Shown piece after piece: positions 1 through 64,000 of a stretch of DNA of 64,000 nucleotides. Position numbers and translations under genes: made by a program. Positions within the stretch are counted from its first letter, which is position 1; the number at the start of each line of letters is the position of its first letter. This DNA comes from Candidatus Micrarchaeota archaeon CG1_02_47_40 (lineage in GTDB: Archaea > Micrarchaeota > Micrarchaeia > Anstonellales > CG1-02-47-40). Location: the NCBI GenBank assembly GCA_001871475.1, contig MNVE01000016.1, positions 197,343 through 261,342 on the forward strand, in the 5' to 3' direction. The notes beneath the pieces are model-generated. The model saw nothing but the letters and a program-made list of their open reading frames with translations. It did not search any database and was not told where the DNA came from.

Positions 1-161
1 AGCTTTCTTCTTAGCTTTGAGGTTATGAGGTAATTCAGCATATGTTTAAGTTTTATACACAAACGTTTAAAAAACTTACACACTTGGCAGAATGAGGAAC
101 GCTCGCGCTAAGGGAAAGTGAAAAATAAAAAAAGAAAAAGTAGGGGAAAAAATCCCCTTAT

Positions 162-377
162 TCAGGCATTCTTCATCTTTGCTTCGCACACATAGCCCGC
201 GCTGTCAACGTAATACATGCAGCCTTTCTTCCTGTCAATCTTTTCGCCGCCTACCTTCTTCTTCCTTCCGCTCTTGTTGTGCTTCATCGGGGATGCCCAG
301 ACATAGCTGTCTTTGCCGAGGTAGTAAAGATAGCCGTCTTCCCTTCTTATCTTCTCTGTGCTTATTTTCTTTCCCAT
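162..377 (-). CDS. hypothetical small basic protein with internal duplicated G-x-YY...YV motif
   Basis: 71-aa ORF directly beyond the 3' flank of the TnpB element. Two similar segments (DGYLYYLGKDSYVW / KGCMYYVDSAGYVC). No family recognised. Confidence 0.3.
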   Translation of the reverse strand: MGKKISTEKIRREDGYLYYLGKDSYVWASPMKHNKSGRKKKVGGEKIDRKKGCMYYVDSAGYVCEAKMKNA

Positions 378-489
378 TTTTCTACACCTCCAAAAAAACT
401 AACAAGAGGAATACGAGGTGATGGTTTATAAGGGTTTCTCTCTCGGAGGGAAGGAGAGTGGAGAAAATACCAGTGGCATATTCCCATCC

Positions 490-1707
490 TTATCTGCTTG
501 GCTCTGGTGAGCCATCTGCGTGCACAAAGCGCACGTCCTGACGGCTCTGCTGTCGGAGTCTTGACGGCTGCGCCGTCAAAAAGGTGTGGGCTTCTTCCTT
601 CAATGACAAACCTATTGGTTCATCTCCAGAAGCGTTACTTCCTGCGTGCCCCGCAGTAGCTCTTATGAGTATATTTTGTGCAGCATTCAAATCTCTGTCC
701 ATGACCAGATTGCAGAAAGGGCAATCATGCGTCCTTACTGTCAGGTCTTTCTTGACAATTTCATGGCAGTTGCTGCACTCTTGAGTCGTATTCTTCGGAT
801 TTACAAACACAACCTCGCAACCGGCACTTTCAGCCTTGTAGCTCAGCATGTTTGCAAACATTCCCCAACCAGCATCATTGATTGACTTGCCAAAATTCTG
901 TTCTGCCATCTCCTGGCTGGCAAGTTTCTCCAATGCTATGAGGGAATATGAATTGACGAGTGAAGTGGTTGTCTTGTGGAGAAAATCAGCTCTTGTGTTT
1001 GCAACCTTTTCGTAGGCAATGGCAACCTTTCGTTTTGCTTTTCGGCTGTTTTTACCTCCTCTTTTCGCCATTGAAAACAAGCGTTGCAGCTTTGCAAGTT
1101 TCTCTTCGTGCTTCTTGAGATGTCTTGGATTTTTAATCATAGTTCCGTCTGAGAGAGTTGCAAGTGTTTTCAATCCAAGGTCTATTCCAATCTTTGCTCC
1201 AAGATTATGTCGTGTTTCTTTTGGAAGTTGCTCAACACAGAAAACGGCAAACCACTTTCCAGACGGCTCTCTCTTCAAGGAAAGTGTCTTGTTTGTTCCT
1301 TCAATCGTTCTGTGCTGTTTGATGTTGATTTCCCCAAATGGAGTGACTTTGAGTTTCTTTTCAAGCCAGAAACCAGACTGAGGGTAATTCAAACTTTTTA
1401 GTCTATCAAACGATTTGAAGCGAGGAAAGCCGCACTCTTTTCCTTTCTTTTTGAGTGCCACCATACGCCAAATTGATTTATTCAGGCGTTCCACCAGTTC
1501 CTGCCCGACTTGGGAATACAATTCGCTGTTTTTGCAAAAACTTCTTAGAGTTTTCTTTGTTGGAAACTTACCATAGTCCGAGTAGATTTTCTTTGTAAAA
1601 GCAAGCATCTCATTCCAAAGTTCCTTCTCTACCCAAAGGTGGCGCGCCATTTGCTTCTCCTGTTTTTTGGAGGGATATAACCTGAATTTGTATGCCCTTA
1701 TGCACAT
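490..1707 (-). CDS. tnpB: TnpB (OrfB) RNA-guided endonuclease, RuvC-like with zinc finger
   Basis: 405 aa. The N-terminus (MCIRAYKFRLYPSKKQEKQM) is typical of OrfB_IS605. RuvC-I is IGIDLGLKTLATLSDG, RuvC-II is LIALEKL, the zinc ribbon is CSNC...CPFC, and RuvC-III is DRDLNAAQNI. Confidence 0.85.
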   Translation of the reverse strand: MCIRAYKFRLYPSKKQEKQMARHLWVEKELWNEMLAFTKKIYSDYGKFPTKKTLRSFCKNSELYSQVGQELVERLNKSIWRMVALKKKGKECGFPRFKSFDRLKSLNYPQSGFWLEKKLKVTPFGEINIKQHRTIEGTNKTLSLKREPSGKWFAVFCVEQLPKETRHNLGAKIGIDLGLKTLATLSDGTMIKNPRHLKKHEEKLAKLQRLFSMAKRGGKNSRKAKRKVAIAYEKVANTRADFLHKTTTSLVNSYSLIALEKLASQEMAEQNFGKSINDAGWGMFANMLSYKAESAGCEVVFVNPKNTTQECSNCHEIVKKDLTVRTHDCPFCNLVMDRDLNAAQNILIRATAGHAGSNASGDEPIGLSLKEEAHTFLTAQPSRLRQQSRQDVRFVHADGSPEPSR

Positions 1708-1720
1708 GAAGAGAAGTTGT

Positions 1721-1770
1721 TTTGACGGCTTTATAAAGAAGAGGAGGGAGTAGAAGTCCGACCCAACCGA
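1721..1770 (-). promoter_or_regulatory. tnpB promoter: TATA-like CTTTATAAAG about 25 nt before the ATG, plus the upstream 16-mer CGGACTTCTACTCCCT
   Basis: On the minus strand the sequence reads GGTCGGACTTCTACTCCCTCCTCTT CTTTATAAAG ...ATG. The same 16-mer plus TATA arrangement recurs at 62292-62335 in front of the antisense intron HE gene. Confidence 0.45.
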
Positions 1771-1852
1771 TGGCGGCTACCATATCTTAAAACGCTCGCT
1801 TTCATCCCACCGCTAAATTGACGCTTTAAACCTTTCGTCCGTTAATATTTAC

Positions 1853-2086
1853 ATGAGAATGTTTGGTTTTTCCGTGGTGATCTTTCCCGAAGCCGGCTCT
1901 TATTCTGCGTGGTGCCCTGATTTAGATGTCGCCTCGCAAGGAGATACTTTAGAAGAGGCGATTGCAAATCTGAAGGAGGCGCTTGAGCTTCATGTGGAAT
2001 GCCTTTCACCGAGCGAACTACAGGAGATTAGGAAGCGACAAGGTACCAAGTTAATGACAACGATAGAGATACCTGTAAGCAATTGA
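1853..2086 (+). CDS. HicB-like antitoxin / UPF0150 family protein (no HicA partner seen)
   Basis: 77 aa. The segment YSAWCPDLDVASQGDTLEEAIANLKEALELHVE is typical of the HicB/UPF0150 fold. No HicA-like small ORF was found in the upstream 150 bp. Confidence 0.55.
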   Translation: MRMFGFSVVIFPEAGSYSAWCPDLDVASQGDTLEEAIANLKEALELHVECLSPSELQEIRKRQGTKLMTTIEIPVSN

Positions 2087-2099
2087 GAAAATTCTTGTT

Positions 2100-3053
2100 T
2101 CACTTCAATATTCCCATCTGCGCCAATAAGGCTTCCAACTGTATCCTCTCATTCGCCCCTTCCACCATCCTGAAATTGTACTCTCCTATCTTGTCAATCA
2201 GGTGCACTTTCTTCTCTTCTGAAATCTCAAGCGAGGGGACGGCGCGGTATATCTGCAGTAAAATATCTTCTCCTGACATGCCGTATTTTATGAGCAATTC
2301 ATCCAGATTTTTTCTCGCCTCAAGGAATTTCCCTGAAAGCGCAAGCTGTATCATCGCATCCACTTCAGCCGGCTTTGCGCGCGAGGCGATGCGGTAAATC
2401 AACTCGCTTGTTATTTTCTTTGAAGAGAAGGAAGCCCCCTGCAAGGCATTTATTGCCTTTCTCATATCTCCCTCGCTAATGTATATGAGTGTTTTGAGCG
2501 CTTCCTCATCCACCTGCAAACCTTCCGTTTTTGCAATTCTCTCTATCATCTGTTTTATTTCCCCCTCGGAAAGGGACAGGAAGCGGAAAACGGAGCATCT
2601 GCTCTGCAGGGGCTCTATTATTTTTGAGGAGTAGTTGCAGGAGAGTATGAAGCGGGTTATGGAAAGGTATTTTTCCATCGTGCGCCGCAGGGCGTGCTGT
2701 GCGTCCGAGGTGAGCGCGTCCGCCTCATCTAAAAATATTATCTTAAAGGGGACCGCCTCAAGCGCGACCGTGCGCGCAAAATCCTTTATCTTTCCCCTTA
2801 CAACATCTATTCCTCTTTCATCAGACGCATTCAGCTCTAAAAGAGAAGAGGAAAAATTCTCCCCGTACAAATCATGCGCAAGCGCAAGCGTAGCCGTCGT
2901 TTTCCCTATTCCCGGCGAGCCGGAGAAAAGAAGGTTGGGAAGGTTGCGGTTTTTCACAAAAGCGCGCAAAGAGGAAACTATGTGCGCCTGCCCTATTACG
3001 TCTGGCAGCGTTTTCGGGCGGTATTTTTCAGTCCAGGGGAGAACATCTTCCAT
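2100..3053 (-). CDS. rfcS: replication factor C small subunit
   Basis: Contains PWTEKYRP, the Walker A SGSPGIGKTT, the DEAD-like IIFLDEADALT, and the SRC motif (QSRCSVFRF). The likely start is MEDVLPW, internal to the ORF. Confidence 0.85.
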   Translation of the reverse strand: MEDVLPWTEKYRPKTLPDVIGQAHIVSSLRAFVKNRNLPNLLFSGSPGIGKTTATLALAHDLYGENFSSSLLELNASDERGIDVVRGKIKDFARTVALEAVPFKIIFLDEADALTSDAQHALRRTMEKYLSITRFILSCNYSSKIIEPLQSRCSVFRFLSLSEGEIKQMIERIAKTEGLQVDEEALKTLIYISEGDMRKAINALQGASFSSKKITSELIYRIASRAKPAEVDAMIQLALSGKFLEARKNLDELLIKYGMSGEDILLQIYRAVPSLEISEEKKVHLIDKIGEYNFRMVEGANERIQLEALLAQMGILK

Positions 3054-3128
3054 GAAAATCAGCTTGAGTCTATTTGGGAACAAATTATTATATAGCTTCG
3101 TTGCAATAATATGCTCCAGCAGGTGTAA

Positions 3129-3512
3129 TTGATGGATAAAAAAGAGAGCAGTGGAGTGAATTTTGGGGAAAAGGAAAGGGAAGCCGCATTTGGCGTGCTT
3201 ACCGCCCTAATCGCATTTCTGGCAATTTGGGCATTCAACCTTTTCGGGATGCAGGCATTGGGAGTGTGGGGCGGGGCGCTTGCGATGTGCGCTGCGCTTG
3301 TCGGGATGGCGCTGTTTGCAGGAATGGAAGTGGAGTTTGATTCCGGCAAGGCGGCAATGCTTGTTTTTGTGGCTGCGGTTTTGGCGTATTTTGCGGCAAC
3401 CGTACCTGTGTTTGGCGGGTTTTACTTTTTCAGGCTGGGGTTTCTTTTCCTTCTCTTTTCGCTTACAGCCCCTTTAAGTAGAAGCATAAGGAGAAGGCTG
3501 CTTGGGAAGTAG
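3129..3512 (+). CDS. hypothetical small membrane protein
   Basis: 127 aa with 3-4 hydrophobic helices. No recognisable domain. Confidence 0.35.
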   Translation: MMDKKESSGVNFGEKEREAAFGVLTALIAFLAIWAFNLFGMQALGVWGGALAMCAALVGMALFAGMEVEFDSGKAAMLVFVAAVLAYFAATVPVFGGFYFFRLGFLFLLFSLTAPLSRSIRRRLLGK

Positions 3513-3535
3513 GCGCTTGTACAGAGGTCAAATTT

Positions 3536-6500
3536 ATGCACAACCAAACGAAGCTTGAGGAGAACGTATTGGAGTTTTGGAAGGGGAAGGGCATTTACAA
3601 AAAGGCAAAGGAAAGGAATAAAGAAGGCGAAGCATTCTTCTTCTGCGACGGACCCCCTTATGCCACGGGGCAGATTCACCCAGGCACGGCATGGAATAAG
3701 TGCCTGAAGGATGCGGTTTGTAGATATAAGAGAATGCGCGGGTATAATGTGCGTGCGCAGCCGGGTTATGATACGCACGGGCTTCCGATAGAAGTGAAAG
3801 TTGAGCAGGAGATGAAAATAGGCGAAAAGAAGGAAATAGAGGAAAAAATAGGCATAGAAAAATTCGTGGGGAAATGCAGGGAGTTTGCCACCAGGCACAT
3901 TGAAGTGATAAGCGGGCAGTTTGAGCGCTGCGGGGTGTGGATGGATTTTGAGAACCCGTATATCACTTACAAAAACTCGTACATTGAATCCGCCTGGAAA
4001 ACGATTAAGGCGGCGCATGAAAAGGGATTGCTCTCGCGGGGAGTGTATGTGCTCCCATACTGTACGCGCTGCCAGACAACGCTTGCGAATTATGAACTTG
4101 AGTATGCTGACCAGACGGACCCGAGCATTTACGTGAAATTCAAGGTGAAGGGAAAGGAAAATGAATACCTTGTGATTTGGACTACAACCCCCTGGACGCT
4201 TGTCTCAAATATGGCGGTGATGGCGCATCCAACCCTGGAGTATGTAAAAGCGAAGGTAGGAGATGAAGTTTGGGTGGTTGCAAAGGAAAGGCTGGATGCG
4301 GTAATGGCATTTGCAAATTCCTCGGCAGTGGTGCTCTCGCAAGTATCGGGAAAGAAACTTGAAGGGACGGAATACGAACTTCCGCTTGCGGGAAAAATAA
4401 AAAAGGAGTATAATAGAAAAATGGTGCTCTCGGATGAGTTTGTCAGCGTGGAGGATGGAAGCGGCTTGGTGCACTGCGCTCCCGGGCACGGACCGCAGGA
4501 CTTTATCATAGGAAAACGCTTTGACATTGAAATATTCTCCCCTATTGATGCGGAGGGGAAATTCACGCAGGAAGCAGGCGAGTATGAAGGGATGGACACG
4601 CAAAGCGCGGGAAAGCGCATATTGGAGTATTTGGATGAAGTGAATGCGCTAGTGCATTCTGGAAAAATAGTGCACCGCTACCCGCACTGCTGGCGCTGCA
4701 AGACAAAACTTATTTACCTGACGACAGACCAGTGGTTCATTACAGTCAGCAGACTGAAGGAGAGGATGATGGAGGAGATAGAAAAATGCAATTTCACCCC
4801 TTCTTTTGCAAAAACAAGATTTTCCGATTTTGTGCGCGCCGCGCCTGACTGGTGCATATCGCGCCAAAGGTACTGGGGAATACCGCTTCCCATTTGGATA
4901 TGTGAGAAATGCGCGCATATGAAAGTGGTGGGCTCTGCCTCGGAACTGCCAATCAAGCTTGAGGATTTGCACAGGCCGCAAATTGACACTGTGGAATTTG
5001 AATGCGAAAAATGCAAGGGAAAGATGAAGAGGATTCCGGATATATTGGACGTTTGGTTTGATTCGGGAAATGCGGTGTGGGCGCAGTTTGAAGCAGGGGA
5101 GGCGCTTTTCCCCGCAAACGTGATAATAGAGGGGAAAGACCAGACAAGGGGTTGGTTTTATTCGCTTCTTGGCAGCGGGCTTGTGCTAAAAGACTGCATA
5201 CCTTACTCAAATTTAGTCATGCACGGCTTTTTCGTTGATGAGAAAGGGGAGAAGATGAGTAAATCAGTAGGGAATTTCGTGCCGCTTGAGGAGATAATGA
5301 AGAAAAACGGCTCTGATGCATTTAGGCTTTGGTGCCTCTCTTCCACCATCTGGGATGATTTGAGATTCAACTGGGATGAGATAAGGGAGGCGTCTGTGGC
5401 GCTTGGAATATTATATAATTTGGGGGCGTATTTGCAGAGATTTTACCCTGATAATAAATTGGAGAGGGGCAAAGCGGAGAAAGCAGAGGACGCGTACATA
5501 ATTTCAAGGCTGAATGAAACCGTGAAGGAGTGCACCGGTGCGTTTGAGGAGTACAGGGTGCATGATGCCGCAAAGCTTGCGCGCAGATTTGTCGTGGAGG
5601 ATTTGAGCAGATTTTATCTCAAAATTGCAAAAAAGAGGACGGATGAGGAGTCATTGGCTGCCGTGTATGAGTGTATGTTAACCTCGCTTCGGCTTCTCTG
5701 CCCCATTGCGCCTTGCACATGCGAAGCGGTTTATGGGGAGTTTTTCAAAAAGCATGAAAAAGAGGAGTCCGTGCACTTTTTGGGCTGGCCCGCTTTCAAT
5801 GAGAAGGAAATTGATGCCGTGCTTGAAAAGAAGATGATGGTTGCGCAGGCGGTAATAGCCGCCGCAACGAATGCGCGGCAGAAGGCGAATGTTAAGCTTC
5901 GCTGGCCGCTTGAGAAAATTTCGCTGGCGAGTACGCAAACTGAAGTGAGCAGTGCGGCAGAGGAGCTTTCAGGAATAATATGCGAAATGGCAAATGTGAA
6001 GCAGGTGGAGATTGGGAATGCGCCAAAAAGCAGCTTCTTCCTTGAGCCGAATTTCGCAAAGATAGGGGAGGCGTTTAAGGGGGATTCCAAAGCGGTGATA
6101 GAGGAGCTGGGAAAGATAGATGCAAAAACCGCAGCGGAGGCGCTCTCGCACGATGGGAAGTATGCTGTTTTGGGAAAATACGAGGTAAATAATGAGATGG
6201 TTGGAGTAAAGGAGGAAGCTGGCGGATATTCAATAGCTGAATTTGAAGGGGGAAAGGTTTATTTGAAAACTGAAATGAGCAAAGAGCTTTTGCAGGAGGC
6301 GTATGTGCGCGAGGTGGCAAGAAGGGTTCAGCAGCAGAGGAAAGGGATGAAGCTTGTTGAATCGGATAAGGTGACTTTGGAGATTGCTTGCAGGGGGGAA
6401 ATTAGGGAAATTCTGGAGCGAGGAGAGAAGGAAATTGTGCAGCAGGTGAATGCTTCTTCTGTTGAATTTGTTGAGAAGGCAAAAGGGAAGGAATCGGAAG

Positions 6501-6550
6501 AGTTTGAGATTGAAGGGGAGAAGGTAGGGGTAAGGGTGAAAAAGGATTAA
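3536..6550 (+). CDS. ileS: isoleucyl-tRNA synthetase
   Basis: 1004 aa. Class I HIGH-like PGTAWNKCLKD, WCISRQRYWGIP (IleRS editing/CP signature), KMSKS (EKMSKSVGN), and zinc cysteines (CWRC...CEKC). Confidence 0.9.
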   Translation: MHNQTKLEENVLEFWKGKGIYKKAKERNKEGEAFFFCDGPPYATGQIHPGTAWNKCLKDAVCRYKRMRGYNVRAQPGYDTHGLPIEVKVEQEMKIGEKKEIEEKIGIEKFVGKCREFATRHIEVISGQFERCGVWMDFENPYITYKNSYIESAWKTIKAAHEKGLLSRGVYVLPYCTRCQTTLANYELEYADQTDPSIYVKFKVKGKENEYLVIWTTTPWTLVSNMAVMAHPTLEYVKAKVGDEVWVVAKERLDAVMAFANSSAVVLSQVSGKKLEGTEYELPLAGKIKKEYNRKMVLSDEFVSVEDGSGLVHCAPGHGPQDFIIGKRFDIEIFSPIDAEGKFTQEAGEYEGMDTQSAGKRILEYLDEVNALVHSGKIVHRYPHCWRCKTKLIYLTTDQWFITVSRLKERMMEEIEKCNFTPSFAKTRFSDFVRAAPDWCISRQRYWGIPLPIWICEKCAHMKVVGSASELPIKLEDLHRPQIDTVEFECEKCKGKMKRIPDILDVWFDSGNAVWAQFEAGEALFPANVIIEGKDQTRGWFYSLLGSGLVLKDCIPYSNLVMHGFFVDEKGEKMSKSVGNFVPLEEIMKKNGSDAFRLWCLSSTIWDDLRFNWDEIREASVALGILYNLGAYLQRFYPDNKLERGKAEKAEDAYIISRLNETVKECTGAFEEYRVHDAAKLARRFVVEDLSRFYLKIAKKRTDEESLAAVYECMLTSLRLLCPIAPCTCEAVYGEFFKKHEKEESVHFLGWPAFNEKEIDAVLEKKMMVAQAVIAAATNARQKANVKLRWPLEKISLASTQTEVSSAAEELSGIICEMANVKQVEIGNAPKSSFFLEPNFAKIGEAFKGDSKAVIEELGKIDAKTAAEALSHDGKYAVLGKYEVNNEMVGVKEEAGGYSIAEFEGGKVYLKTEMSKELLQEAYVREVARRVQQQRKGMKLVESDKVTLEIACRGEIREILERGEKEIVQQVNASSVEFVEKAKGKESEEFEIEGEKVGVRVKKD

Positions 6551-7533
6551 ATTATTTCCCACCCGACTCCCCCGAAAAGCTCCCCTCCGAATATTTTTGC
6601 AAGATGGAATACCGCCACGGCAGTAATCAGCAAACCAAGCAGAGGCATTAGAATATTCTGCAGGAAAAGAAGGGAAAGTGCGCTGGAGTAAAGAGAAAGA
6701 AGCTCCGCCACCCTGTCAAGGAATCCCTCTTCGCGCAGATTTTCAACCTGCTCCTGTAAATTATCGCTCTCTTCAAAATTGGAGGTGGGAAGCGCGCCAA
6801 AATCCTCCCTGAAAGAAGAAACTGAAGAGGAAAGGGAGGTGAATGCCCCCCAGCCGTCATCCTCAACCGCCAATGAGAGGTAAATACAGAGGGGAAGGAA
6901 AATGTATGCGCCTATTGCCATTCCTAAAAGTGCGCCGCCTATCTTTCTTGTTGCAAAAAAGGAGCGGAACACTATGCCAAGGGGAAGAAGAAGCGCCATT
7001 GCGTAAGAGGAGATGAACTGCACCGCAAGAAGCTGTAAATTTAGTGAGAGCATTATCGCAATGAGCGAAAACTGGAATGAGCCGAAGGTGGAAACCGTCT
7101 GCTCAAGGGAGAAGAAGGGCGTTGAGGAGATTGACGCGAATGTGAATGAGAGCTTTGATGCAAACCCTATGATGTCTGCTGTGTGCAGGGTGGATTGAAG
7201 GAGGGAGGAAAGGGAAGAGTAAACTGCTGAAAGGGCGCAGGAGCAGATGTCTGCAAGGGTGGAGCCTGCGCAGCTGAAAATGGGGGAGGAGGCAGTTAGG
7301 GAGCCTGCAATTGAATCAAGAGTTGTAGTTATGGTGAAGGCGCCACCCACTATTGCGCCGTTTATTATAGACTGGAAAAGTTCCTCCGTTCCAAATGAGT
7401 AGAGGCGGCGCGAGGAGAATGCCTTTCCTATGCCTATCAATATTCCCGAGAGCATTATGGAGAGGAGCACTACGCTTGAGGCAATTGAATACGCTCCTTG
7501 TGCGAATTCAGGCTCAATAAAGCTCATGAACAA
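6547..7533 (-). CDS. hypothetical polytopic membrane protein
   Basis: 328 aa with many predicted TM helices. First of three consecutive membrane-protein genes. Confidence 0.4.
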   Translation of the reverse strand: MFMSFIEPEFAQGAYSIASSVVLLSIMLSGILIGIGKAFSSRRLYSFGTEELFQSIINGAIVGGAFTITTTLDSIAGSLTASSPIFSCAGSTLADICSCALSAVYSSLSSLLQSTLHTADIIGFASKLSFTFASISSTPFFSLEQTVSTFGSFQFSLIAIMLSLNLQLLAVQFISSYAMALLLPLGIVFRSFFATRKIGGALLGMAIGAYIFLPLCIYLSLAVEDDGWGAFTSLSSSVSSFREDFGALPTSNFEESDNLQEQVENLREEGFLDRVAELLSLYSSALSLLFLQNILMPLLGLLITAVAVFHLAKIFGGELFGGVGWEII

Positions 7534-7594
7534 ACACGCTTTTCAAAAACGCGCATTGCGCCTTGAGTTGCCAGGTATCGGACTTCTTTGGGTA

Positions 7595-7849
7595 TTAAGT
7601 CAGAAGATTCATTGAAGTGTTTCTTATCAAGACGGCGGCGCCGAGTATTGCTGCCACTATTATGCCGCCAACCAGCATCCCTATCGCAACTGTCTGCCAG
7701 CTGCCCTTCACTTCCGAGGGCTGTGTCTGCGCAACCCCGTATATTATGCCCCCGAGCACTATGAGAATAAGGGAAACCATCGGCCCTATGTTTGTTAGCA
7801 CTGACTGTATGCTGGCAAGAAGCGTCTCAACGTATGCCAACTCTCCCAC
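7595..7849 (-). CDS. hypothetical small membrane protein (2 TM)
   Basis: 84 aa with two hydrophobic helices. Confidence 0.35.
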   Translation of the reverse strand: MGELAYVETLLASIQSVLTNIGPMVSLILIVLGGIIYGVAQTQPSEVKGSWQTVAIGMLVGGIIVAAILGAAVLIRNTSMNLLT

Positions 7850-7858
7850 CCCCTAAAA

Positions 7859-8383
7859 TTATTTTTTTGAAATGAACGTGAATGCTGCACCGCCTACTGC
7901 TGCAAACAGGGCGGACATGATGGAAGTCGCACCGCCTATCATTATGATTACTCCAGAGTTCGTGAGCACGTCACCCATGCTTGAGGTTGTTGTCAGGATG
8001 CCGAGCAGACCCAGCCCCACGCCAAGCAATTCTAGTCCCACGCCCACTATGGAGCCGATAAGCCCGCTTATCGCGCCGGCGAATGCGTTTTGCACTGTAG
8101 TGAATGGGCGCCCCTCAAGGTTCCTTAGAGAAAATGCGCAGAAGATGCCGGCTAAAAAGGATGCAAAGCAGATTGCTGGCAGGAAAATCGCCCAGGAAAG
8201 GAGGTTTATGCCGGAAATGGGGATTATTGAAACAACAAGGCGCAGAAGATGGAACGCGACTATTATTGAGGCGCCCATGGAAGCGGCGATGAGCATGTTT
8301 GCGACAGGCCACATCTTCACGGAAGGAGTGTCTTTAGGTATCTGGTTTAGACCATCCGTTGGACGGGCGCTTGAAGAAACCAT
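7859..8383 (-). CDS. hypothetical membrane protein
   Basis: 174 aa, Gly/Ala-rich TM helices. Confidence 0.4.
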   Translation of the reverse strand: MVSSSARPTDGLNQIPKDTPSVKMWPVANMLIAASMGASIIVAFHLLRLVVSIIPISGINLLSWAIFLPAICFASFLAGIFCAFSLRNLEGRPFTTVQNAFAGAISGLIGSIVGVGLELLGVGLGLLGILTTTSSMGDVLTNSGVIIMIGGATSIMSALFAAVGGAAFTFISKK

Positions 8384-8445
8384 AGGGCATATAAAGGATT
8401 AATTATTTTTTAAATGTTGGGGTTCGCAATAATTCGGGAGATTGG

Positions 8446-9291
8446 ATGAGAATAGAGCTTGATGCTTCCAAGGATGCGAAAGAGAATGCCTCTGCCTATT
8501 TTGAAAAGGCGAAAAAGGCAAAGGAAAGGCTGAAGGGGGCAGAGGAAGCGCTCCTGCAGAGCAAAAAGGAGCTGGAAGCGCTTGAGAAGGAGGAAAAAAG
8601 CGAAGAGGGGAAAGAAAAGAAAGAGGAATACAAGATAAAGAGGAAGAAGGAATGGTACGAGCAGTTTCGTTTCTTCTTCACTCCTTCCGGGAAGCTGGTG
8701 ATTGGCGGAAGAAGCGCAAAGCAGAATGATTTGATTTATTCAAAATATCTTGAGGAGGATGACCTCTTTTTCCATGCGGACATACAGGGTGCGCCTGCGG
8801 TAATTTTGAAAGGGGGGAAGGGAAGCGGGACGGAAGAGGTGCAAGAAGGAACGGATGCGGGAGCGCGTGATGGAAGGGCAGGGGATGGGGCAAGTGATGA
8901 GGAGAAGATGCTAACAGCCCAGTTTGCCGCAAGCTATTCCTCTGCGTGGAAGGTGGGAGTGGCAGCAGTGGATGTTTATGCGGTGGGGAAAAAACAGCTC
9001 TCAAAGCACGCTTCAGGAGGATTTGTTGGGAAGGGGGGGTTTGCAATAGAGGGAGAGAGGGAATGGTTTAGGAAAACGCCCCTTGGAGTGAAGGTGTTTG
9101 TGCGGGAAGGAGCGCCTTTCGCAGTGCCGGAGAGAATGCAGGTGAAGGAGAAGGCGGTTTCCCTTGAGGTTGGGGGAAAGGATGAGAAGATGAAGGCGGC
9201 TAAAAAGATTGCAAAACTGCTCTCCTGTGAATTGGATGAGCTGATGCAGCTTCTTCCGTCGGGCGGAATGAGAGTGGTTTGGGGCGGCTGA
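8446..9291 (+). CDS. coiled-coil + NFACT-R (DUF814) domain protein, short Rqc2/CCDC25-like
   Basis: K/E-rich coiled coil, then WYEQFRFFFTPSGKLVIGGRSAKQNDLIYSKYLEEDDLFFHADIQGAPAVILKG, which is the DUF814/NFACT-R signature. It lacks the NFACT-N and HhH modules of full archaeal Rqc2 homologs. Confidence 0.6.
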   Translation: MRIELDASKDAKENASAYFEKAKKAKERLKGAEEALLQSKKELEALEKEEKSEEGKEKKEEYKIKRKKEWYEQFRFFFTPSGKLVIGGRSAKQNDLIYSKYLEEDDLFFHADIQGAPAVILKGGKGSGTEEVQEGTDAGARDGRAGDGASDEEKMLTAQFAASYSSAWKVGVAAVDVYAVGKKQLSKHASGGFVGKGGFAIEGEREWFRKTPLGVKVFVREGAPFAVPERMQVKEKAVSLEVGGKDEKMKAAKKIAKLLSCELDELMQLLPSGGMRVVWGG

Positions 9292-9297
9292 TGCGAA

Positions 9298-9840
9298 ATG
9301 GAAAGGAAGCAGATAGCCGAAGGAGTTTGGCAATTGCAAGAAGAGGGAACGCTTTGCACAAATGCTTATCTTCTTGAGAGCGGAGGGGGGAAGAGGTTGC
9401 TAGTGGATTCTGGATGCGGAAATCTGGATTTTGATTTCACGCCAGACATTTGCATACTTACACATGGGCATTTTGACCATACCGGGGGAGTTGAGAAAGA
9501 ATGGAAGAGAGTTTATCTGCATGTGAAGGAGTTTGGGTTTCAGGGAGCGTATATTCGCATACCGAAGAATGCAAAGAAGATTGATTTTGATGTTCTTTCG
9601 TTTCCCCCTTTTTCCCTTGAAATAATACACACACCAGGGCATACTCCGGGAAGCATCTGCATTTTTGAGAGGAAGAACGGGATTCTTTTTTCAGGGGATA
9701 CGAAATTTGCGGGTGAGGGAGTGGGGAGAACTGATTTAGGGGGAAGTGAAGAAGAAATAGAGGAGTCGCTTAAGAAAATTGAGGGAATACCCTACAAATT
9801 GCTCTGCCCTGGGCATAATGAATGCGAGGAGAGGGAGTAA
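9298..9840 (+). CDS. MBL-fold metallo-hydrolase
   Basis: Contains the ILTHGHFDHTGG motif. 180 aa. Confidence 0.7.
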   Translation: MERKQIAEGVWQLQEEGTLCTNAYLLESGGGKRLLVDSGCGNLDFDFTPDICILTHGHFDHTGGVEKEWKRVYLHVKEFGFQGAYIRIPKNAKKIDFDVLSFPPFSLEIIHTPGHTPGSICIFERKNGILFSGDTKFAGEGVGRTDLGGSEEEIEESLKKIEGIPYKLLCPGHNECEERE

Positions 9841-9843
9841 GGA

Positions 9844-10458
9844 ATGCAAAAAGAATACGGAAAACTGAAAGGGAAAATAGAAAAAAGGCTGAAGGAGTTT
9901 AGAGGGATTGGAAGGAGAGGAGGGAAACGCCTCTTCCCCGAACTCTGCTTCTGCCTGCTTACTCCTCAATCAAGCGCGAGAAAGTGCGATAAGGCTGTTA
10001 GGGGGATTGGCGTTTCGGGTTTGCACTTTGCTTCTGCAAAAAAAATTGCTCTTGTTCTGAAAGAATGCGGGGTGCGGTTTCACAATAATAAGGCAGGGTA
10101 TATCATTTGTGCAAGAGGGACTGATGTCGGCGGAGTAATCGCACTTGCGAGAAAGGATGCGAAGAAGGCGCGCGAGGTTTTGGTAAAAAACGTGAAGGGA
10201 TTGGGGTATAAGGAAGCCTCGCACTTTTTGAGAAATATTGGGTTTGGGGAGAATCTTGCAATACTGGATAGGCATATTTTGAGAAATATGAAAAGAGAAG
10301 GGGTAATAAGCGGGAAAGAGGCGGAGAAAGTTGCAGGGAGAAAGAAGTATCTTGAGCTGGAGAAAAAATTCATTGCGCTTGCAGGAAAAAAGAAAATCCC
10401 GCCTTCGCACCTTGATTTGCTCTTTTGGGCAAGGGAAACAGGGGAAATTTTCAAATAG
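9844..10458 (+). CDS. ogg: N-glycosylase/DNA lyase, archaeal Ogg2-type 8-oxoguanine DNA glycosylase (HhH-GPD)
   Basis: Contains GLGYKEASHFLRNIGFGENLAILDRHI (HhH plus catalytic Lys/Asp). About 200 aa, typical Ogg2 size. Confidence 0.65.
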   Translation: MQKEYGKLKGKIEKRLKEFRGIGRRGGKRLFPELCFCLLTPQSSARKCDKAVRGIGVSGLHFASAKKIALVLKECGVRFHNNKAGYIICARGTDVGGVIALARKDAKKAREVLVKNVKGLGYKEASHFLRNIGFGENLAILDRHILRNMKREGVISGKEAEKVAGRKKYLELEKKFIALAGKKKIPPSHLDLLFWARETGEIFK

Positions 10459-10599
10459 GGGAGCGGAATTCCACCCTACAGCGTTGCAGAAAAGTTCTGC
10501 AACACTTATTGCAAACCAGAAGACGTAGGAGGGTGAGAACTTAGTTGCATTACTTTTCTGGTTTGCAATAATTTGCTTTATAAACTGCTTTTTGCATAA

Positions 10600-10821
10600 G
10601 TGTTTTCTATGGGAAGAGAGGAGGGGTTAGAGAAAGACTCGCTGGACAAACGGAAGTTTGCCTTGGAGTTTGAGAATACCCTCTTAAAAGCAAAGGCGCG
10701 GGCATATTCAAAAGTTTCGTTGGAACGACCCCTAACCGATTCCCAGCATAAGGATTATGCGGATACTGTAAAAAAACTGCTTGGAAAAGATAAAACGAGG
10801 AATGTTATCAAAACTTTTTAG
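10600..10821 (+). CDS. hypothetical protein
   Basis: 73-aa ORF, no similarity recognised. Preceded by two nested hairpins at 10487-10567. Confidence 0.25.
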   Translation: MFSMGREEGLEKDSLDKRKFALEFENTLLKAKARAYSKVSLERPLTDSQHKDYADTVKKLLGKDKTRNVIKTF

Positions 10822-10830
10822 AGGGGGATT

Positions 10831-11790
10831 ATGATTCTTCTAACAGGCGCAACCGGTCGGCTTGGGGGGGCGGTTTTGGAGAAGCTGGTTAAAGGAAAGA
10901 AGAAGGTAAGGGTTCTGGTGCGGGATAAGGAAAAGATGGGGGGCTTAGCTAAGGGAGTTGAAATTGCAGAAGGAGATATTTGCAAGATGGAAAGTTTGAA
11001 GGGGGCATTTGAAGGCGTTGATTCCGTAATACACTGCGCCGGCAGCGTGAATTTTGCAGATGAAGAGGAAATGATGAGAATTAATGCAGAAGGAACAGGA
11101 AATGTGTTGCAGGCGTGCGCGGAAAGCGGCGCGAAAATAAAGCGTTTCATCCACTGCTCTTCTATTACCGTCTATGGGAAAAATATTGAAGGAAGGGAAA
11201 TTGGCGAGGAAGAACCTGCTCATCCTGACAGCATATACGCAAAAAGCAAGTATGAAGCGGAAGAGGAGTGTAAAAAATTTGCCGAGAAGTTTCCGATAAC
11301 GATTCTGCGCTTGGGAGTCATTTACGGAAAGGGGTTTGAAGCAGGGTATGGGGAAGTGCTGGAGAGAATAAGGAAGGGGGAGATGAAGGTAATTGGCAGG
11401 GGAGATAATGTCGTTCCCCTTGTGCATGTGGAAGATGCTGCGGATGCGATTGTAAAGGCGCTTGAAGGAAAGGAAAGGAAGGAGAAAAAAGGGAAAGAAG
11501 CAGGGGGAGGCGGGTGCAGGATTTACAATATTGTCGGAGAAAAGAAAACGCAACGCGAATTATATGAAATTTCTGCAGAAGCATTGGGAGTAAGCGCGCC
11601 AAGGGGAAGCGTTAGCGTATTTTTAGCAAGGATGATAGCAAATCTTTCGGGAAAGAGGGAGCTTTTAGAATACATGAACATTCTTTCTTCGGACAGGCAA
11701 TTCTCTGTAAAGAAGGCAGAAGAAGAACTGAAATGGAAGGCGAAAATAGGGCTTGGGAAAGGGATAAAAGGGGTTGTTGAGCACTTATAA
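10831..11790 (+). CDS. NAD(P)-dependent epimerase/dehydratase family protein (SDR)
   Basis: Begins with the Rossmann fingerprint MILLTGATGRLGGAVLEKL. Confidence 0.7.
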   Translation: MILLTGATGRLGGAVLEKLVKGKKKVRVLVRDKEKMGGLAKGVEIAEGDICKMESLKGAFEGVDSVIHCAGSVNFADEEEMMRINAEGTGNVLQACAESGAKIKRFIHCSSITVYGKNIEGREIGEEEPAHPDSIYAKSKYEAEEECKKFAEKFPITILRLGVIYGKGFEAGYGEVLERIRKGEMKVIGRGDNVVPLVHVEDAADAIVKALEGKERKEKKGKEAGGGGCRIYNIVGEKKTQRELYEISAEALGVSAPRGSVSVFLARMIANLSGKRELLEYMNILSSDRQFSVKKAEEELKWKAKIGLGKGIKGVVEHL

Positions 11791-11806
11791 GGAGAAGGTG
11801 ATTTTC

Positions 11807-12583
11807 ATGAAAGTTGAGCAGTATATTCACGAGAGAATTGCAAAGCAGGGAGCTATGCTCTTTTGCTTGATTGACCCGCTGGATTATCCTTCTTTAGAAG
11901 AGGCAATAAAGGCGGGAGTTGCTTCTGCAAAAGGAGGAGCAGATATAATTCTGGTCGGGGGAAGCATGGGGGTGCAGGGAGAGGCGCTGGATAAGGTGGT
12001 GAAGGGAATTAAGGAGAAAATCTCCGTTCCTTTAGTGCTTTTTCCCGGAAATATCACTACTTTCTCAAAATATGCGGATGGAGTTTATTTCATGTCAATG
12101 CTGAATTCAAGGAATCCGTATTGGATTACTGGAGCGCAGACTTTGGCAGCAGGAGAGGTTGCAAAGAGCAAGGTGGAGGCATTGCCTGTTGGTTATATTG
12201 TAGTGGAGCCTGGAGGAACCGTCGGCTGGGTTGGGGATGCGAAATTAATCCCAAGAGGAAAGCCCAAAGTGGCTGCTGCGCTTGCGCTTGCAGGGCAGTG
12301 CATGGGATTTAGGATGATACTCACGGATGCTGGAAGCGCGCCAAAGGAAGGGCATATTCCCGAAGAGATGGTAAGGGCGGTCGCGGGAGTGCTGAAGGTG
12401 CCTTATATTGTAGGGGGAGGAGTTAGAACACCGGAGCAGGCAAGAAGAGTGATTGCCGCAGGAGCGGATGCAATACAGGTGGGAACTGCGCTTGAAGAGA
12501 AGGGAGGAGTAGAAGAGAAAGTGAAGGAACTAAAAAAAGCGGTGCTGGAAGGGGCGAAGGAGAGAAAATTTAAGAAATGTTAG
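11807..12583 (+). CDS. geranylgeranylglyceryl phosphate synthase (PcrB/GGGPS family)
   Basis: Contains GADIILVGGS and a C-terminal phosphate-binding VGGGVRTPEQARRVIAAGADAIQVGT motif. Archaeal ether-lipid enzyme. The start was moved to MKVEQY to avoid overlap with the upstream gene. Confidence 0.8.
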   Translation: MKVEQYIHERIAKQGAMLFCLIDPLDYPSLEEAIKAGVASAKGGADIILVGGSMGVQGEALDKVVKGIKEKISVPLVLFPGNITTFSKYADGVYFMSMLNSRNPYWITGAQTLAAGEVAKSKVEALPVGYIVVEPGGTVGWVGDAKLIPRGKPKVAAALALAGQCMGFRMILTDAGSAPKEGHIPEEMVRAVAGVLKVPYIVGGGVRTPEQARRVIAAGADAIQVGTALEEKGGVEEKVKELKKAVLEGAKERKFKKC

Positions 12584-12631
12584 AATGAACGCAACTTATA
12601 CTATTTTATAATTATCGTTCATTATATATCC

Positions 12632-13276
12632 ATGGAAATCCCCCTGCAGAACAGATTGAAGAAGAAAGCGCACGTAGAGTTGGCTAGTTTGCAGGATGAG
12701 GCGGTTGAGATTATTTACTCTCTTTTTCCCAAAATAGTCTTTCATGGAGGAACCTGCATCTGGCGCTGTTATGGGGGAAACCGCTTTTCGGAGGATTTGG
12801 ATTTTTATCTTGCGGGTGAGAATTTTGAGGAAGGAAGCTTAAGGCAGGCGCTTGAGGGAAGGGGGCTTTCGCTTGTAAAATTCAAAAAGACGGCAAATCT
12901 TATTTTCGCAAAAATTTCCTCCCCTGAAGCGCAAATAAGGCTTGAGATAAACCTTTCGACAAAAAAAGAGGGACTGCTGCGCCCCTATGAAAAGGCTGGC
13001 GGCGCCGTTATGGAAGTGCTGTGCCTGCCTGCGGAAGAGCTGCTGATGGAAAAATTGTCCGCATATGAAAACAGAAGGCTCGTGCGGGATTTGTATGATG
13101 TGTGCCATTTGAGCAGGATTGCGAATGTGCACGAGAAGGAAGCGGGAAAAATAAAGAAATTCCTGCAGAATCCGCCAAAACCGATTGATGAAAAAAATCT
13201 GAAGGCGATTGTGTATATGGGAGCGGTTCCGACTTATGAACAGATGCTTGAAATGCTGCGAGGCAGATTTGCATGA
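12632..13276 (+). CDS. nucleotidyltransferase, AbiEii/AbiGii toxin family (DUF1814)
   Basis: Contains the DUF1814 NTase core GGTCIWRCYGGNRFSEDLDFYL. Its stop codon overlaps the start of the next gene. Confidence 0.7.
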   Translation: MEIPLQNRLKKKAHVELASLQDEAVEIIYSLFPKIVFHGGTCIWRCYGGNRFSEDLDFYLAGENFEEGSLRQALEGRGLSLVKFKKTANLIFAKISSPEAQIRLEINLSTKKEGLLRPYEKAGGAVMEVLCLPAEELLMEKLSAYENRRLVRDLYDVCHLSRIANVHEKEAGKIKKFLQNPPKPIDEKNLKAIVYMGAVPTYEQMLEMLRGRFA

Positions 13277-13866
13277 AATACCTAAAGGAATTCAGGGAAA
13301 GGTTTGCAAAAAGGGAAGTATTCACGTCGCGGGATGTAAAGATGTATCTTGGGGAAATGGGGGCATCGGATGAGTATGTAAATCTGCTTCTGCACAATTT
13401 GGTGAAAAGAGGGGAGATAAAGAGGATAAAGAAGGGCGCATACACTTTTTCGGATGAGATAACTTGTGTGGGGTTCGCGTATTCTCCTTTTTATTACGGA
13501 TTGCAGGACGCGCTTTCGGTGCATAATTTATGGGAGCAGGAAGCAAATCCGATAGTGATTACTCCAAGGAGAGTCAGGCAGGGGATGCGCTCTTTTGAGG
13601 GAAGGAATTATCTGGTTAGGAGAATTGAAAGAAAGATGTTTTTCGGATTTGGGCAGAAAAAATGTTCGGGAAGGTTTCTGCCGGTTTCGGATATGGAGAA
13701 AACTTTGATTGATTTTTTTTATTTCAGGGAGAGGCTGTCCGGGGAAGTGGTGAAGGAGATGAAGGGGAAGGTGAAGAGGAAGGTGCTTGAGGAGTATTTG
13801 AAGAGATGCCCGAAAAGGATTGCGGGAATTGTTAAAAATGCACTGCGCCATAAGGCAGTTGAATAG
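13273..13866 (+). CDS. AbiEi-like antitoxin / transcriptional regulator (wHTH)
   Basis: The N-terminal wHTH (FTSRDVKMYLG...LVKRGEIKRIKKGAYTF) is typical of the AbiEi/COG5340 family. It is translationally coupled to the NTase gene. Confidence 0.55.
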   Translation: MKYLKEFRERFAKREVFTSRDVKMYLGEMGASDEYVNLLLHNLVKRGEIKRIKKGAYTFSDEITCVGFAYSPFYYGLQDALSVHNLWEQEANPIVITPRRVRQGMRSFEGRNYLVRRIERKMFFGFGQKKCSGRFLPVSDMEKTLIDFFYFRERLSGEVVKEMKGKVKRKVLEEYLKRCPKRIAGIVKNALRHKAVE

Positions 13867-13872
13867 GAGGTT

Positions 13873-15477
13873 TTGCCTATGCCAAAAACGGAAAAAGATA
13901 TTTTTGTCTGCGACACTTCAGTAGTGGTGGATGGAAGGGTAGTTGAGCTTGTTAGGGAAGGGAAAGTGAAGGGAGTAGTAGTAATACCGAATGCTGTTCT
14001 TGCGGAGCTGGAGCATCAGGCAAATGCGGGAAAAGAAACCGGGTTTGCGGGATTGGGGGTTTTGCAGAAATTAAAGGAAATGCAAAAAGAGTTTGAGATA
14101 GAAATACAGATGAGGGGCAGCAGACCGTCTCCCTCGCAGATAGAGTATGCGAAAAGAGGGGAAATTGATGCGGAAATAAGAGGGATGGCTGCACTGCTTG
14201 GGGCAACGCTTATTACAGGGGATACGGTGCAGAAAGAAGTGGCGCTTGTGGAGGGGGTGAAAACACTCTACCTTCACACGCACGAGGTAGCAAAGGATTT
14301 GAGCTTCAAGAAGTATTTCGCTGAAGGGACGATGTCGGTGCATTTGAGGGCAGGCGCGATTCCGATGGCGAAAATAGGAAAGCCGGGAGCTGTGAAGCTT
14401 GTTCCCTGCGGGGAGGGAAAGCTGACTACTGATGATGTAAAGAAGATGGCAACGGAAATAGTGGAGGCAACGGAGAGGAATAAGGAGTATTATTTTGAAA
14501 TAGACAGGAGGGGAGCGGCAGTCATACAGATGGGAAGGTATAGGATAGTGATTACAAAGCCTCCTTTCTCTGATGGGTTTGAAATAACTTTAGTAAGACC
14601 AGTAATGAGCAGGAAAATTGAAGAGTATAAGATGAGTGAGAAACTAAAGGAAAGGCTTTCAAAACAGGCGGAGGGAGTTATAGTGTGCGGCCCGCCCGGA
14701 AGCGGAAAAAGCACCTTTGCGGCTGCGCTTGCGAATTATTACTCCTCCTTGGGAAAGATAGTGAAGACAATGGAATCGCCAAGGGATTTGCAGGTAGGGG
14801 ATGAGATTACGCAGTATGCTCCGCTGGAAGGGAAATTCGAGCTTACAAATGACATAATGCTGCTGGTGCGCCCTGACTATTCCATATATGATGAGATGAG
14901 AAAAACGGATGATTTTGAAGTGTATGCGGATATGAGGATGGCTGGCATTGGATTGGTGGGGGTGTTGCACGCAAACCGCACGATAGATGCTGTGCAGCGC
15001 TTCATAAACCGCATTGACTTGGGAGTGATTCCGCAGGTAGTTGATACGATAATAATGATTAGAGGAGGGGAAGTGGCGCAGGTGTATTCAATGAACTTCA
15101 AGGTGAAGGTGCCAACTGGAATGGTGGAAGAAGATTTGGCGCGCCCTGTAATTGAGGTAAAGGAGTTTGAAACCGGAAAGCTGGAGTATGAAATTTACAA
15201 ATTCGGGGAGGAAACGGTTGTTTTGCCTATTTCGGAGGAGATGGAGAAGGCAAGCGCGCGCGCTTCAGAGCCAATTGATGAGGAGGCAGCTGCGCAAAGG
15301 ATAGAGAAGGCGCTTGGAAGGATTGTAAAGCACGGGTATGAGCTTGAGTTTAGGGGAAGAAAGGCAGTCATACACGTGCACAAGAAGGATATACCAAAAA
15401 TTATCGGGAGAGGCGGAGAGAATATCTCGCGCATTGAAAAGGAAGTAGGAGTAAAAATTGACGTGAAGGAGATATGA
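13873..15477 (+). CDS. PIN domain - P-loop ATPase - KH domain protein (COG1855, PilT-like ATPase)
   Basis: The N-terminal PIN (IFVCDTSVV..D) is followed by a Walker A motif (CGPPGSGKST) and a C-terminal KH domain (IIGRGGENISRIEKEVGVKIDV). Confidence 0.75.
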   Translation: MPMPKTEKDIFVCDTSVVVDGRVVELVREGKVKGVVVIPNAVLAELEHQANAGKETGFAGLGVLQKLKEMQKEFEIEIQMRGSRPSPSQIEYAKRGEIDAEIRGMAALLGATLITGDTVQKEVALVEGVKTLYLHTHEVAKDLSFKKYFAEGTMSVHLRAGAIPMAKIGKPGAVKLVPCGEGKLTTDDVKKMATEIVEATERNKEYYFEIDRRGAAVIQMGRYRIVITKPPFSDGFEITLVRPVMSRKIEEYKMSEKLKERLSKQAEGVIVCGPPGSGKSTFAAALANYYSSLGKIVKTMESPRDLQVGDEITQYAPLEGKFELTNDIMLLVRPDYSIYDEMRKTDDFEVYADMRMAGIGLVGVLHANRTIDAVQRFINRIDLGVIPQVVDTIIMIRGGEVAQVYSMNFKVKVPTGMVEEDLARPVIEVKEFETGKLEYEIYKFGEETVVLPISEEMEKASARASEPIDEEAAAQRIEKALGRIVKHGYELEFRGRKAVIHVHKKDIPKIIGRGGENISRIEKEVGVKIDVKEI

Positions 15478-16070
15478 TAATCAACCTCCGGTCTGATTTT
15501 GAGGATGCTTTTCTTTCCGCAAAGAAAGCGCTTAAGGCAGGGAAGCTGATTATTTACCCTACGGATACGGTTTATGGGATTGGGTGCGATGCTACAAACA
15601 ATGAGGCAGTTGGAAAGGTTTATGAAGCAAAAGGAAGGGGCGAAGATTCTCCACTCTCCGTTGTGATGGCGGATTTGAAAATGATAGGGGAGTATTGCGA
15701 AGTGAGGCAGGTGGATGAAGTGTATATGCACGAGCATCTGCCGGGCCCTTATACTTTCATACTCAAGTGCAAAGAAGGAAAGGAATTGCCCGTATCGCGC
15801 AACGGGAAGATTGGCGTAAGGGTGCCTGACCATTTCTTCTGCATTACCTTGAGCAGGCAGTTGAAAGTGCCTATTGTTTCCACAAGCGCGAATTTGAGCG
15901 GGAAGCCCCCACCTACTTGTGTTGAGGAGATTGACAAGAAAATTGCAGACGCAGTCTCCCTTATTCTGGATGGGGGAAAATGCAAGCACTCAAAGCCCTC
16001 CACTGTTGTTGATTTGGTGGAGAGCAAAATTTTGAGAGCGGGAGCGGAAGGGGGAAGGAATCCTTTTTGA
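15474..16070 (+). CDS. tsaC: L-threonylcarbamoyladenylate synthase (Sua5/YrdC/TsaC family)
   Basis: Contains YPTDTVYGIGCDATN and a later ...SANLSG motif. YrdC domain only, no Sua5 C-terminal domain. Confidence 0.8.
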   Translation: MIINLRSDFEDAFLSAKKALKAGKLIIYPTDTVYGIGCDATNNEAVGKVYEAKGRGEDSPLSVVMADLKMIGEYCEVRQVDEVYMHEHLPGPYTFILKCKEGKELPVSRNGKIGVRVPDHFFCITLSRQLKVPIVSTSANLSGKPPPTCVEEIDKKIADAVSLILDGGKCKHSKPSTVVDLVESKILRAGAEGGRNPF

Positions 16071-16079
16071 ATCGGTATT

Positions 16080-16280
16080 TTTATGCCCGTTTATTTTGAG
16101 GCGTATGGCGAGGTTTTATTTGGAACGCGTATGAAATGCCCGTTTATTTTGAGCGGAGTTTAGTTTGAATGGAATTTATTTTGAGGCGGATTTGATATGG
16201 CTGTTTATTTTGAGTCGCTGGAGTTTGAACTTTTGGCGCCAAACGCCAAAATTCAAATTTTGACGCCCAAGCGTCAAAAG
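16080..16280 (+). promoter_or_regulatory. repeat/palindrome cluster: 4x (G/A)TTTATTTTGAG direct repeats and two tandem perfect palindromes
   Basis: The 18-mer ATGCCCGTTTATTTTGAG occurs twice (16083-16100, 16136-16153). Related 12-mers sit at 16174-16185 and 16203-16214. The palindromes are TTTTGGCG-CCAAA-CGCCAAAA (16231-16251) and TTTTGACGC-CCAA-GCGTCAAAA (16258-16279). Confidence 0.5.
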
Positions 16281-16853
16281 TTTGAAGTCTTTGAGGATGT
16301 TTACCCTCCTTCTGAAGAGAGCTTTCTTCTTGCGAAGTATGCAAGAAAGCTGAAGGGGAAAATATTGGAAATTGGATGCGGGTGCGGATTTCTTTCTGTA
16401 ATAAATGCGCAGGAGAATAGGGAGAATGAAGTGATTGGAGTGGATGTGAATGAAGAGGCGGTGAGAAATGCTAAAGAAAATGCGAAAAGGAACGGAGTAA
16501 AGAATTGCGTATTCGTTGAGGGAAATCTGTTCAGGGGAATAAATGGAAAGTTTGATTGGATTATTTCAAACCCGCCTTACCTGCCTACTGCAAAGAATGA
16601 AAAACTGCACGGGAAGATAAATCTTGCGTTTGACGGGGGGAAGGATGGAAGGAAGGTTATTGACCGGCTGGTGCAAGAGGCAGGGGAACATCTGAAAGAA
16701 GAAGGAGGACTGTTGCTCCTTGACTCTTCACTTGATGATACTAATAAAACGGTTAAAATGCTCAAAGAAGAAGGGTTTGCAGTTGAAGTCTTGGAAAAGG
16801 AAAGGCATTTCTTTGAGGAATTAAGCGTATTGAAAGCGGTGAAGGTTTTATGA
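16197..16853 (+). CDS. HemK/Mtq2-family N5-glutamine methyltransferase (release-factor methyltransferase-like); start uncertain
   Basis: Contains VYPPSEESFLL, the SAM-binding ILEIGCGCGFLSV, and the ISNPPYLP catalytic motif. The annotated first 30 codons overlap the repeat/palindrome cluster, so the true start may lie downstream. Confidence 0.7.
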   Translation: MAVYFESLEFELLAPNAKIQILTPKRQKFEVFEDVYPPSEESFLLAKYARKLKGKILEIGCGCGFLSVINAQENRENEVIGVDVNEEAVRNAKENAKRNGVKNCVFVEGNLFRGINGKFDWIISNPPYLPTAKNEKLHGKINLAFDGGKDGRKVIDRLVQEAGEHLKEEGGLLLLDSSLDDTNKTVKMLKEEGFAVEVLEKERHFFEELSVLKAVKVL

Positions 16854-17533
16854 AAGCAAAAAGCGTTAGGATTGTTTTGGTTGAGCCCGAATATGAAATA
16901 AATTTAGGGCATTGCGCCCGCGCGATAGCTAATTTTGGCTTTAGCGAGCTGTATTTGGTGAATCCGCAGTGCAACCATCTGGGTTTTGAGGCGAAGAAGT
17001 ATTCCAAACATGCCCTTGAGATACTGGAGAAGGCGAAAGTTGTGAAAAGCCTGAAAGGGGCGGTGAAGGGCTGTTCTCTTGTAATCGGCACGAGCGGCAT
17101 TCTCAACAGACACAAGGGAACGGTAAGGAACCCTATTTCGTCTAAAGAGATTGGAAAGGCAGTTGGAAAGGGAAGGATTGCAATTCTCTTTGGAAGGGAA
17201 GGCATAGGCTTAAGGGAAAAGGAGATAGATGCGTGCGATTTGCTGGTGCATATTCCAACGCACCGCACTTATTCTGTTATGAATATTTCGCATGCGCTTG
17301 CAATAATGCTTTATGAAATTTCCGCGCTGAAACTGCAGGATGGAAAGGAATTTGCGAATGAGAGGGAGAGAAAAACTGCAATAAAGTATTTTACTGAATT
17401 GGCAAAAAAGGCGGGAATGAGAAATCCCAGAAAAACTTCCACTGCATTCAAAAGACTGCTTGGGAGGGCAAACCCCACGAAATTGGAGATAAACTGCGTT
17501 TTGGGGGTTTTGAGAAGGATAGCCGAGGCATGA
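16850..17533 (+). CDS. SpoU/TrmH-family tRNA/rRNA 2'-O-methyltransferase (aTrmJ-like)
   Basis: Begins RIVLVEPEYEINLGHCARAIANFGFSELYLVNP. SPOUT fold with a C-terminal helical extension. Confidence 0.7.
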   Translation: MKAKSVRIVLVEPEYEINLGHCARAIANFGFSELYLVNPQCNHLGFEAKKYSKHALEILEKAKVVKSLKGAVKGCSLVIGTSGILNRHKGTVRNPISSKEIGKAVGKGRIAILFGREGIGLREKEIDACDLLVHIPTHRTYSVMNISHALAIMLYEISALKLQDGKEFANERERKTAIKYFTELAKKAGMRNPRKTSTAFKRLLGRANPTKLEINCVLGVLRRIAEA

Positions 17534-17585
17534 AAGAAAGGTTTATATTCTTTTAATACCAAAAAAGCATGAAAAAGGTATTAAT

Positions 17586-17792
17586 ATGACAAATATGAGC
17601 GTTAATTTTGAGGGGTATGTTGAGGAGGTGATGGGGAGGGCGATAAAGAGGGGAATTGTGAAAACGAAGATAGAAGCGTTGAGATTAGGGCTGATATTGC
17701 TTGATGAGAAGTTTAAACTGCATGAGAAAGAAGAAGATGGCGATGATGGAGATTATTTTGGGAAAAAAGAAATGCAGAAAATGAAAAAGTAG
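17586..17792 (+). CDS. ribbon-helix-helix antitoxin-like protein (orphan; paralog of 45963-46226)
   Basis: The N-terminal beta-strand plus two helices (MSVNFEGYVEEVMGRAIKRGIVKTKIEALRLGLILL) align with the RelE-associated antitoxin at 45963. It is followed by an acidic tail. Confidence 0.45.
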   Translation: MTNMSVNFEGYVEEVMGRAIKRGIVKTKIEALRLGLILLDEKFKLHEKEEDGDDGDYFGKKEMQKMKK

Positions 17793-17802
17793 CTTCTTTC
17801 TT

Positions 17803-18168
17803 TTACTTCTTCCTGCTTTTTACAATCTTCACTTTTGAAGGGGTAAGCAGTATCTTGTCGTTGTCAATGCGCGCGATGTCCCCGTTTGTCTTTACCACAT
17901 ACGTCTTCAGCTCGTCAATTATTCTCTTTAATTTGTTTGCCTGCTTTGCAATCGGCGTGACGTTAAGAAGCACTATGTTCTTCCTTTTGAGTTCGTCCTC
18001 TATTACGGAAATGTCCGCCTCACTTTCAAGAGCAATCGGCTTTACGTAAAAGTCGGCAGCTTCATGGAGCACGTCAACGTTTTCCATCTCAACCGTGTCC
18101 ATGTACTCCTCTATATTCATATCCTTTCCCAAACCCAGACCCCGCGAAATTTTTTCAAAGATGCCCAT
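17803..18168 (-). CDS. sepF: cell division protein SepF (DUF552)
   Basis: An internal Met gives a ~121-aa protein, MGIFEKISRGLGLG...YVKPIALESEADISVIEDELKRKNIVLLNV...ARIDNDKILLTPSKVKIV, matching the archaeal SepF architecture. The longer ORF with an upstream Met is probably an artefact. Confidence 0.65.
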   Translation of the reverse strand: MGIFEKISRGLGLGKDMNIEEYMDTVEMENVDVLHEAADFYVKPIALESEADISVIEDELKRKNIVLLNVTPIAKQANKLKRIIDELKTYVVKTNGDIARIDNDKILLTPSKVKIVKSRKK

Positions 18169-18293
18169 AATTGCCACCTCTAGTTTAGCATAAATTCTTG
18201 ATGAATACTGGAGATATTCACACAAAGGATTAATAAGGCTTTTCTTATAAATCTTCGCATAAGTGGGAAATCGGCGGAAAATAACGTGAGCGT

Positions 18294-19511
18294 ATGCCAT
18301 CTTTTTCTGAAATACTGCAAAGGCGCACCATCTTCAGGGACAAGGACGTCCTCTCTCCGCATTACGTGCCGGATGTGCTTCCTTTCCGCGAGGGAGAGGT
18401 GGAGAAGATAATGCTGGTGCTCTCGGGTGCGCTTAAGGGGATGCGGGCGGGAAATCTTTTTATATATGGGAAAACAGGCACTGGAAAAACCTGCTCGGTA
18501 AGACACGTCATGAAAAAATTCATGCAGATGGAAAGCCCGGCAAAAACTGTTTACTTAAACTGCCGCATATACAACTCAAAGTACAAGGTAATGCACAAGA
18601 TTGCAAAGGAATTCATTCCCGAGCTTGAGAAGAGCGGCTTTGGAATTTCATTGATATATGAGAAGCTGATCGAATGGCTGGCAGGCGGAAAAATACAGCT
18701 TATTGTGGTGCTTGATGAAATAGATATGGTAAAGGATTTGAATGAGCTGGTGTATACGCTTGTGCGCACCAATGATGAGCTTTTAGGGGGGGGAATTTCA
18801 GTTGTAGGCATCTCAAACCGGCTTTCATTTAAGGAGATGCTTGACCCAAGGAGCAAGAGCTCGCTTTGCGAAACCGAACTTACGTTTGCGCCTTATGACG
18901 CAGAGAAGATGAAGGCGATATTGAAGCAGAGGCTGGAGCAGGGGTTTGTGCAAGGCGCGGTTGATGAGTCCGCATTGAATCTGGCTGCAGCGATTGCTGC
19001 AACCGAATCAGGGGATGCAAGATACGCACTGCGCCTGCTTCTTAGGGCAGGGGAGATAGTGGATGCTGGAGGGGGGCAGAGGATAGATGACTCGCATGTT
19101 GAGGAGGCACGGCGCTCTGTTGAGGGAGATATGATAAAGGAAGTGATACAAACACTGCCCGAAAATCAGAGAATCGTGTTATATGCGGTGGCGAACCTCT
19201 CGCAGAAGGGAGGGAGGTACTCAAAGCTTGGCGGGAATGAAGATGGGGAAAATTTCCTCCTCTCCGGAGAGGTGTATGAAGAGTATAGCCGCGTGTGCAA
19301 TTCGCTTTGCGTAAAAAAGCGCTCTGCGCGCTGGTACCGTGAGTATCTGAATGAGCTTGAGATGCTTGGGCTGATTACCACCATTGAGAGCGGGAGGGGC
19401 ATGAGGGGGCACACGAGGCTAATAAAGCCCGGCTACCCTGCAGAAGAGCTAAAAAAGATTGTCTGGGAAACGATGGGTTTGGAAGAGGAAGGGAAAAAGA
19501 AGGAGAAGTAG
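18294..19511 (+). CDS. cdc6: Orc1/Cdc6 replication initiator
   Basis: Contains LPFREGEVEKI, Walker A IYGKTGTGKT, an AAA+ core, and a C-terminal winged helix. 405 aa. Confidence 0.9.
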   Translation: MPSFSEILQRRTIFRDKDVLSPHYVPDVLPFREGEVEKIMLVLSGALKGMRAGNLFIYGKTGTGKTCSVRHVMKKFMQMESPAKTVYLNCRIYNSKYKVMHKIAKEFIPELEKSGFGISLIYEKLIEWLAGGKIQLIVVLDEIDMVKDLNELVYTLVRTNDELLGGGISVVGISNRLSFKEMLDPRSKSSLCETELTFAPYDAEKMKAILKQRLEQGFVQGAVDESALNLAAAIAATESGDARYALRLLLRAGEIVDAGGGQRIDDSHVEEARRSVEGDMIKEVIQTLPENQRIVLYAVANLSQKGGRYSKLGGNEDGENFLLSGEVYEEYSRVCNSLCVKKRSARWYREYLNELEMLGLITTIESGRGMRGHTRLIKPGYPAEELKKIVWETMGLEEEGKKKEK

Positions 19512-19640
19512 GGTGGATTTGGAAGGGGAAATAGTAATGAGATTGAAAGAGGAAGGCAGAGAAGAAGGGAAGGAAAGAAGGGATGGGTTTGAATGAGGAA
19601 AGGGAAATTGAAGGGAAGGCGAAAAAGGGGAGATGAAAAA

Positions 19641-20036
19641 ATGAAAATGACTGCCATCATAATTATTGGAGTGGTTTTTCTTTCTTTTATTGCAGGATGC
19701 ATAACACAGCCGGAAAACTGCGCGGTTATTGCAAACAGCCAGGAGAGGATAAGGTGCTACGCTTCAAATGCAATGATAACCGCTTTTGGAGGGGAGGCAG
19801 ACAGCCATACTGCGGCGGCGGTTGAGTGCGAAAATATATACTCTCTGCGCGGCTATACGGAGTATGAGTTTGGGGAGGCGGAAGCGATGCAGGGGGCAGC
19901 CATGTGCATAAGCGAGGTTGCGATTGCGGTGAAAGATAACAGTGTCTGTGATTATTTGAAAGTAGAGTATTTTGCCAATTCGGACAGTGTTTATGATATA
20001 GAAATGCAAAGATGTTTGGAGTATTCTTCTAATTGA
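19641..20036 (+). CDS. hypothetical secreted/lipoprotein-like Cys-rich protein
   Basis: The signal peptide MKMTAIIIIGVVFLSFIAGC is followed by 8 Cys residues. A purine-rich tract precedes the gene. Confidence 0.35.
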   Translation: MKMTAIIIIGVVFLSFIAGCITQPENCAVIANSQERIRCYASNAMITAFGGEADSHTAAAVECENIYSLRGYTEYEFGEAEAMQGAAMCISEVAIAVKDNSVCDYLKVEYFANSDSVYDIEMQRCLEYSSN

Positions 20037-20038
20037 AT

Positions 20039-20341
20039 TTATGGCTTTTCCTGGTAAGCGTCTATGAGCTCAAGCGCCTTTTTTACGCTCATGCCCTCTC
20101 TTATCCCCAAATCTTCAGCCCACTGTGTGGCGCACTTCACTTTCGCCTTGTACATGTCATCGTAGCTTTTCACGCCGGATACGAAGCAGGCAATGTCCCC
20201 AAGCTTCTCGGCAGTCGCCTTGTCAATGTAGCTGCAGGCTACATAGCCGCTTTTCACTTTCAAAATAAGGAGAGGCACGTTGCCTAATTCAAAGCGGATT
20301 CCCGTGTACTTTTTTCCGTCCAAATCTACGGTCTCCTCCAT
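20039..20341 (-). CDS. hypothetical small protein (possibly DUF1805-like)
   Basis: 100 aa. The resemblance of LLILKVKSGYVACSYIDKATAEKLGDIACFVSGVKSYDDM to YunC/DUF1805 proteins is from memory only. Confidence 0.35.
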   Translation of the reverse strand: MEETVDLDGKKYTGIRFELGNVPLLILKVKSGYVACSYIDKATAEKLGDIACFVSGVKSYDDMYKAKVKCATQWAEDLGIREGMSVKKALELIDAYQEKP

Positions 20342-20415
20342 CTGGCCACCCCTCGCATTTCTTGCTTATCTTTCTTTTGGCAAAAAATGCCGAAAATATC
20401 AAAACTGCGAACTGA

Positions 20416-20679
20416 TTAAAACTGGTAAATGTTTCCTTCCCTTTTCTCATGCTGCCTTTGCGCTATCCTTTTTTTCTTCTCGTAAATCCTTAAGGATTTC
20501 GCGCATGAGGGGCAGTATTGGTTTTGGACGCGCGAGAACATCGTCACGTCGTCGTTGGTTTTCATGTCCGTTGAGAAAACCATTGTGCGGTCAAACTTAA
20601 CTGCCTTGTCGCGAGGCACCCTTCTGCCGCATGCGGTGCAGTTTAGGAGCCGCTCGCGCCCCCTTTTCTTCTTTCCCAT
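20416..20679 (-). CDS. rps26e: 30S ribosomal protein eS26
   Basis: The basic N-terminus, the CTACGRRVPRDKAVKF zinc knuckle, and the later YCPSCA motif match eS26. Confidence 0.7.
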   Translation of the reverse strand: MGKKKRGRERLLNCTACGRRVPRDKAVKFDRTMVFSTDMKTNDDVTMFSRVQNQYCPSCAKSLRIYEKKKRIAQRQHEKREGNIYQF

Positions 20680-20870
20680 TATTTCACCCTTATTGCGTAC
20701 TTGCCCGGGGCGCCTGCCCCGAATTTTTTTGCGATTTCGGATTTTTCAATGTCAAAGAATATTATCTGCCCTGAATGCTTGTCCGTCAAATCCTCGGAGT
20801 TGCACATCGGGCAGGTGTTCCCGGTAAGGAAAAGCAGTCTGCAGCTCTTGCATGCCTTGAATTTTTCCAT
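20679..20870 (-). CDS. spt4: transcription elongation factor Spt4 (RNA polymerase subunit E'')
   Basis: 63 aa with Zn-ribbon CKSC...CPMC, then GQIIFFDIEKSEIAK. Located directly downstream of rpoE'. Confidence 0.7.
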   Translation of the reverse strand: MEKFKACKSCRLLFLTGNTCPMCNSEDLTDKHSGQIIFFDIEKSEIAKKFGAGAPGKYAIRVK

Positions 20871-21098
20871 CTTTCATTCAACCCTTTTGCCCGCCTATTC
20901 CTGGCAGGAATTTTCCAATACCTTCATTACGGAAAGATTCTCCAAAAGCCTGCGCCTTGCAAGCCCGGAGAGGTCGGTGTCATATTTTTCAAAACCCCGC
21001 TCAATAATCTTTCCTATTCCCTTTTTGTAAGCTCCATTTTGGGGTTGGCTGCAACCCACTTTTGCTTGTGAAGCTGCTGCGGATTGACGCCCATCAAC

Positions 21099-21743
21099 TC
21101 ACTCCTCTTTCCTCTTTTTTGCCTTCTTCTCCTTCTTTTCTTCTTTTCCCTTCTCCTCCTTTGCCTCTTCCTTGGGGGCGCTCTTGCTCTTCTTCTCTGT
21201 TGCAGCAACCCATTCCTCTTTTCCAAGCCCTTCAGGTCTCATTGTAAGCCCTATTTTCGTGTCGGATATTGTGCCCTTCATGCTGACAGTTGAGATTTTT
21301 GCAAGCACCAAATCCTCCTTTTTGAGTATCTTCTTTGATTCCTTCCCCACAAAGGCAGGGGTTTTCTTGTTGTAATTCAAAAAGTCGTTTGCAATCTGCG
21401 AAAGATGCACCAGCCCCTCAATCGGCCCCAAGCCGAGGAAAGCGCCGAATTCAACCAATTCCGCAACCTGCGCCTCGCACACCTCGTTTATTTGAGGGAG
21501 GTAGGTAAGCGCATTGAAGCGCACATCGTAGTATGCCGCCCCGTCGCCGTGTATTATATTCCCGTCGCTTATTGCCTGCGCATTTCTTATGCAGAGCACT
21601 ATCCCCAAATCCCGGTCGCAGATGCGCTCGTACTTTTCCCGCAGTATCTGCGTTATCGCGTCGGGGAGCTTCATGGAGAAGAGTTTCGGCGGAACCCGCA
21701 CCCTGTCTTCAATCGCTATTTCTAAATACATATAAGCCACCAA
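21099..21743 (-). CDS. rpoE: DNA-directed RNA polymerase subunit E' (Rpo7) with unusual K/E-rich C-terminal tail
   Basis: The Rpb7-like N-domain and an S1 domain (GIVLCIRNAQAISDGNIIHGDG...EVCEAQVAELVEFGAFLGL) are present. About 40 residues of low-complexity AKEEKGKEEKKEKKAKKRKEE follow. Confidence 0.8.
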   Translation of the reverse strand: MVAYMYLEIAIEDRVRVPPKLFSMKLPDAITQILREKYERICDRDLGIVLCIRNAQAISDGNIIHGDGAAYYDVRFNALTYLPQINEVCEAQVAELVEFGAFLGLGPIEGLVHLSQIANDFLNYNKKTPAFVGKESKKILKKEDLVLAKISTVSMKGTISDTKIGLTMRPEGLGKEEWVAATEKKSKSAPKEEAKEEKGKEEKKEKKAKKRKEE

Positions 21744-22040
21744 AAAATGAAGTAGAGGGAATATTCTCGGTTCGTTTATAAATACCTTTCGCTTGCAGAG
21801 GGTTGGAAAAACACCAACTGCAACTGATTAATGAAGAAGCGCGCGTTTTCCCGCTCCGCCAGGACCGCCGGGTAATGGAAATGCCTTTCTTGCGTCCGCC
21901 CTGCATTGATTGCGATTTTTTTCATTTCCAGCAATTCCTGCCTTGCAAGAACCGCCGTCATAAGACCGCACAAATCAAGAATTATGCCTCTTGTGATTTA
22001 TAATGGTTTGGCATGGTAGTTATATGCTTCACTGCGTTTC

Positions 22041-24140
22041 TCATATCAGATGCAGCGCAAACTGCACGAACAATGCCGCGAAGAGCAGGGAGATTGTGTT
22101 GAGTATTTTTATGAGTGGGTTGAGCGCAGGCCCTGAAGTGTCTTTCAGCGGGTCCCCGACAGTATCCCCGACTACTGCCGCTTTGTGCGCCGTGCTGCCC
22201 TTCCCCCCAAAATTGCCCTGCTCTATGTATTTCTTCGCATTGTCCCAGGCGCCTCCTGATGTGGACATGAATACTGCCAGAAGCTGTCCGCAGACAAGCG
22301 CCCCTACAAGAAAGCCCCCTACTGCGGCAGGTCCGAGGGCAAACCCCATCACAAGAGGGGTGCCTACTGCAAGCAAGCCAGGCACCATCAGCTCGCGTAT
22401 TGCGGTGTTTGCGGAAATGTCAACGCATTTTGCGTAATCAGGCTTTGCCTTTCCTTCCATTATGCCCTTTATCGTTTTGAACTGCCGTCTAACCTCAAGT
22501 ATTATTTCATTAGCCGCCTTTGAAACCGCATTCATTGAAAGCGCGGAGAAGATGAAGGGAAGCGCGCCTCCTATGAGAAGCCCGAGAAGAACAGAAGGCT
22601 CCAGAAGATTTATTATCGGAATGCCGCTTGGGGAAAGTGCAAGCCCCTCTACGCCTAATTTCTCCGCAGAAATATTCACTTCCTGTGCAAATGCAAGAAG
22701 AAGCGCTAAAGCAGCCAAGCCCGCGGAAGCGATTGCGAATCCCTTTGTAGTGGCTTTCGTAGTATTCCCTACTGCGTCCAATTTATCTGTAATTTCGCGG
22801 TATTTTTCAGGCAGACCGCTCATTTCTACTATTCCTCCCGCATTGTCAGAAACCGGACCGAATGTATCTACTGCGACTATTATGCCCGTTAAGGAGAGCA
22901 TTCCCATCGTAGCTATGGCAACTCCGAATATTCCTCCGAATTTGAAGGAGAGGAGGATACCTACTGCAATTACGAGTATGTAAGGGGCAGTAGCTTGCAG
23001 ACCGACTGCAATGCCGCTTATTATGTTCGTGCCCGCGCCTGTTTGCGCCGCCTTTGCAATTGAGCGAACAGGCGGTTTGGTTGTAGAGGTATAGTAATCG
23101 GTAATGTATACTATGAGAAGAGAAACCGCCAGTCCGACTAAAAGGGAGAGGAAAACGCCAAAGGGAGAGGGCGCATTCTGCACGGGCGGAATAAGTGCCT
23201 CTGAAATAAAATAGAATGCTATTGCACAGATTATGGCGGTTGCAAGTATTCCGCGTGAAAGGGCTTCCATCGGGTCGCCTTTTTCTTTTACCTTCACGAA
23301 GAAGGTGCCGATTGCGGTTGCGATTATGCCTGTTCCTGCAATTATGAGGGGGAAAACTATTCCTGCTGCGCCGAAAACGAAATTCCCCAAAATCATTGCC
23401 GCTATTATTGTTACTATGTAAGATTCAAACAAATCCGCGCCCATGCCTGCGCAGTCGCCAACATTGTCCCCTACATTATCTGCTATGACTGCGGGGTTGC
23501 GCGGGTCGTCTTCAGGTATGCCTGCTTCTACTTTTCCAACCAAATCCGCGCCAACGTCTGCTCCTTTTGTGTATATTCCTCCTCCTACTCTTGCGAACAT
23601 TGCTATAAGGGATGCACCGAAAGCCATTCCTGCAATCATCTGCATCAGAAGGGAGGGGTTTGGGGTGATTAGGGAGGAGAAAAGCAAAAGCAAGCCTGAA
23701 ACGCCAGCCAATCCTAAGCCGACTACTGCCAAGCCCATTACCGTTCCCGCGCGAAATGCAACGGAAAGGGCGGCATTCAATCCATCTTTGGCAGCTGCGG
23801 CTGTGCGGACGTTTGCTTTTGTTGTAATGTCCATCCCTATGTAACCTGCTAATGCTGAAGAGAATGCACCCACGAAGAATGCGCCTGCTATCGCATACCA
23901 AACCGTATCAAAGAGGAAGCCGATTGCTGAAAAGAGAATGACTATGGCAACTGTAAATACTGCAACGTAAATGCTCTGCCTCTTTAGGTATGCGAATGCG
24001 CCTATGCGTATCGCTTCGGCAATTTCGCGCATTTTTTCATTTCCCTCGTCCAGCTTCATTATGCGCAAGTAAAGGAAAACGCTTGCGGCTATTGAAAAAA
24101 GCCCAAGAATGAATGAAAGCATTACCAAGTCTGTTTGCAT
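22041..24140 (-). CDS. hppA: membrane-bound H+-translocating pyrophosphatase
   Basis: 699 aa, polytopic. Contains the signature GIPEDDPRNPAVIADNVGDNVGDCAGMGADLFESY. Confidence 0.9.
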   Translation of the reverse strand: MQTDLVMLSFILGLFSIAASVFLYLRIMKLDEGNEKMREIAEAIRIGAFAYLKRQSIYVAVFTVAIVILFSAIGFLFDTVWYAIAGAFFVGAFSSALAGYIGMDITTKANVRTAAAAKDGLNAALSVAFRAGTVMGLAVVGLGLAGVSGLLLLFSSLITPNPSLLMQMIAGMAFGASLIAMFARVGGGIYTKGADVGADLVGKVEAGIPEDDPRNPAVIADNVGDNVGDCAGMGADLFESYIVTIIAAMILGNFVFGAAGIVFPLIIAGTGIIATAIGTFFVKVKEKGDPMEALSRGILATAIICAIAFYFISEALIPPVQNAPSPFGVFLSLLVGLAVSLLIVYITDYYTSTTKPPVRSIAKAAQTGAGTNIISGIAVGLQATAPYILVIAVGILLSFKFGGIFGVAIATMGMLSLTGIIVAVDTFGPVSDNAGGIVEMSGLPEKYREITDKLDAVGNTTKATTKGFAIASAGLAALALLLAFAQEVNISAEKLGVEGLALSPSGIPIINLLEPSVLLGLLIGGALPFIFSALSMNAVSKAANEIILEVRRQFKTIKGIMEGKAKPDYAKCVDISANTAIRELMVPGLLAVGTPLVMGFALGPAAVGGFLVGALVCGQLLAVFMSTSGGAWDNAKKYIEQGNFGGKGSTAHKAAVVGDTVGDPLKDTSGPALNPLIKILNTISLLFAALFVQFALHLI

Positions 24141-24238
24141 GCAAATCAGCCTCCCTAAGAGATTTTGTAATTTAAAGGCGAAGATTTAAAAAAGAAAAGG
24201 GAAGCCGAGAGTTAGCTGCTGGAGATAACTCCTTATGC

Positions 24239-24589
24239 TTAATTTGCGCCCTCCCCTTCATATCCGTCAATGTTCAGCCCCTCCGCCTGCTCAAAAAGAG
24301 AAGTGTAAAGCCCAAGCCTCTCTTCAAGGGAGAGCATCTGTTTTTTTCTCTCGGAGGGAACGGGCTTTGCAATTTCCGCCTTTTTATTTGCTTGTGCAAG
24401 CTGGATTGCGGAAACCGGCTCCATGGAGTTTATTGTGAGTGTTTGTATTGCCGCTTCGTCCTCCGACTGCGGTACTGAAGCCTTCACTATCGGAGGGGAA
24501 AGGAACGCGGAAATGGATTGGAATAGGAAAAAGAGAATCGCTAAAGAAAGCGCAAAAAAGATGAGTGTTGATATTCTCATGCAAGCCAC
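24239..24589 (-). CDS. hypothetical membrane-anchored protein
   Basis: 116 aa with an N-terminal TM/signal segment. Co-oriented with the next gene. Confidence 0.3.
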   Translation of the reverse strand: MACMRISTLIFFALSLAILFFLFQSISAFLSPPIVKASVPQSEDEAAIQTLTINSMEPVSAIQLAQANKKAEIAKPVPSERKKQMLSLEERLGLYTSLFEQAEGLNIDGYEGEGAN

Positions 24590-25416
24590 CTGAAGGACAT
24601 TTTTAGATTGTACAAAAGGCTCTGGAGCTTTTGCGCTGTTGGGTAGAGCTTGATGCTCTCAAAAACCGCCTCTGCGCGTGTAGAATACTCGCCTGCTTTT
24701 TCCTCTTTTTCCGCTTCTGACAGCAGTTTCCCGGCATTTTTTTGCGCGCAGAGAAGGTATGCTTCTTTCACCGCCAGCTTTGCCTTTGAAAGGTCGTTTT
24801 TGAGCATGTCTGCCGCAAAGGAGATTTCATGCGCTTGGCTTGCAAATGCGATGTCTGCCTCTTCCCTGTCTATTGAGGAATAAAGGGAATCTAGTTCAGT
24901 TTGTAATTTTCCATTTTCAATTTCTTCCGCACTTAATGCCTCTTTTGCAGCTTCTATGTTCAGCTTTGCAAGCCTGCAAGCCTGCCGTAAATAATATTGA
25001 GTTGTCTGGCGCAGATAGAGCCTTTCATCCTGCTCATCATAAACATAAGTTGTGTGCGAGAAATCCGTTCCGTAATCGTAATTATTTGAGCCTGCGTATG
25101 AGGAGATGGTGCTTATTGGAATGAAGCCGTCTTCATTGGCAGTTGGCGTGTTGTAGGACACCTCTTCGCAGTCGTTTTCGCTCCAGAAAACGTAGAATTG
25201 GCTTGGTGCATTTTCTTTTGAAGTTTTTTCCTCTTGTGTAATCCGCTTGTAGTGCTCAAGCCTCTGCGAGTAGGAAAGCCCGGCATTGTGAAAAGTCTGT
25301 GCTGCTTCAAGCACGAGTGCGCTTTTTTCCTTCACATTCACAAACCCCTTATCTTGGGCATAAGCTGGCAGTATTGCAAGCAGGAGGAATGCAGCCAAAA
25401 CAAATAAGATACGCAT
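24577..25416 (-). CDS. hypothetical secreted protein
   Basis: Signal peptide MRILFVLAAFLLLAILPAYAQ at an internal Met. No domain recognised. Confidence 0.4.
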   Translation of the reverse strand: MRILFVLAAFLLLAILPAYAQDKGFVNVKEKSALVLEAAQTFHNAGLSYSQRLEHYKRITQEEKTSKENAPSQFYVFWSENDCEEVSYNTPTANEDGFIPISTISSYAGSNNYDYGTDFSHTTYVYDEQDERLYLRQTTQYYLRQACRLAKLNIEAAKEALSAEEIENGKLQTELDSLYSSIDREEADIAFASQAHEISFAADMLKNDLSKAKLAVKEAYLLCAQKNAGKLLSEAEKEEKAGEYSTRAEAVFESIKLYPTAQKLQSLLYNLKMSFRWLA

Positions 25417-25463
25417 ATTTACACTGTTTATAATTATGAGAATGGTGGTTTTTAATCCTTTGG

Positions 25464-25874
25464 ATGGGCAATAGGAAGGATATGAGAAAGGTAATATTGG
25501 ATACGAACTTCCTTCTGATACCATTCAAATTCAAAATTGACGTGTTTGGGGAAATTGAAAGGCTAGTGGAGGAGCCCCATGAAATACTCGTGCCAAGCGG
25601 AGTGATTGGGGAGCTTTTGCACCTGCAGAGAAACAGGGGGGAGCTTGGAAGGAGCGCCAACTTTGCATTCGTGCTTCTTGAGAAAATGAGGACTGAAGGA
25701 AAAGTAAAGGAGATTGAAAGCAGGGGGGATGTAGACGGGTGGATTGGAAAGTTTGCCTCTGAGAATGAAGGAGTGATTGTGTGCACGAATGATATTTACC
25801 TTAAAAAAACGCTGCAGAAGATGAAATTGAAAACGATTGTGCTTCGGGAGAGGGGGTATCTGGCGCTGGTGTAG
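25464..25874 (+). CDS. PIN-domain nuclease (Fcf1/Utp24-like archaeal PIN)
   Basis: KVILDTNFLLIPFKFKIDVFGEIERL is followed by a Cys-containing C-terminus typical of small archaeal Fcf1-like PIN proteins. Confidence 0.5.
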   Translation: MGNRKDMRKVILDTNFLLIPFKFKIDVFGEIERLVEEPHEILVPSGVIGELLHLQRNRGELGRSANFAFVLLEKMRTEGKVKEIESRGDVDGWIGKFASENEGVIVCTNDIYLKKTLQKMKLKTIVLRERGYLALV

Positions 25875-25926
25875 AGACAGGGAAAACTATTTAAACAGAA
25901 AATAACTATTTATATGGGATTAAACT

Positions 25927-28434
25927 ATGGGAAAAATAAGAGTGGGAATAATAGGGGTGGGAAACTGTTTTGCAGGCTTGTATCAGGGAATTGAGTATTA
26001 CAGGCGGAATCCTGCAAAAAAGGTAATCGGGATAATGCACGAGAAGATGGGCGGCTATTCCTGCGAGGATTTGGAGTTTGTCTGCGCGTTTGATGTCGGG
26101 GAAAACAAGATAGGCAAGCCCCTGCACGAGGCGGTTTACTGCGAGCCGAACATGGTGCGCTGGCTGGAGGGGATGCCGCAGTCGCAATGTGTGGTTAGGG
26201 AAGCACCGGCGCTGGACGGGGTTGGGATTTGGGTGGCAAATAAAGTGAATCCCATAAAGAGCAAAAAAACTACGGAAGGGCTGAAAAGCGAGATACTGCA
26301 GGAAATTCGCAAAACCAAAACGGAAGTGCTTGTGAATTATCTTCCTGTCGGAAGCCAAAAGGCGACAGAGTTCTGGGCGGATATTGCACTGGAAGCAAAA
26401 TGCGCGTTTGTAAATTGCATGCCCGTATTCATCGCAAGCGGCAATGATGGATGGGGGGAAAAATTCGCAAAAGCAGGAGTGCCGATAATCGGGGATGACA
26501 TAAAGGGGTTGGTGGGCGCAACGATAGTGCACAGGACGCTTGCAAGGCTTTGTGATGAGAGGGGGACAAAGATTGAGAAAACTTATCAGATAAATGTTGG
26601 CGGCAACAGCGTAACCGGCGATCAGGAGATTCTGCTTTGGCACAATGGAAAAATGGTGAAAACAAAAATCGGAGATTTTGTTGACGGGCTTGTGGAAGTA
26701 TACGGACAAAAAAGAGGCGATGGAAAGGAAATTGTTGATTTGCGAACTGCTGGCCAGGATGTCAGATGCTTTACGATTGATGAAAACTTTAATGTCATTC
26801 TAAGCGAGGTTGCGGGGTTGATAAGGCACGGATTGTACGAGGAGCTCTACGAGATAGAAACGAATGAGGGAAGAAAGATAAAGATAACAAAGGACCATAA
26901 TGTTTTCGTGCTTAATGGCAAGGGAACGCTTGAAGAGGTTCCCGTGCGCATGCTGAAAGAAAAGGAGAGCATGATTGCGGTTCCGAAAGAGTTGAAACTG
27001 CCAAAAAGAGAGGAGGCGATGCGGGTAAGCCTTCTGCCGCATCTTAAAGAACTGTTTGCGCGCGGGATTGACACTGATGGAAATGTGATGGTGCATAATC
27101 ATCCGGAGATAAAAATACCTGTGGAATTTCCGATTAATGACGAACTTCTCCAGATTGCGGGGCTTTGGATTGCGGATGGCAACTTTGACAGAGAAGGCTC
27201 TGCCAACATAGAAATTGCGTGCGGCAACGATCCGGAATGCCTGGAATTGCTTGAAAACTTTGCATCGGCATATAACATAAACTGCAAGGTGCGCGGACAG
27301 AAGCAGGTTGCTGTCAGGATAATGTCCAAGACCATGACGAAGATATTCCGCCTCGCGCTTGGGCTTGGAGGCAACTGCTATTCAAAAAGGGCGCCGGAAT
27401 GGGCCTTTGACCTTTCTGAAAGACAGATTGCGCTTTTTCTGAGCGGCTATTTGAGCGGGGATGGATGTGTAACTGGGAAGCAAATAAGATGGACCACGGC
27501 ATCTGAAGGGCTTGCAGAGGACATCCGAACGCTGTTTCTTATGATTGGAATAAATTCCTCTGTTTTTAGGGAGGATTACGCAAACAAAAATGCGAAAGGA
27601 AGTTATAAAACGAATCTGGCTTACATCACTCACGGAATAATTTCCTCGAAGGAGGATATGGAATGTTTCGTTGAAAAGGTAGGTTTCATACAAAAATCAA
27701 AGAATATGGCGGCTTTGGATGCGTCGGCAAAATTGACGCGGGGAAGAACGCACCTTGTGCCTAAAACCGGGCTTCTTGGAAAATGGGGGATTAAATCAAA
27801 GGGATGGAACACCTTCGGCTCGCTTAGGGCGCACGTTATCGCTTCCCAACTGGATAAAATCAAGGATGAAAGAGAACGTGGCAGGATGTTTGCCATTTGC
27901 GAAGGAGGCACGCGCTTTCTGAAAATCAGGAGCATAAAAAAACTGGAAAGAAAGGCACAGCATGTCTATGATTTGAATGTGCCGGAATGCCAGCGTTTCA
28001 TATGCTCAAACATACTCGTTCATAATTCTGATTTTTTAAATATGAAGGAGCAGGAGAGGCTGGAAAGCAAGAAAATATCCAAAACGGAGTCGGTGCAAAG
28101 CCAGCTGAAGCAGAGATTGCCTGACCACGACATTTACGTCGGACCGAGCGATTTCATCCCATTTTTGGGGAATACGAAATTGATGTTCATGAGGATAGAG
28201 GGGCTCATGTGGGCGGAGAGGCCGTACAACATGGAAGTGCGCCTTGAGGTAGATGACAAGGCGAATTCCGCAGGTATTGTTATAGATGCAGTAAGGTGCG
28301 CGAAAATTGCGCTTGAGAGAAAAATTGGAGGCCCGATTGAAGCGGCGAGTGCTTATTTGATGAAGCATCCGCCGAAGCAATATTCTGACCCGCAAGCGAG
28401 GGAAATGCTTGAAGAGTTCATTAAGGGGGGTTGA
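25927..28434 (+). CDS. myo-inositol-1-phosphate synthase (archaeal MIPS) interrupted by an intein
   Basis: The N-extein (227 aa, MGKIRVGIIGVGNCFAGLYQGI...KTYQINVGGN) and the C-extein (135 aa, SDFLNMKEQERLESKKISKTE...) together give a ~362-aa MIPS. The ESKKISK segment corresponds to the catalytic lysine pair. A 473-aa insert separates the two exteins. Confidence 0.85.
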   Translation: MGKIRVGIIGVGNCFAGLYQGIEYYRRNPAKKVIGIMHEKMGGYSCEDLEFVCAFDVGENKIGKPLHEAVYCEPNMVRWLEGMPQSQCVVREAPALDGVGIWVANKVNPIKSKKTTEGLKSEILQEIRKTKTEVLVNYLPVGSQKATEFWADIALEAKCAFVNCMPVFIASGNDGWGEKFAKAGVPIIGDDIKGLVGATIVHRTLARLCDERGTKIEKTYQINVGGNSVTGDQEILLWHNGKMVKTKIGDFVDGLVEVYGQKRGDGKEIVDLRTAGQDVRCFTIDENFNVILSEVAGLIRHGLYEELYEIETNEGRKIKITKDHNVFVLNGKGTLEEVPVRMLKEKESMIAVPKELKLPKREEAMRVSLLPHLKELFARGIDTDGNVMVHNHPEIKIPVEFPINDELLQIAGLWIADGNFDREGSANIEIACGNDPECLELLENFASAYNINCKVRGQKQVAVRIMSKTMTKIFRLALGLGGNCYSKRAPEWAFDLSERQIALFLSGYLSGDGCVTGKQIRWTTASEGLAEDIRTLFLMIGINSSVFREDYANKNAKGSYKTNLAYITHGIISSKEDMECFVEKVGFIQKSKNMAALDASAKLTRGRTHLVPKTGLLGKWGIKSKGWNTFGSLRAHVIASQLDKIKDERERGRMFAICEGGTRFLKIRSIKKLERKAQHVYDLNVPECQRFICSNILVHNSDFLNMKEQERLESKKISKTESVQSQLKQRLPDHDIYVGPSDFIPFLGNTKLMFMRIEGLMWAERPYNMEVRLEVDDKANSAGIVIDAVRCAKIALERKIGGPIEAASAYLMKHPPKQYSDPQAREMLEEFIKGG
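26608..28026 (+). mobile_element. intein (class 1, with LAGLIDADG homing-endonuclease domain) within MIPS
   Basis: Block A is SVTGDQEILLWHNG and block B is ITKDHNV (TxxH). LAGLIDADG motifs are LQIAGLWIADGNF and FLSGYLSGDGCV. The C-terminus is ...ICSNILVHN, followed by a Ser as the +1 residue. Confidence 0.8.
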
Positions 28435-28593
28435 AGCCCTCAAGGGGAACACCGTGCAAGCAGGCTAAGTAAAATTTGTATTTACTCTGCTTTCACGGTG
28501 TTGGGGATGTGCCCCCCTTATGGGAATGAAGCATCCGCCGAAGCAATATTCTGACCCGCAAGCGAGGGAAATGCTTGAAGAGTTCATTAAGGG
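28360..28593 (+). repeat. 68-bp direct duplication of the MIPS 3' end (28360-28427 and 28526-28593) separated by a 98-bp hairpin-containing spacer
   Basis: ATGAAGCATCCGCCGAAGCAATATTCTGACCCGCAAGCGAGGGAAATGCTTGAAGAGTTCATTAAGGG occurs twice. The second copy ends in GGGATGAatc, where a stop codon overlaps the start of the AIPS gene. The spacer holds the inverted repeat AACACCGTG...CACGGTGTT. Confidence 0.8.
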
Positions 28594-29232
28594 ATGAATC
28601 AATTAAGAGATGAGGAAATGTTAAAGGAAATTGCACTTGGCAGAAAGATGTCGGAATGCGCAGGGGAGTTTTTTGCGCGCTTCCCGCTTTCTCCGAACCA
28701 ATGGACGCTTCTGTCCGTGCTTCTTGCGCTTGGCGGTTTTTTTGCTCTTTTGGGAAGGAATGTGACTTTTGCCGCTGCTTTTTTTCTCCTCTCTTTTTTC
28801 TGCGATTTGGTGGATGGCGCGGTAGCAAGAAAAAGGGGGGAAAAAACTAAGTTTGGCGCGTATCTTGACGGGATGTGTGATAGATATGTTGAGTTTTTGC
28901 TTCTTTTTGGGATGCTGTTTTACCCTCTTCCTGCATTTCTCCTGCCGACTTATGCCTGGCTTTTTCTCATTCTCTTTTTCGGAACGTGCATGACTGCCTT
29001 TGCAAAGGCGTATGCAAGCCATAGGGGCGCAATGGAGAGGGAAAAAGTAGATGCGATGAGCAGTGTTTTTCAGAGAAGCGAGAGGGGGTTTGTGCTTTTT
29101 TTGGCGCTTGTGATGCTTGCGTTTGATGCGCAGTTTGCAGTTTATCTTCTTGTGCTTGCCGCAGTTCTCTCAGCAATTGCAGTGGCGCAGATAATTTTGA
29201 AAGTGAAACGGGAAAATGCAGAGAAAGATTAG
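28594..29232 (+). CDS. CDP-alcohol phosphatidyltransferase: archaetidylinositol phosphate synthase (AIPS)
   Basis: Contains the motif D-x2-DG-x2-AR-x8-G-x3-D-x3-D (CDLVDGAVARKRGEKTKFGAYLDGMCDRYVE). Polytopic, and immediately downstream of MIPS as in the archaeal MIPS-AIPS pairs. Confidence 0.8.
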   Translation: MNQLRDEEMLKEIALGRKMSECAGEFFARFPLSPNQWTLLSVLLALGGFFALLGRNVTFAAAFFLLSFFCDLVDGAVARKRGEKTKFGAYLDGMCDRYVEFLLLFGMLFYPLPAFLLPTYAWLFLILFFGTCMTAFAKAYASHRGAMEREKVDAMSSVFQRSERGFVLFLALVMLAFDAQFAVYLLVLAAVLSAIAVAQIILKVKRENAEKD

Positions 29233-29274
29233 CGTGCTTTTTTTGAAAGTGAAATGGGAAAATACAAAAAAAGA

Positions 29275-30567
29275 TTAGCCTGCCTTTTGCCGCAACGCTG
29301 ACCTTCCCTTGGAAGTGATGCGGTAGAATACGAACTTCCTTCCCGGCTTTTCTATTTTCTCAACCAGGCCTGCCTGCACGAGGCGCTCAAGGTGCTCTGC
29401 AATCGTCGCCTTGCTTTTATCAAGCTTTGAGGAGAGGTCTGTAGGTATTTTTTCAACCTCTGAAAGCTCGGAGAGTATCCCCACGCGGGTTTCGTTTGAG
29501 AGCGCCTTGTGCACGTCGTAATCCATCATTTGGGGGCGGAAAAAAATCTGGTATATTATGAGCGCGAATGCACTGAAAAAAACAGCTCCTATGGCAAGCG
29601 CGGCTATTGTGCCGCTGATGAGCGCGGAATCATCTCCGCTCGGTTTTGTTTGGTTGGCATAGCCGCCGGAAGAATCTCCTGTGCCTTCAGGAGGAGTGGC
29701 TGCGCCAGTATTTCCGACTTGCAGTGTGCTGCCTGATTGTTTCATCCCTTCCCCAAGCGTGCCTTGGGTGCTCGTTAGCGCCGCAGTTCCCGTCTGTATT
29801 CCTATCCAGTTTCCATCAGGGCTTGCCTGGTAGGTGGCGCTCGCCCCGCTGCCAAGAGTGCTTTCAAGAACCTGTGCGACAATCTGCGCACTTTCCTGAC
29901 TCATTCCCGAACCGGAAGAACCCTGCGGAGGGGAAGGTGGAAGCTGCGTGCCTGATGTTTGTGATGTGGAAGTGCCACCGGTTGTTTGTGAATCTGATGT
30001 TTGTTCACTTGACGTTCCTTGCGGCGCTTGTGTGGTACCTGCACCCTGCGCTGCCCCTTCAGAACCGCCCGCGTATACTACTATGTCGCTGCCCCCGTCA
30101 AGCATGTCTTTTATAGATTGTATTTCGCTTCTCTCAAGCTTTTCAAATACCCCCCATTTTGAGATTGTTGAAAGCTCTTCTGCAATTGCGATTGTGAGCT
30201 TTTGCCTTGGGGTTCCTTGCGGGTAAGTGATTCTTACGAATCCGCCTTTTTGATTTTTCCCAACTGAAATGAAAACCCCGCTTAAGGAGGCGCTTTCATA
30301 TGCTACGCCGTATTCCCCTATTTCGGGCGCGTAAAGAAGGCTCATTTCCCTGCCGGTTAATTTTTCCGCCAGTGCGAGCTTCTCATCCAGCGCTTCCGGC
30401 GGGAGCCCTTTGAGGGAATCAACGTATGCGCTTAGGGGCTGGTTGAGTTTCCCTCCGAAATAAATTGAAATTTGCGCATTTTGCTGCGTCGCCCCTTCTG
30501 TTTGCTGGGCAAAAAGAAAGGAAAAAAGCAGTGAGAACGTGAATATGAATGCAAGGAATTTTCCCAT
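29275..30567 (-). CDS. membrane-anchored ArsR-family regulator: signal peptide, extracellular domain, Ser/Thr/Gly-rich linker, single TM, cytoplasmic wHTH
   Basis: The N-terminal signal peptide is MGKFLAFIFTFSLLFSFLFAQ. A ~150-aa S/T/G/Q-rich low-complexity tract follows, then the TM helix IAALAIGAVFFSAFALIIYQIFF. The C-terminal ArsR-type HTH is HKALSNETRVGILSEL...IAEHLERLVQAGLV. Confidence 0.55.
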   Translation of the reverse strand: MGKFLAFIFTFSLLFSFLFAQQTEGATQQNAQISIYFGGKLNQPLSAYVDSLKGLPPEALDEKLALAEKLTGREMSLLYAPEIGEYGVAYESASLSGVFISVGKNQKGGFVRITYPQGTPRQKLTIAIAEELSTISKWGVFEKLERSEIQSIKDMLDGGSDIVVYAGGSEGAAQGAGTTQAPQGTSSEQTSDSQTTGGTSTSQTSGTQLPPSPPQGSSGSGMSQESAQIVAQVLESTLGSGASATYQASPDGNWIGIQTGTAALTSTQGTLGEGMKQSGSTLQVGNTGAATPPEGTGDSSGGYANQTKPSGDDSALISGTIAALAIGAVFFSAFALIIYQIFFRPQMMDYDVHKALSNETRVGILSELSEVEKIPTDLSSKLDKSKATIAEHLERLVQAGLVEKIEKPGRKFVFYRITSKGRSALRQKAG

Positions 30568-30632
30568 GTAAAAAGTCTGTTTTTTGTGCTTTATAAACTG
30601 TTCGGGTTTTGTTCGGGAAACGCCATACTATG

Positions 30633-31835
30633 CTAGAGGTTCTCGTCAAGAACTTTGAGGAAAAGAGAAACGTCTGTAACTATCCCTATTGCCTGAGCGC
30701 TTCCCCTGTCTTTAAGCTTCACCACCGCAGCGGGATTTATGTCAACGCAAACCGTGATGGTGGAATCTGTCAGCATGTTGCCCACCCCTATTGAGTGCAG
30801 GGTGCTTGCAAGCATCAGGACAAGCTTCTTGCTCCGCACCGCCTCAAAGTATTTTTTTTGCGCTGCGCGCATGTCTGAAATGACTTCAGGCAGCGGCCCA
30901 TCGTCGCGAAGCGAGCCAGCCAATACATATGGAACGCCCTTCTTTTCGCACTCGTAGAATATGCCCGATTTCAAAACCCCGCTTTCATACGCCTTCTTTA
31001 TTGAGCCTGCGCGGTTTATGGCATTGATTGCGCGGAGGTGGTTGCTGTTCCCCTGCTGCAAAAACTGGCCGCTTTTATGGCACATTCCAAGCGTGGTTCC
31101 GAAAAGCGCCAGCTCAATGTCGTGCACTGCCGCCGCGTTTCCCGCGAGAATGAGGTCGCAGTATCCCTTTCTTATTATGCTTGAGAGGTGCCTGACTCCG
31201 CCCGTGTGGACTGCAACCGGGCCTATTATAAATGCGGTTTTTTCCTTTTTATTTTTCATTTCCTTCAGAAGGGATGCGACTTTTTTTATTTCAAGCTCCG
31301 TGTCCTTTTCGCTTGAAACATCGCTTTCCATGAATGAGAAGTCCGATTTTTGTGACACGCTGCTGGTTTGGGATTCTGCTCTTATGCCTTGTGTGCCAAC
31401 CACCACCATCTCCCCTTTCTTCACCTCGTTCTGCTTTTTGCAGAATGCTTCCCTTCCCCTCACCACTATGAGCTTGTCCATGCACAAATCCTGCACCGCC
31501 ACCCATTCGCCTTCTATGTTCAGAAATGTTTTCAGGTTGGTTGTGGAGTAAAAATCATCGGGTGCCACCTTATCCGCTGTTGCGGGAGAGAGGTGCGCCG
31601 GGGAGGAGAGTGGGAAGGTGGCGCCAAGCGCGCGCGCAGCCTTTGTTATTTTTGCGAGGTTCTCCCCGTCCGCGCTGATTGAAAGAAAAACATCAGAATA
31701 ATCCTCCTTCTTTTTACCTATCTGAACATGCTCTATTGAGAACTCTCCGCCGTGCTCATCCACAATATCAAGCAGTTTTGTAAGAAGCCCGGCGTCTATG
31801 AGATGCCCGGAGAGCTTTATCTTTTCCACAGCCAT
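30633..31835 (-). CDS. TIGR00300/LOR-SDH-like family protein (putative ornithine cyclodeaminase-like enzyme)
   Basis: 400 aa. The N-terminus MAVEKIKLSGHLIDAGLLTKLLDIVDEHGGEF and an internal GPVAVHTGG...ILAGNAAAVHDIE resemble the archaeal TIGR00300 family. The assignment is from memory. Confidence 0.45.
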   Translation of the reverse strand: MAVEKIKLSGHLIDAGLLTKLLDIVDEHGGEFSIEHVQIGKKKEDYSDVFLSISADGENLAKITKAARALGATFPLSSPAHLSPATADKVAPDDFYSTTNLKTFLNIEGEWVAVQDLCMDKLIVVRGREAFCKKQNEVKKGEMVVVGTQGIRAESQTSSVSQKSDFSFMESDVSSEKDTELEIKKVASLLKEMKNKKEKTAFIIGPVAVHTGGVRHLSSIIRKGYCDLILAGNAAAVHDIELALFGTTLGMCHKSGQFLQQGNSNHLRAINAINRAGSIKKAYESGVLKSGIFYECEKKGVPYVLAGSLRDDGPLPEVISDMRAAQKKYFEAVRSKKLVLMLASTLHSIGVGNMLTDSTITVCVDINPAAVVKLKDRGSAQAIGIVTDVSLFLKVLDENL

Positions 31836-31956
31836 ATTTTTCCCAAGCGGTTAATTGGCGCGGGGTAGTATATAAGCATTTTACTGGGAAGGGCAGGGAT
31901 TGCCAATAAGAAGGCGGAGGTAAAAATATTTAAAGCTGGCAGGGATAACTCAAGAC

Positions 31957-32145
31957 ATGGCAGATACAAAAATGAAAGCGCTTATGGCTATAGCGCGCCT
32001 GGTCATTGCGGCAATTGCGGGCGGGATGGTAGGGTACCTCCTTGACCAGAGCGAATGGCCGATGGATATTGTTGTTGGCGGGGGGATAATTTCGTTTGTG
32101 ATGGTATTCCTGCTGCTGACGAAGCTCAATAAAAGCGGGGATTAA
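31957..32145 (+). CDS. hypothetical small membrane protein
   Basis: 62 aa with two hydrophobic helices. Confidence 0.3.
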   Translation: MADTKMKALMAIARLVIAAIAGGMVGYLLDQSEWPMDIVVGGGIISFVMVFLLLTKLNKSGD

Positions 32146-32645
32146 GTTTTCCGCATCTGGCGCAGCATCTTCCTTATCTTCTTCTTCATGCTGATTGTTG
32201 CCTTTACCGCAACCACCCCTTTTTTCGGCTGCCCGTAGAGCACGCAGGAATTTTTTTTTGCAAAAAGGATTGCCGGGAGCGTCAGCAAATCTTCTTCCCC
32301 CTTCACCAAAATCGCGCGTTTCTTTCCCTTCTCAAGCGCGGCTTTTATTGCGCGGAGTGCTTCTGCTGAAATCGTCCCTGCCGTGTTTTTCACGCGCATG
32401 GGAGTTTTGAAATTCCCCTTTAGAAGGGAAATTGCCTTTTTTGCCGCCTTCTTTCTTTGTATGTGAAAATCAAAAACTGCCAAATTCGGCATTATCTTGT
32501 GCTTTAGGAGAAGGGCTGCCGTAGCATCCCCTACTGCCGCAATCGTCTTCTGCCTCCTTGCAAATTCAATGATAGTGCTGCCCCTCAGCAGTTTTCCAAG
32601 AGGTTTTTTCAGCATTTTTCGCAACGAGGGGGTGAGTTTTAGCAT
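32142..32645 (-). CDS. DUF359 protein, GTP-dependent dephospho-CoA kinase-like
   Basis: IAAVGDATAALLLKHKIMPNLAVFDFHIQRKK matches the DUF359 core (VGD...D.K.KR). 167 aa. Confidence 0.5.
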   Translation of the reverse strand: MLKLTPSLRKMLKKPLGKLLRGSTIIEFARRQKTIAAVGDATAALLLKHKIMPNLAVFDFHIQRKKAAKKAISLLKGNFKTPMRVKNTAGTISAEALRAIKAALEKGKKRAILVKGEEDLLTLPAILFAKKNSCVLYGQPKKGVVAVKATISMKKKIRKMLRQMRKT

Positions 32646-32766
32646 AAGGGAAGAGTAAGGGGGGGTAAATTAAAAGAATGCCTTTTTTAGGAATTTCGGA
32701 AAAAATGCGCGATAATTTTGTAAAAACGCAAAAGTATTTATAGTTTGGAGGGTAAATTACAAAAAT

Positions 32767-33807
32767 ATGGGGGAAAATAAGCTTGACGCGCTTGACAAGA
32801 GAATACTTTACGAGTTGGATGTTGATTCGCGCCAGCCGCTCTCGCGGCTTGCAAAAAAGATGCGCATGTCGGCGCAGAGGCTGGATTACCGGCTGAAGGT
32901 GCTTGAGAAAAGCGGGGTAATCATAAATTACTTCACCGTTATCGATTATCGGAAGCTTGGGCACTATCATTATTACGTGTACAACCTGCGCATCTACGGG
33001 CTTGGAACGACGGAGGAGGATGAGATGCTCAAAAAGCTGTCCGAGGTGCCGGAATGCACCCTCATTTTCAGGTGCGAAGGAAGATGGGACCTTCTTATCG
33101 GAACGGTTGCGAAAAGCGTTTTTGAGGCAAAGGAGAATTTCTCCCGATTCCTTGCGCCGTTCCGGGGGAAGATAGATGAAGGGACGACAATCATGCACAT
33201 AGGTGCGTACCATTACGGAAGCCGTTATCTGGTTGAGGGAGAATATAAGGAAGGCATGATTCGGACAAAATCCGAAAAGAAGGAGGAAAAATACGGGCTT
33301 ACAGGAGGGAGGATGGAGCCTGCCGACAGCGACGAGCTTGATGTGAAGATACTTAGGATACTCTCTTCAAACGCCCGCATGCCGACCATTGAGATTGCAA
33401 AGGCAGTTAATTCAACTCCTGAAACAGTTTCATACAGGATACGGGAGATGGAAAAGAAGGGAGTCATAAGATTCCACAGTGTGAATTTGAAGCACGGGCG
33501 CTACGGGCATAGCTATCACCGGATATATGTCAAGGTTGACAGGGGCTTTGTGAATGAGGAGGAGCTGATAGAATATATGAAGAGGTTTCCGAACCTGATA
33601 AGGCTCAATTTTCTTTTTGGCACCTATGACTTTTTGATTGACCTCGTGGTTGAGTCTGACGAGAAATTGAGGCTGATTTTCTCAACTATGAGGGAACATT
33701 ACAAGAACACGAATATGAGATTTGAGCCGTGCAGGATTTATACCAACTACAAGTTTGCCTATTTCCCGACGGATATGTTCATTGCGGGGAAGGCGAAAAA
33801 TCAGTAA
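32767..33807 (+). CDS. tandem Lrp/AsnC-type regulator (two HTH_AsnC plus RAM modules fused)
   Basis: Two repeats of LD..D..IL..L..D.R........L... are found (residues 8-60 and ~190-240). Each is followed by a putative ligand-binding RAM-like region. Confidence 0.6.
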   Translation: MGENKLDALDKRILYELDVDSRQPLSRLAKKMRMSAQRLDYRLKVLEKSGVIINYFTVIDYRKLGHYHYYVYNLRIYGLGTTEEDEMLKKLSEVPECTLIFRCEGRWDLLIGTVAKSVFEAKENFSRFLAPFRGKIDEGTTIMHIGAYHYGSRYLVEGEYKEGMIRTKSEKKEEKYGLTGGRMEPADSDELDVKILRILSSNARMPTIEIAKAVNSTPETVSYRIREMEKKGVIRFHSVNLKHGRYGHSYHRIYVKVDRGFVNEEELIEYMKRFPNLIRLNFLFGTYDFLIDLVVESDEKLRLIFSTMREHYKNTNMRFEPCRIYTNYKFAYFPTDMFIAGKAKNQ

Positions 33808-36107
33808 TACACTGCAAGCTCTACTGCTATTGGACCCTGTGTTGTCCTGTTGCTGAAGCAGATTGTACAGGGAGTTAAGTTTGTATTAAGCTTGAAATGT
33901 TCCTCGAGATTGACTGAGTTTGAAATGGGAGACGAACGCACAGTAATGCCGTTTTCAAAGCCATAGGTAACGCGCATGCCGTGCCTTGATTCCCCAAGGA
34001 AATCGGCATTGCCAACTAAACCGAGATTGGCGGAAGTCAGACTTAATGCCCCGCCTATTTTTATCTCTGGGGTCATCCTTGTCGGTTCTAAAATGAAAAT
34101 TGAATGCGAAAACGGTTGGATTTGCTCTTTCGCAACGAAACGCATTCCGCCGCTAAACGGAAGTTGAATGTATCCGAAGGGGAATGCGCTCTCCAGCAAT
34201 TTTTTCACGGAAGGCAAACCAGCATATTCGAGAATTCCGTCCGGGGGTTGGATTCCGAAGGAATTCTTGAATGCAAATGCATTGCATTCGGACATGAGTG
34301 AAAGAAGGTATTCTTCGCCTAAAAGTTCGTCTTTACAGCATATCCTGATTCCAAGACTGGAAAGTTTTTTTTGTCCGAAATCTTTTTCGATTGTTGCCAG
34401 TCGGTTCCGTATTCTTAAATCGGTTGGCGAGGTTTGTGCGATAATGGCTGATGAGCGGATTTTCGATTTCAAAAGCCCTGTTATTGCTTCGCTCCAGCTT
34501 TCCTTGCCGGGGGCAATGTCAGACAAAAACCCTTCGGAGATTATGCAACAGGAAATTTTATTCTTTTCAGTGACTAGTATGCCGGGTAGTGACTCGGAAT
34601 CCGTGACTTTGATTACCGCCATCCCTTCGATGTCCAGTTTTTGCAGAATTGTTTTTATGTGTGCATCCAACATTTCCGAGAACGGCCAGTCATTGTCAAT
34701 GACCAGAATTACTGTGTCGTGGTGGTTTTGTGTTGCGATATTTGGATAAAGCCCGGTTATCTGCCTTGTGGTGTCGACATCAAAAATGCGCTCTCCTGGC
34801 CGATTGGTAAAGTCGGAATATGCAAAATTCTTGAGCCCGTCGACAAGTGATGGAGGGAAGTAATTGAATATTTTGATTATTTTTGATTTTACTTCCGATG
34901 TAACGGACTTATCCTTTATTTTTTCGAAAAGGACTTCATAGATTTGTCGGTATTCGGAAGGCGGCAGTTTGTAATCGTGCATCCCCTCAAGGATGACCAG
35001 ATATGTGTCAAGAAGCGAATCTAGAATTCTGTCTTGCATCTTTAAACTCTCAAAAATTAAATCCCTTAACGGCTGGGAATTCGCAAAAACGAATCTAAGA
35101 AGCGCCGTTCTGATTGTTTCGTCTATGCGTTGGTTTGAGATTATCGAATTGGCGAATTCTGCTGGATTGGAGGTAAGAAAAGTTGAGAATGGCTTGCTTT
35201 TCAGCGTGCGCAGAACCGCTTCATAATTTCTGCCTCCGTTTCTCGAAAGGATGCCTAAAAGGCAGGTAGAAATGGATTTGATTGCGCCGGTATTGTCTTT
35301 AAATGGTGCGCAAAGGCGCAGAACAGCCTGCATAGCGGCTTCGCGCAACTCTTTGGAATCGTGTATGAGAAGTTCCATCAATAATAGTATGTCTGCACTT
35401 GTTCCAATTGAGGATAATGCGCCTATCGCGTATTTTGCAAGCGCAGTTCCCTTTGCCTGTCGGTCGATTATGTTTGTCATGAGTGCTATTCGTTCTGGTA
35501 TTGGAAGAGATTTGGTTCCAAGAATAGGGCAAAATCGCGATGCTATGTCTCTTTGTGCCTCCGCATCAGGTGCGTTTGCAATATGCGCAAGCCTAATCTT
35601 TGCATTTCGTATGCTCGCTGCGTATGCGCTAGTGTTTGGGTCTTCGGAACCAGTCAGGTAGAGAAGAAGGCTTTTTTCACCTTCTGCGCGCAGTTCAAGG
35701 CCGCGCTTTAGGGTTTCTCTTGAAGCCGTCCTGACATCTTCCTGCGGGAAATTTGAGAGTATCTCCAAAATCATTCCGGACGGAGCTTTTTGCCGGTTCA
35801 GCGCATCAATAAGCATGCTTACTGCCTGCGGATCGGTTTTCCCGATTTTTATTGCAAGAGAAACGGAGGCGGTAGAAACGTAGGTTCCCTCTTTGCTTTC
35901 GGGATGGTTAAGCCCTTTTATTAGTATGGGAACCGCGCCGCTCCCGAGGGTTATCATCTTGGAAAACGCATCTGAATTTCTGCTTTCAAGAAAAATCCCG
36001 TGTTTAAGCAGGGCCTGTTCAAGTTTTTTTATATTGGGGGGCGCCTTCCGGATACCAGTCAAACCTGGCTGGTCCTTGTGCTTTCCCGTATAACCGCATT
36101 CAAACAT
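33801..36107 (-). CDS. large HEAT/ARM-repeat protein, function unknown
   Basis: 768 aa. Repeated helical units such as GSGAVPILIKGLNHPESKEGTYVSTASVSLAIKIGKTDPQAVSMLIDAL resemble PBS-lyase HEAT repeats. Confidence 0.5.
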   Translation of the reverse strand: MFECGYTGKHKDQPGLTGIRKAPPNIKKLEQALLKHGIFLESRNSDAFSKMITLGSGAVPILIKGLNHPESKEGTYVSTASVSLAIKIGKTDPQAVSMLIDALNRQKAPSGMILEILSNFPQEDVRTASRETLKRGLELRAEGEKSLLLYLTGSEDPNTSAYAASIRNAKIRLAHIANAPDAEAQRDIASRFCPILGTKSLPIPERIALMTNIIDRQAKGTALAKYAIGALSSIGTSADILLLMELLIHDSKELREAAMQAVLRLCAPFKDNTGAIKSISTCLLGILSRNGGRNYEAVLRTLKSKPFSTFLTSNPAEFANSIISNQRIDETIRTALLRFVFANSQPLRDLIFESLKMQDRILDSLLDTYLVILEGMHDYKLPPSEYRQIYEVLFEKIKDKSVTSEVKSKIIKIFNYFPPSLVDGLKNFAYSDFTNRPGERIFDVDTTRQITGLYPNIATQNHHDTVILVIDNDWPFSEMLDAHIKTILQKLDIEGMAVIKVTDSESLPGILVTEKNKISCCIISEGFLSDIAPGKESWSEAITGLLKSKIRSSAIIAQTSPTDLRIRNRLATIEKDFGQKKLSSLGIRICCKDELLGEEYLLSLMSECNAFAFKNSFGIQPPDGILEYAGLPSVKKLLESAFPFGYIQLPFSGGMRFVAKEQIQPFSHSIFILEPTRMTPEIKIGGALSLTSANLGLVGNADFLGESRHGMRVTYGFENGITVRSSPISNSVNLEEHFKLNTNLTPCTICFSNRTTQGPIAVELAVYY

Positions 36108-36197
36108 TTCTGATACCTCCTGAAAACCAGTCCTTAATTTGGCATTTTAAGTTTATAATACTGACCGACCATGTAAATTAATACTTTCTTACTAAAA

Positions 36198-37181
36198 TCA
36201 GAGGGTTGGCGGTTTAGCGGATTTATCCGGAGAATGGTTAAGGCTTCTGACAAATGAAACTATTGTTCTAACGACTTCGTTTGGCTTTTCCGTTTTGGCA
36301 ACGTCCCATCTCTGCTCGGTTGCGATTACTCTTATTAGAGAATTGAAAAAGCTCGCGACCATTATCAGTGGGTAGGTAAGCTCTGCCGAAAGGAACGGGA
36401 TTGCCATGCAAATTATAAAATCAGCTGGGGATGTGAAAAGCCATGTCTTTATGGTGTTTATGCGGTAGTTCAGCATTTTGAGAGGGTCTTCGGATTCTGA
36501 TTGCCTTACTCTTTTCTCTATCAGTTTATCCCGGACAAAAATTGCCGCTTTTGAAAAGACCGGCATCCAAATCACCTGGAAAAAACCAAAAAGAAGAAGA
36601 CCTGAAAATATCTTCGGGCCGAATCCGTCCGTCATTGTGCGTATGATGTTCATCGCGTTTGAAGTGCCTATTCCGGAAACCACCCCGCCTACAAACGCCC
36701 CGAGAACAAGCGGGCGCCAGAAGAGCTTTACAAGAAGGTCAAGGGTGCTTTTTTCGTTTCCCCTAAGGGCGAATTGCGCGTAAAACTCGGAAAAGAATGT
36801 GGTCATTGCACCTATCGCCATTGAGTTTAGCGAGAGCACGGCGGGACCAAGCTTGATTAGAGGCGTAGCAAACTGCGATGAAACCTTATCAACCAGCCCC
36901 ACCATTGCAAGCCCATAAAGCGCAATGAAAGAAACACCGAAACCGATATCCTTTGCAGTGCCGGCATGTTTTAAGGCGTTGCCGGGCATATCATGAACTT
37001 CTTTTTTTGTGCTATTCCACGCAAGCGGAGCCGCTTCACGGTAATCGCACACCGCCTTTCTTATTTTATATGGAAGGAGTTTTGAGAAGAACGGATTGCG
37101 GCTATTGCGAATGCCAGTGCTTGTCGAGGCATCGGCTAATGATTGGCGAGTCAAAACTATTGCGTTTGGCGGTGGATGCAT
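36198..37181 (-). CDS. hypothetical polytopic membrane protein
   Basis: 327 aa with about 7 TM segments. Confidence 0.4.
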   Translation of the reverse strand: MHPPPNAIVLTRQSLADASTSTGIRNSRNPFFSKLLPYKIRKAVCDYREAAPLAWNSTKKEVHDMPGNALKHAGTAKDIGFGVSFIALYGLAMVGLVDKVSSQFATPLIKLGPAVLSLNSMAIGAMTTFFSEFYAQFALRGNEKSTLDLLVKLFWRPLVLGAFVGGVVSGIGTSNAMNIIRTMTDGFGPKIFSGLLLFGFFQVIWMPVFSKAAIFVRDKLIEKRVRQSESEDPLKMLNYRINTIKTWLFTSPADFIICMAIPFLSAELTYPLIMVASFFNSLIRVIATEQRWDVAKTEKPNEVVRTIVSFVRSLNHSPDKSAKPPTL

Positions 37182-37735
37182 TCAAATAACCCAGTTGCTT
37201 GTTCCTTTTCCTAAACTGCAGACTTCCATCTATACCCCTAGTATTATGTTGTCAATATTGGAGAATATAATACTTTTGGCTTTAGAAACCGTAAAGTATG
37301 CGGTGGAATAGATGTAGAAAAATGGCAATTCAAACCTAATTCTCACATTTTCTTTCCCGGAAACTTTTCCGGAATCAAATCCTTTATGTTCAAATAAGCT
37401 ATATGGCGCAGTATTGCATCAAGCCCTTTTACGCATTGCATTCACACACCCGCAAGGAGTAGGGAGGAGGAGGGGTTATATCTTGTTGCCAGCTTTTTTT
37501 GAGAAAAGTGGAAAGAAAGCAAGTGAATTTTCTTTTTTACAAAAGAAATTTGAAATATTTTTGTTTTTTACAAGAATAAAGTGAAATTATTTTGTTTTTA
37601 TCAGTTTGCCCTTCAGCATGCCCTTCTACTTGACCTGCGGCCAAGTCTTGACGCCTTCGGCATCAATCGGACATGTCTGTCGGAAACCGTTGTCGGCTTC
37701 GCCGGCAACCCTTCGGTTTCCTCCATCGGGCAAAT

Positions 37736-38449
37736 CTAAAAAACTGCCGGGCAGTTTTTTATCTCCTCAAAGCCCTTTTCTTTCCCAAGTATAAGTAAAT
37801 CGCACTTTGTAAAGATGCCGACCTCCAGCACGCCGGGAATGTTTTTCAGGCGCTCTTCATCCTTTTTTGCGTCAAGCACATCCATGTGCACATCCATGAG
37901 AAAATTCCCGTTATCAGTAATTACCGGCCCGATTTTTCCGCCGGAGCTTTTCCTGACTTCCGAACGCATCCCCATCTTCCTGAAATTGCGCAGAACGAGA
38001 GGGCAGGCAAATTCCATCACTTCAATGGGGACGGCAACGTTTGCAAGCGTCTTATGGTATTTCGTTTCATCGGCAATGAGGATAAATTTCTTTGCGTTGT
38101 AGGCGATTATCTTCTCGCGAGCAAGCGCCCCCCCTCCCCCTTTAATTGAGTTGAGCTTGGCATCCACCGAATCCGCGCCGTCTACTGCCAGGTCAATCTG
38201 CTCAATATGGTCAAGTGAAACGGTGTTGAGTTTTCCAAAGAGCGCAAGCTCGCGCGAATCGTGTGAGGTGCACACCCCTCGTATCCGCTTAAGTTTCCCA
38301 CTTCTGACCTTCTCGCAAAGAAGTTCAATGAAGTATTTTGCAGTTGTGCCGGTGCCAAGCCCGACCACCATATCATCTTTTACGTACGAAAGCGCGGCGC
38401 GCGCGGCATTTTTTTTCTCCAGCTCAAGATTAACCATATTGGGAATCAA
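37736..38449 (-). CDS. rpiA: ribose-5-phosphate isomerase A
   Basis: Contains GLGTGTTAKYFIELL, VDGADSVD and KGGGGALAREK motifs. Confidence 0.85.
   Translation of the reverse strand: MIPNMVNLELEKKNAARAALSYVKDDMVVGLGTGTTAKYFIELLCEKVRSGKLKRIRGVCTSHDSRELALFGKLNTVSLDHIEQIDLAVDGADSVDAKLNSIKGGGGALAREKIIAYNAKKFILIADETKYHKTLANVAVPIEVMEFACPLVLRNFRKMGMRSEVRKSSGGKIGPVITDNGNFLMDVHMDVLDAKKDEERLKNIPGVLEVGIFTKCDLLILGKEKGFEEIKNCPAVF
37738..37763 (-). terminator. hairpin plus T-tract terminator-like element at the rpiA 3' end
   Basis: Perfect palindrome AAAAACTGCC-CGG-GCAGTTTTTT immediately after the rpiA stop. Confidence 0.4.
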
Positions 38450-39783
38450 CTCCGTATCTTATTCATTCTCTCAATCTTGCGGTTTATAAGCGCTTTCGTG
38501 CCGATGTCGCGCCGATGGCGCAGTACTCCGGAAATGGAGGTGCAGCCATCCTCTGAAATGCGCTCCGCTTCGCTTATGCTTCCGGCAATTCCCAAAACCC
38601 CGATTGAGCGGGATTTCTGCGTGTAAATTTTCCCTTCTTTTTCATATACGGATGAGTAGTAAATCTTTGCATTTGACTTTGCAAGCGCTTCCCCGTTTAT
38701 TTTTATTTCCTCGTTTTCCTCTGATTTGCCCGGGTAGCTTTTTGGCACGAGGTATTTGCAGACTGTGGCTTTTTTTGCAAAAGAAATTGGGGTGTCTGCT
38801 AAGGTCCCTTTTGCCATTGATTCCATCACAGAATACAAATCAGCTTCAAGCAATGCAAGCGCGTTCATCGCTTCAGGATCCCCAAAACGCGCGTTGAATT
38901 CTATAACCTTTATCCCTTCCTTTGTTGCGATGAACTGCCCGTACAGAACTCCAGTAAATGAAGAAGATTCGCTTGAGAGTGCCAAAATTGTCTGTTGCAT
39001 AATGGAAACTGCAAAATCATATTCCTCCTGTGAAATGAAGGGAAGAAGGTGGTTTGCATCCGAGTAGGAGCCCATCCCTCCTGTGTTCGGTCCTGTTTCG
39101 TTTTCAAATGCGAGCTTGTGATCCTGAACAAGGAGCATGGGAATGAGCGTCTTTCCGTCGCAGAATGCCTGCAGGGTGAATTCCTCCCCTATGAGCTTTT
39201 CTTCTATAACCAATTCCTTCAGGCCGCCCATGTTTGACTGGAGAATTTCGCGCGCGTATTCCTTCGCCTCTTCTGCATCCTTTAACTGGACACCGACAAC
39301 TTTCACTCCCTTCCCGCCGGTGAGCCCGGAAGGTTTTACCGCTGCCTCGCCTTTCAGCGAATCTATGAATTTTGCCGCTTCATCCGCCCCCTTAAACACC
39401 CCGAATTTCGGGCTGCCGCCTATTGCGTATTTCTTCATCAAATTTCTTGCGAATGATTTGTCCCATTCAACGCGCGAGGCGGATTTTGTGGGTGATGCGC
39501 AGGGAATTCCTTTTGCAATGAGCGCATCGGAAACGCCTGCCTGCAGTGTTGCATCGGGTGAAGAGAAGGAAAGGGAAATTGAGTTTGCAACTGCAAAATT
39601 GACAATGGCGGCGCCATCGCATATATTCCCTATTTCGAATTTTCCGCCTGTTTTTTCGCAGAGTTTTGCGATGCCGGGGTTTTTTGCATTCATGAAAGCA
39701 AAAAGGGAAACGGAATTATTCCTGCAGATTGCCTCTGCTATTGCGTGCTCCCTTGCACCGTTGCCTACAAGAAGAAAGCGCAT
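38446..39783 (-). CDS. purD: phosphoribosylamine--glycine ligase
   Basis: MRFLLVGNGAREHAIAEA is followed by an ATP-grasp core. The ORF's 40-aa N-terminal extension was removed. The start abuts the purF stop. Confidence 0.85.
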   Translation of the reverse strand: MRFLLVGNGAREHAIAEAICRNNSVSLFAFMNAKNPGIAKLCEKTGGKFEIGNICDGAAIVNFAVANSISLSFSSPDATLQAGVSDALIAKGIPCASPTKSASRVEWDKSFARNLMKKYAIGGSPKFGVFKGADEAAKFIDSLKGEAAVKPSGLTGGKGVKVVGVQLKDAEEAKEYAREILQSNMGGLKELVIEEKLIGEEFTLQAFCDGKTLIPMLLVQDHKLAFENETGPNTGGMGSYSDANHLLPFISQEEYDFAVSIMQQTILALSSESSSFTGVLYGQFIATKEGIKVIEFNARFGDPEAMNALALLEADLYSVMESMAKGTLADTPISFAKKATVCKYLVPKSYPGKSEENEEIKINGEALAKSNAKIYYSSVYEKEGKIYTQKSRSIGVLGIAGSISEAERISEDGCTSISGVLRHRRDIGTKALINRKIERMNKIRS

Positions 39784-41228
39784 TATCCCAACTCCTCTTC
39801 CCATATTCTGCATCCCTTCAGTTTGCCGCCTTCTTTTTTTAGTTTTTTTGCAAGCTCCTCGCCTGTTTTGGTAGGGTATTTTCCGTTCAGGCAGCCGGCG
39901 CATATCTTATCCCCAAGCCCGATTGATTCGGCTAAATCATTGAAGTTCTGGAATGCGAGCGAATCCGCACCTATTTTTTTTGCAATCTCTGCAACGGAAT
40001 GGTTTGCAGCTATCAGCTCGGAATAGGTGGGCAAATCAACCCCGTAAAAGCATGGGGCGACTACGGGAGGGCAGGTGATGCGCACGTGCACTTCCCTTGC
40101 GCCCGCGTGCCGGAGCATTTCTATTATCGGGCGCGAGGTGGTGCCGCGCACTATGGAATCGTCTATCATCACCACGCGCTTGCCTTCCACCAAATGCCGC
40201 ACAGCATTCAATTTCAAATTCACCGCATCCTCCCTTTTTGCCTGCGATGGCATGATAAACGTCCTTCCAACGTAGCGGTTCTTCATCAGTCCTTCTATCA
40301 TGGGGATGCCGGAAGCTTCGGAAAAGCCAAGCGCCGCGGGGCGGGCAGTATCTGGCACCGGCACCACTATGTCCGCCTTTGCAGGAGAGCTTTTCGCAAG
40401 CCTTCTTCCCAATTCCACCCGGACTTCATAAACTATCTTTCCGTCTATGTTTGAGTCCGGGCGCGCAAAGTAAATGTATTCGAACATGCAGTGCGCGGGC
40501 TGTTTTTGCAGAACCACCTTGCGCTTCATTGTTCCCTTGCTGACTACCGCCACTTCACCCGGAGCAAGAAAACCGCCCAGCCTCATCCTATTCATGTCAA
40601 GCGCAACCGATTCCGAGGCGAAAATCACCTTTTCGGCATCCTCACCGAAGCAAATCGGCTTTATTCCGTGCGGGTCGCGGAATGCTACCAAATCCCCTTC
40701 CCCTGTAATGAGCACTGTCGCATATGAGCCGTCTATTTTCTCCATGCAGATTTTTGCGGCATTGAAAAAATCGTGCGTTTGCTCGTATGCTGATGCGAAA
40801 ATGTGCAAGATAACTTCCGCGTCGCAGGAGGAGCTTACCATCCTCCCTTGAATGGAAAGCTCGCTTACAAGCTTTGAGTAGTTTGCGATGTTGCCGTTGT
40901 GCGCAAGCGCAATCCCCCTCTTTGGGCTGTGAACCAGCAAAGGCTGTGCATCCTCCTTCGTGCAGCCGCCTATAGTGGGATAGCGCACATGCCCTATTCC
41001 GATGCTTCCGGAAAGGCTTTCCACGCTCTCGCGGTTGAATATGTCCGAAACGAGCCCCACTCCCGTCATGATGCGTATTTTTTTGGAATCGCTTGTGGCA
41101 ATGCCGGCGGAATCCTGCCCGCGGTGCTGGAGCGCGACAAGCCCATTGTATATCCTGAATGAAACGCTGTGCCCTATCTTTGAATAGACTCCAAAAATTC
41201 CGCAGGATTCTTTTTTTTCACAGTTCAT
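39783..41228 (-). CDS. purF: amidophosphoribosyltransferase
   Basis: Contains CGIFGVYS with an N-terminal nucleophile Cys after a short propeptide (MNCEKKES). PRT motif VVMIDDSIVRGTT. A 4Fe-4S Cys cluster is near the C-terminus. Confidence 0.85.
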   Translation of the reverse strand: MNCEKKESCGIFGVYSKIGHSVSFRIYNGLVALQHRGQDSAGIATSDSKKIRIMTGVGLVSDIFNRESVESLSGSIGIGHVRYPTIGGCTKEDAQPLLVHSPKRGIALAHNGNIANYSKLVSELSIQGRMVSSSCDAEVILHIFASAYEQTHDFFNAAKICMEKIDGSYATVLITGEGDLVAFRDPHGIKPICFGEDAEKVIFASESVALDMNRMRLGGFLAPGEVAVVSKGTMKRKVVLQKQPAHCMFEYIYFARPDSNIDGKIVYEVRVELGRRLAKSSPAKADIVVPVPDTARPAALGFSEASGIPMIEGLMKNRYVGRTFIMPSQAKREDAVNLKLNAVRHLVEGKRVVMIDDSIVRGTTSRPIIEMLRHAGAREVHVRITCPPVVAPCFYGVDLPTYSELIAANHSVAEIAKKIGADSLAFQNFNDLAESIGLGDKICAGCLNGKYPTKTGEELAKKLKKEGGKLKGCRIWEEELG

Positions 41229-41229
41229 A

Positions 41230-42024
41230 TTACAACAGCTCCTTTTGAATGTGTTTGACTGCATTCCTGAATATATGGATTCCCATCTGAGATTCCGCCG
41301 ATTCTCCGCGCGCAAAACGCGGATGATTCTCGGGAAAGATGTGGCATTCGGGGTGCGGCATCAGACCGAATACCTTTCCCGTCCTGTCGCACACCCCTGC
41401 TATGCCCTCCTGCGAGCCGTTTGGGTTGGCAGGGTATTCGGTTGCAATCTCTCCGCTTTGACTGCAATACCGCAATGCGATTTGCCCGTTTTCTTCCAGC
41501 CTTCTCATCACTTCCCCATCGCGCGCCATGAACCTTCCCTCTCCGTGCCTGACAGGAAGGTAAATCTTGCTGATGCCTTTTGTGAAGATGCATTTGCTTT
41601 TTTCCTCTTCCTTTAGGCAAACCCACCTGTCCCCAAACTTTCCCGAAGCGTTTGCGTAAAGCGTGGCTTCCTGCGCGTATTTTCCGCCCGTGTTTGGCAG
41701 CAAGCCAACCTTCACCAGTATCTGAAAGCCGTTGCATATTCCGATTATGAGCTTGCCTTGCCGTATGAACCCCTGCATTTCGTCCCAAAGGGAGTATTTG
41801 AGCTTGTTCCCATATGCCCTTCCCGAAGAAATGTCATCCCCGAAGGAAAACCCGCCGGGTATTGCCATGCAGTGGTAGTTTGAAAGGGAATCCTTTTTTG
41901 AGAGCAGGTCGGCCAGATGCACTATTCTTGCTTGCGCTCCTGCAAGCTCAAACGCATATTTTGTTTCTATTTCGCAGTTTATGCCAAATCCCGCCAATAC
42001 CGCGATTTTTGGTTTTTTTTCCAT
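41230..42024 (-). CDS. purQ: phosphoribosylformylglycinamidine synthase subunit I (glutaminase)
   Basis: MEKKPKIAVLAGFGINCE is followed by a GATase-1 triad region (GICNGFQ). Confidence 0.85.
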   Translation of the reverse strand: MEKKPKIAVLAGFGINCEIETKYAFELAGAQARIVHLADLLSKKDSLSNYHCMAIPGGFSFGDDISSGRAYGNKLKYSLWDEMQGFIRQGKLIIGICNGFQILVKVGLLPNTGGKYAQEATLYANASGKFGDRWVCLKEEEKSKCIFTKGISKIYLPVRHGEGRFMARDGEVMRRLEENGQIALRYCSQSGEIATEYPANPNGSQEGIAGVCDRTGKVFGLMPHPECHIFPENHPRFARGESAESQMGIHIFRNAVKHIQKELL

Positions 42025-42031
42025 CTATGCT

Positions 42032-45004
42032 TCACCAGTCAAGAGTCTTTTTCCAGGCTTCTTTGAGCTTTCCCAACTCTGCATTGAGTATTTCCTTCCC
42101 TTCAATTCCAGTTATGATGAGCTTTTCCTTATTTGTAGTCTTCCCTATTTTTGCAAAGGAGCTTTCCCGCATTATCTCCTCAAATTCTGCTTCCTTCCCT
42201 TTCTTCACGGAAATTATTATTCTGCCCGCGCTTTCAGAGAAGAGGAGGAAGTCGTTTCTTTTTTCCCCTTCATACGGGAGTTTCCGCAGGTCTATTTGCG
42301 CGCCTATCTCTCCTGCGAATGCGCTTTCTGCTGCGGCAACCGCCAATCCTCCGTCCGAACAGTCGTGTGCAGAAGAGATGATTCCTTTTTGCATCGCTTC
42401 GTGAAGTTTCGCATATGCCAGTGCAAATTCCCTTGCATTCACTTTTGGCGCCTTTCCCCATTCAATTTTGCGCAAAGAGAAATATTCGCTGCCTCCAAGC
42501 TCATCACGCGTCATGCCGAGGAGGTAGATAGATTCTCCTTCTCCCTTAAAATCAATCGTGACGGCTTTTGAAACGTCGGCGATATAACCAAGTGCAGAGA
42601 AGAGAAGGGTTGGAAGGATGGAAATTTTTTTCCCTCCACTCCAGAAATCATTCTTCATGCTGTCCTTTCCCGAAATGCAGGGAACGGAATATGCAAGCGA
42701 GCAGTCGTAAAGGGCTTTGCAAGCCCTGACAAGCTGTGCTAGTTTGTATTCCCCGTCTGGGGTTTTCTCCCCCTTTACCGGGTCGGGCCAGCAGAAGTTA
42801 TCAAGTATTGCAATTCTTGAAGGGTCCGCGCCTGTGCAGACTGCATTTCGCACCGCCTCATCAAATGCGCAAGATGCCATATCATACGTGTCAAAATCCG
42901 AGTAGCGGGGGCAGATTCCGTTTGATATAACCAATCCTTCCTGCGAAGAGAGTATTGGGCGCACCACCCCTGCATCGGAAGGACCGTCATTTTGCGCGCC
43001 GCTTAATGGCTTCACGCAAGAGCCTCCGCCAACCTCGTGGTCGTATTGGCGCACCACGTATTCCTTTGAGCAGATATCGTATGAGGAGAGAAGGGAAAGA
43101 AGTTCAGATTCAAGGTTGGTGGGTTGGGTAAGCTTTGGTTCTTTTTCACTTCTTTCCCCCCATTTCGCTTCCAGCTTCATCTGGGGCAATCCATTGTGCA
43201 AAAATTCCATGTTGAGAAAGGCGGCGGTTTTTCCATCATATTTCACGTGGAAAAAGCCAGAAGATGTGAATTTTCCGACAACGGTTGCTTCCACGCTTCT
43301 TTCCTTTGCCAGCTTCAGAAATGCGCCTGATTTTTCCGGCTCAACTGCAACGCTCATCCTCTCCTGCGCTTCGGAGAGGAGGATTTCCCATGGGTCTAAA
43401 CCCGGGTATTTCAGCGGCGCTTTTTCCAAATCTATTTCGCATCCGCCCGAGAGCTGCGCCATCTCCCCAAGCGAAGAGGAAAGACCGCCTGCTCCGTTAT
43501 CGGTAATTGCACTGTACAATCCCGCGTCCCTTGCCTCAAGAAGGAAATCATACATTTTCCTCTGCGTAATCGGGTCGCCTATCTGCACCGCAGTCGCAGG
43601 GGAGTGCTCATCCATCTGCATTGAGGAGAATGTGGCGCCGTGTATGCCGTCCTTTCCTATTCTCCCTCCCACCATTACTGCCAAATAACCCTCCTTCACT
43701 TCCTTCTTCTCGCTTGGCTTGCCGTTTATTTTTGCGGGAATTGTGCCGCCCGTTCCGCAGTAAACTAATGGGCGCCCTAAATATCTTTCATCAAAAACAA
43801 TGCAGCCGTTTACAGTTGGCACGCCTGTTTTATTGCCCCCGTGTTCCACTCCCCTTCTCACTCCTTCAAAAATTCTTTTGGGATGCAAAACTCCTTTTGG
43901 CAATTCCCCTGCAAAATTCGGGGGAGCAAAGCAAAAGACATCCGTGTTGAAGATGAATCTTGCGCCCATTCCCGCGCCAAGCACATCCCTGTTTACGCCT
44001 ACGATGCCCGTTAATGCACCTCCGTATGGGTCAAGTGCACTCGGAGCGTTATGCGTTTCCACTTTGAATGCGACATTGCAATCCTTGTTGAATTTGATTA
44101 TGCCCGCATTATCGGAGAATACGGAAACGAGCCAATCAACTTTCTTGCCGATTTCTTCGGTTGAGGCGCGTATGTAAGTATCAAACAGCGAATTTATCTC
44201 CTCTTTCTTTCCATTTTCCTCGTAAGTTATTTTCGCATTGAATATTTTGTGCTTGCAGTGCTCGGACCAGGTTTGCGCGATGCATTCTATTTCAACATCA
44301 GTGGGGTTTTTGGAGAGGGTATGCTGTTTGCGCTCGTTTTGGATGTCTTCTTTTCCGAAATGCCCCTTAATTGCATTCCATTCTTCATTTGAGAGGGCAA
44401 GGCATCTTTCCACTGACAGCTTCCCAAGCTCGCTTTGGGTTTTTTCCAGTATTTTTACTTCCTCTACTTTAGGCTCGTGCTTAAGCATTACTTTTGGCAC
44501 GGCAAGTGGGAAGCCTTTTTTTGAATCCCATTTTTCCCCTGAAATTATGGTGGAGCGTTCGATGAGGGGGTTGGAGAGAAGTTTCTCCGCTATCTCTTTT
44601 GCCTCTCCCTCACTAATTTTACCGTAAAAATAGTATTGGGTAGAGGTATAGGCACTTCCTTTCAGCTTCCGTTTAAGCACATCTTCTATTGCCTCTTTTG
44701 AGGTGGTGCCGACATTGTCCGTGACTCCGGGGCGGAAGCCGATTTCAATTGCGAATGTGAAGGATTTGTCTTTCAGCAGTGGCTCCCCGCAAGTATACCT
44801 CTCAACAACTGAATCGCAAAAGACGTTTTCGGAAAGGTTTTTCAGCTCTGCTTCGTTTAACTCCCCGTCAATAGTATAAGCAGAAACAGTATAAACGGAA
44901 GAAACAGAAGTTATTTTCAAATCCTCCCTTAACTGCTTTAAGACGCGGATGCCTCTCCCATCAAGTGAAGCGTCCTTTAGCCCGACCTCAATGCGAGATA
45001 CCAT
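42032..45004 (-). CDS. purL: phosphoribosylformylglycinamidine synthase, PurS-PurL fusion
   Basis: 990 aa. An N-terminal PurS-like ~80 aa is followed by PurL AIR-synthase-like duplicated domains. Confidence 0.85.
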   Translation of the reverse strand: MVSRIEVGLKDASLDGRGIRVLKQLREDLKITSVSSVYTVSAYTIDGELNEAELKNLSENVFCDSVVERYTCGEPLLKDKSFTFAIEIGFRPGVTDNVGTTSKEAIEDVLKRKLKGSAYTSTQYYFYGKISEGEAKEIAEKLLSNPLIERSTIISGEKWDSKKGFPLAVPKVMLKHEPKVEEVKILEKTQSELGKLSVERCLALSNEEWNAIKGHFGKEDIQNERKQHTLSKNPTDVEIECIAQTWSEHCKHKIFNAKITYEENGKKEEINSLFDTYIRASTEEIGKKVDWLVSVFSDNAGIIKFNKDCNVAFKVETHNAPSALDPYGGALTGIVGVNRDVLGAGMGARFIFNTDVFCFAPPNFAGELPKGVLHPKRIFEGVRRGVEHGGNKTGVPTVNGCIVFDERYLGRPLVYCGTGGTIPAKINGKPSEKKEVKEGYLAVMVGGRIGKDGIHGATFSSMQMDEHSPATAVQIGDPITQRKMYDFLLEARDAGLYSAITDNGAGGLSSSLGEMAQLSGGCEIDLEKAPLKYPGLDPWEILLSEAQERMSVAVEPEKSGAFLKLAKERSVEATVVGKFTSSGFFHVKYDGKTAAFLNMEFLHNGLPQMKLEAKWGERSEKEPKLTQPTNLESELLSLLSSYDICSKEYVVRQYDHEVGGGSCVKPLSGAQNDGPSDAGVVRPILSSQEGLVISNGICPRYSDFDTYDMASCAFDEAVRNAVCTGADPSRIAILDNFCWPDPVKGEKTPDGEYKLAQLVRACKALYDCSLAYSVPCISGKDSMKNDFWSGGKKISILPTLLFSALGYIADVSKAVTIDFKGEGESIYLLGMTRDELGGSEYFSLRKIEWGKAPKVNAREFALAYAKLHEAMQKGIISSAHDCSDGGLAVAAAESAFAGEIGAQIDLRKLPYEGEKRNDFLLFSESAGRIIISVKKGKEAEFEEIMRESSFAKIGKTTNKEKLIITGIEGKEILNAELGKLKEAWKKTLDW

Positions 45005-45013
45005 AGGAGATAT

Positions 45014-45625
45014 TTGCTTTTTAACTTTTTAATGGTTTTGCTTTGGTTGAAGAGAAGAGGAAATGTTATAATTCTGCTGCTCGTATTTAATGCCATGTCT
45101 GCCGGGCTTGCAAGGAAACCTTACGACGCGAAAATCGTCTTCGGGACAGCTTCCTTGTTTGTTTTTGCGATGCTTGGGATGTGGGCGGTTAATTTTGACG
45201 GATTTTGGCAGGGGGAAACGCCCATAAGCGCAAACATGATGGCAAACCAGACGCTTGTGCAGAATGAAACCAATCAGACAAACGCAACGGAAACTGCACC
45301 TCCAGTAATCTGCAACACCATCTGGAGAAAATGCTTTACCGGAGAGGAAGTGAAAACGGTAAAATGCTCAAGCGGATTTGAGAAGGTAGAGGAGTGCCCG
45401 GAAAATCCGTATGAGAAGAGAGTGGAGGAAGTTCCTTCTACAATAAGGTATTATGGATTATTCAAATGCTTCTGGGAAGTGAAGGAGAAATACGGCTACG
45501 GGAGGATGTTTGACCCGTTTGTTGTTTGCCAAAGCCAAACATATGGCTGGGACGATGCGTGCAAGTGCGCAGGCGAGATAGAAAGCTATGTTAGAACGTA
45601 TGGAAAACCTTCACTGCCAGAGTAA
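45014..45625 (+). CDS. hypothetical secreted Cys-rich, N-glycosylation-sequon-rich protein
   Basis: N-terminal TM/signal. Sequons NQT, NET, NQT and NAT. 10 Cys residues in the C-terminal half. Confidence 0.35.
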   Translation: MLFNFLMVLLWLKRRGNVIILLLVFNAMSAGLARKPYDAKIVFGTASLFVFAMLGMWAVNFDGFWQGETPISANMMANQTLVQNETNQTNATETAPPVICNTIWRKCFTGEEVKTVKCSSGFEKVEECPENPYEKRVEEVPSTIRYYGLFKCFWEVKEKYGYGRMFDPFVVCQSQTYGWDDACKCAGEIESYVRTYGKPSLPE

Positions 45626-45681
45626 ATAACGGCACTTCATTCATGAGCCTGGCAGGAAGGTTTTGGAAAGCCGAAGGTAAG

Positions 45682-45945
45682 CTAGAAAAGCCAGCGAATC
45701 TCCTTGTAGATTTTGTCCCTTTCCCCTACGCGGTAGAATTTAAGGACAGTTTCTTCAACTCTGAAAATTATGCGGAGCCTTCCGACGCGCGCTTTCTGCA
45801 CCCTGCTTGAGCGATGAAGAAATTCGAAATGAGATGGGTTGGCTTGAATTTGCTTGAGTTTTTTTAGGACTGCTTCTTCGTCTTCTTTGGCAAGGGACTT
45901 GACATCGGAAACGGATTTTTCGGTATAACCGCTGTTTAGTGCCAT
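45682..45945 (-). CDS. RelE/ParE-family toxin
   Basis: The C-terminus RVGRLRIIFRVEETVLKFYRVGERDKIY is typical of the ParE/RelE plasmid-stabilisation fold. Confidence 0.7.
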   Translation of the reverse strand: MALNSGYTEKSVSDVKSLAKEDEEAVLKKLKQIQANPSHFEFLHRSSRVQKARVGRLRIIFRVEETVLKFYRVGERDKIYKEIRWLF

Positions 45946-45962
45946 TGCAAAACCACGCGGGA

Positions 45963-46226
45963 TTACTTTGCTTTTATCCTTTTCTCAAATTCCTTCTGCG
46001 AATAGACTTTCATCTTTCCCTTTTTTATCAGCCCTTCCTGCCTTTGCACTTCGCGCACTGCTGATTCATCAAAGCGCCGCTCAATTTCATTGTCGTTGAG
46101 GTATTCCTCTTCCAGTTTGAGAACGCCGAGCCTAAGCGCCTCTGTTTTAGTTGAGGCAATTCCCCTTGCCACAAGCTCCTCAATTACGTTTGCAACGTGC
46201 CCGGTAAATCTTACAGTCAAATTCAT
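45963..46226 (-). CDS. ribbon-helix-helix antitoxin (partner of RelE/ParE)
   Basis: MNLTVRFTGHVANVIEELVARGIASTKTEALRLGVLKLEEE has the RHH layout. It sits 18 bp upstream of the toxin on the same strand. Confidence 0.6.
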   Translation of the reverse strand: MNLTVRFTGHVANVIEELVARGIASTKTEALRLGVLKLEEEYLNDNEIERRFDESAVREVQRQEGLIKKGKMKVYSQKEFEKRIKAK

Positions 46227-46269
46227 GTATTTTCACCGTATTTTATACCATAGAAATGAATTAAAAAGT

Positions 46270-46689
46270 ATGCATTGTAAAAAAAACTGCATGGGAGTGA
46301 TTACGGATACTGTCAGCAAAGTGCACCCAAAAGGGCATAAGAAAGTGTGCATCGGTTGGAGAGAGTTTGAAACACTTGTAAGAAGGCTTGCAAGAAAAGT
46401 GCCAAAGGAAAAAGTAAAATCCATTTATGCAGTACCAAGAGGCGGGTACCCTGCCGCCTGCCTCATGGCTCACCTGTTGAACCTCCCGATTGTGCAAAAA
46501 CCGGAGGGAGATTCGCTGGTAGTTGATGATATAGAAGATAGTGGAAGGACTCTTTCAGAATATTCCGGAATGAAGGCAGTGCCGATAAGCAAAATAAAGA
46601 ATACGAAAACCCTGTGCGCGGCAATTGTGCCTGTTTCGGAGTGGATTGTATTCCCTTGGGAGGCTGGCGGCGTCAAATCTCAGCCGTAG
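46270..46689 (+). CDS. phosphoribosyltransferase-domain protein (purine PRTase, Hpt/Gpt-like)
   Basis: PRPP-binding motif LVVDDIEDSGRTL. A flexible loop with YAVPRGG. About 140 aa after trimming the antisense-overlapping N-terminus. Confidence 0.6.
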   Translation: MHCKKNCMGVITDTVSKVHPKGHKKVCIGWREFETLVRRLARKVPKEKVKSIYAVPRGGYPAACLMAHLLNLPIVQKPEGDSLVVDDIEDSGRTLSEYSGMKAVPISKIKNTKTLCAAIVPVSEWIVFPWEAGGVKSQP

Positions 46690-47186
46690 CCGCAGGTTGC
46701 TGACTGGGGCTTGCATACGTAAGTTGGCGGGCTGGGGCAGCATTTTGTAAGGCTTGGCCTGCCTTGCGGGGGGCAGGGGTCGGGGGTGCATGGGTCCGGA
46801 GGGGCGACTACAGCTTCTTGGCAGGCAGTCGTCCAGCCGCTTCCGTACATTGCCTGCATTACAAATGGCCCGATAACTGAAACAAGTATTCCTATTAACG
46901 CGCCTACCAGCATTGCAGTTGCCCAGACGTTTGCCCTTGCGCGCGTTTCCGCGCCCATCATCTGCCCTCCGGCATAAACCGCTCCTCCTGCAACCACCAT
47001 GAGCATGGAAAGAATGGGGAGGAGATTGGCAAGAAAATCGCAGAGGGAGGCAAATGCCCCGCTGATGTTTGACATCTGGGAAAATGAAAGGGAGAGCATT
47101 GCAAGGAGGAGAAGGAGTGCGGCGGGCTTCATGCAGATAACGAAGCAACGAAAGGTTATTAATTTTTGGAAAGGAGATTTATGCAT
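46680..47186 (-). CDS. hypothetical membrane protein with Cys/Pro-rich C-terminal tail
   Basis: 3-4 TM helices, then PPDPCTPDPCPPQGRPSLTKCCPSPPTYVCKPQSATCGYG. Confidence 0.35.
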   Translation of the reverse strand: MHKSPFQKLITFRCFVICMKPAALLLLLAMLSLSFSQMSNISGAFASLCDFLANLLPILSMLMVVAGGAVYAGGQMMGAETRARANVWATAMLVGALIGILVSVIGPFVMQAMYGSGWTTACQEAVVAPPDPCTPDPCPPQGRPSLTKCCPSPPTYVCKPQSATCGYG

Positions 47187-48165
47187 GGCTTCTACTTACT
47201 CTGATGCGGGGATAGATGTGAAGAAAGCGGTTAGGATACACGAGGCAATGGCAAAGATAATTGCCGGCACTAAAAACGAATTTTGCGAGGGAGAGTTTGG
47301 ACATTATGCAGGAATTGTGAAAATCGGGGAAGAAATGATTGCGATTACAAATGACGGGGTTGGCAGCAAACTGCTTGTTGCACAGAAAATGAAGAAATTT
47401 GACACGGTTGGAATAGACTGCGTGGCGATGGTCGTGAATGATTTGATTTGCATCGGTGCAAAACCGATTGCGCTTGTGGATTATATTGCATTACAAAAAC
47501 AGGATGAAACACTTGTGCTTGAGTTGATGAAGGGGTTGGCGCAGGGGTGCGTGCAGTCTGGCTGCGCAATAGTGGGGGGGGAAACCGCCATTCTGCCTGA
47601 AATTGTGAATGGATTTGATTTGGAGGCAACTTGCATTGGAAGAGTGGAAGGGGGAGTGGTGGATGGGCGTATAGTAAAAGAGGGAGATGCGGTTGTGGGG
47701 CTTGCCTCAAGCGGACTGCATTCAAACGGATATACGCTTGCAAGAAAAGTTTTAAGCATGGAAAAGTGGGGGAAGGAAATGTTAACTCCCGCTACCATTT
47801 ATGTGAAGCCGGTGCTTGAAATGATTAAGGAATGTGAAGTACATGGGCTTGCGAACATAACCGGGGGAGCTTTTTCAAAAATGAGCAGGCTGACAAAAAG
47901 AAGCGGGTGCGGCTTTTTATTGGATGGGGTGCCGACACTCCCTCCGATATTTGCCGAACTGCGCAGAGGAGTGCCAAGCGATTACGAAATGTACCGAACA
48001 TTCAACTGCGGAATAGGGTTTTGCGTGGTGTGTGAAAAGGAAGATGCGAAAAAAGTGATTGCGGTTGCAAAGAAATATGGAATTGGTGCACAAGTAATTG
48101 GGCAGGCGATTGCAAAAAAAGACATTCTCTTGAAAAAAGATGGAAAGGAAATTTCACTCCTCTAA
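47185..48165 (+). CDS. purM: phosphoribosylformylglycinamidine cyclo-ligase (AIR synthetase)
   Basis: MASTYSDAGIDV, GHYAGIVKIG, and DGVGSKLLVAQKMKKFDTVGIDCVAMVVNDL are present. AAGGAGA lies upstream of the internal ATG. Confidence 0.85.
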   Translation: MASTYSDAGIDVKKAVRIHEAMAKIIAGTKNEFCEGEFGHYAGIVKIGEEMIAITNDGVGSKLLVAQKMKKFDTVGIDCVAMVVNDLICIGAKPIALVDYIALQKQDETLVLELMKGLAQGCVQSGCAIVGGETAILPEIVNGFDLEATCIGRVEGGVVDGRIVKEGDAVVGLASSGLHSNGYTLARKVLSMEKWGKEMLTPATIYVKPVLEMIKECEVHGLANITGGAFSKMSRLTKRSGCGFLLDGVPTLPPIFAELRRGVPSDYEMYRTFNCGIGFCVVCEKEDAKKVIAVAKKYGIGAQVIGQAIAKKDILLKKDGKEISLL

Positions 48166-49549
48166 AGTTTGGCTGTTTTTTTCCTTCATTTTGCTACTCC
48201 TCTTTCTCTCTCCCTTTTCCTTTGCCTCGCTTCTTGATGGGGCGGTGCAGAACAATACAGTTCTTGCGCCTTCTCTCTGGCATTTTACTGAAAATTACGC
48301 CGGCGCGCCTGAAAATTCACCAAGCGTTTCAGACCCGGTGATTTTTTCGCAGGCGAAGATATTTTCAGCAATTCCGCAGGTGGGGCAGAGGATAAATTCA
48401 GCGGAAAACACTTCAGTGCTTTTTGGATGGGGGGAGGCGCACGCAGAGGAGGTAAGCGAGAGCATCCCGAATGCGGACTGCCCTCCCACAGTAATAACAA
48501 TTGAGGCGCAGACTGCTTATGCCGATTTGGTGGCGGAATTCTCATTCTTCGGGGAGAACAGAAGTGTTGAAGTTGCTTCTCCGCTTGTGGGTGTACCTTT
48601 CTCTTCAGCTGAACTTGACCAAGAGCTGATTGAGAAGGAAGAAAATGAAACAATAGAAAATGAAATGCGTGTTGAGCTTTACGGCACGATAAATTTCCCC
48701 TATGAAAAAACCACCCAGGGATATGAGTATGTGTGCATGCAAAACTGCCAGGGGCAGGAAAACTGCACCACTTCCTGCTCCTGCGAATATTTTTCAAATA
48801 CGGAGCAGGTGATGTTCATAAGGGAGGTTTATGATAATGCTTCTTTCGAGATTGAAGCCGCCTACTTTCGCCACTTCGTGGCAAAGCCGGCGCTGCTTGT
48901 GAATGTGAAGGGGAAAAATCCGCTTGAGATTCTTGTTTTCTCAAGGGAGGGGATGCAAAATGTTGTTTTGCTGAAAGGAAATGAAATGCAGATGAATCAG
49001 ACAATGCATGGGTTTTTTGCGTGGGAGGATGAGTTTGGAGTGATGCGTGTTGAGGTTGGAAATGAGAGCGGTGAAAGCGAAGTAATGCATGAGAATTACT
49101 TTCTTTTTCCAGTGCAGCTGATAGGGGAGAACCTTACCTTTTCGCACCTTTACGAAATAAAGAAGAAAATGGATTTTGAGCGGGGCGAGAATGAGGTAAT
49201 GCTGAAAATGAGAAACGATTTTAGAAGGGAGAAAAACGTCTCTTTTTCAATTCAAACGAAGGAAAAAACCGCACTTATTGTTTCGGAGGGAGATGGGAGC
49301 GGCAATGGGGATTATGAAACAGTTTTGGTGGATGATGAAGGGCAGGAAATAGAGGGGAAAGAAGTTGAAGTAAGTGAAGACGAAAGCGCGTTCTCTGCGC
49401 GCTTTGAGGGGGATGAGGAGTATTTCCCAAGTGCTGGCGGCGGAGTTGAAAATGAGATGATTGGGGCCGGAGTTGAGGGGCTGGCGGGGGCGGGAGTTTT
49501 GCTTGCCGTATTAGTATTTTCTTTTTTTTCTCTGCACAAAAGGCATTGA
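48140..49549 (+). CDS. hypothetical cell-surface protein (signal peptide, acidic repeats, C-terminal TM anchor)
   Basis: The N-terminal signal is MERKFHSSKVWLFFSFILLLLFLSPFSFAS. The C-terminus is GLAGAGVLLAVLVFSFFSLHKRH. Multiple N-glycosylation sequons. Confidence 0.4.
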   Translation: MERKFHSSKVWLFFSFILLLLFLSPFSFASLLDGAVQNNTVLAPSLWHFTENYAGAPENSPSVSDPVIFSQAKIFSAIPQVGQRINSAENTSVLFGWGEAHAEEVSESIPNADCPPTVITIEAQTAYADLVAEFSFFGENRSVEVASPLVGVPFSSAELDQELIEKEENETIENEMRVELYGTINFPYEKTTQGYEYVCMQNCQGQENCTTSCSCEYFSNTEQVMFIREVYDNASFEIEAAYFRHFVAKPALLVNVKGKNPLEILVFSREGMQNVVLLKGNEMQMNQTMHGFFAWEDEFGVMRVEVGNESGESEVMHENYFLFPVQLIGENLTFSHLYEIKKKMDFERGENEVMLKMRNDFRREKNVSFSIQTKEKTALIVSEGDGSGNGDYETVLVDDEGQEIEGKEVEVSEDESAFSARFEGDEEYFPSAGGGVENEMIGAGVEGLAGAGVLLAVLVFSFFSLHKRH

Positions 49550-49552
49550 GCA

Positions 49553-50554
49553 TTACTGCCCGTTTTTCTTTATTGAACGCGTTATTGCAAGCTGTGCGAT
49601 TGCGTTTGAGCGCTCCATGGTGCGGAAAATCCCATCATAAATAAAATTGTGCGGGGTGTGGGAATTCGGCTGCTTCGCATCTGCTATTCCCTGCGAGATT
49701 TTCATGATTACTTTGTTTGCCTGCGCCGCATCCGATTCGAGGAATGCGCCGACCGCTTCGGAATATGCGCAAAGCGCGAGCGAATGGAGAGACTGGAGCG
49801 GTTCTGCATCTTTTGGAAGCATTTTCGCCTTTTCTTTTGAAAGCTTTTCCGCAGATGTGCGCGCATAGTCCCCTATCTTTTCTATGTTGCGCATCAGGAG
49901 TATGTAGTGAACGCATTCGTGCGGGAGCATCCCGAATGCCTGCATCCTGGAGGAATCGGAGAGTGCTTCCGTTGCCTGGCGCAATACTAAAGAGGAAAGC
50001 GAATCCACCTCCCCATCCATCTCAATTATGCTCCGATGCAGCTGCCCGCCTTCAAAAAGGCATTCCGCCAGGTCCTCGTGCATCTTGAAGGAGAATGTGT
50101 GCGCCCTGCGCACCGTTTTTTCTATTGAGAGGTTGTTTGGGGAGAAAAAATCCTGAACGGTTATCTCGTTATCCTTCTCTTCGGTTATCTGAAAGCCCGG
50201 CAGGCGCTTTACTTCTGAACTTAGAAGGACACTGGTTTGCGGGTTTATTTTTGCAGATGAAAAAAACTTGATGGAGGCGAATCCCCCTAGGTATGCAGAA
50301 AGAAGGAGCCGGTGGATTTCAATCGGGCTTTTGAGCACATCTAGGTTTATGTTTATCTCTTTTTTGTTTTTGGGAGGCTCGTCAAGGCGAAGTGAGAGGG
50401 AGCCGTCGGGAGTTTCCGCAATTATCGCCTGCCTGCCTGCCGAAACGTTGTTTTTTCTTGCCCAGCTTTTTGGAAGGGAAACTACGTATGTGGAGGTGCC
50501 GGTAAGCTGTATTTTGCGCCTATTGTGAGATAGGGGGTTTGTTATATTAATCAT
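49553..50554 (-). CDS. phoU: phosphate-uptake-regulator-like protein: N-terminal AbrB/SpoVT domain plus PhoU domains
   Basis: LTGTSTYVVSLPKSWARKNNV is an AbrB-type swapped-hairpin domain. Two PhoU-like helical repeats follow. Confidence 0.65.
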   Translation of the reverse strand: MINITNPLSHNRRKIQLTGTSTYVVSLPKSWARKNNVSAGRQAIIAETPDGSLSLRLDEPPKNKKEININLDVLKSPIEIHRLLLSAYLGGFASIKFFSSAKINPQTSVLLSSEVKRLPGFQITEEKDNEITVQDFFSPNNLSIEKTVRRAHTFSFKMHEDLAECLFEGGQLHRSIIEMDGEVDSLSSLVLRQATEALSDSSRMQAFGMLPHECVHYILLMRNIEKIGDYARTSAEKLSKEKAKMLPKDAEPLQSLHSLALCAYSEAVGAFLESDAAQANKVIMKISQGIADAKQPNSHTPHNFIYDGIFRTMERSNAIAQLAITRSIKKNGQ

Positions 50555-50704
50555 ATTCTGGTCGACTCCAGTATAGGTAAGTATAATGCAAAATGTATAT
50601 AAATGATTGTCTTTTTTTGAGAATTTTTTGTAAAAACAGGAAAAAATGAGTATTGTTTTGTGAAAATGAAAAAAACGTCCTTCTTTATTTTAAAGGAAGA
50701 AGAA

Positions 50705-50785
50705 AATGTTCTATATAGGGGTGAAAGATGATTTATAACATCTATATAGAAAAAATTGGGGAGTTTGAAGCATCTATATAGAGAA
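50705..50785 (+). promoter_or_regulatory. three tandem TATA-like boxes (TCTATATAG) spaced 32 nt apart, upstream of the 16S rRNA
   Basis: TCTATATAG occurs at 50710-50718, 50741-50749 and 50773-50781. A further TTTATAAAC lies at 51096. Confidence 0.4.
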
Positions 50786-52123
50786 TATAGTGCTAAATAC
50801 TGAAAGGTGAATGGTGTTTTAGTAAATAAATGTGGAAAATGGGCTCATGAGTGCTAGATTGATGTTTCCGTTCAAGCCGCATATGTTTGTTGCGATGTTC
50901 ATGTTCCTGTTTATAGTATATGCAGTAATGCAGAATGAATGGAAGGTGCGCGTCCTGATGCTTGTTCCGGTGACTGTGCTTTTTGTGGTGTTTGTAGCCG
51001 CCTTTGCCTGGGGGGTTAGGGAGGTTTCGGCGGAAGCGGTGAGAGAGTATAAGAAGAAGGAGAATGCGAAGGGAAGAGGGATTGCCACAAAAGCTTTATA
51101 AACAGACCGCGCCATAAACACTGCTACCGAATTTTAACGGTAAATGAGGGGCAGAACCTGGTTTTGCCCCCCTGGATGGAATGAAACCCTTAGGGGGTTC
51201 CATCTGCTGTGGAAATCCGAAGCTTTCGGATTTGACTTGCGCTTCAAGTGGAAAAAAAAGACAAGCAGCAAAATAGAATTGCTCCTTAATGCAATTCCCT
51301 TAAGAAATAAGGAAATGAACTTTTGCAACTCCAGTTGATCCTGCTGGAGGATACTGCTATCAGAGTCCGACTAAGCCATGCAAGTCAGCCCGCAACCATT
51401 GCGGACGGCGTAAGGCTCAGTAACACGTAGTCAATCTGCCCTTTGGACGTGGACATCCTCGAGAAATTGAGGTTAACCCGCGATAGGCCATCTATGCTGG
51501 AATGCTTGATGGTTTAAAGGTGCGCGCGAATTGGAGTGCGCACGCCGGAGGATGAGACTGCGGTTGATTAGGTAGTTGGTGAGGTAACGGCTCACCAAGC
51601 CGATAATCAGTAGGGGCGATGGGAGTCGGAGCCCCGAGAAGAGCACTGAGACAAGGGCTCTAGTCCTACGGGATGCAGCAGGCGCGAAACCTCTGCAATG
51701 CGCTAAAGCGTGACAGGGGGACTCTGAGTGGCGGAGAACTTAGTTCTCCGTCTTTTGACAAGCTTAGATGGCTTGTAGAATAAGTGCTGGGTAAGACCAG
51801 TGCCAGCCGCCGCGGTAATACTGGCAGCACAAGTGGTATCCACGAATATTGGGTCTAAAGAGTTCGTAGCTGGCTTGCTAAGTTCACTGTGAAATCTTGG
51901 AGCCTAACTCCAAGGCGTGCAGTGAATACTGGCAGGCTTGAGAGCGGGGGAGGCGTGGAGTACTTACGGGGTAAGGGTAAAAAGGAGAGTATTGAATGCC
52001 GTAATGCGCAATACTTTTCATTATAATCTCGTAATCCTGTAAGGACTCACAGTGGCGAAGGCGCCACGCCAAAACGCGTCTGACAGTGAGGAACGAAGGC
52101 TAGGAGAACAAATCGGATTAGAT

Positions 52124-52837
52124 TTGGAGCTAGGGAAACGCTAATAAATAACAACGGATTGATAGAATTATGAGATTAGAGCGCCGGGTAAGAGACCTCG
52201 TGAGTAAGCAGAAACGAAAGCCGCTTATGAAGGTTAAACTTCCAGTCGAAACAAGCCCAGAACTCTGTAGAGTGCTTGGCATTCTACATGGCGATGGGAA
52301 TATGTCTGGAAGACGAGTTTTGCTAACCGACGAAAACAGGGTGTTCCACAGAACGATACATAAACTGTTTAAAACGGTTTTTGGAATTAGGATGAATCTG
52401 TTTCACGACATAAGAAGAAATTCGTATTACAGTTATACGAAAAGTGTCTTGGTGTATCGTTTTTTGAACGAAATAATGGAAATGCCCTGCGGTCCAGTAA
52501 GACAAAATCTGAAGATTCCGTCTTATATGGAAAAGCTTGGTTTGAAACACCAAGCAGAGTATGTTGGCGGACTCTTTGACGCTGAAGGATGCGTCAAAAC
52601 AAGACAGGCCGAACTCAACCTCTCATCTACTTCAAAGAATATCTTCAAGTTTATTGGAGGGTTTTTGAAGAAGATTGGGGTGACGTACAGTACGTATGAG
52701 AGGAGAAGGCACAAAAATCCGGAATATGAGATATATGTTTATGGAAAAGACGACTTGAAAAAATTTTCAAGATATGTTTCTTTTTTGCATCCGTTGAAAA
52801 TGAAAAAGATGGCGAAATTTCTTTAGCTCCACTAAAA
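52124..52837 (+). mobile_element. 16S rRNA intron 1 (after GGATTAGAT, E. coli ~790 region) encoding a LAGLIDADG homing endonuclease
   Basis: The exon breaks after GGATTAGAT and resumes at ACCCGAGTAGCCC. The intron ends TGGAGCTA...TAGCTCCA are complementary (BHB-like stem). Confidence 0.7.
52170..52826 (+). CDS. LAGLIDADG homing endonuclease (double-motif) encoded in 16S intron 1
   Basis: Motifs LGILHGDGN and VGGLFDAEGCV. 218 aa. Confidence 0.75.
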   Translation: MRLERRVRDLVSKQKRKPLMKVKLPVETSPELCRVLGILHGDGNMSGRRVLLTDENRVFHRTIHKLFKTVFGIRMNLFHDIRRNSYYSYTKSVLVYRFLNEIMEMPCGPVRQNLKIPSYMEKLGLKHQAEYVGGLFDAEGCVKTRQAELNLSSTSKNIFKFIGGFLKKIGVTYSTYERRRHKNPEYEIYVYGKDDLKKFSRYVSFLHPLKMKKMAKFL

Positions 52838-53010
52838 ACCCGAGTAGCCCTAGCAGTAAATGATGCAGACTGTGGTGTTGCGTCAGCCTAGAGCTGGCGC
52901 AGTGCTGTAGCGTAGACGGTGCGAGTTTGGGTAGATGCGGATAAGATGCAGCAAACGCGCACCGGCGGAAGTCTTAAGTCTGCCACCTGGGGAGTACGAT
53001 CGCAAGATTT

Positions 53011-53052
<42 letters not shown>

Positions 53053-53461
53053 GCTGCGGTTCAATTGGATACAACGCCGGGAATATTACCAGAAGAGACG
53101 GCAGAATGATGGCCAGACTGAAGATCTTGCCTGACAAGCCGAGAGGTACTGCACGGCCATCGTCAGCTCGTGGTGTGAACTGTCCCGTTAAGTCGGGAAA
53201 CGAGCGAGACCCTTATGTACTGTTGCCAGCTTTCCTTTGCAGGAAGGCGCACTCTGTACAGACTGCCCGTGTTAAATGGGAGGAGGGAGAGGGCGACGAT
53301 AGGTCAGTATGGTCTGAATCTTCTTGGGCTACACGTGGCTTACAATGGCTGGGACAATGGGCAGCAACTCCGAAAGGAGAAGCGAATCTCACAAACCCAG
53401 CCCAAGTTCGGATTGAGGGCTGGAACTCGCCCTCATGAAGCTGGAATCCCTAGTAATCGCT

Positions 53462-54233
53462 TGTCAACAATCGAGGCAATCTAGCGAAATGTTTATATTG
53501 TTAGCCGCATTTATTCTTGCGGTTAACAGTATGGAAACTAACTGGAAGAAGAATCCCAAATTGCTACAGAAGATAAGGGCATCGTTAGGATTTTCTCAAA
53601 TAAAATTTGCGAGGTTTCTTGGAACGAAGCAAAGCACTTTAAGCGCTCTTGAGCGGGGCGCGATAAAGACGGTTTCTGAAGAAGCCGCCGAGTGCTTTGC
53701 CAAGAGGCTAAAAGGTGTGAAAATTGCATTTATGACTGAAAATGAAATGCAACGGAAACTTTTGCAAATATCGCAAAGAGGAAAGTTCAAGGGAGAATAT
53801 GCAAGAAGTATGGCCCTTAAAGTACATAGTAAAAATGCAGTTGAGAGTGCAAAATCCCAACCTCTTACAAAACAGGAGGAAAGGATAAATACACTTTTGA
53901 AGGAAAGCGGACTGCGCTATGAGGCTCATCCCGCAATTGACGCGGGGGGCATTTCTTTCGTGGCAGATTTTAAGGTAGAAAAAAATAGATGGATGATTCT
54001 TATTGAGGCTAAAGAATTTAGGACGAAATATAGATTGAAAGCGCCTATATGCGAACTTGCATACAAGGCTACGCGGATAAAACGCTTCAATAAGAATGTG
54101 ATGATGGTTGCAGTCGTAAGCGGAAGACTTATGCAATCTGAGAAAAAGATTCTTTCGGATGAGTTTGACGCTGTTTTTGAAGATGAAGGAAAAATATTAG
54201 AATTCGTAAATAGATTGCCTTGAGTGAACTCGA
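53462..54233 (+). mobile_element. 16S rRNA intron 2 (after CCTAGTAATCGC, E. coli ~1350-1360 region); boundaries +/-15 nt
   Basis: The exon sequence ...GAATCCCTAGTAATCGC is interrupted and resumes at ...GCGGTGAATACGTCCC. It encodes a non-LAGLIDADG ORF. Confidence 0.65.
53489..54223 (+). CDS. intron-encoded HTH (XRE-type) plus PD-(D/E)xK-like nuclease-fold protein (putative novel homing endonuclease)
   Basis: HTH_3-like LQKIRASLGFSQIKFARFLGTKQSTLSALERG. The C-terminal AIDAGGISFVADF...WMILIEAKEF gives a D...ExK arrangement. The ORF-track start at 53435 lies in the rRNA exon, so the start was moved to an internal Met. Confidence 0.5.
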   Translation: MFILLAAFILAVNSMETNWKKNPKLLQKIRASLGFSQIKFARFLGTKQSTLSALERGAIKTVSEEAAECFAKRLKGVKIAFMTENEMQRKLLQISQRGKFKGEYARSMALKVHSKNAVESAKSQPLTKQEERINTLLKESGLRYEAHPAIDAGGISFVADFKVEKNRWMILIEAKEFRTKYRLKAPICELAYKATRIKRFNKNVMMVAVVSGRLMQSEKKILSDEFDAVFEDEGKILEFVNRLP

Positions 54234-54400
54234 GCGGTGAATACGTCCCCGCTCCTTGCACACACCGCCCGTCAAATCACCCAAACGAAGTTTTGGTGAG
54301 GCTTTGCTTCTTGGCAGACCCGAACCAATTCGTCGCGAGGGGGGTTAAGTCGTAACAAGGTATCCGTAGGGGAACCTGCGGATAGATCACCTCCAATATA

Positions 54401-54466
54401 TTTTATCTTCGGATAAAATTGAGGAATAACAGCATGCGAAGTGCGCAAAGGAAGCCGATGTTTTTT
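54401..54466 (+). terminator. hairpin (TTTTATC-TTCG-GATAAAA) and oligo-T tract immediately after the 16S 3' end
   Basis: A TTCG tetraloop hairpin at 54401-54418 is followed by TTTTTT at 54461-54466. Confidence 0.4.
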
Positions 54467-54571
54467 ACTGTTCTGTCTATTCCATTACTTGAAGCGCAAA
54501 TTTTGTATTTTTTTATTTTGATTAGCGCAAGCCTTACGTGTTTAAATTAACCTTTACTGCAAAATCCCTTC

Positions 54572-55045
54572 ATGAAAATCAGCTTAACTCCGGAACTCTC
54601 TTACCTGATAGGGTTATGGCAGGCAAGGGGAAGCCAGGAGGGAGTAGGAATTTGCGGAAACAGGAGAGTGTGCGAAATCTTCCTTGAGGAAGCGCTGAAA
54701 ATCGGGATTGCAAAACCGGATAAAATACAGCTTAAGGAGGATAAGATATATTTTTACCATTCGGCTTACCGCGCGTTTTTTGAGGAAGTGCTGAAGGAGA
54801 GGCTTGAGAGGTTTAAGTACAAAAATGAGTTTGCCGCGCAATATTTGGCAGGTGTTTTTGACGGGTGCGGGGGGATTTTGGAGGATGGGAAGGGTGTGTT
54901 TTTTGCTTGCGGAAATAGGGAGGATGAAATGCTTTTGCTTCGCCTTGGGTTTAAGGCAAAAAAAGTCGGGAAGAGGATTATTGTGATTGGAAAGGAGGAG
55001 TTTTTGGGTTTTGTGAGCAAGTATTTGAAATATTTTGAATGGTGA
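54572..55045 (+). CDS. free-standing LAGLIDADG-like protein in the 16S-tRNA spacer (first motif degenerate)
   Basis: The second motif is YLAGVFDGCGGI. The first motif, YLIGLWQARGS, has lost the acidic residue. 157 aa. Confidence 0.5.
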   Translation: MKISLTPELSYLIGLWQARGSQEGVGICGNRRVCEIFLEEALKIGIAKPDKIQLKEDKIYFYHSAYRAFFEEVLKERLERFKYKNEFAAQYLAGVFDGCGGILEDGKGVFFACGNREDEMLLLRLGFKAKKVGKRIIVIGKEEFLGFVSKYLKYFEW

Positions 55046-55326
55046 GAAAATGCAACACCTGATGCGTTTTGATGCTGGTGCGTTCGCAAGGAGAATTGAA
55101 AAGATAGATATTGAAAAGTTGATGTCTTACGAAAATGCGCTTAGGGTGCGGATGAGATTCAGTCTTTCCAAGCCGCTGTCAGCACAGGAGGGAGAGAATG
55201 GGCGGGTAATCGCACGCTGGCGGCTGGTAGAGGAAGAGATTGGAAAAAGAAACGGAAAATGAGCAATTCGTGACAAACTTTTATAAATAAAAAGAAAGAA
55301 AATGTCTTTACAAACAATAGCGATTT

Positions 55327-55389
55327 GCAATGAGGGCTTTGTAGCCAGCTCATTGCAAAAATTTGAAAATCGCTCTGCGCGATTTTCAA
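55327..55389 (+). other. two adjacent perfect hairpins in the rRNA spacer
   Basis: GCAATGAG-(15 nt)-CTCATTGC spans 55327-55356. TTGAAAATCGC-TCTGC-GCGATTTTCAA spans 55363-55389. They are preceded by TTTTATAAATAA at 55280. Confidence 0.5.
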
Positions 55390-55531
55390 ATGAGGTGTAG
55401 AATTATGAACGGCGGGTGTTTTAGCATTAAGCAGAAAGGGTGGTGCGTTTTCTGAAGCGAAAGTAAGGAAGGAAAGCTCTAATTCTGAAAAGTCTTTAAG
55501 GGGAAGGAAGTGTTCTTTGAATGTTGAAGAA

Positions 55532-55672
55532 ATGCAGCAGTTAGTGAATACTGCATGCTCCAAATATTACTCCCTGCGGGAGCTTGGGGAAATGTTCGGG
55601 GTTTCGCGTTCTTCTGTGTGCAGGGCGCTGGAAAGGGCGGAAAGCCTGGGAATTGCCCCGCTTATTCTCTGA
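55532..55672 (+). CDS. 46-aa HTH peptide resembling a resolvase/sigma-r4 C-terminal HTH (possible gene remnant)
   Basis: MQQLVNTACSKYYSLRELGEMFGVSRSSVCRALERAESLGIAPLIL. In-frame stop 12 codons upstream, so this is not part of a longer ORF. Confidence 0.25.
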   Translation: MQQLVNTACSKYYSLRELGEMFGVSRSSVCRALERAESLGIAPLIL

Positions 55673-55958
55673 AATAAAAAAAATGATGTGATGAAGAATG
55701 GCTGAAATGAAGCCAGTAATACGGAAAAACGATTCAGGAATAAATTTCTTCGGCGCGGGACCCGGGGCGAATAGGTTTAGGAGAATCCGGCTGCCCCCGC
55801 CAGATGGGATAATGAAGCTGCCGCAAACCGCGAGTATTGCCAACGCAAAGGCAAATGAAGTGAAAGGAGCGCCATCTGAATGTTTTTACTTCGCGCCCTT
55901 TTGAGGGCGCGGGCAAAACCCTCCCCCTTTATTAACCTGTTTTGACAAAGAATACCAT

Positions 55959-57047
55959 ATGAATAGATTGCATAGATGTGTTGTTTCCATAGGGGGGGCG
56001 GGAAGGGACGGGATTGCCTGGATAAAGAAAATGCCAGCCGTGATTTTTCCTCCATTTCATCCGGCAAACTGGAAAAAACCAAGAAAGGGACGCTTGCCAG
56101 TTATTTCTGCGCCTCTTGCAGAAGATCTCTCTCGCCAAAAACCTGCGCATGTTCCTTTTTTCAGGCATGGCGGCGCCCCTAGAATACTGTCTGAACAGCA
56201 GTTCCTGAAGAACGAACCTTCTCCTTTTGCGGAAGGGCTGGAAAAGCAGGCGGAAGCGTATAATGGACTGGTCTTTGGCATTGCAAGCAGGCTTTGCGAA
56301 GAAAGGGCGGATGAAAAAAAGGAAATTGACGCTCTCCGCATGATTGTAAAGAAGATACGGAGAACCGTCAAGGTTGCGCATGACGCCGGGGAGCCTTTCC
56401 TCTCGGAATCGCTTGAAAGGGGAAATTGGAGCGCGGATTCGCTTGCGTTTCTTCTTTTTGACGTCTGCAGGAGCCTTAGGCTGGAGCCTAGAATGATTGA
56501 CACCCCGAACGGGCTGTTTGTGGCAAACGGAAAATTCGTGATTGACTCGGTTATGCTGCAGGTTATTTCGCGCAAAAATTTTGATGCGGAAAAACGACAC
56601 GTCTGCCGTGAGACTTCGGATGCGGTTGAAATGCAGTATCTTCATCATATGCACATTGCCTACGCAGGGGTTAAGGGCGATTTCTGGGGGGCGGTCAGGG
56701 AAGCCGATAGGGCGGCGAAGCTGAACCCGAACTGCGCCTGCGCGCAACTTGCGAAAGCCATGTTTTACGGGGAGGCGGGGGATTTTCGGAATGCCCTTGC
56801 ATGCTACAACAAGGCGCTGGAAATTGCGCCAGAAGAGGAAACCCTTATTCACGCGCGGGCTGTTTTTTTTGAGAAATTCGGCTGTTTTGAGGATGCGGCA
56901 GGCGGATATATGCGGCTGGCGCGGGCGCATCCGGAAAACTTTTCGTATAAGTTTATGCTTTATTATGCGCTGAAGCAGCTTGAACGCCTGCGCCGGGGGA
57001 GCTCGGATGCGGGCGGGCAAGAGGGGCGGAAGGCGCAGACCGCTTAG
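55959..57047 (+). CDS. hypothetical protein with C-terminal TPR-like repeats in a compositionally atypical (G+C-richer) segment
   Basis: Sequences AKLNPNCACAQLAKAMFYGEAGDFRNALACYNKALEIAPEE and FEKFGCFEDAAGGYMRLARAHPEN are TPR-like. Both strands carry a 362-aa ORF here; the plus strand is the protein-like one. Confidence 0.35.
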   Translation: MNRLHRCVVSIGGAGRDGIAWIKKMPAVIFPPFHPANWKKPRKGRLPVISAPLAEDLSRQKPAHVPFFRHGGAPRILSEQQFLKNEPSPFAEGLEKQAEAYNGLVFGIASRLCEERADEKKEIDALRMIVKKIRRTVKVAHDAGEPFLSESLERGNWSADSLAFLLFDVCRSLRLEPRMIDTPNGLFVANGKFVIDSVMLQVISRKNFDAEKRHVCRETSDAVEMQYLHHMHIAYAGVKGDFWGAVREADRAAKLNPNCACAQLAKAMFYGEAGDFRNALACYNKALEIAPEEETLIHARAVFFEKFGCFEDAAGGYMRLARAHPENFSYKFMLYYALKQLERLRRGSSDAGGQEGRKAQTA

Positions 57048-57086
57048 CTTTCTTTTTTAAACTCTTTTCAACAAAATATAATTAGT

Positions 57087-57223
57087 GGGCTCGTGGCGCA
57101 GCGGTAGCGCGCGTGCTTTGCAGTTGAGCAAGAGACGTCTTCTCAAACAAAAAAGCACGAGGCCGTGGGTTCGCGCCCCTAAAATTTTATTTTGGAGGCG
57201 GCTCAAAAATCCCACCGAGTCCA
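57087..57223 (+). tRNA. tRNA-Ala(UGC) with a canonical 37/38 intron (~30 nt) and a probable second intron in the T-loop (~34 nt)
   Basis: Acceptor GGGCTCG/CGAGTCC (G3:U70 Ala identity pair). D arm GCGC-AGCGGTA-GCGC. Anticodon stem CGTGC/GCACG with loop TTTGCA-[intron]-A. T stem GTGGG/CCCAC with loop TTC-[insert]-AAAT. Discriminator A. No encoded CCA. Confidence 0.55.
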
Positions 57224-57227
57224 CTTT

Positions 57228-57698
57228 TCATATCTTTATCTGATTTCCGCCATTGTCTATCGTGTAGTCTGAGTCGAACTTCTCAATCGCAAAGAGGATT
57301 TTTGCAAGCGTTTCCTTCCTGTTTCCGAATTTTGCCTCCGCGAGCGCATTCCTTATTGCTTCGCACAGCTTGACTATTCTGCCGGCTTCGTTCGCAAAAG
57401 ACGTGTCGGTTTGTGCCAGCTCTTTTTTCAGATTTTCAATTTTCGCCCGCAGTTTTCTTGTTTCTGCAGTTTCTCCGCTTTTTTGAGTGAGTTGCCGTAT
57501 GCGCCCCGGCACGCGGCATTTTCCCCCAACGCCCGTTTGGTGCGGCTCCGGTGCGGGCTTTATGCCGAAACGAATTCTTCTGCTTGTGGTTTCCCCGCCA
57601 GCTGTTTTTTGCGTGGAATGGCTCCATTTGTTATGCGCAGTTAATTTAGTCATGAATATCACCTGTGTTAGATTATGCACAAGCGTATTTATAAGCAT
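57228..57698 (-). CDS. hypothetical coiled-coil protein encoded antisense in the tRNA-23S spacer
   Basis: The C-terminal half (RKLRAKIENLKKELAQTDTSFANEAGRIVKLCEAIRNALAEAKFGN) is protein-like. A TATA-like TTTATAAAC lies ~38 nt upstream of the internal Met at 57698. Confidence 0.25.
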   Translation of the reverse strand: MLINTLVHNLTQVIFMTKLTAHNKWSHSTQKTAGGETTSRRIRFGIKPAPEPHQTGVGGKCRVPGRIRQLTQKSGETAETRKLRAKIENLKKELAQTDTSFANEAGRIVKLCEAIRNALAEAKFGNRKETLAKILFAIEKFDSDYTIDNGGNQIKI

Positions 57699-59912
57699 TG
57701 TCTTTTTGCGGGAAATTGGAGAAACCCCCAAGAAAGGTTTATAAACAAATCTCTGCTTAACATATGCCACCCTTTTGAGCCGGAAAGTTAAAGGAGAGGC
57801 TTAAACATCAGCGTCCCTCGTGAAGGGGTTGCGATGCATGAATTATCACCCCTTAGGGTAGGTAATCTCAAACGGGTTGACGCATCCTGATGTTTTTGGG
57901 AGCGGATTCCAAGAGTATGAAGAAAAGTCGCATTTACAAAGTAGTAGAAGAAAGGATATGATATGTTTGTTACTGCCGGGCAGTGGATAGCTTGGCTTGG
58001 GCAAAATGCGGATCGTGGCAAGCTGCGAAATGCTCGGGGTAGGCGCAGGCAGCCTGTAATCCCGAGGTAATCCGTTTAATACGCGGGGAATCGAAACATC
58101 CTATTACCCGCAGGAAGAGAGAACAATTGTGATTTGGTAAGTAAGGGCGACTGAAAGCCAAAAAGGGCAACCTGAATACCCAACTGTAAGGTTGGGAAGA
58201 TGTGGGGCCGCCAACAACGCAAGTTGTTGGGCTGTGCTCGCAAGAGCACTTAAGTAACATCCGCCGCACTAGGGGAAGCTCCTGAAAAGGGGCGCCAAAG
58301 AGGGTGAAAGCCCCGTACCCGAAAAGCAGGCGGAGAAAGGCACAAAGAGTAGCGTCCATTGAGTATTGGACGCAAATATGGCGGTATCGATCGCCAACCC
58401 TAAACATACCCCAAGACCGATAGCGAAGAAGTAGCGCGAGCGAAAGCTGAAAAGGACCCCGAAAGGGGTGTTAAAAGAACTTGAAACTGTCCGGCTACAG
58501 TTTGATGCGGCATGAAAGCGTTAATATCTCCCGAAGCTACCGACCGAAAGGAAGGGTGCGAGGGGGATTCAGCGGTGTCGCATCCTCCTTCTATAAGCAA
58601 GGGCCAGGGAGTTTCTACCTGCGGCAAGGCGAGAGCCGGAGCGAAAGCGAGTGCGAAAGCGCGAAACAGTCGTTGGTAGCAGACCCGAAGCTGATGTGAG
58701 CTATACGTGGATAGGGCGAAGCCGGCCTGACGGCCGGTGGAGGCCCGCAACCAGTGCTAGTATATTCTGCTTGGGTGATCTACGTATAGGGGTGATAGTC
58801 CAGTCGAACTCAGCAATAGCGGGCTCCCCCCGAAGTATATCTCAGTATAGCGCCGCGGGAGTTGTTGCGCAAGGTAGAGCACTGATCGGAGAGTACGGGC
58901 CCGAGAGGGCTCACTTTCTTGTCAAACTCCGAATTTGCGCAAAACGAAGAACGCGGCAGTAGGCTTCTCTCGGGTAAGCCGAGAGGACTTTACGGGAACA
59001 ACCGGTACCGCGGTTAAGGTCCCAAAATTCTGGTTAAGTGTGACTCTCAAGGGGTCTCCAGTCTAAGACAGCTGGAAGGTAGGCTTAGAAGCAGCCATCC
59101 TTCAAACAACGCGTAATAGCGGACCAGCCGAGATTGCGGACCCCGAAGATGCTCGGGGCTAAATCAGATACCGATACCGCGGAATGGCGCACTGTTAGGT
59201 GCGCGCAATTTGGTAGGGGGGCGAACCGGTCGGGCAGAAGCGCGGGTGTGAACTCGCGTGGACCGGCCGGCTATGAAAATCCTGGTATTAGTAGCAGCAT
59301 ATCCAGGCGAGAATCCTGGACGCCGAAAGTACACGGTTTCCTTGGCCATGTTCTTCAGCCAAGGGTAAGGCGATCCTAAGCACGAGGCTAATTGCCAACT
59401 GTGCAAAAGGGAAACCGGTTAAAATTCCGGTCCCGGATAGATAGGCGCGGCAACGCATGATGCGTTCCTGACGTTTTGGGGTAGGTGCAGTGGAGGAGAC
59501 TCCATTTAAGCAAGATAAGCCTTCGGAGACTCATTGTGAGGAGAAGAAGGCTAAATTTGCGAGCGGCCGCACGGTTGCGCCAAGCCCCGGAGCCCTTGAA
59601 AAGGGAACGCGTAACGATTCTATCCGACCGTACCTAGAACCAGTACAGGTGATACTGGCAGAAAAAGCCAAGGCGTGGCAGGACAACTCTCGTAAGGGAA
59701 CTTGGCAAGTTAGTGGCGTAACTTCGGGATAAGCCATGCCTGCGGGCCTTTGCGGGCCTGCAGGTCTCAGTAACAAGGGGAGACCGACTGTTTACCAAAA
59801 ACACAGGTCATCGCAGAGCCGAAAGGCTAAGTACGATGGCCGATGCCTGCTCACTACTGGTACGTTAAACTCCGGTTCAACGGAGCAAAGCGCCAGCAAA
59901 GAGCGGGGGTAA

Positions 59913-60504
59913 TCGTCAGTTCCAATTTTAAACATCAAATGAGCTTGGTTCCATATGCAGAAGTTTGAGGAGTATTTTATAGGCGCACTTCAAGATGCGT
60001 ACGTCGATGAAAAGCGCAATGAGATTCAGCTGTACCAAAAGAATAAGGAATGGCTCGATTTTATTAATGCCAATCTTAAGAAAGATTACGGCATTACTGG
60101 AAAGATTTTCAAAAGAGACGTTTACTTGCTTAGAAAAAGAAGCAAAGCGTTTGTTTTGAAAATTAAAGAGGCAAAAACTAGAATGAATTCTTTTGGCGCG
60201 GATTTCGTCGCAGGGCTTTTTGATTCGGAAGGTTCTGTTTACCTTTCAACAAAATCAAAAATACCCATCATTGATGTAACGCAATCCGAAAAAGGATTGG
60301 AATATCTTAAGTGTGCGCAAAAAATTCTTATGGAGAATGGGATTGATTCGAAACTGAATGGCCCATATAAACATAAGCATGGAAAACTCCTGCAATATCA
60401 TCTGCGCATATATGGAAATAAAAAATGTGGGATATTTTTTAGGTTAATTCCCATTTATTATAAGAATAAGTTTGAGAAATGCTCATTTTGAACTGACGAC
60501 CCCA
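59913..60504 (+). mobile_element. 23S intron 1 (between GGGGGTAA and ACTCTGACCCTCTTA; E. coli ~1915-1925 region)
   Basis: Flanked by complementary TCGTCAGTT...AACTGACGA. Contains a single-motif LAGLIDADG ORF. Confidence 0.7.
59955..60491 (+). CDS. LAGLIDADG homing endonuclease (single-motif, homodimer type)
   Basis: Motif FVAGLFDSEGSV. 178 aa. Confidence 0.7.
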   Translation: MQKFEEYFIGALQDAYVDEKRNEIQLYQKNKEWLDFINANLKKDYGITGKIFKRDVYLLRKRSKAFVLKIKEAKTRMNSFGADFVAGLFDSEGSVYLSTKSKIPIIDVTQSEKGLEYLKCAQKILMENGIDSKLNGPYKHKHGKLLQYHLRIYGNKKCGIFFRLIPIYYKNKFEKCSF

Positions 60505-60703
60505 CACTCTGACCCTCTTATTTGGCTCTTGCAAGAAATTGCCGGAGCTGATGTGAGATAGGTAGCGTAATACCTCGCCGCTTAATTGGTGGCTTGCATG
60601 AATGGCATAACGCGTCTCCCACTGTCCCTACGAGGGACCTGGTGAACCTACTACTCTGTGAGTATGCAGAGGACTTCTAGGGGGAAACGAAGACCCCGTG
60701 GAG

Positions 60704-61467
60704 TTGGAAACTACTCTCTACCACCGGAAAACTACCGTCTCGGGAGGTTTATAAACAAGGAGAAACGAAAGGGAAAACATATGTTTGAACTTTCTCCCTT
60801 GCTTGCCTACGAGACAGGTGTCCATCTTGGTGACGGAAACTTGACGTACAATAAAAAATGGAACCTTTACAGAATAACTTACGCAGGAAATTCGGAAACG
60901 GATTCCGAATTTTTTGAGTGCGTTCTTCCAAAATTGATTTTCGAAGTTTATGGAAAACGGGTGCGGATTTATCATCCAAAGGGCGAGAAAACCGTTCTTG
61001 TTGTCCTAAACTCAAAGGAAATCGCAAGGTTCAAAATGGATGCGCTTGGGCTTCCTTCAGGAAATAAAAATCAGCTGAAGGAATTTCCAAGGAAGCTTAA
61101 GGAAAAATATCCTGCAGATATTGTACGAGGTTTGGCAGACACTGATTTCTGTCTTTATTTTAAGGATAGGAATAAGGATGGAATTGCCGAGATTCCGATT
61201 ATTGAAGGGTGCTTCTCAAACGAAGCGTTCTGTTCGGAAATCTCGGGGATACTTTTCAGATTGGGGATATTGCATTCTACGCGCAAGGTTGTTTCGCATA
61301 ATAAATATGTGGAACACCGAATACGCGTTGAGGGCAAAGGTCAGTTTTGCAGATGGATGGAAAAAATCGGGTTTTGGAATCCGAAACATCTTGCAAAAGC
61401 AGATGATTATTTTGGGAATTTTCCGGCAGAGTTTTAATTTTTTTAAACCAGTTTCCGACGCGGATAG
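60704..61467 (+). mobile_element. 23S intron 2 (after GAAGACCCCGTGGAG; E. coli ~1950 region)
   Basis: The exon resumes at CTTTACTATAGCCTG. The flanks TTGGAAACT...CCAGTTTCC are complementary. A TATA-like GGTTTATAAACAAGG lies ~25 nt before the HE start. Confidence 0.7.
60781..61437 (+). CDS. LAGLIDADG homing endonuclease (double-motif)
   Basis: Motifs LAYETGVHLGDGN and IVRGLADTDFCL. Start at MFELSPLL; the upstream part of the ORF is rRNA exon. Confidence 0.75.
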   Translation: MFELSPLLAYETGVHLGDGNLTYNKKWNLYRITYAGNSETDSEFFECVLPKLIFEVYGKRVRIYHPKGEKTVLVVLNSKEIARFKMDALGLPSGNKNQLKEFPRKLKEKYPADIVRGLADTDFCLYFKDRNKDGIAEIPIIEGCFSNEAFCSEISGILFRLGILHSTRKVVSHNKYVEHRIRVEGKGQFCRWMEKIGFWNPKHLAKADDYFGNFPAEF

Positions 61468-61631
61468 CTTTACTATAGCCTGCTGTTGAGATACGGTGAT
61501 GGTCGCGGAGCGTAAATGGGAGCCGTTACGCTGCATCTTTCGGGGTGCAGATAGGCGACATTGTAACACCATTCGATCGTTATTGTATTTCTTACCGGAA
61601 GGGACCGCGGCAGGTGGATAGTTTGGCTGGG

Positions 61632-62364
61632 AGTCCGAAGATTTAAGGAAAACAGGAATCAAGCAATGCGTTCTTTCTCACGCCGAGATTCTTGGAACGG
61701 GAGTCGGAAATGCGACTCTCGTCCAGAAATCTGACTTTGGTTGAGAAAATGGAAAGCGAGCGCTTGTCATAAACGCGAAGCCCGTGCGTTGAATGTGAAA
61801 CTCTGATGCCCAAGCTTTCAAAGCAGTTTGAAAGTTGGCTGCGCAGATGAGGATTATAGCATGCGATGTCGATGACTCCGCGCGGATGCGAACGGTCTAT
61901 GGAAATTGAACCGTCGCAGGAGCAGTATGCGCGTAAAAATGCGCATGTAAAAGATTTGGAGAGAAGAATGCTGTTTGGAATTTTGCATTTGGGATGTGTG
62001 CCGTCCGCAAACGGAGCAGTCCTGAATGTTGAAGCTTCCGAAAGCAGTTTTTTTGCGATTGGCACCGAGAAAAACCTCGCTGATTTCGCAGAACCGCAGC
62101 GGTTATAGGAGAAATTTCTTTTTCCGAATTCGCAATTAGTGATGTGCCTGAAATAGTCAAGCATTCCTTCAACAGTATTGGTGAATTGGATGCAGTATGT
62201 CCGTTTTGACTTGTCAAAATAGAGTGAACCGTCTGAAAGAAGCATTGCAAATAGTTGTGCTAAATTTTCGTTCATAATAAAACGAAATGTTTTTTGTTTA
62301 TAAGGGTGCGCAGGGAGTAGAAGTCCGCACCCTCCGATTCCTGCTTACATCTTCGGACCAGCAA
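61632..62364 (+). mobile_element. 23S intron 3 (after GTTTGGCTGGG; E. coli ~2065 region) carrying its HE gene on the opposite strand
   Basis: The exon resumes at GCGGTACATCCTCGATAAGGAAACAAGG. Flanks GTCCGAAGAT...ATCTTCGGAC are complementary. A hairpin GGGTGCG-(15 nt)-CGCACCC lies at 62303-62333. Confidence 0.65.
61643..62275 (-). CDS. LAGLIDADG homing endonuclease (double-motif) encoded antisense to the 23S rRNA
   Basis: Motifs LLSDGSLYF and LRAYCSCDGSIS. 210 aa. Its own TATA (CTTATAAACAA) lies ~28 nt upstream on the minus strand. Confidence 0.7.
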   Translation of the reverse strand: MNENLAQLFAMLLSDGSLYFDKSKRTYCIQFTNTVEGMLDYFRHITNCEFGKRNFSYNRCGSAKSARFFSVPIAKKLLSEASTFRTAPFADGTHPKCKIPNSILLSKSFTCAFLRAYCSCDGSISIDRSHPRGVIDIACYNPHLRSQLSNCFESLGIRVSHSTHGLRVYDKRSLSIFSTKVRFLDESRISDSRSKNLGVRKNALLDSCFP

Positions 62365-62632
62365 GCGGTACATCCTCGATAAGGAAACAAGGATGCCCAA
62401 TGTTCAGCTTAGGTGCGTTAGAAATGCACCGTTAAGGGTAAAGGACAAATGCTGGACTGACTGTGTTCCTAATAGCATGGGACGCAGAGGCGAAAGCCGG
62501 GCCTAACGAACCTTGGCACCCTTTTGATGAGGGTCCAAGCTGTCAGACAAGCTACCCCGGGGGTAATTCCACCGGCGGAGTTTTTTGATTAACTGTCAGT
62601 GGAACTCCATACAGGCTCGTCGCGGGCGAGAG

Positions 62633-62880
62633 ACAAATCTCTCCCGATTTTTAATTTAAGGACGATGCTTAAAGGTGTCTTCTATTCTCTAAAGTATTTT
62701 CTGCATTGATATGCAATAGCAAACCCGGCATTCGGGTTTGCTAGCTGTGCCGCACGAAAAGCGTGCGGCACTAAAAAGAAACATCTGGGATACTAAAGGA
62801 TAGTTGAACCTTTAGGCTAGTGTAAGGTTTTCGATACGAAAACTATATCGTCTGGTTTATGGGAGGCATTTGCTCAAATA
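62633..62880 (+). other. 23S intron 4, ORF-less structured intron (between GCGAGAG and CCCATCGACCCCGCGG; E. coli ~2449 region)
   Basis: About 248 nt with no ORF. Internal hairpins include AAACCCG-GCATT-CGGGTTT and GTGCCGCACG-AAAAG-CGTGCGGCAC. Confidence 0.55.
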
Positions 62881-63000
62881 CCCATCGACCCCGCGGTTTG
62901 GTACATCGCTGTCGGCCTAGGTCATCCTGGCGGTGCAGGAGCCGCCAATGGTTGGGTTGTTCATCCATTAAAGACCTACACGAGCTGGGTTCAGAACGTC

Positions 63001-63731
63001 AAGTTGGGCGTTGCTAGGCCGCAAGGCCTTGATAAATAAAATTGGCTCATATCGGTGAAACCTCGCTTTAAAAATATTGCAGACCGCAATGTTTGCAAGA
63101 AAGCGTGGCAATACCGAGGGAAGGCGAGATTTGTGGATTCAACAATGCTTGCGTATATCGCAGGGTTCCTTGATGGAGATGGCAGTATCTTCTTTCAGAT
63201 AGTCAGAAGAAAGGACTACCGTCGGAAATTCCAGATAAGAAGCAGCGTTGCTTTTTATCAGAAGACGGATTCGTGCCGCATTTTAAAGTGGCTCAAGGGA
63301 AGATTGAAAGCGGGGTATATCCGCCATCGCAAAACAGGAATCAGTGATTATACAATTGTCGAATCAAAAGAGGTGGAAAGGATTCTTTCCATTCTACATC
63401 CGTACGTGAAACTGAAGAAAAGACAGCTTGAACTTGGTTTGAAAATTCTGCGCAAACTCAAAAAATCACAAAGCAATAAGGATTTTCTTGGAGTTTGCAG
63501 GCAAGTTGACAAGTTTAAGCTGTTGAATTATTCCAAGAAAAGGACAGTGACATGTTCGGTCGTAAGCAAATCTTTGCCCCTGTAGAGACTGAGGCAGAAG
63601 TGGTCCTGAAAGGAACACGAAAATGCCGAGAGTCCTGCCAAAGGGCAGGGCTAAGACGCCGATCTCCCATGCAGCAAGCGTGGGATGGTGGTATAGTCCA
63701 TGCCATTCCGAAAGGAATGGATTAAACATGC
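63001..63731 (+). mobile_element. 23S intron 5 at the I-CreI homing site (CAGAACGTC^GCGAGACAGTTCGG; E. coli ~2593)
   Basis: The exon breaks after GGGTTCAGAACGTC and resumes at GCGAGACAGTTCGGT. Confidence 0.75.
63055..63585 (+). CDS. I-CreI-family single-motif LAGLIDADG homing endonuclease
   Basis: MLAYIAGFLDGDGSIFFQI...AGYIRHRKTGISDYTI...LKKRQLELGLKIL...DFLGVCRQVDKFKLLNYSKKRTVT parallels I-CreI (LYLAGFVDGDGSI...GYVRDRGSVSDY...KFLEVCTWVDQIAALNDSKTRKTT). The functional start is probably the internal Met at 63145. Confidence 0.8.
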   Translation: MKPRFKNIADRNVCKKAWQYRGKARFVDSTMLAYIAGFLDGDGSIFFQIVRRKDYRRKFQIRSSVAFYQKTDSCRILKWLKGRLKAGYIRHRKTGISDYTIVESKEVERILSILHPYVKLKKRQLELGLKILRKLKKSQSNKDFLGVCRQVDKFKLLNYSKKRTVTCSVVSKSLPL

Positions 63732-64000
63732 GCGAGACAGTTCGGTAGTATCTCCTAGGAGTGTTTCCGCCTGAGAGGAAGAACCCTTAAGTACGAGAGG
63801 AACTTGGGTTCGGCGCCTCTGGTGTACCAGTTGTGCAAAGCACCGCTGGGCAGCTACGCGCTATTGGATAAGACCTGAAAGCATCTAAGGTCGAAGTCAA
63901 TCTCAAAACGAGGCGGATTGGGCGGTCGTAGCAGACGACTTTGATAGAAGGGGGGTGTAAGAGCTAAGCGCAAGCGAGGCTTTCAGCCTGTCCCTTACTA

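Follow-up and report, generated by a model that had tools for sequence, protein, structure and literature searches.

The archaeal introns that come closest to the one described here, those of I-DmoI (in the 23S rRNA of Desulfurococcus mobilis) and I-Tsp061I, follow a simple plan: a BHB motif lies at a conserved rRNA site, and the body of the intron is roughly one gene for a two-domain LAGLIDADG endonuclease. The BHB structure is what the tRNA-splicing endonuclease of archaea acts on, and in introns of the I-DmoI type, the gene runs in the direction of the rRNA, its expression being presumed to depend on the host transcript or on the excised intron. Genes that face the other way have been described in the nuclear group I introns of myxomycetes, where I-DsqI (Dsq.L2066) and Dir.S956-2 (Didymium iridis) are endonuclease genes of the His-Cys box type that lie antisense and have internal promoters and where the separation of nucleolus from nucleoplasm (and so of Pol I from Pol II) has been proposed to prevent interference (PMC9548176). 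Group I introns are also known from archaeal rRNA genes, those of Micrarchaeota included, at LSU positions 1923, 1931, and 2593 and at SSU position 1498 (Nawrocki et al. 2018; PMC6125680). Gene orientation goes unmentioned in that paper, as it does in those on the 16S introns of Thermoproteales (PMC4496867) and on the rRNA insertions of CPR (PMC11270868), and a full-text literature search, with most subscription journals outside its coverage, found no description of an archaeal intron with its endonuclease gene in antisense. Here, we describe one. What appears to be new is the combination, a BHB rRNA intron whose I-DmoI-type endonuclease is read antisense; both kinds of thing, taken singly, are already known.

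The window (by which we mean the whole stretch of DNA analyzed, 64,000 nucleotides long) comes from a metagenome-assembled genome of a Candidatus Micrarchaeota archaeon from Crystal Geyser. It holds an archaeal 16S rRNA gene (51328–53558, plus strand) and, on the same strand, a 23S rRNA gene that runs from 57974 to the window's end, the Rfam archaeal LSU model matching 57974–64000 with 1809 bits. In the local covariance-model alignment, 735 nt of the window stand against 2 nt of the model, after GGCUGGG (ending at 61631) and before the restart at GGUAC (62367). This is the place of a BHB-type intron of 733 nt (61632–62364, plus strand), which splits the P-loop of helix 80, separating G2252 from G2253 in E. 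coli numbering, in a register in which the E. coli sequence GACUGGGGCGGUC begins at 2246. The CCA end of the P-site tRNA base-pairs with two nucleotides of this loop, G2251 and G2252. Excision restores GGCUGGGGCGGUAC, and the spliced junction that follows from the rRNA alignment, GGCTGGG/GCGGTAC, is exactly the one that the initial annotation of this DNA had written down, together with the suggestion that the intron is of the BHB type.

That suggestion can be examined base by base. On its exon-1 side (61623–61631, plus strand), the motif consists of outer helix h (UUG, 61623–61625), the central GCUG (61626–61629), and bulge bases GG (61630–61631), with the 5' splice site directly after 61631. 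The 5' strand of helix h', GUCCGAAGAU (61633–61642, plus strand), has as its partner AUCUUCGGAC (62349–62358), which opens the 3' side of the motif (62349–62368, plus strand); there follow CAGC (62359–62362), the bulge AA/G (62363–62365), and CGG (62366–62368), and the 3' splice site falls after 62364, inside that bulge. In other words, two bulges of 3 nt each, GG/A and AA/G (the slash marking the cut), enclose a 4-bp central helix, GCUG:CAGC, with helices h and h' outside, and the splice sites predicted from the bulges are the very sites demanded by the rRNA alignment.

The motif is also what related introns have kept. In all 18 unique family introns with both boundaries, the central helix is paired at four of four positions and flanked by two 3-nt bulges, and the sequence of the inner helix varies. 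Across a gap-free alignment of 13 sequences, 94% of cells in the BHB pairing are paired, as against 20–44% when the partners are slid by one to three columns; 7 of the 13 BHB pairs show compensatory change on both sides, with a covariation score reached by none of 500 shuffles, and for h', the compensatory changes extend to all six pairs tested across the family. An unconstrained minimum free energy (MFE) fold of the whole intron pairs the termini and adds an extended terminal helix between CAGGAAUC (61653–61660, plus strand, overlapping the 3' end of the endonuclease ORF) and GAUUCCUG (62336–62343, plus strand), which, judged by eye from the sequences, covaries with its counterpart in L001 (CAAGGGAA:UUUCCUUG). 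The MFE structure favors a slipped continuous helix over the two bulges, and therefore, our BHB call rests on the comparative evidence. By that evidence, the insert at 61632–62364 is a canonical archaeal BHB intron, as first annotated, and cutting by EndA followed by ligation is predicted. A group I reading of 61632–62364 was also considered and rejected: at E<=10, neither strand of the insert matches group I, group II, or any other Rfam family, a search of limited sensitivity for group I introns interrupted by an ORF. The introns of PMC6125680 share with ours the host group, the presence of multiple LAGLIDADG introns per rRNA gene, and the company of BHB and other introns together; site 2252, however, is not among theirs, and ours lacks a group I signal.

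What does this intron carry? Its sole long ORF lies on the minus strand (61643–62275), antisense to the rRNA, and fills 633 of the 733 nt. The 210-aa product contains two LAGLIDADG motifs, LLSDGS (with D15) and SCDGS (with D121), whose aspartates are both invariant in 13 sequences (the gene and 12 homologs), as is a DKSKRTYCIQ block in the same 13-sequence alignment; the Pfam model PF14528 (LAGLIDADG_3) matches the second domain only, at 5.2e-9 and 36.7 bits against a cutoff of 22.5. At NCBI, the gene is annotated as a 200-aa hypothetical protein, and the family alignment puts its start 10 codons further upstream. A plain sequence search of solved structures detected nothing, and a fold search was used instead. 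The AlphaFold2 model (pLDDT 95.8, pTM 0.92) contains an alpha-beta-beta-alpha-beta-beta-alpha unit twice, and Foldseek matches it at probability 1.00 to I-DmoI, I-Tsp061I, PI-PfuI, and I-SceI, over about 200 columns for I-DmoI, I-Tsp061I, and the intein endonucleases; the likeness to solved endonucleases is thus one of fold, with no detectable similarity of sequence. From its motifs and its modeled fold, we take the protein to be a monomeric, two-domain LAGLIDADG endonuclease of the I-DmoI type, with cleavage activity predicted, and the complete double-motif ORF opposite to the rRNA that the initial annotation had reported is thereby confirmed. Compared with the introns of I-DmoI and I-Tsp061I, the difference is that the gene faces the rRNA head-on, with promoter-like signals of its own, and that the site, L2252 in the P-loop, is another one.

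The likeness to the myxomycete introns is of a different sort. There too, an endonuclease gene lies opposite to the rRNA in an rDNA intron and has an internal promoter (a putative one in our case), and the same question of interference arises. The I-DsqI type, however, comes with a group I ribozyme, a His-Cys box protein, Pol II, polyadenylation, and spliceosomal introns, whereas here we find a BHB motif, a LAGLIDADG protein, one RNA polymerase, and no compartments. With no group I match and with LAGLIDADG in place of a His-Cys box, the window's gene is no member of the I-DsqI type, which is its functional analogue.

Is the backward orientation a peculiarity of one genome? Homologs with DNA context were gathered by exact-protein look-ups, a metagenome scan, and a profile search (which extended the family to 74 protein clusters), and the rRNA strand was read by blastn of the window's rRNA exons against the homolog loci. 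In about 35 related loci (about 25 distinct sequences, from ENA, JGI, NCBI, and Logan assemblies), the endonuclease homolog is antisense to the rRNA wherever the rRNA strand is readable; these loci are related by descent, and their number is not a count of independent events. The homologs are 32–52% identical to the window's endonuclease, their introns lie at the same 23S site or 2 nt off and between exons 68–86% identical to the window's, and the named sources are Micrarchaeota only. In L140 and L146, the intron is found 2 nt further on, between GGCUGGGGC and GGUAC, and the BHB motif has shifted to match. Other LAGLIDADG genes in the same loci are on the rRNA strand. The sole sense-oriented relative, P0072, lies elsewhere in the 23S gene and is only distantly related, as an outgroup (31% identity, E 5e-34, as against <=1e-61 for the rest). 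The initial annotation had asked whether introns in relatives carry sense-oriented genes, which would have pointed to an inversion; with about 35 of about 35 readable loci antisense and with P0072 distant and at another site, the layout is no local inversion, and the comparison shows instead that it is an old and stable trait of the P-loop intron family.

Promoter-like signals lie upstream of the gene. A TATA-box-like octamer, CTTATAAA (62297–62304, minus strand), has its first base 29 nt upstream of the ATG at 62275, a spacing of the leaderless type (positions are counted from the ATG). The best TATA-like octamer begins between -27 and -31 from the ATG in 18–19 of the 24 unique family members, and in 24 distinct members, the A+T fraction is about 0.8 at -30 to -21 and about 0.47 at -60 to -36. 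Across the family, the ATG lies anywhere from about 57 to 89 nt from the intron end, whereas the TATA-like element keeps its place with respect to the ATG, and therefore, we regard the element as tied to the ORF and not to the RNA structure. The window's ordinary genes have the consensus (C/T)TTATAAA in two places, either at about -28/-30 without a Shine-Dalgarno sequence or near -50 and followed by GGAGG, and the octamer and spacing of the intron gene fit the first, leaderless class. Directly 5' of the TATA element, the usual place of a purine-rich BRE, are 7 nt, GCGCACC, that are neither purine-rich nor conserved in the family; 3' of the stop codon, no oligo-T terminator was seen in a reading by eye. 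The TATA box upstream of the antisense ORF thus stands as first noted, with leaderless spacing and conservation in the family added to it, and from that conservation and the genome's promoter consensus, we infer a putative internal promoter for the antisense gene. Its layout is not peculiar to that gene: it recurs at most of the LAGLIDADG_3 genes that these rRNA genes carry in sense orientation.

Further upstream is a sequence that the first reading of this DNA had picked out as a shared upstream motif. It is a 16-mer, CGGACTTCTACTCCCT (62312–62327, minus strand), which begins 23 nt 5' of the TATA box, and it does have one other exact copy in the window (1760–1745, minus strand), where chance alone, by our own arithmetic, would give about 3e-5 exact matches of 16 nt over the two strands of 64 kb. 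The second copy fronts not an ordinary gene but tnpB (490–1707, minus strand; 405 aa; Pfam OrfB_IS605, Cas12f1-like_TNB, and HTH_OrfB_IS605). There, the element as a whole occupies 1730–1760 on the minus strand, with the 16-mer at 1745–1760, an N7 spacer, and TTTATAAA at 1730–1737, about 21–22 nt before the tnpB ATG at 1707; in both copies, the same N7 spacer leads to TTATAAA, and the tnpB copy lies about 50 nt ahead of its ATG. The similarity score 5' of the 16-mer is reached by 517 of 2000 shuffles, on which ground we rejected the notion that the sequence before tnpB was copied from the intron; what the two places share goes no further than the box and the TATA element. The 16-mer with its TATA looks like a discrete element, with no copied segment around it. 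We also considered the 16-mer as a guide target of TnpB and rejected this as well, no partial copy being present where tnpB ends at its 3' side or past that point. Elsewhere, the trail is faint: in 596 Gb of genome contigs, the bare 16-mer (too short a pattern for such a search) gave, among the matches listed, only chance ones in unrelated bacteria; the pattern of 16-mer plus TATA had no match in metagenome and viral contigs; and an exact look-up of the 405-aa TnpB protein returned no record.

The 16-mer is this genome's version of something more general. In 21 promoters, sense and antisense together, a CGGMA (or CCGCA) box lies at -49 to -57 from the ATG, 21–23 nt upstream of the TATA element, and it is found before most of the antisense P-loop genes as well as before LAGLIDADG_3 genes that other inserts in those rRNA genes carry in sense orientation. 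The window itself has an example in a neighboring 23S insert, where a sense endonuclease gene shows the same layout (60725–60783, plus strand), with CGGAA at 60725–60729, TTTATAAA at 60748–60755, and the ATG at 60781. The 22 nt around the box have a mean identity of 0.69 within a genome and 0.46 between genomes, and none of 5000 label permutations reaches the observed value; in each of L011, L004, and L158, antisense and sense genes have a version of the box in common, as do the antisense gene and tnpB in the window. A promoter profile HMM trained without any window sequence has as its top match in the window the promoter of the sense gene at 60781 (E 0.028), and it gives only weak scores to the antisense site (E 49) and the tnpB site (E 28). 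Within the window, the box is present at 3 of 88 TATA-like sites, about the chance level; the case for it rests on conservation across loci and on the exact 16-mer. In L002, an IS-type transposase gene lacks the box in the form that its genome uses, and the link to transposon genes is a single case. We regard the CGGMA box as a candidate upstream promoter element, with a putative factor that binds it.

How might such an intron live? The account that we consider probable is that it is a mobile BHB intron in P-loop DNA whose antisense endonuclease gene is an autonomous, leaderless unit that serves homing and whose orientation is free. The host's BHB machinery would remove the intron from the pre-23S rRNA. 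The endonuclease gene would be transcribed from the internal TATA box about 26 nt before the ATG, giving a leaderless mRNA, with the CGGMA box upstream as a candidate binding site for some factor, and the RNA polymerase on the gene would run head-on into rRNA transcription. The enzyme would then cut intron-less P-loop alleles of the 23S gene (GGATAGTTTGGCTGGGGCGGTACATCC), and in the course of repair the intron would be copied into them. Whichever way they face, the endonuclease genes here seem to bring their own promoters, which would explain how either orientation can work and would leave the direction of the gene free; the P-loop family would have been founded with the gene antisense and would have retained that orientation since. 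Something similar is familiar from the free-standing homing endonuclease genes of the phage type, which are likewise autonomous units aimed at a conserved site of an essential gene, although ours sits inside its target gene and is removed as RNA by the host's BHB splicing.

It may be asked whether an orientation that is held so faithfully can really be of no consequence. Perhaps the antisense arrangement is itself functional: the excised intron RNA might pair with the endonuclease mRNA, or head-on rRNA transcription might throttle the promoter, and conversely, the mRNA could hinder maturation of the pre-rRNA near helix 79–80. Excised archaeal introns are often stable circles, and on this idea the abundant intron RNA, complementary to the mRNA over its full length, would silence the gene, and the throttled promoter would let the enzyme be made only when rRNA synthesis is low. 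The antisense orientation is indeed kept without exception across a deeply diverged family; the ORFs of five members (P0003, P0004, P0006, P0010, and P0012) read past the intron boundary into exon 1 antisense, giving C-terminal tails such as ...SQPNYPP..., and therefore, any mRNA expressed there would overlap mature rRNA sequence; and antisense interference has already been raised as a problem for the eukaryotic cases (PMC9548176), whose separation of Pol I and Pol II compartments archaea lack. A single founding event, however, together with the difficulty of inversion inside a 730-nt intron, explains the uniformity equally well, the sense genes in the same rRNA genes share the promoter layout, which argues that orientation is neutral, and sequence demonstrates no regulation. 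We therefore hold a regulatory role for the orientation to be unlikely, though worth keeping in mind beside the autonomous unit, with which it is not mutually exclusive; interference with rRNA maturation, which the initial annotation also raised, is speculation.

A less flattering view of the gene, that it is a silent passenger or a decaying relic whose TATA-like element is a coincidental A+T-rich stretch, draws on the common fate of its kind: homing endonuclease genes often degenerate once they are fixed (PMC4496867). The data speak against this view. ORFs are intact in the 74 protein clusters, the catalytic aspartates are invariant, and between moderately diverged family members, dN/dS of the endonuclease ORF is 0.08–0.2, by which we judge that the antisense ORF is kept by purifying selection. 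Coincidence also fits poorly with an A+T peak that is fixed at -30 to -21 while flanking positions stand at about 47% A+T. On these grounds, we find a silent relic quite improbable, and we continue with a selected gene that is probably transcribed as a unit of its own.

It is more improbable still that the insert goes unspliced, which would leave the 23S rRNA in two pieces, like that of a bacterial intervening sequence, with the endonuclease as an independent gene between them. Ligation, to be sure, cannot be read from DNA. The BHB is nevertheless canonical and covarying, its cut sites exactly restore a universally conserved P-loop, and a permanent break in the P-loop is unlikely to be tolerated; a gene between two rRNA fragments, the outcome that the first reading of this DNA had named as fatal to it, is thus excluded by the BHB motif as far as sequence can tell. 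As for an assembly artefact or a strain-specific inversion, a fair suspicion for a metagenome-assembled genome, we give it practically no weight, the same arrangement being present in about 35 loci from independent assemblies in four data sources.

Beyond the autonomous homing intron, there is a wider reading, which we offer tentatively and as something that may well prove too generous. It holds that the rRNA-intron endonuclease genes of these DPANN, with at least one tnpB, are autonomous cassettes that have a two-part promoter (CGGMA box, 16–18 nt, TATA box, about 21–25 nt, ATG), of which the box co-evolves within each genome. A factor of the host or of the element might co-regulate them, BHB introns might have arisen around cassettes of either orientation, and the P-loop family would be the natural case in which transcription is obligately head-on and an antisense RNA of full length arises inside the gene that the cell transcribes most heavily.

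What follows for the biology of these archaea? Multi-intron rRNA genes such as theirs are prone to mis-assembly or to oversight in surveys. Intron endonucleases of archaea have been assumed to ride on the host rRNA transcript, and a selected, backward-facing gene throughout an intron family indicates that their expression can be independent of it. A promoter set head-on inside an rRNA operon, where a single RNA polymerase serves a cell that has no compartments, would be a natural system for the study of transcription conflict, and the endonuclease mRNA should be fully complementary to an abundant excised intron, which bears on antisense control in archaea. Finally, a promoter layout that is common to sense and antisense genes, and in part to tnpB, is of interest for the origin of BHB introns and for the question whether selfish nucleases are co-regulated.

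Each of the promoter elements that we associate with the antisense endonuclease gene (61643-62275, minus strand) also occurs upstream of LAGLIDADG_3 genes that read in the sense direction within rRNA inserts: a TATA-like element (about -27 to -33) and, near -50, a CGGMA box. The pair is found at 60725-60783 (+) in the window and, in loci from other assemblies, at ~5575-5626 (-) in L004, at ~1846-1900 (-) in L011 and 5' of positions 1665, 2615 and 5841 (all -) in L158; in some genomes, the box takes the form of a tandem CGGAA-N3-4-CGGAA repeat. LAGLIDADG_1-type genes (L004 5838-6383 and L158 4033-4566) have neither element, and in the one from L158, a GGAGG-like sequence 5' of the ATG stands in place of both.

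The layout is also that of a tnpB gene in the window (490-1760, minus strand, promoter region included), which encodes a 405-aa IS605 OrfB/Cas12f1-like protein, has no adjacent tnpA and shares with the antisense endonuclease gene the 16-mer (the window's version of the CGGMA box), the spacing and the TATA box. When the intron RNA is read in the rRNA sense, its minimum free energy fold places the 16-mer's complement within the loop of a hairpin, GGGUGCG...CGCACCC (62308-62334, +). This hairpin is probably incidental, because neither the tnpB copy nor the rest of the family (P-loop introns with an endonuclease gene opposed to the rRNA) shows an evident counterpart.

What does the window's rRNA look like around this gene? 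Its 23S gene holds six inserts, four of them with LAGLIDADG ORFs: 59914-60511 (ORF 59955-60491, +), ~60705-61458 (60781-61437, +), 61632-62364 (the antisense gene) and ~63000-63730, at about E. coli 2593 (63055-63585, +). The others are one of ~40 nt directly 5' of GGUAGCG (60521-60560) and one of ~300 nt without an ORF (~62560-62870). The 16S gene (51328-53558) exceeds its model length by ~750 nt and contains a LAGLIDADG_3 ORF (52170-52826). None of these inserts matched the Rfam group I model. Between the 16S and 23S genes lie ~4.4 kb (53559-57973) with ORFs, among them one with an HTH_3 domain (53435-54223) and one containing TPRs (55959-57047); there is, therefore, no compact rRNA operon.

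The public annotation of the antisense gene at NCBI, COV61_04680 (a “hypothetical protein” of 200 aa), misses the first 10 codons (62246-62275, -): the ATG at 62275 is where the conserved N-terminal sequence MNExLAxLIG begins, which belongs to the first LAGLIDADG helix. At its other end, the window's ORF stops at a TAA that lies 11 nt within the intron. Several family members (L001 4034-4720, L004 4100-4801, L005 498-1184, L142 and others) have ORFs that cross the intron's 5' boundary and stop within exon 1 antisense, and their C-terminal tails (..SQPNYPP..) are translated conserved rRNA sequence.

In two relatives (metagenome loci L140 and L146; 36-44% identity), the intron is displaced 2 nt 3', with junctions GGCUGGGGC|...|GGUAC, so that the insertion follows E. 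coli C2254. The BHB motif has moved correspondingly (UGGG:CCCA, with GC|A and AA|G as the bulges), and the endonuclease gene is antisense, as in the window.

Follow-up and report, generated by a model that had tools for sequence, protein, structure and literature searches.

A group I intron with a predicted I-CreI-family homing endonuclease gene at position 2593 of an archaeal 23S rRNA gene, probably of a DPANN host

What kind of element interrupts the 23S rRNA gene at this locus, and how does an archaeon come to carry an enzyme like I-CreI at the very site of I-CreI? In the window analysed here, a stretch of 64,000 nucleotides, positions 57974-64000 hold an archaeal LSU rRNA gene (Rfam RF02540, 1809.6 bits), which is split by a 731-nt insertion between ...CAGAACGT and CGCGAGACAGTTCGG. 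We consider it very probable that the insertion belongs to the mobile group I introns of the IA3 / L2593 lineage, that the 23S rRNA gene it interrupts is that of a DPANN archaeon (probably Micrarchaeota-like), and that its loop L6 holds a homing endonuclease gene of the I-CreI family. The direct evidence for this explanation consists of the insertion position, the covarying helices and the homology of the protein in sequence and predicted fold, including its catalytic residues, while splicing, dimerisation, cleavage pattern and homing are predicted by homology to known systems.

Insertion site and intron boundaries

63000..63730, + strand: group I intron, IA-type, 731 nt, at LSU position 2593 (exon motifs on both sides; alignment with relatives; covariation)
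62995..62999, + strand: 5' exon strand of P1, AACGU; the last exon base, U62999, corresponds to E. coli U2593
63731..63745, + strand: 3' exon CGCGAGACAGTTCGG, corresponding to E. coli 2594-2608

The upstream exon ...GGGTTCAGAACGT ends at 62999 and the downstream exon starts at 63731. The presence of a C on either side of the intron makes the cut point ambiguous from the sequence alone; we set the intron at 63000-63730 because, by the rules for group I introns, the 5' exon ends in U and the intron ends in G. The coordinates proposed originally, 63001-63731, were thus shifted one base to the right. The insertion point lies after E. coli U2593 and equals LSU n.2593, which is the insertion site of I-CreI and I-MsoI (PMC3315327); the numbering of the target is taken from the same paper. 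The original prediction of an I-CreI homing site in an archaeal 23S rRNA gene therefore holds, with the intron at the same nucleotide as the algal chloroplast I-CreI intron. The junction ACGT|CG[TC]GAGACAG was found in the window and in every related locus with readable exon junctions. Both the LSU and the SSU rRNA genes of the host are archaeal according to Rfam, and the exons of the window are 78-94% identical to those of two loci in Micrarchaeota MAGs (L002 and L023).

The endonuclease and its predicted target

63133..63585, + strand: predicted homing endonuclease gene of the I-CreI family, 150 aa, single LAGLIDADG motif, GTG start and TAG stop, in loop L6

The start codon was placed by comparison with relatives, which begin with MDSTxLAYIAGF and are 150-153 aa long; a longer call of 176 aa, which starts at GTG 63055 (P0001), probably reaches too far, through the P3-P6 core of the intron. 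The 150-aa protein has a single Pfam domain, LAGLIDADG_1, with one motif, IAGFLDGDG, and the open reading frame with all four stretches named in the original prediction is present (IAGFLDGDGSI, GYIRHRKTGISDY, DFLGVC and VDKFKLLNYSK). In a phmmer search of the PDB, the protein matched I-CreI (E about 1e-23), I-CvuI (about 1e-21) and I-MsoI (about 1e-19) over its full length, and LAGLIDADG proteins outside this family reached at best about 1e-5. BLASTP gave 40% identity to I-CreI over 141 aa (E 1e-30). Overall, the protein is 38-40% identical to I-CreI and 39% to I-MsoI, and the latter two are 40% identical to each other. An AF2 model (pLDDT 88.8) matches the I-CreI fold including the C-terminal helices: I-CreI was the top hit of this model in a Foldseek search of the PDB (TM 0.91, rmsd 1.5 A over 148 columns), followed by I-TnaI as the next family (TM 0.75, 13% identity). 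I-CreI is thus closer to the window protein than an unrelated single-motif LAGLIDADG protein, a comparison that the original prediction had named as the one that could refute it. Judged by these sequence comparisons, the protein is a true I-CreI-family enzyme.

Of the catalytic residues of I-CreI, G19, D20, Q47 and K98 have kept equivalents in the protein, and so have Q26, Y33, Q38, Y66, R68, R70 and D75, with several DNA-contact residues among those kept. The equivalent of R51, also a catalytic residue, is Ser in the window, N, Y or H in relatives and Lys in I-MsoI, and several residues that contact bases in I-CreI are altered in the window (K28V, N30R, S32D, S40R, Q44A and T46Y), as is the contact residue at position 77 (I77T). 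With I-MsoI, the protein shares R, D and T at positions 30, 32 and 77. Because R51 is represented by Ser and several base-contact residues differ, the details of recognition, and even the activity, are only predicted here.

The intron-less target is obtained by joining 62985-62999 to 63731-63745 (TCAGAACGT followed by CGCGAGACAGTTCGG). Its 22-bp core, CAGAACGTCGCGAGACAGTTCG, is near-palindromic with GCGA as the central four bases. Compared with the I-CreI site, it agrees at 19 of the 22 positions and differs at three (-9 A>G, -1 T>C, +10 T>C), so that the central four bases are GCGA in the window but GTGA for I-CreI; the G at -9 and the C at +10 are shared with the I-MsoI target. As in the Cr.LSU system of the Chlamydomonas reinhardtii chloroplast 23S rRNA gene, which encodes I-CreI, and in its relatives with I-MsoI and I-CvuI, the element is inserted after U2593 and encodes a single-motif protein of about 150-170 aa; the reading frame of Cr.LSU lies in L6 as well. 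The window differs from this system in its archaeal host. By analogy with I-CreI, the 150-aa protein would dimerise through its LAGLIDADG helix, and the dimer would bind the 22-bp intron-less site and cut across the central GCGA, leaving 4-nt 3' overhangs, whereupon repair from an intron-carrying copy would insert the intron.

A rather unlikely alternative accepts the group I intron as real but holds that its endonuclease is no longer a mobility enzyme, being either inactive or engaged in another role, for example as a maturase that aids folding. LAGLIDADG proteins with maturase activity are known, and the single rRNA operon commonly ascribed to DPANN genomes would leave little chance of homing within a cell. 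The loss of the R51 equivalent and the many differing contact residues also fit this alternative, but R51 is not kept in the active I-MsoI either. Moreover, the reading frame is of full length, 38 relatives with about 70% identity agree at 49 invariant positions, and the equivalents of D20, Q47, K98, R68, R70, Y33, Q26 and Q38 persist, all of which argues for a mobility enzyme.

Relatives at the same nucleotide and the origin of the intron

A genome scan with the window protein as single query gave no match, whereas the same scan with a 38-sequence protein alignment identified 466 loci in GTDB species genomes; a metagenome search retrieved 894 proteins of the family. The host exons of related loci were classed by their similarity to the window and to L026, the latter being checked with Rfam. 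At the same nucleotide, the hosts are patchily distributed over DPANN, CPR, scattered Gammaproteobacteria, Omnitrophota and Planctomycetia. The proteins of other DPANN archaea, in which the arrangement recurs at about 30 loci, are 54-75% identical to that of the window, and relatives in bacterial 23S rRNA genes reach 57-64%; the pairing of enzyme and target across domains, as put forward originally, is therefore real. The proteins of CPR loci are 44-54% identical and belong to a more distant clade. In a crude NJ tree, calculated with no bootstrap and with a sampling biased towards the window query, the enzymes of archaea group in a single clade whose sister clade is rich in Gammaproteobacteria, and both are placed within a broader radiation of bacteria.

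Two ways of explaining this pairing, conservation across domains and transfer between them, had been offered in the original prediction. That the pair of enzyme and site is older than the split of the domains and has since descended vertically in Archaea, Bacteria and plastids, with no transfer across domains, is in our view very improbable. Across all ribosomes, the 2588-2606 target shows almost no variation (PMC3315327), so that the site could always have been available. However, the enzymes of archaeal and gammaproteobacterial elements are 57-64% identical and their ribozymes share long identical stretches, yet the flanking exons of the two groups of hosts, although among the most conserved parts of rRNA, are only about 71% identical. 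The patchy range of hosts speaks against vertical inheritance as well, as does the literature, in which frequent horizontal movement of such elements has been inferred (PMC1995217; PMC11270868). The placement of the archaeal proteins in the crude tree, as a single clade embedded in bacterial proteins, favours horizontal transfer over ancient vertical inheritance.

Sixteen of 32 archaeal relatives end the intron in A and not in G (e.g. L005, L010 and L020). It is conceivable, though we would put it somewhat below an even chance, that the DPANN L2593 intron with its endonuclease goes back to one fairly recent transfer, in which an entire self-splicing intron passed between Bacteria and Archaea, the bacterial partner resembling Gammaproteobacteria or CPR, and that it then spread among DPANN lineages. 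In the course of this spread, some half of the copies in archaea would have swapped the otherwise near-universal terminal G for A while keeping the guanosine-binding site in P7, and may thus finish splicing, or be removed, in a non-canonical way.

Archaeal introns of this kind have already been described. From the DPANN groups Woese-, Pace- and Micrarchaeota, Nawrocki, Jones and Eddy 2018 (NAR 46:7970, PMC6125680) reported 10 group I introns of type IA3 at LSU/2593, and in one of them, IA3.1, a LAGLIDADG gene lies in P6. Their IA3.1 (archaeon GW2011_AR20, CP010426) and IA3.10 (Micrarchaeota MAG, MNVF01000017) are among our relatives as L064 and L023, and both introns align throughout with that of the window. 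The class IA3 was assigned by alignment with these two introns. The window thus resembles the published introns in DPANN host, gene, nucleotide and ribozyme type, and IA3.1 also in the LAGLIDADG gene in P6, but represents another organism and sequence, its protein sharing 54-56% identity with the L064 protein and 66-67% with the L023 protein. The text of PMC6125680 makes no mention of I-CreI, and the bacterial sister clade and the A-terminated variants seen here are absent from that study. While the original prediction was right about an I-CreI-like enzyme at the I-CreI site, it missed both the group I ribozyme and the prior publication of the class (PMC6125680).

Comparable elements are known from bacterial hosts. 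For the cyanobacteria Synechococcus C1 and C9 and Thermosynechococcus, Haugen et al. 2007 (PMC1995217) reported group I introns at L2593 that carry single-motif LAGLIDADG genes. By description, these introns share with the window the site, a similar length (about 745 nt versus 731 here), a short P2, a short P5, P7.1/P7.2 and a reading frame that extends from a peripheral loop into the core, and differ from the window in their bacterial host. [quoted passage not shown] 2024 (PMC11270868) found LAGLIDADG_1-encoding insertions at position 2593; these occupy the same site and encode the same Pfam family, but reside in bacteria and belong to the more distant clade mentioned above.

A group I ribozyme is an unusual thing for an archaeon, and the window adds one more well-resolved example in this domain. 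It also makes explicit that the enzymes of archaeal L2593 introns truly belong to the I-CreI family, at about the same distance from I-CreI as I-MsoI. The large family represents natural variation on the most-engineered meganuclease scaffold at a near-constant target, and such variation could help to study the drift of LAGLIDADG recognition. The finding itself opens no new question.

The ribozyme core and the predicted mode of splicing

63008..63012, + strand: 3' strand of P1, the internal guide sequence GCGUU, pairing with 62995-62999
63014..63031, + strand: P2 hairpin, CUAGGCC GCAA GGCCUUG (covariation, 47 introns)
63041..63046, + strand: 5' strand of P3, AUUGGC, pairing across the reading frame with 63658-63663
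63052..63117, + strand: P4 (63052-57 with 63112-17) enclosing P5 (63060-69 with 63100-09)
63123..63128, + strand: 5' strand of P6, GGCGAG, pairing with 63573-63578 and closing round the reading frame
63573..63578, + strand: 3' strand of P6, UUUGCC, overlapping the last codons of the reading frame (covariation)
63585..63590, + strand: 5' strand of P7, G[A]GACU with bulged A, pairing with AGUCC at 63695-63699
63593..63651, + strand: P7.1 (63593-96 with 63624-27, plus an inner hairpin) and P7.2 (63632-39 with 63644-51)
63658..63663, + strand: 3' strand of P3, GCCGAU (covariation)
63665..63685, + strand: P8 hairpin, UCCCAUGC ... GCGUGGGA (covariation)
63695..63699, + strand: 3' strand of P7, AGUCC, with the J8/7 segment GGUGGUAU directly before it
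63703..63730, + strand: P9 hairpin (63703-09 with 63714-20) and 3' tail with the terminal G at 63730

At the 5' splice site, the pairing of AACGU with GCGUU includes a U·G wobble. P1 is recovered, as AACGUC/GGCGUU, when the junction is folded for minimum energy, and two independent compensatory changes of exon and guide occur among relatives (GACCGU with GCGGUC in L028 and L039, AUACGU with GCGUA in L019). Across 47 related introns, P2, P3, P6 and P8 covary above the level of 500 shuffles and of all slid controls. In P2, 95.7% of the cells are paired, with 4-6 pair types at six of the seven positions (better than 500/500 column shuffles). The six positions of P3 are paired in 47/47 introns, five of them with 2-3 pair types, compared with 11-28% pairing in the slid controls. 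P6 (94% of cells paired, with GC/AT/TA and TA/CG covariation) and P8 (93.5%, with up to five pair types per position) both exceed all 500 shuffles.

P4 is invariant in the relatives and the 5' strand of P7 is unchanged in 47/47 introns, which makes both uninformative for covariation. The minimum-energy fold recovers P4 together with P5, and the base of P5 shows covariation (U·U or C-G; A·C or G·U). P7 has the form of the Tetrahymena P7, C[A]GACU/AGUCG; its first base is the G of the stop codon of the reading frame. The stretch GGTATAGTCC is invariant among relatives, and the segment is matched in the Rfam group I alignment. P9, the distal part of P5 and P7.1/P7.2 were left out of the pair counts, since variation in length renders their MAFFT columns unreliable; P7.1/P7.2 was instead counted by folding each sequence, which yielded at least two hairpins, of differing sequence, in 43 of the 47 introns. 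In the window, this extension consists of two hairpins (63593-63627 and 63632-63651), a hallmark of subgroup IA. The P9 hairpin is found at the same place in every relative, and the terminal G63730 stands directly before CGCGAGACAG. Two other pairings were considered and rejected. P3 as UCGGUG/CGCCGA conflicts with the covarying AUUGGC/GCCGAU of the relatives, UCGGUG being P4, and for P7 as GGGCUA/UAGUCC, GCUAA is not conserved as the partner of AGUC, while GAGACU is invariant.

The match to the Rfam group I model RF00028 remained below the gathering threshold (19.7 versus 50 bits, E 0.017) and covered the 3' half only. A 450-nt reading frame in L6 splits the ribozyme core; Nawrocki et al. needed subgroup-specific models, and IA3.1 was found as two pieces (PMC6125680). 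By homology with known group I introns, the intron RNA would fold into a P1-P9 core, and an external guanosine would attack after U62999, a base held in P1 through its U·G pair with G63008. The exon end released in this way would then attack after the terminal G63730, and rejoining of the exons (...GAACGU-CGCGAGAC) would restore the stem-loop 2588-2606 in the peptidyl-transferase centre.

One alternative is the common bulge-helix-bulge (BHB) intron of archaea, here with a LAGLIDADG gene, comparable to those of I-DmoI in Desulfurococcus and I-PorI in Pyrobaculum and excised by the tRNA-splicing endonuclease; BHB introns are usual in archaeal rRNA and often carry such genes (PMC6125680). Other insertions in the same LSU gene look BHB-like, with long terminal complementarity, and the four other LSU insertions gave no match to the group I model up to E = 10. 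For the insertion studied here, however, we regard this explanation as highly improbable. Its joint fold of both junctions, a single minimum-energy fold, gives P1, P2 and P9 but neither a BHB motif nor a helix linking the intron ends, and the covarying P3 and P6 across the reading frame are group I features, as are the form of P7, the wobble pair U·G and the G at the intron end. Near-identical ribozyme cores also occur in bacterial hosts, which are not known to have the BHB splicing enzyme. The likeness to the introns of the I-DmoI, I-PorI and I-ApeI types is confined to the archaeal rRNA host and the LAGLIDADG superfamily, while the mechanism of splicing differs; enzymes of those types are two-domain monomers at other rRNA positions, whereas the window protein has a single domain and matches an I-DmoI-type sequence marginally (E 0.2, PDB 2dch). 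The insertion is a group I intron and not an archaeal BHB intron.

Also highly improbable is an error of assembly or binning, by which an intron-bearing piece of 23S from a bacterium or organelle was misjoined to an archaeal contig: MAG data are error-prone, and a locus labelled Patescibacteria (L013) matches the Woesearchaeota locus L011 in every compared stretch and has archaeal-like exons, but both flanking exons of the window fall into one archaeal LSU alignment and resemble those of Micrarchaeota as given above, the arrangement is shared by the other DPANN loci, and the same protein with the same neighbours is present on contigs of four independent samples, so that the intron is not an assembly artefact.

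As a minor observation, the 5' strand of P6 contains a stretch rich in purines that resembles a Shine-Dalgarno sequence and lies immediately before the start codon. The 3' end of the 16S rRNA, AGATCACCTCC, lies at 54384-94 of the window and is matched only weakly by the P6 strand AAGGCGAG (family consensus AAGGUGAG); a role of this stretch in ribosome binding is only putative.

Intron type of the 23S rRNA insertion

The rRNA introns of archaea usually belong to the bulge-helix-bulge class, and the type of the 731-nt insertion in the 23S rRNA gene therefore needed testing. The general Rfam group I model matched only its 3' half (19.7 bits, E 0.017), and comparative evidence was decisive. A profile scan of the GTDB species genomes identified 466 loci encoding relatives of the endonuclease, 80 of which were kept; in those with readable exon junctions, the insertion is located between ACGT and CG[TC]GAGACAG. 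The non-coding parts of 47 distinct introns align well, and base pairs were counted on this alignment with 500 column shuffles and slid controls for comparison.

P1, exon AACGU with GCGUU at 63008-12: U·G wobble at the splice site
P3, 63041-46 with 63658-63: spans the ORF; all six positions paired in 47 of 47 introns, two to three pair types at five of them
P7, G[A]GACU/AGUCC: bulged A
P7.1 and P7.2, hairpins between P7 and P3': in 43 of 47 introns, with differing sequences

Helices P2, P3, P6 and P8 each show several pair types and exceeded all 500 shuffles and all slid controls, with paired fractions of 95.7% for P2, 94% for P6 and 93.5% for P8, while P4 and P7 are invariant among the 47 introns and thus neutral with respect to covariation. 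P1 has undergone compensatory changes to exon GACCGU and guide GCGGUC in two relatives (L028, L039) and, independently, to exon AUACGU and guide GCGUA in a third (L019). The bulged A is typical of the guanosine-binding helix P7, as in Tetrahymena. The hairpins P7.1 and P7.2, a hallmark of subgroup IA, are also present in cyanobacterial L2593 introns (PMC1995217). A joint fold of both junctions of the window recovered P1, P2 and P9, and a bulge-helix-bulge arrangement was absent from it. Because of the covarying helices, the P1 wobble, the P7.1/P7.2 hairpins and this absence, we assign the element to the group I introns, with the helix order P1-P2-P3-P4-P5-P4'-P6[ORF]-P6'-P7-P7.1-P7.2-P3'-P8-P7'-P9.

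A total of 39 group I introns in archaea have been reported (Nawrocki, Jones and Eddy 2018, PMC6125680); ten of these belong to subgroup IA3 and are located at LSU/2593 of Woese-, Pace- and Micrarchaeota. One of the ten, IA3.1, has been drawn with its full structure, including a LAGLIDADG gene within P6 (PMC6125680); its contig and that of IA3.10 correspond to our loci L064 and L023. L2593 introns with single-motif LAGLIDADG genes have likewise been described for cyanobacteria (PMC1995217) and CPR bacteria (PMC11270868). The window element is therefore a further member of an already described class, and its novelty is low. The text of PMC6125680 contains no occurrence of I-CreI and does not mention this family link, nor did we find a bacterial sister clade mentioned there.

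Predicted homing site and endonuclease

The 5' exon reads ...GGGTTCAGAACGT up to position 62999 and is followed by 731 nt and, from 63731, by the 3' exon CGCGAGACAGTTCGG; the insertion is located directly after U2593 (E. coli numbering). Since a C flanks both ends, cuts at 63001-63731 and at 63000-63730 result in an identical spliced product, and only the latter yields a 5' exon ending in U together with an intron ending in G. LSU n.2593 is the I-CreI/I-MsoI site, and n.2588-2594 correspond to target positions -9 to -3 (PMC3315327). The original prediction of an intron at the I-CreI site was thus correct with respect to the site, but its boundaries, 63001-63731, have to be shifted one base to the left. 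The intron-less site is predicted to be CAGAACGTCGCGAGACAGTTCG, which, in comparison to the sequence that we take to be the I-CreI site, CAAAACGTCGTGAGACAGTTTG, has mismatches at -9, -1 and +10. One rRNA stem runs from n.2588 to n.2606 (PMC3315327), equivalent to target positions -9 and +10, so that the differences at these two positions look like a single compensated pair. Position -1 falls within the central four bases, to which I-CreI makes no base-specific contacts (PMC3315327). The window has C as the exon base at this position (E. coli U2596, window 63732), which makes GCGA, not GTGA, the centre of its predicted target; 18 of 32 archaeal hosts share this C, compared with only 2 of 23 bacterial hosts.

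The public 176-aa protein P0001 results from gene callers placing the ORF start at GTG 63055. Positions 63055-63132, however, constitute the P3-P6 ribozyme core, and the public call probably begins 78 nt too early. Given that 37 relatives of 150-153 aa begin with MDSTxLAYIAGF, the start is likely GTG 63133 and the product 150 aa long. Its final codons overlap the 3' strand of P6 and its stop codon overlaps P7.

The protein belongs to LAGLIDADG_1 (Pfam). That it aligns with I-CreI along its whole length, as had been claimed from the sequence, was confirmed against the PDB sequences: E values were ~1e-23 for I-CreI (full length), ~1e-21 for I-CvuI and ~1e-19 for I-MsoI, in contrast to 1e-5 or weaker for the remaining LAGLIDADG proteins. 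Identity to I-CreI is 40% over 141 residues (BLASTP); in a common alignment, the window protein shares 38% identity with I-CreI and 39% with I-MsoI, as against 40% between these two enzymes. The AlphaFold2 model (pLDDT 88.8) predicts a fold close to the I-CreI crystal structures (TM 0.91, rmsd 1.5 Å), the next family by fold being I-TnaI (TM 0.75, 13% identity). The equivalents of G19, D20, Q47 and K98, presumably the active site of I-CreI, are retained. The same holds true for Q26, Y33, Q38, Y66, R68, R70 and D75, of which Y33, Q38, R68 and R70 contact bases in I-CreI (PMC1702487). In contrast, K28, N30, S32, S40, Q44, T46, R51 and I77 of I-CreI are not matched, and the window protein shares R, D and T with I-MsoI at residues 30, 32 and 77. 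The I-MsoI target, as we assume, carries G at -9 and C at +10 like the window site; together with the shared residues, this is a lead, no more. Self-splicing and homing of the window intron would be expected from strong homology.

Distribution and history of the intron

At a cutoff of E < 1e-5, 894 relatives were present in a large protein database. The best 120 of these, excluding the identical P0001, are 67-77% identical to the window protein; the single informatively named match among these 120 is Candidatus Nanoarchaeia. The closest GTDB loci (54-75% identical) are DPANN, namely Nanoarchaeia, Woese-, Pace- and Micrarchaeota, followed by a mostly gammaproteobacterial group including Thiomargarita (56-63%) and a third one with CPR, Omnitrophota, Planctomycetia, Chloroflexota and others (44-54%). 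Judged by neighbouring rRNA, host assignments stand on more than bin labels. Bacterial LSU and 5S rRNA flank locus L026, and a crude 3'-exon test separated archaeal-like from bacterial-like hosts as labelled, with the exception of L013 (JAHISW010000018.1). This 2.3-kb contig, labelled 'Patescibacteria group bacterium', has archaeal-like exons, matches the Woesearchaeota locus L011 in every compared stretch and is probably mis-binned.

Neighbour-joining placed the archaeal enzymes in a single clade, whose sister clade is rich in Gammaproteobacteria; both lie within a broader bacterial radiation that excludes I-CreI and I-MsoI. As the tree is midpoint-rooted, carries no support values and samples matches biased to an archaeal query, this nesting is only suggestive. 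Between archaeal and bacterial copies, protein identity is 57-64% and long stretches of the ribozyme are identical, whereas the flanking exon is only ~71% identical. This speaks for horizontal movement of the complete intron rather than for its descent from an ancestor shared by the domains. The view of an I-CreI homolog at the I-CreI site across domains is supported. For exons and enzyme alike, the locus closest to the window is L002 of Micrarchaeota (3' exon 94%, protein 74%).

Instead of the near-universal G, 16 of 32 archaeal relatives of the intron (L005, L007, L010, L015-L022, L024, L025, L027, L032 and L042) end in A (...TA|CG[TC]GAGACAG), while G is the last base in each of the 23 bacterial relatives assessed. 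The guanosine-binding helix P7 is unaltered in the A-terminated introns, and no other splice register yields a normal exon sequence for them.

Other insertions in the rRNA genes

According to Rfam, the archaeal LSU rRNA gene of the window extends from 57974 to 64000 (1809.6 bits) and the archaeal SSU gene begins at 51328; both far exceed the model length and therefore contain insertions. BLASTN against related loci delimited LSU exon blocks ending at 59913, at 60556-60712, 61450-61631 and 62365-62566, and from 62873 onward, the I-CreI-type intron being the last of the LSU insertions. The four others are:

59914-60555: LAGLIDADG_3-type ORF, 59955-60491, plus strand
60713-61449: LAGLIDADG_3-type ORF, 60781-61437, plus strand, weak match
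61632-62364: LAGLIDADG_3-type ORF, 61643-62275, minus strand, antisense to the rRNA
62567-62872: 306 nt, near E. coli position 2450, without ORF

None of these four matched an Rfam group I model up to E = 10. The first and the third have long terminal complementarity and look BHB-like.

The local Rfam match of the 16S gene extends to 54384, and the true end is at ~54394, with the anti-Shine-Dalgarno sequence AGATCACCTCC at 54384-94. Near this 3' end, an insertion of ~800 nt (about 53440-54260) carries an ORF (53435-54223) for a 262-aa protein with an N-terminal XRE-type helix-turn-helix (Pfam HTH_3, E 9e-7), which is unusual inside an rRNA insertion. A D...EAK motif in its unassigned C-terminal part may be PD-(D/E)XK-like; a search for a relative of this protein in the PDB found none. 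Together with the A-terminated archaeal relatives, this insertion is the least ordinary observation of our analysis, both being outside the main finding. A second 16S insertion (~52100-52850) contains an ORF (52170-52826) for a 218-aa LAGLIDADG_3 protein (E 1.5e-16).
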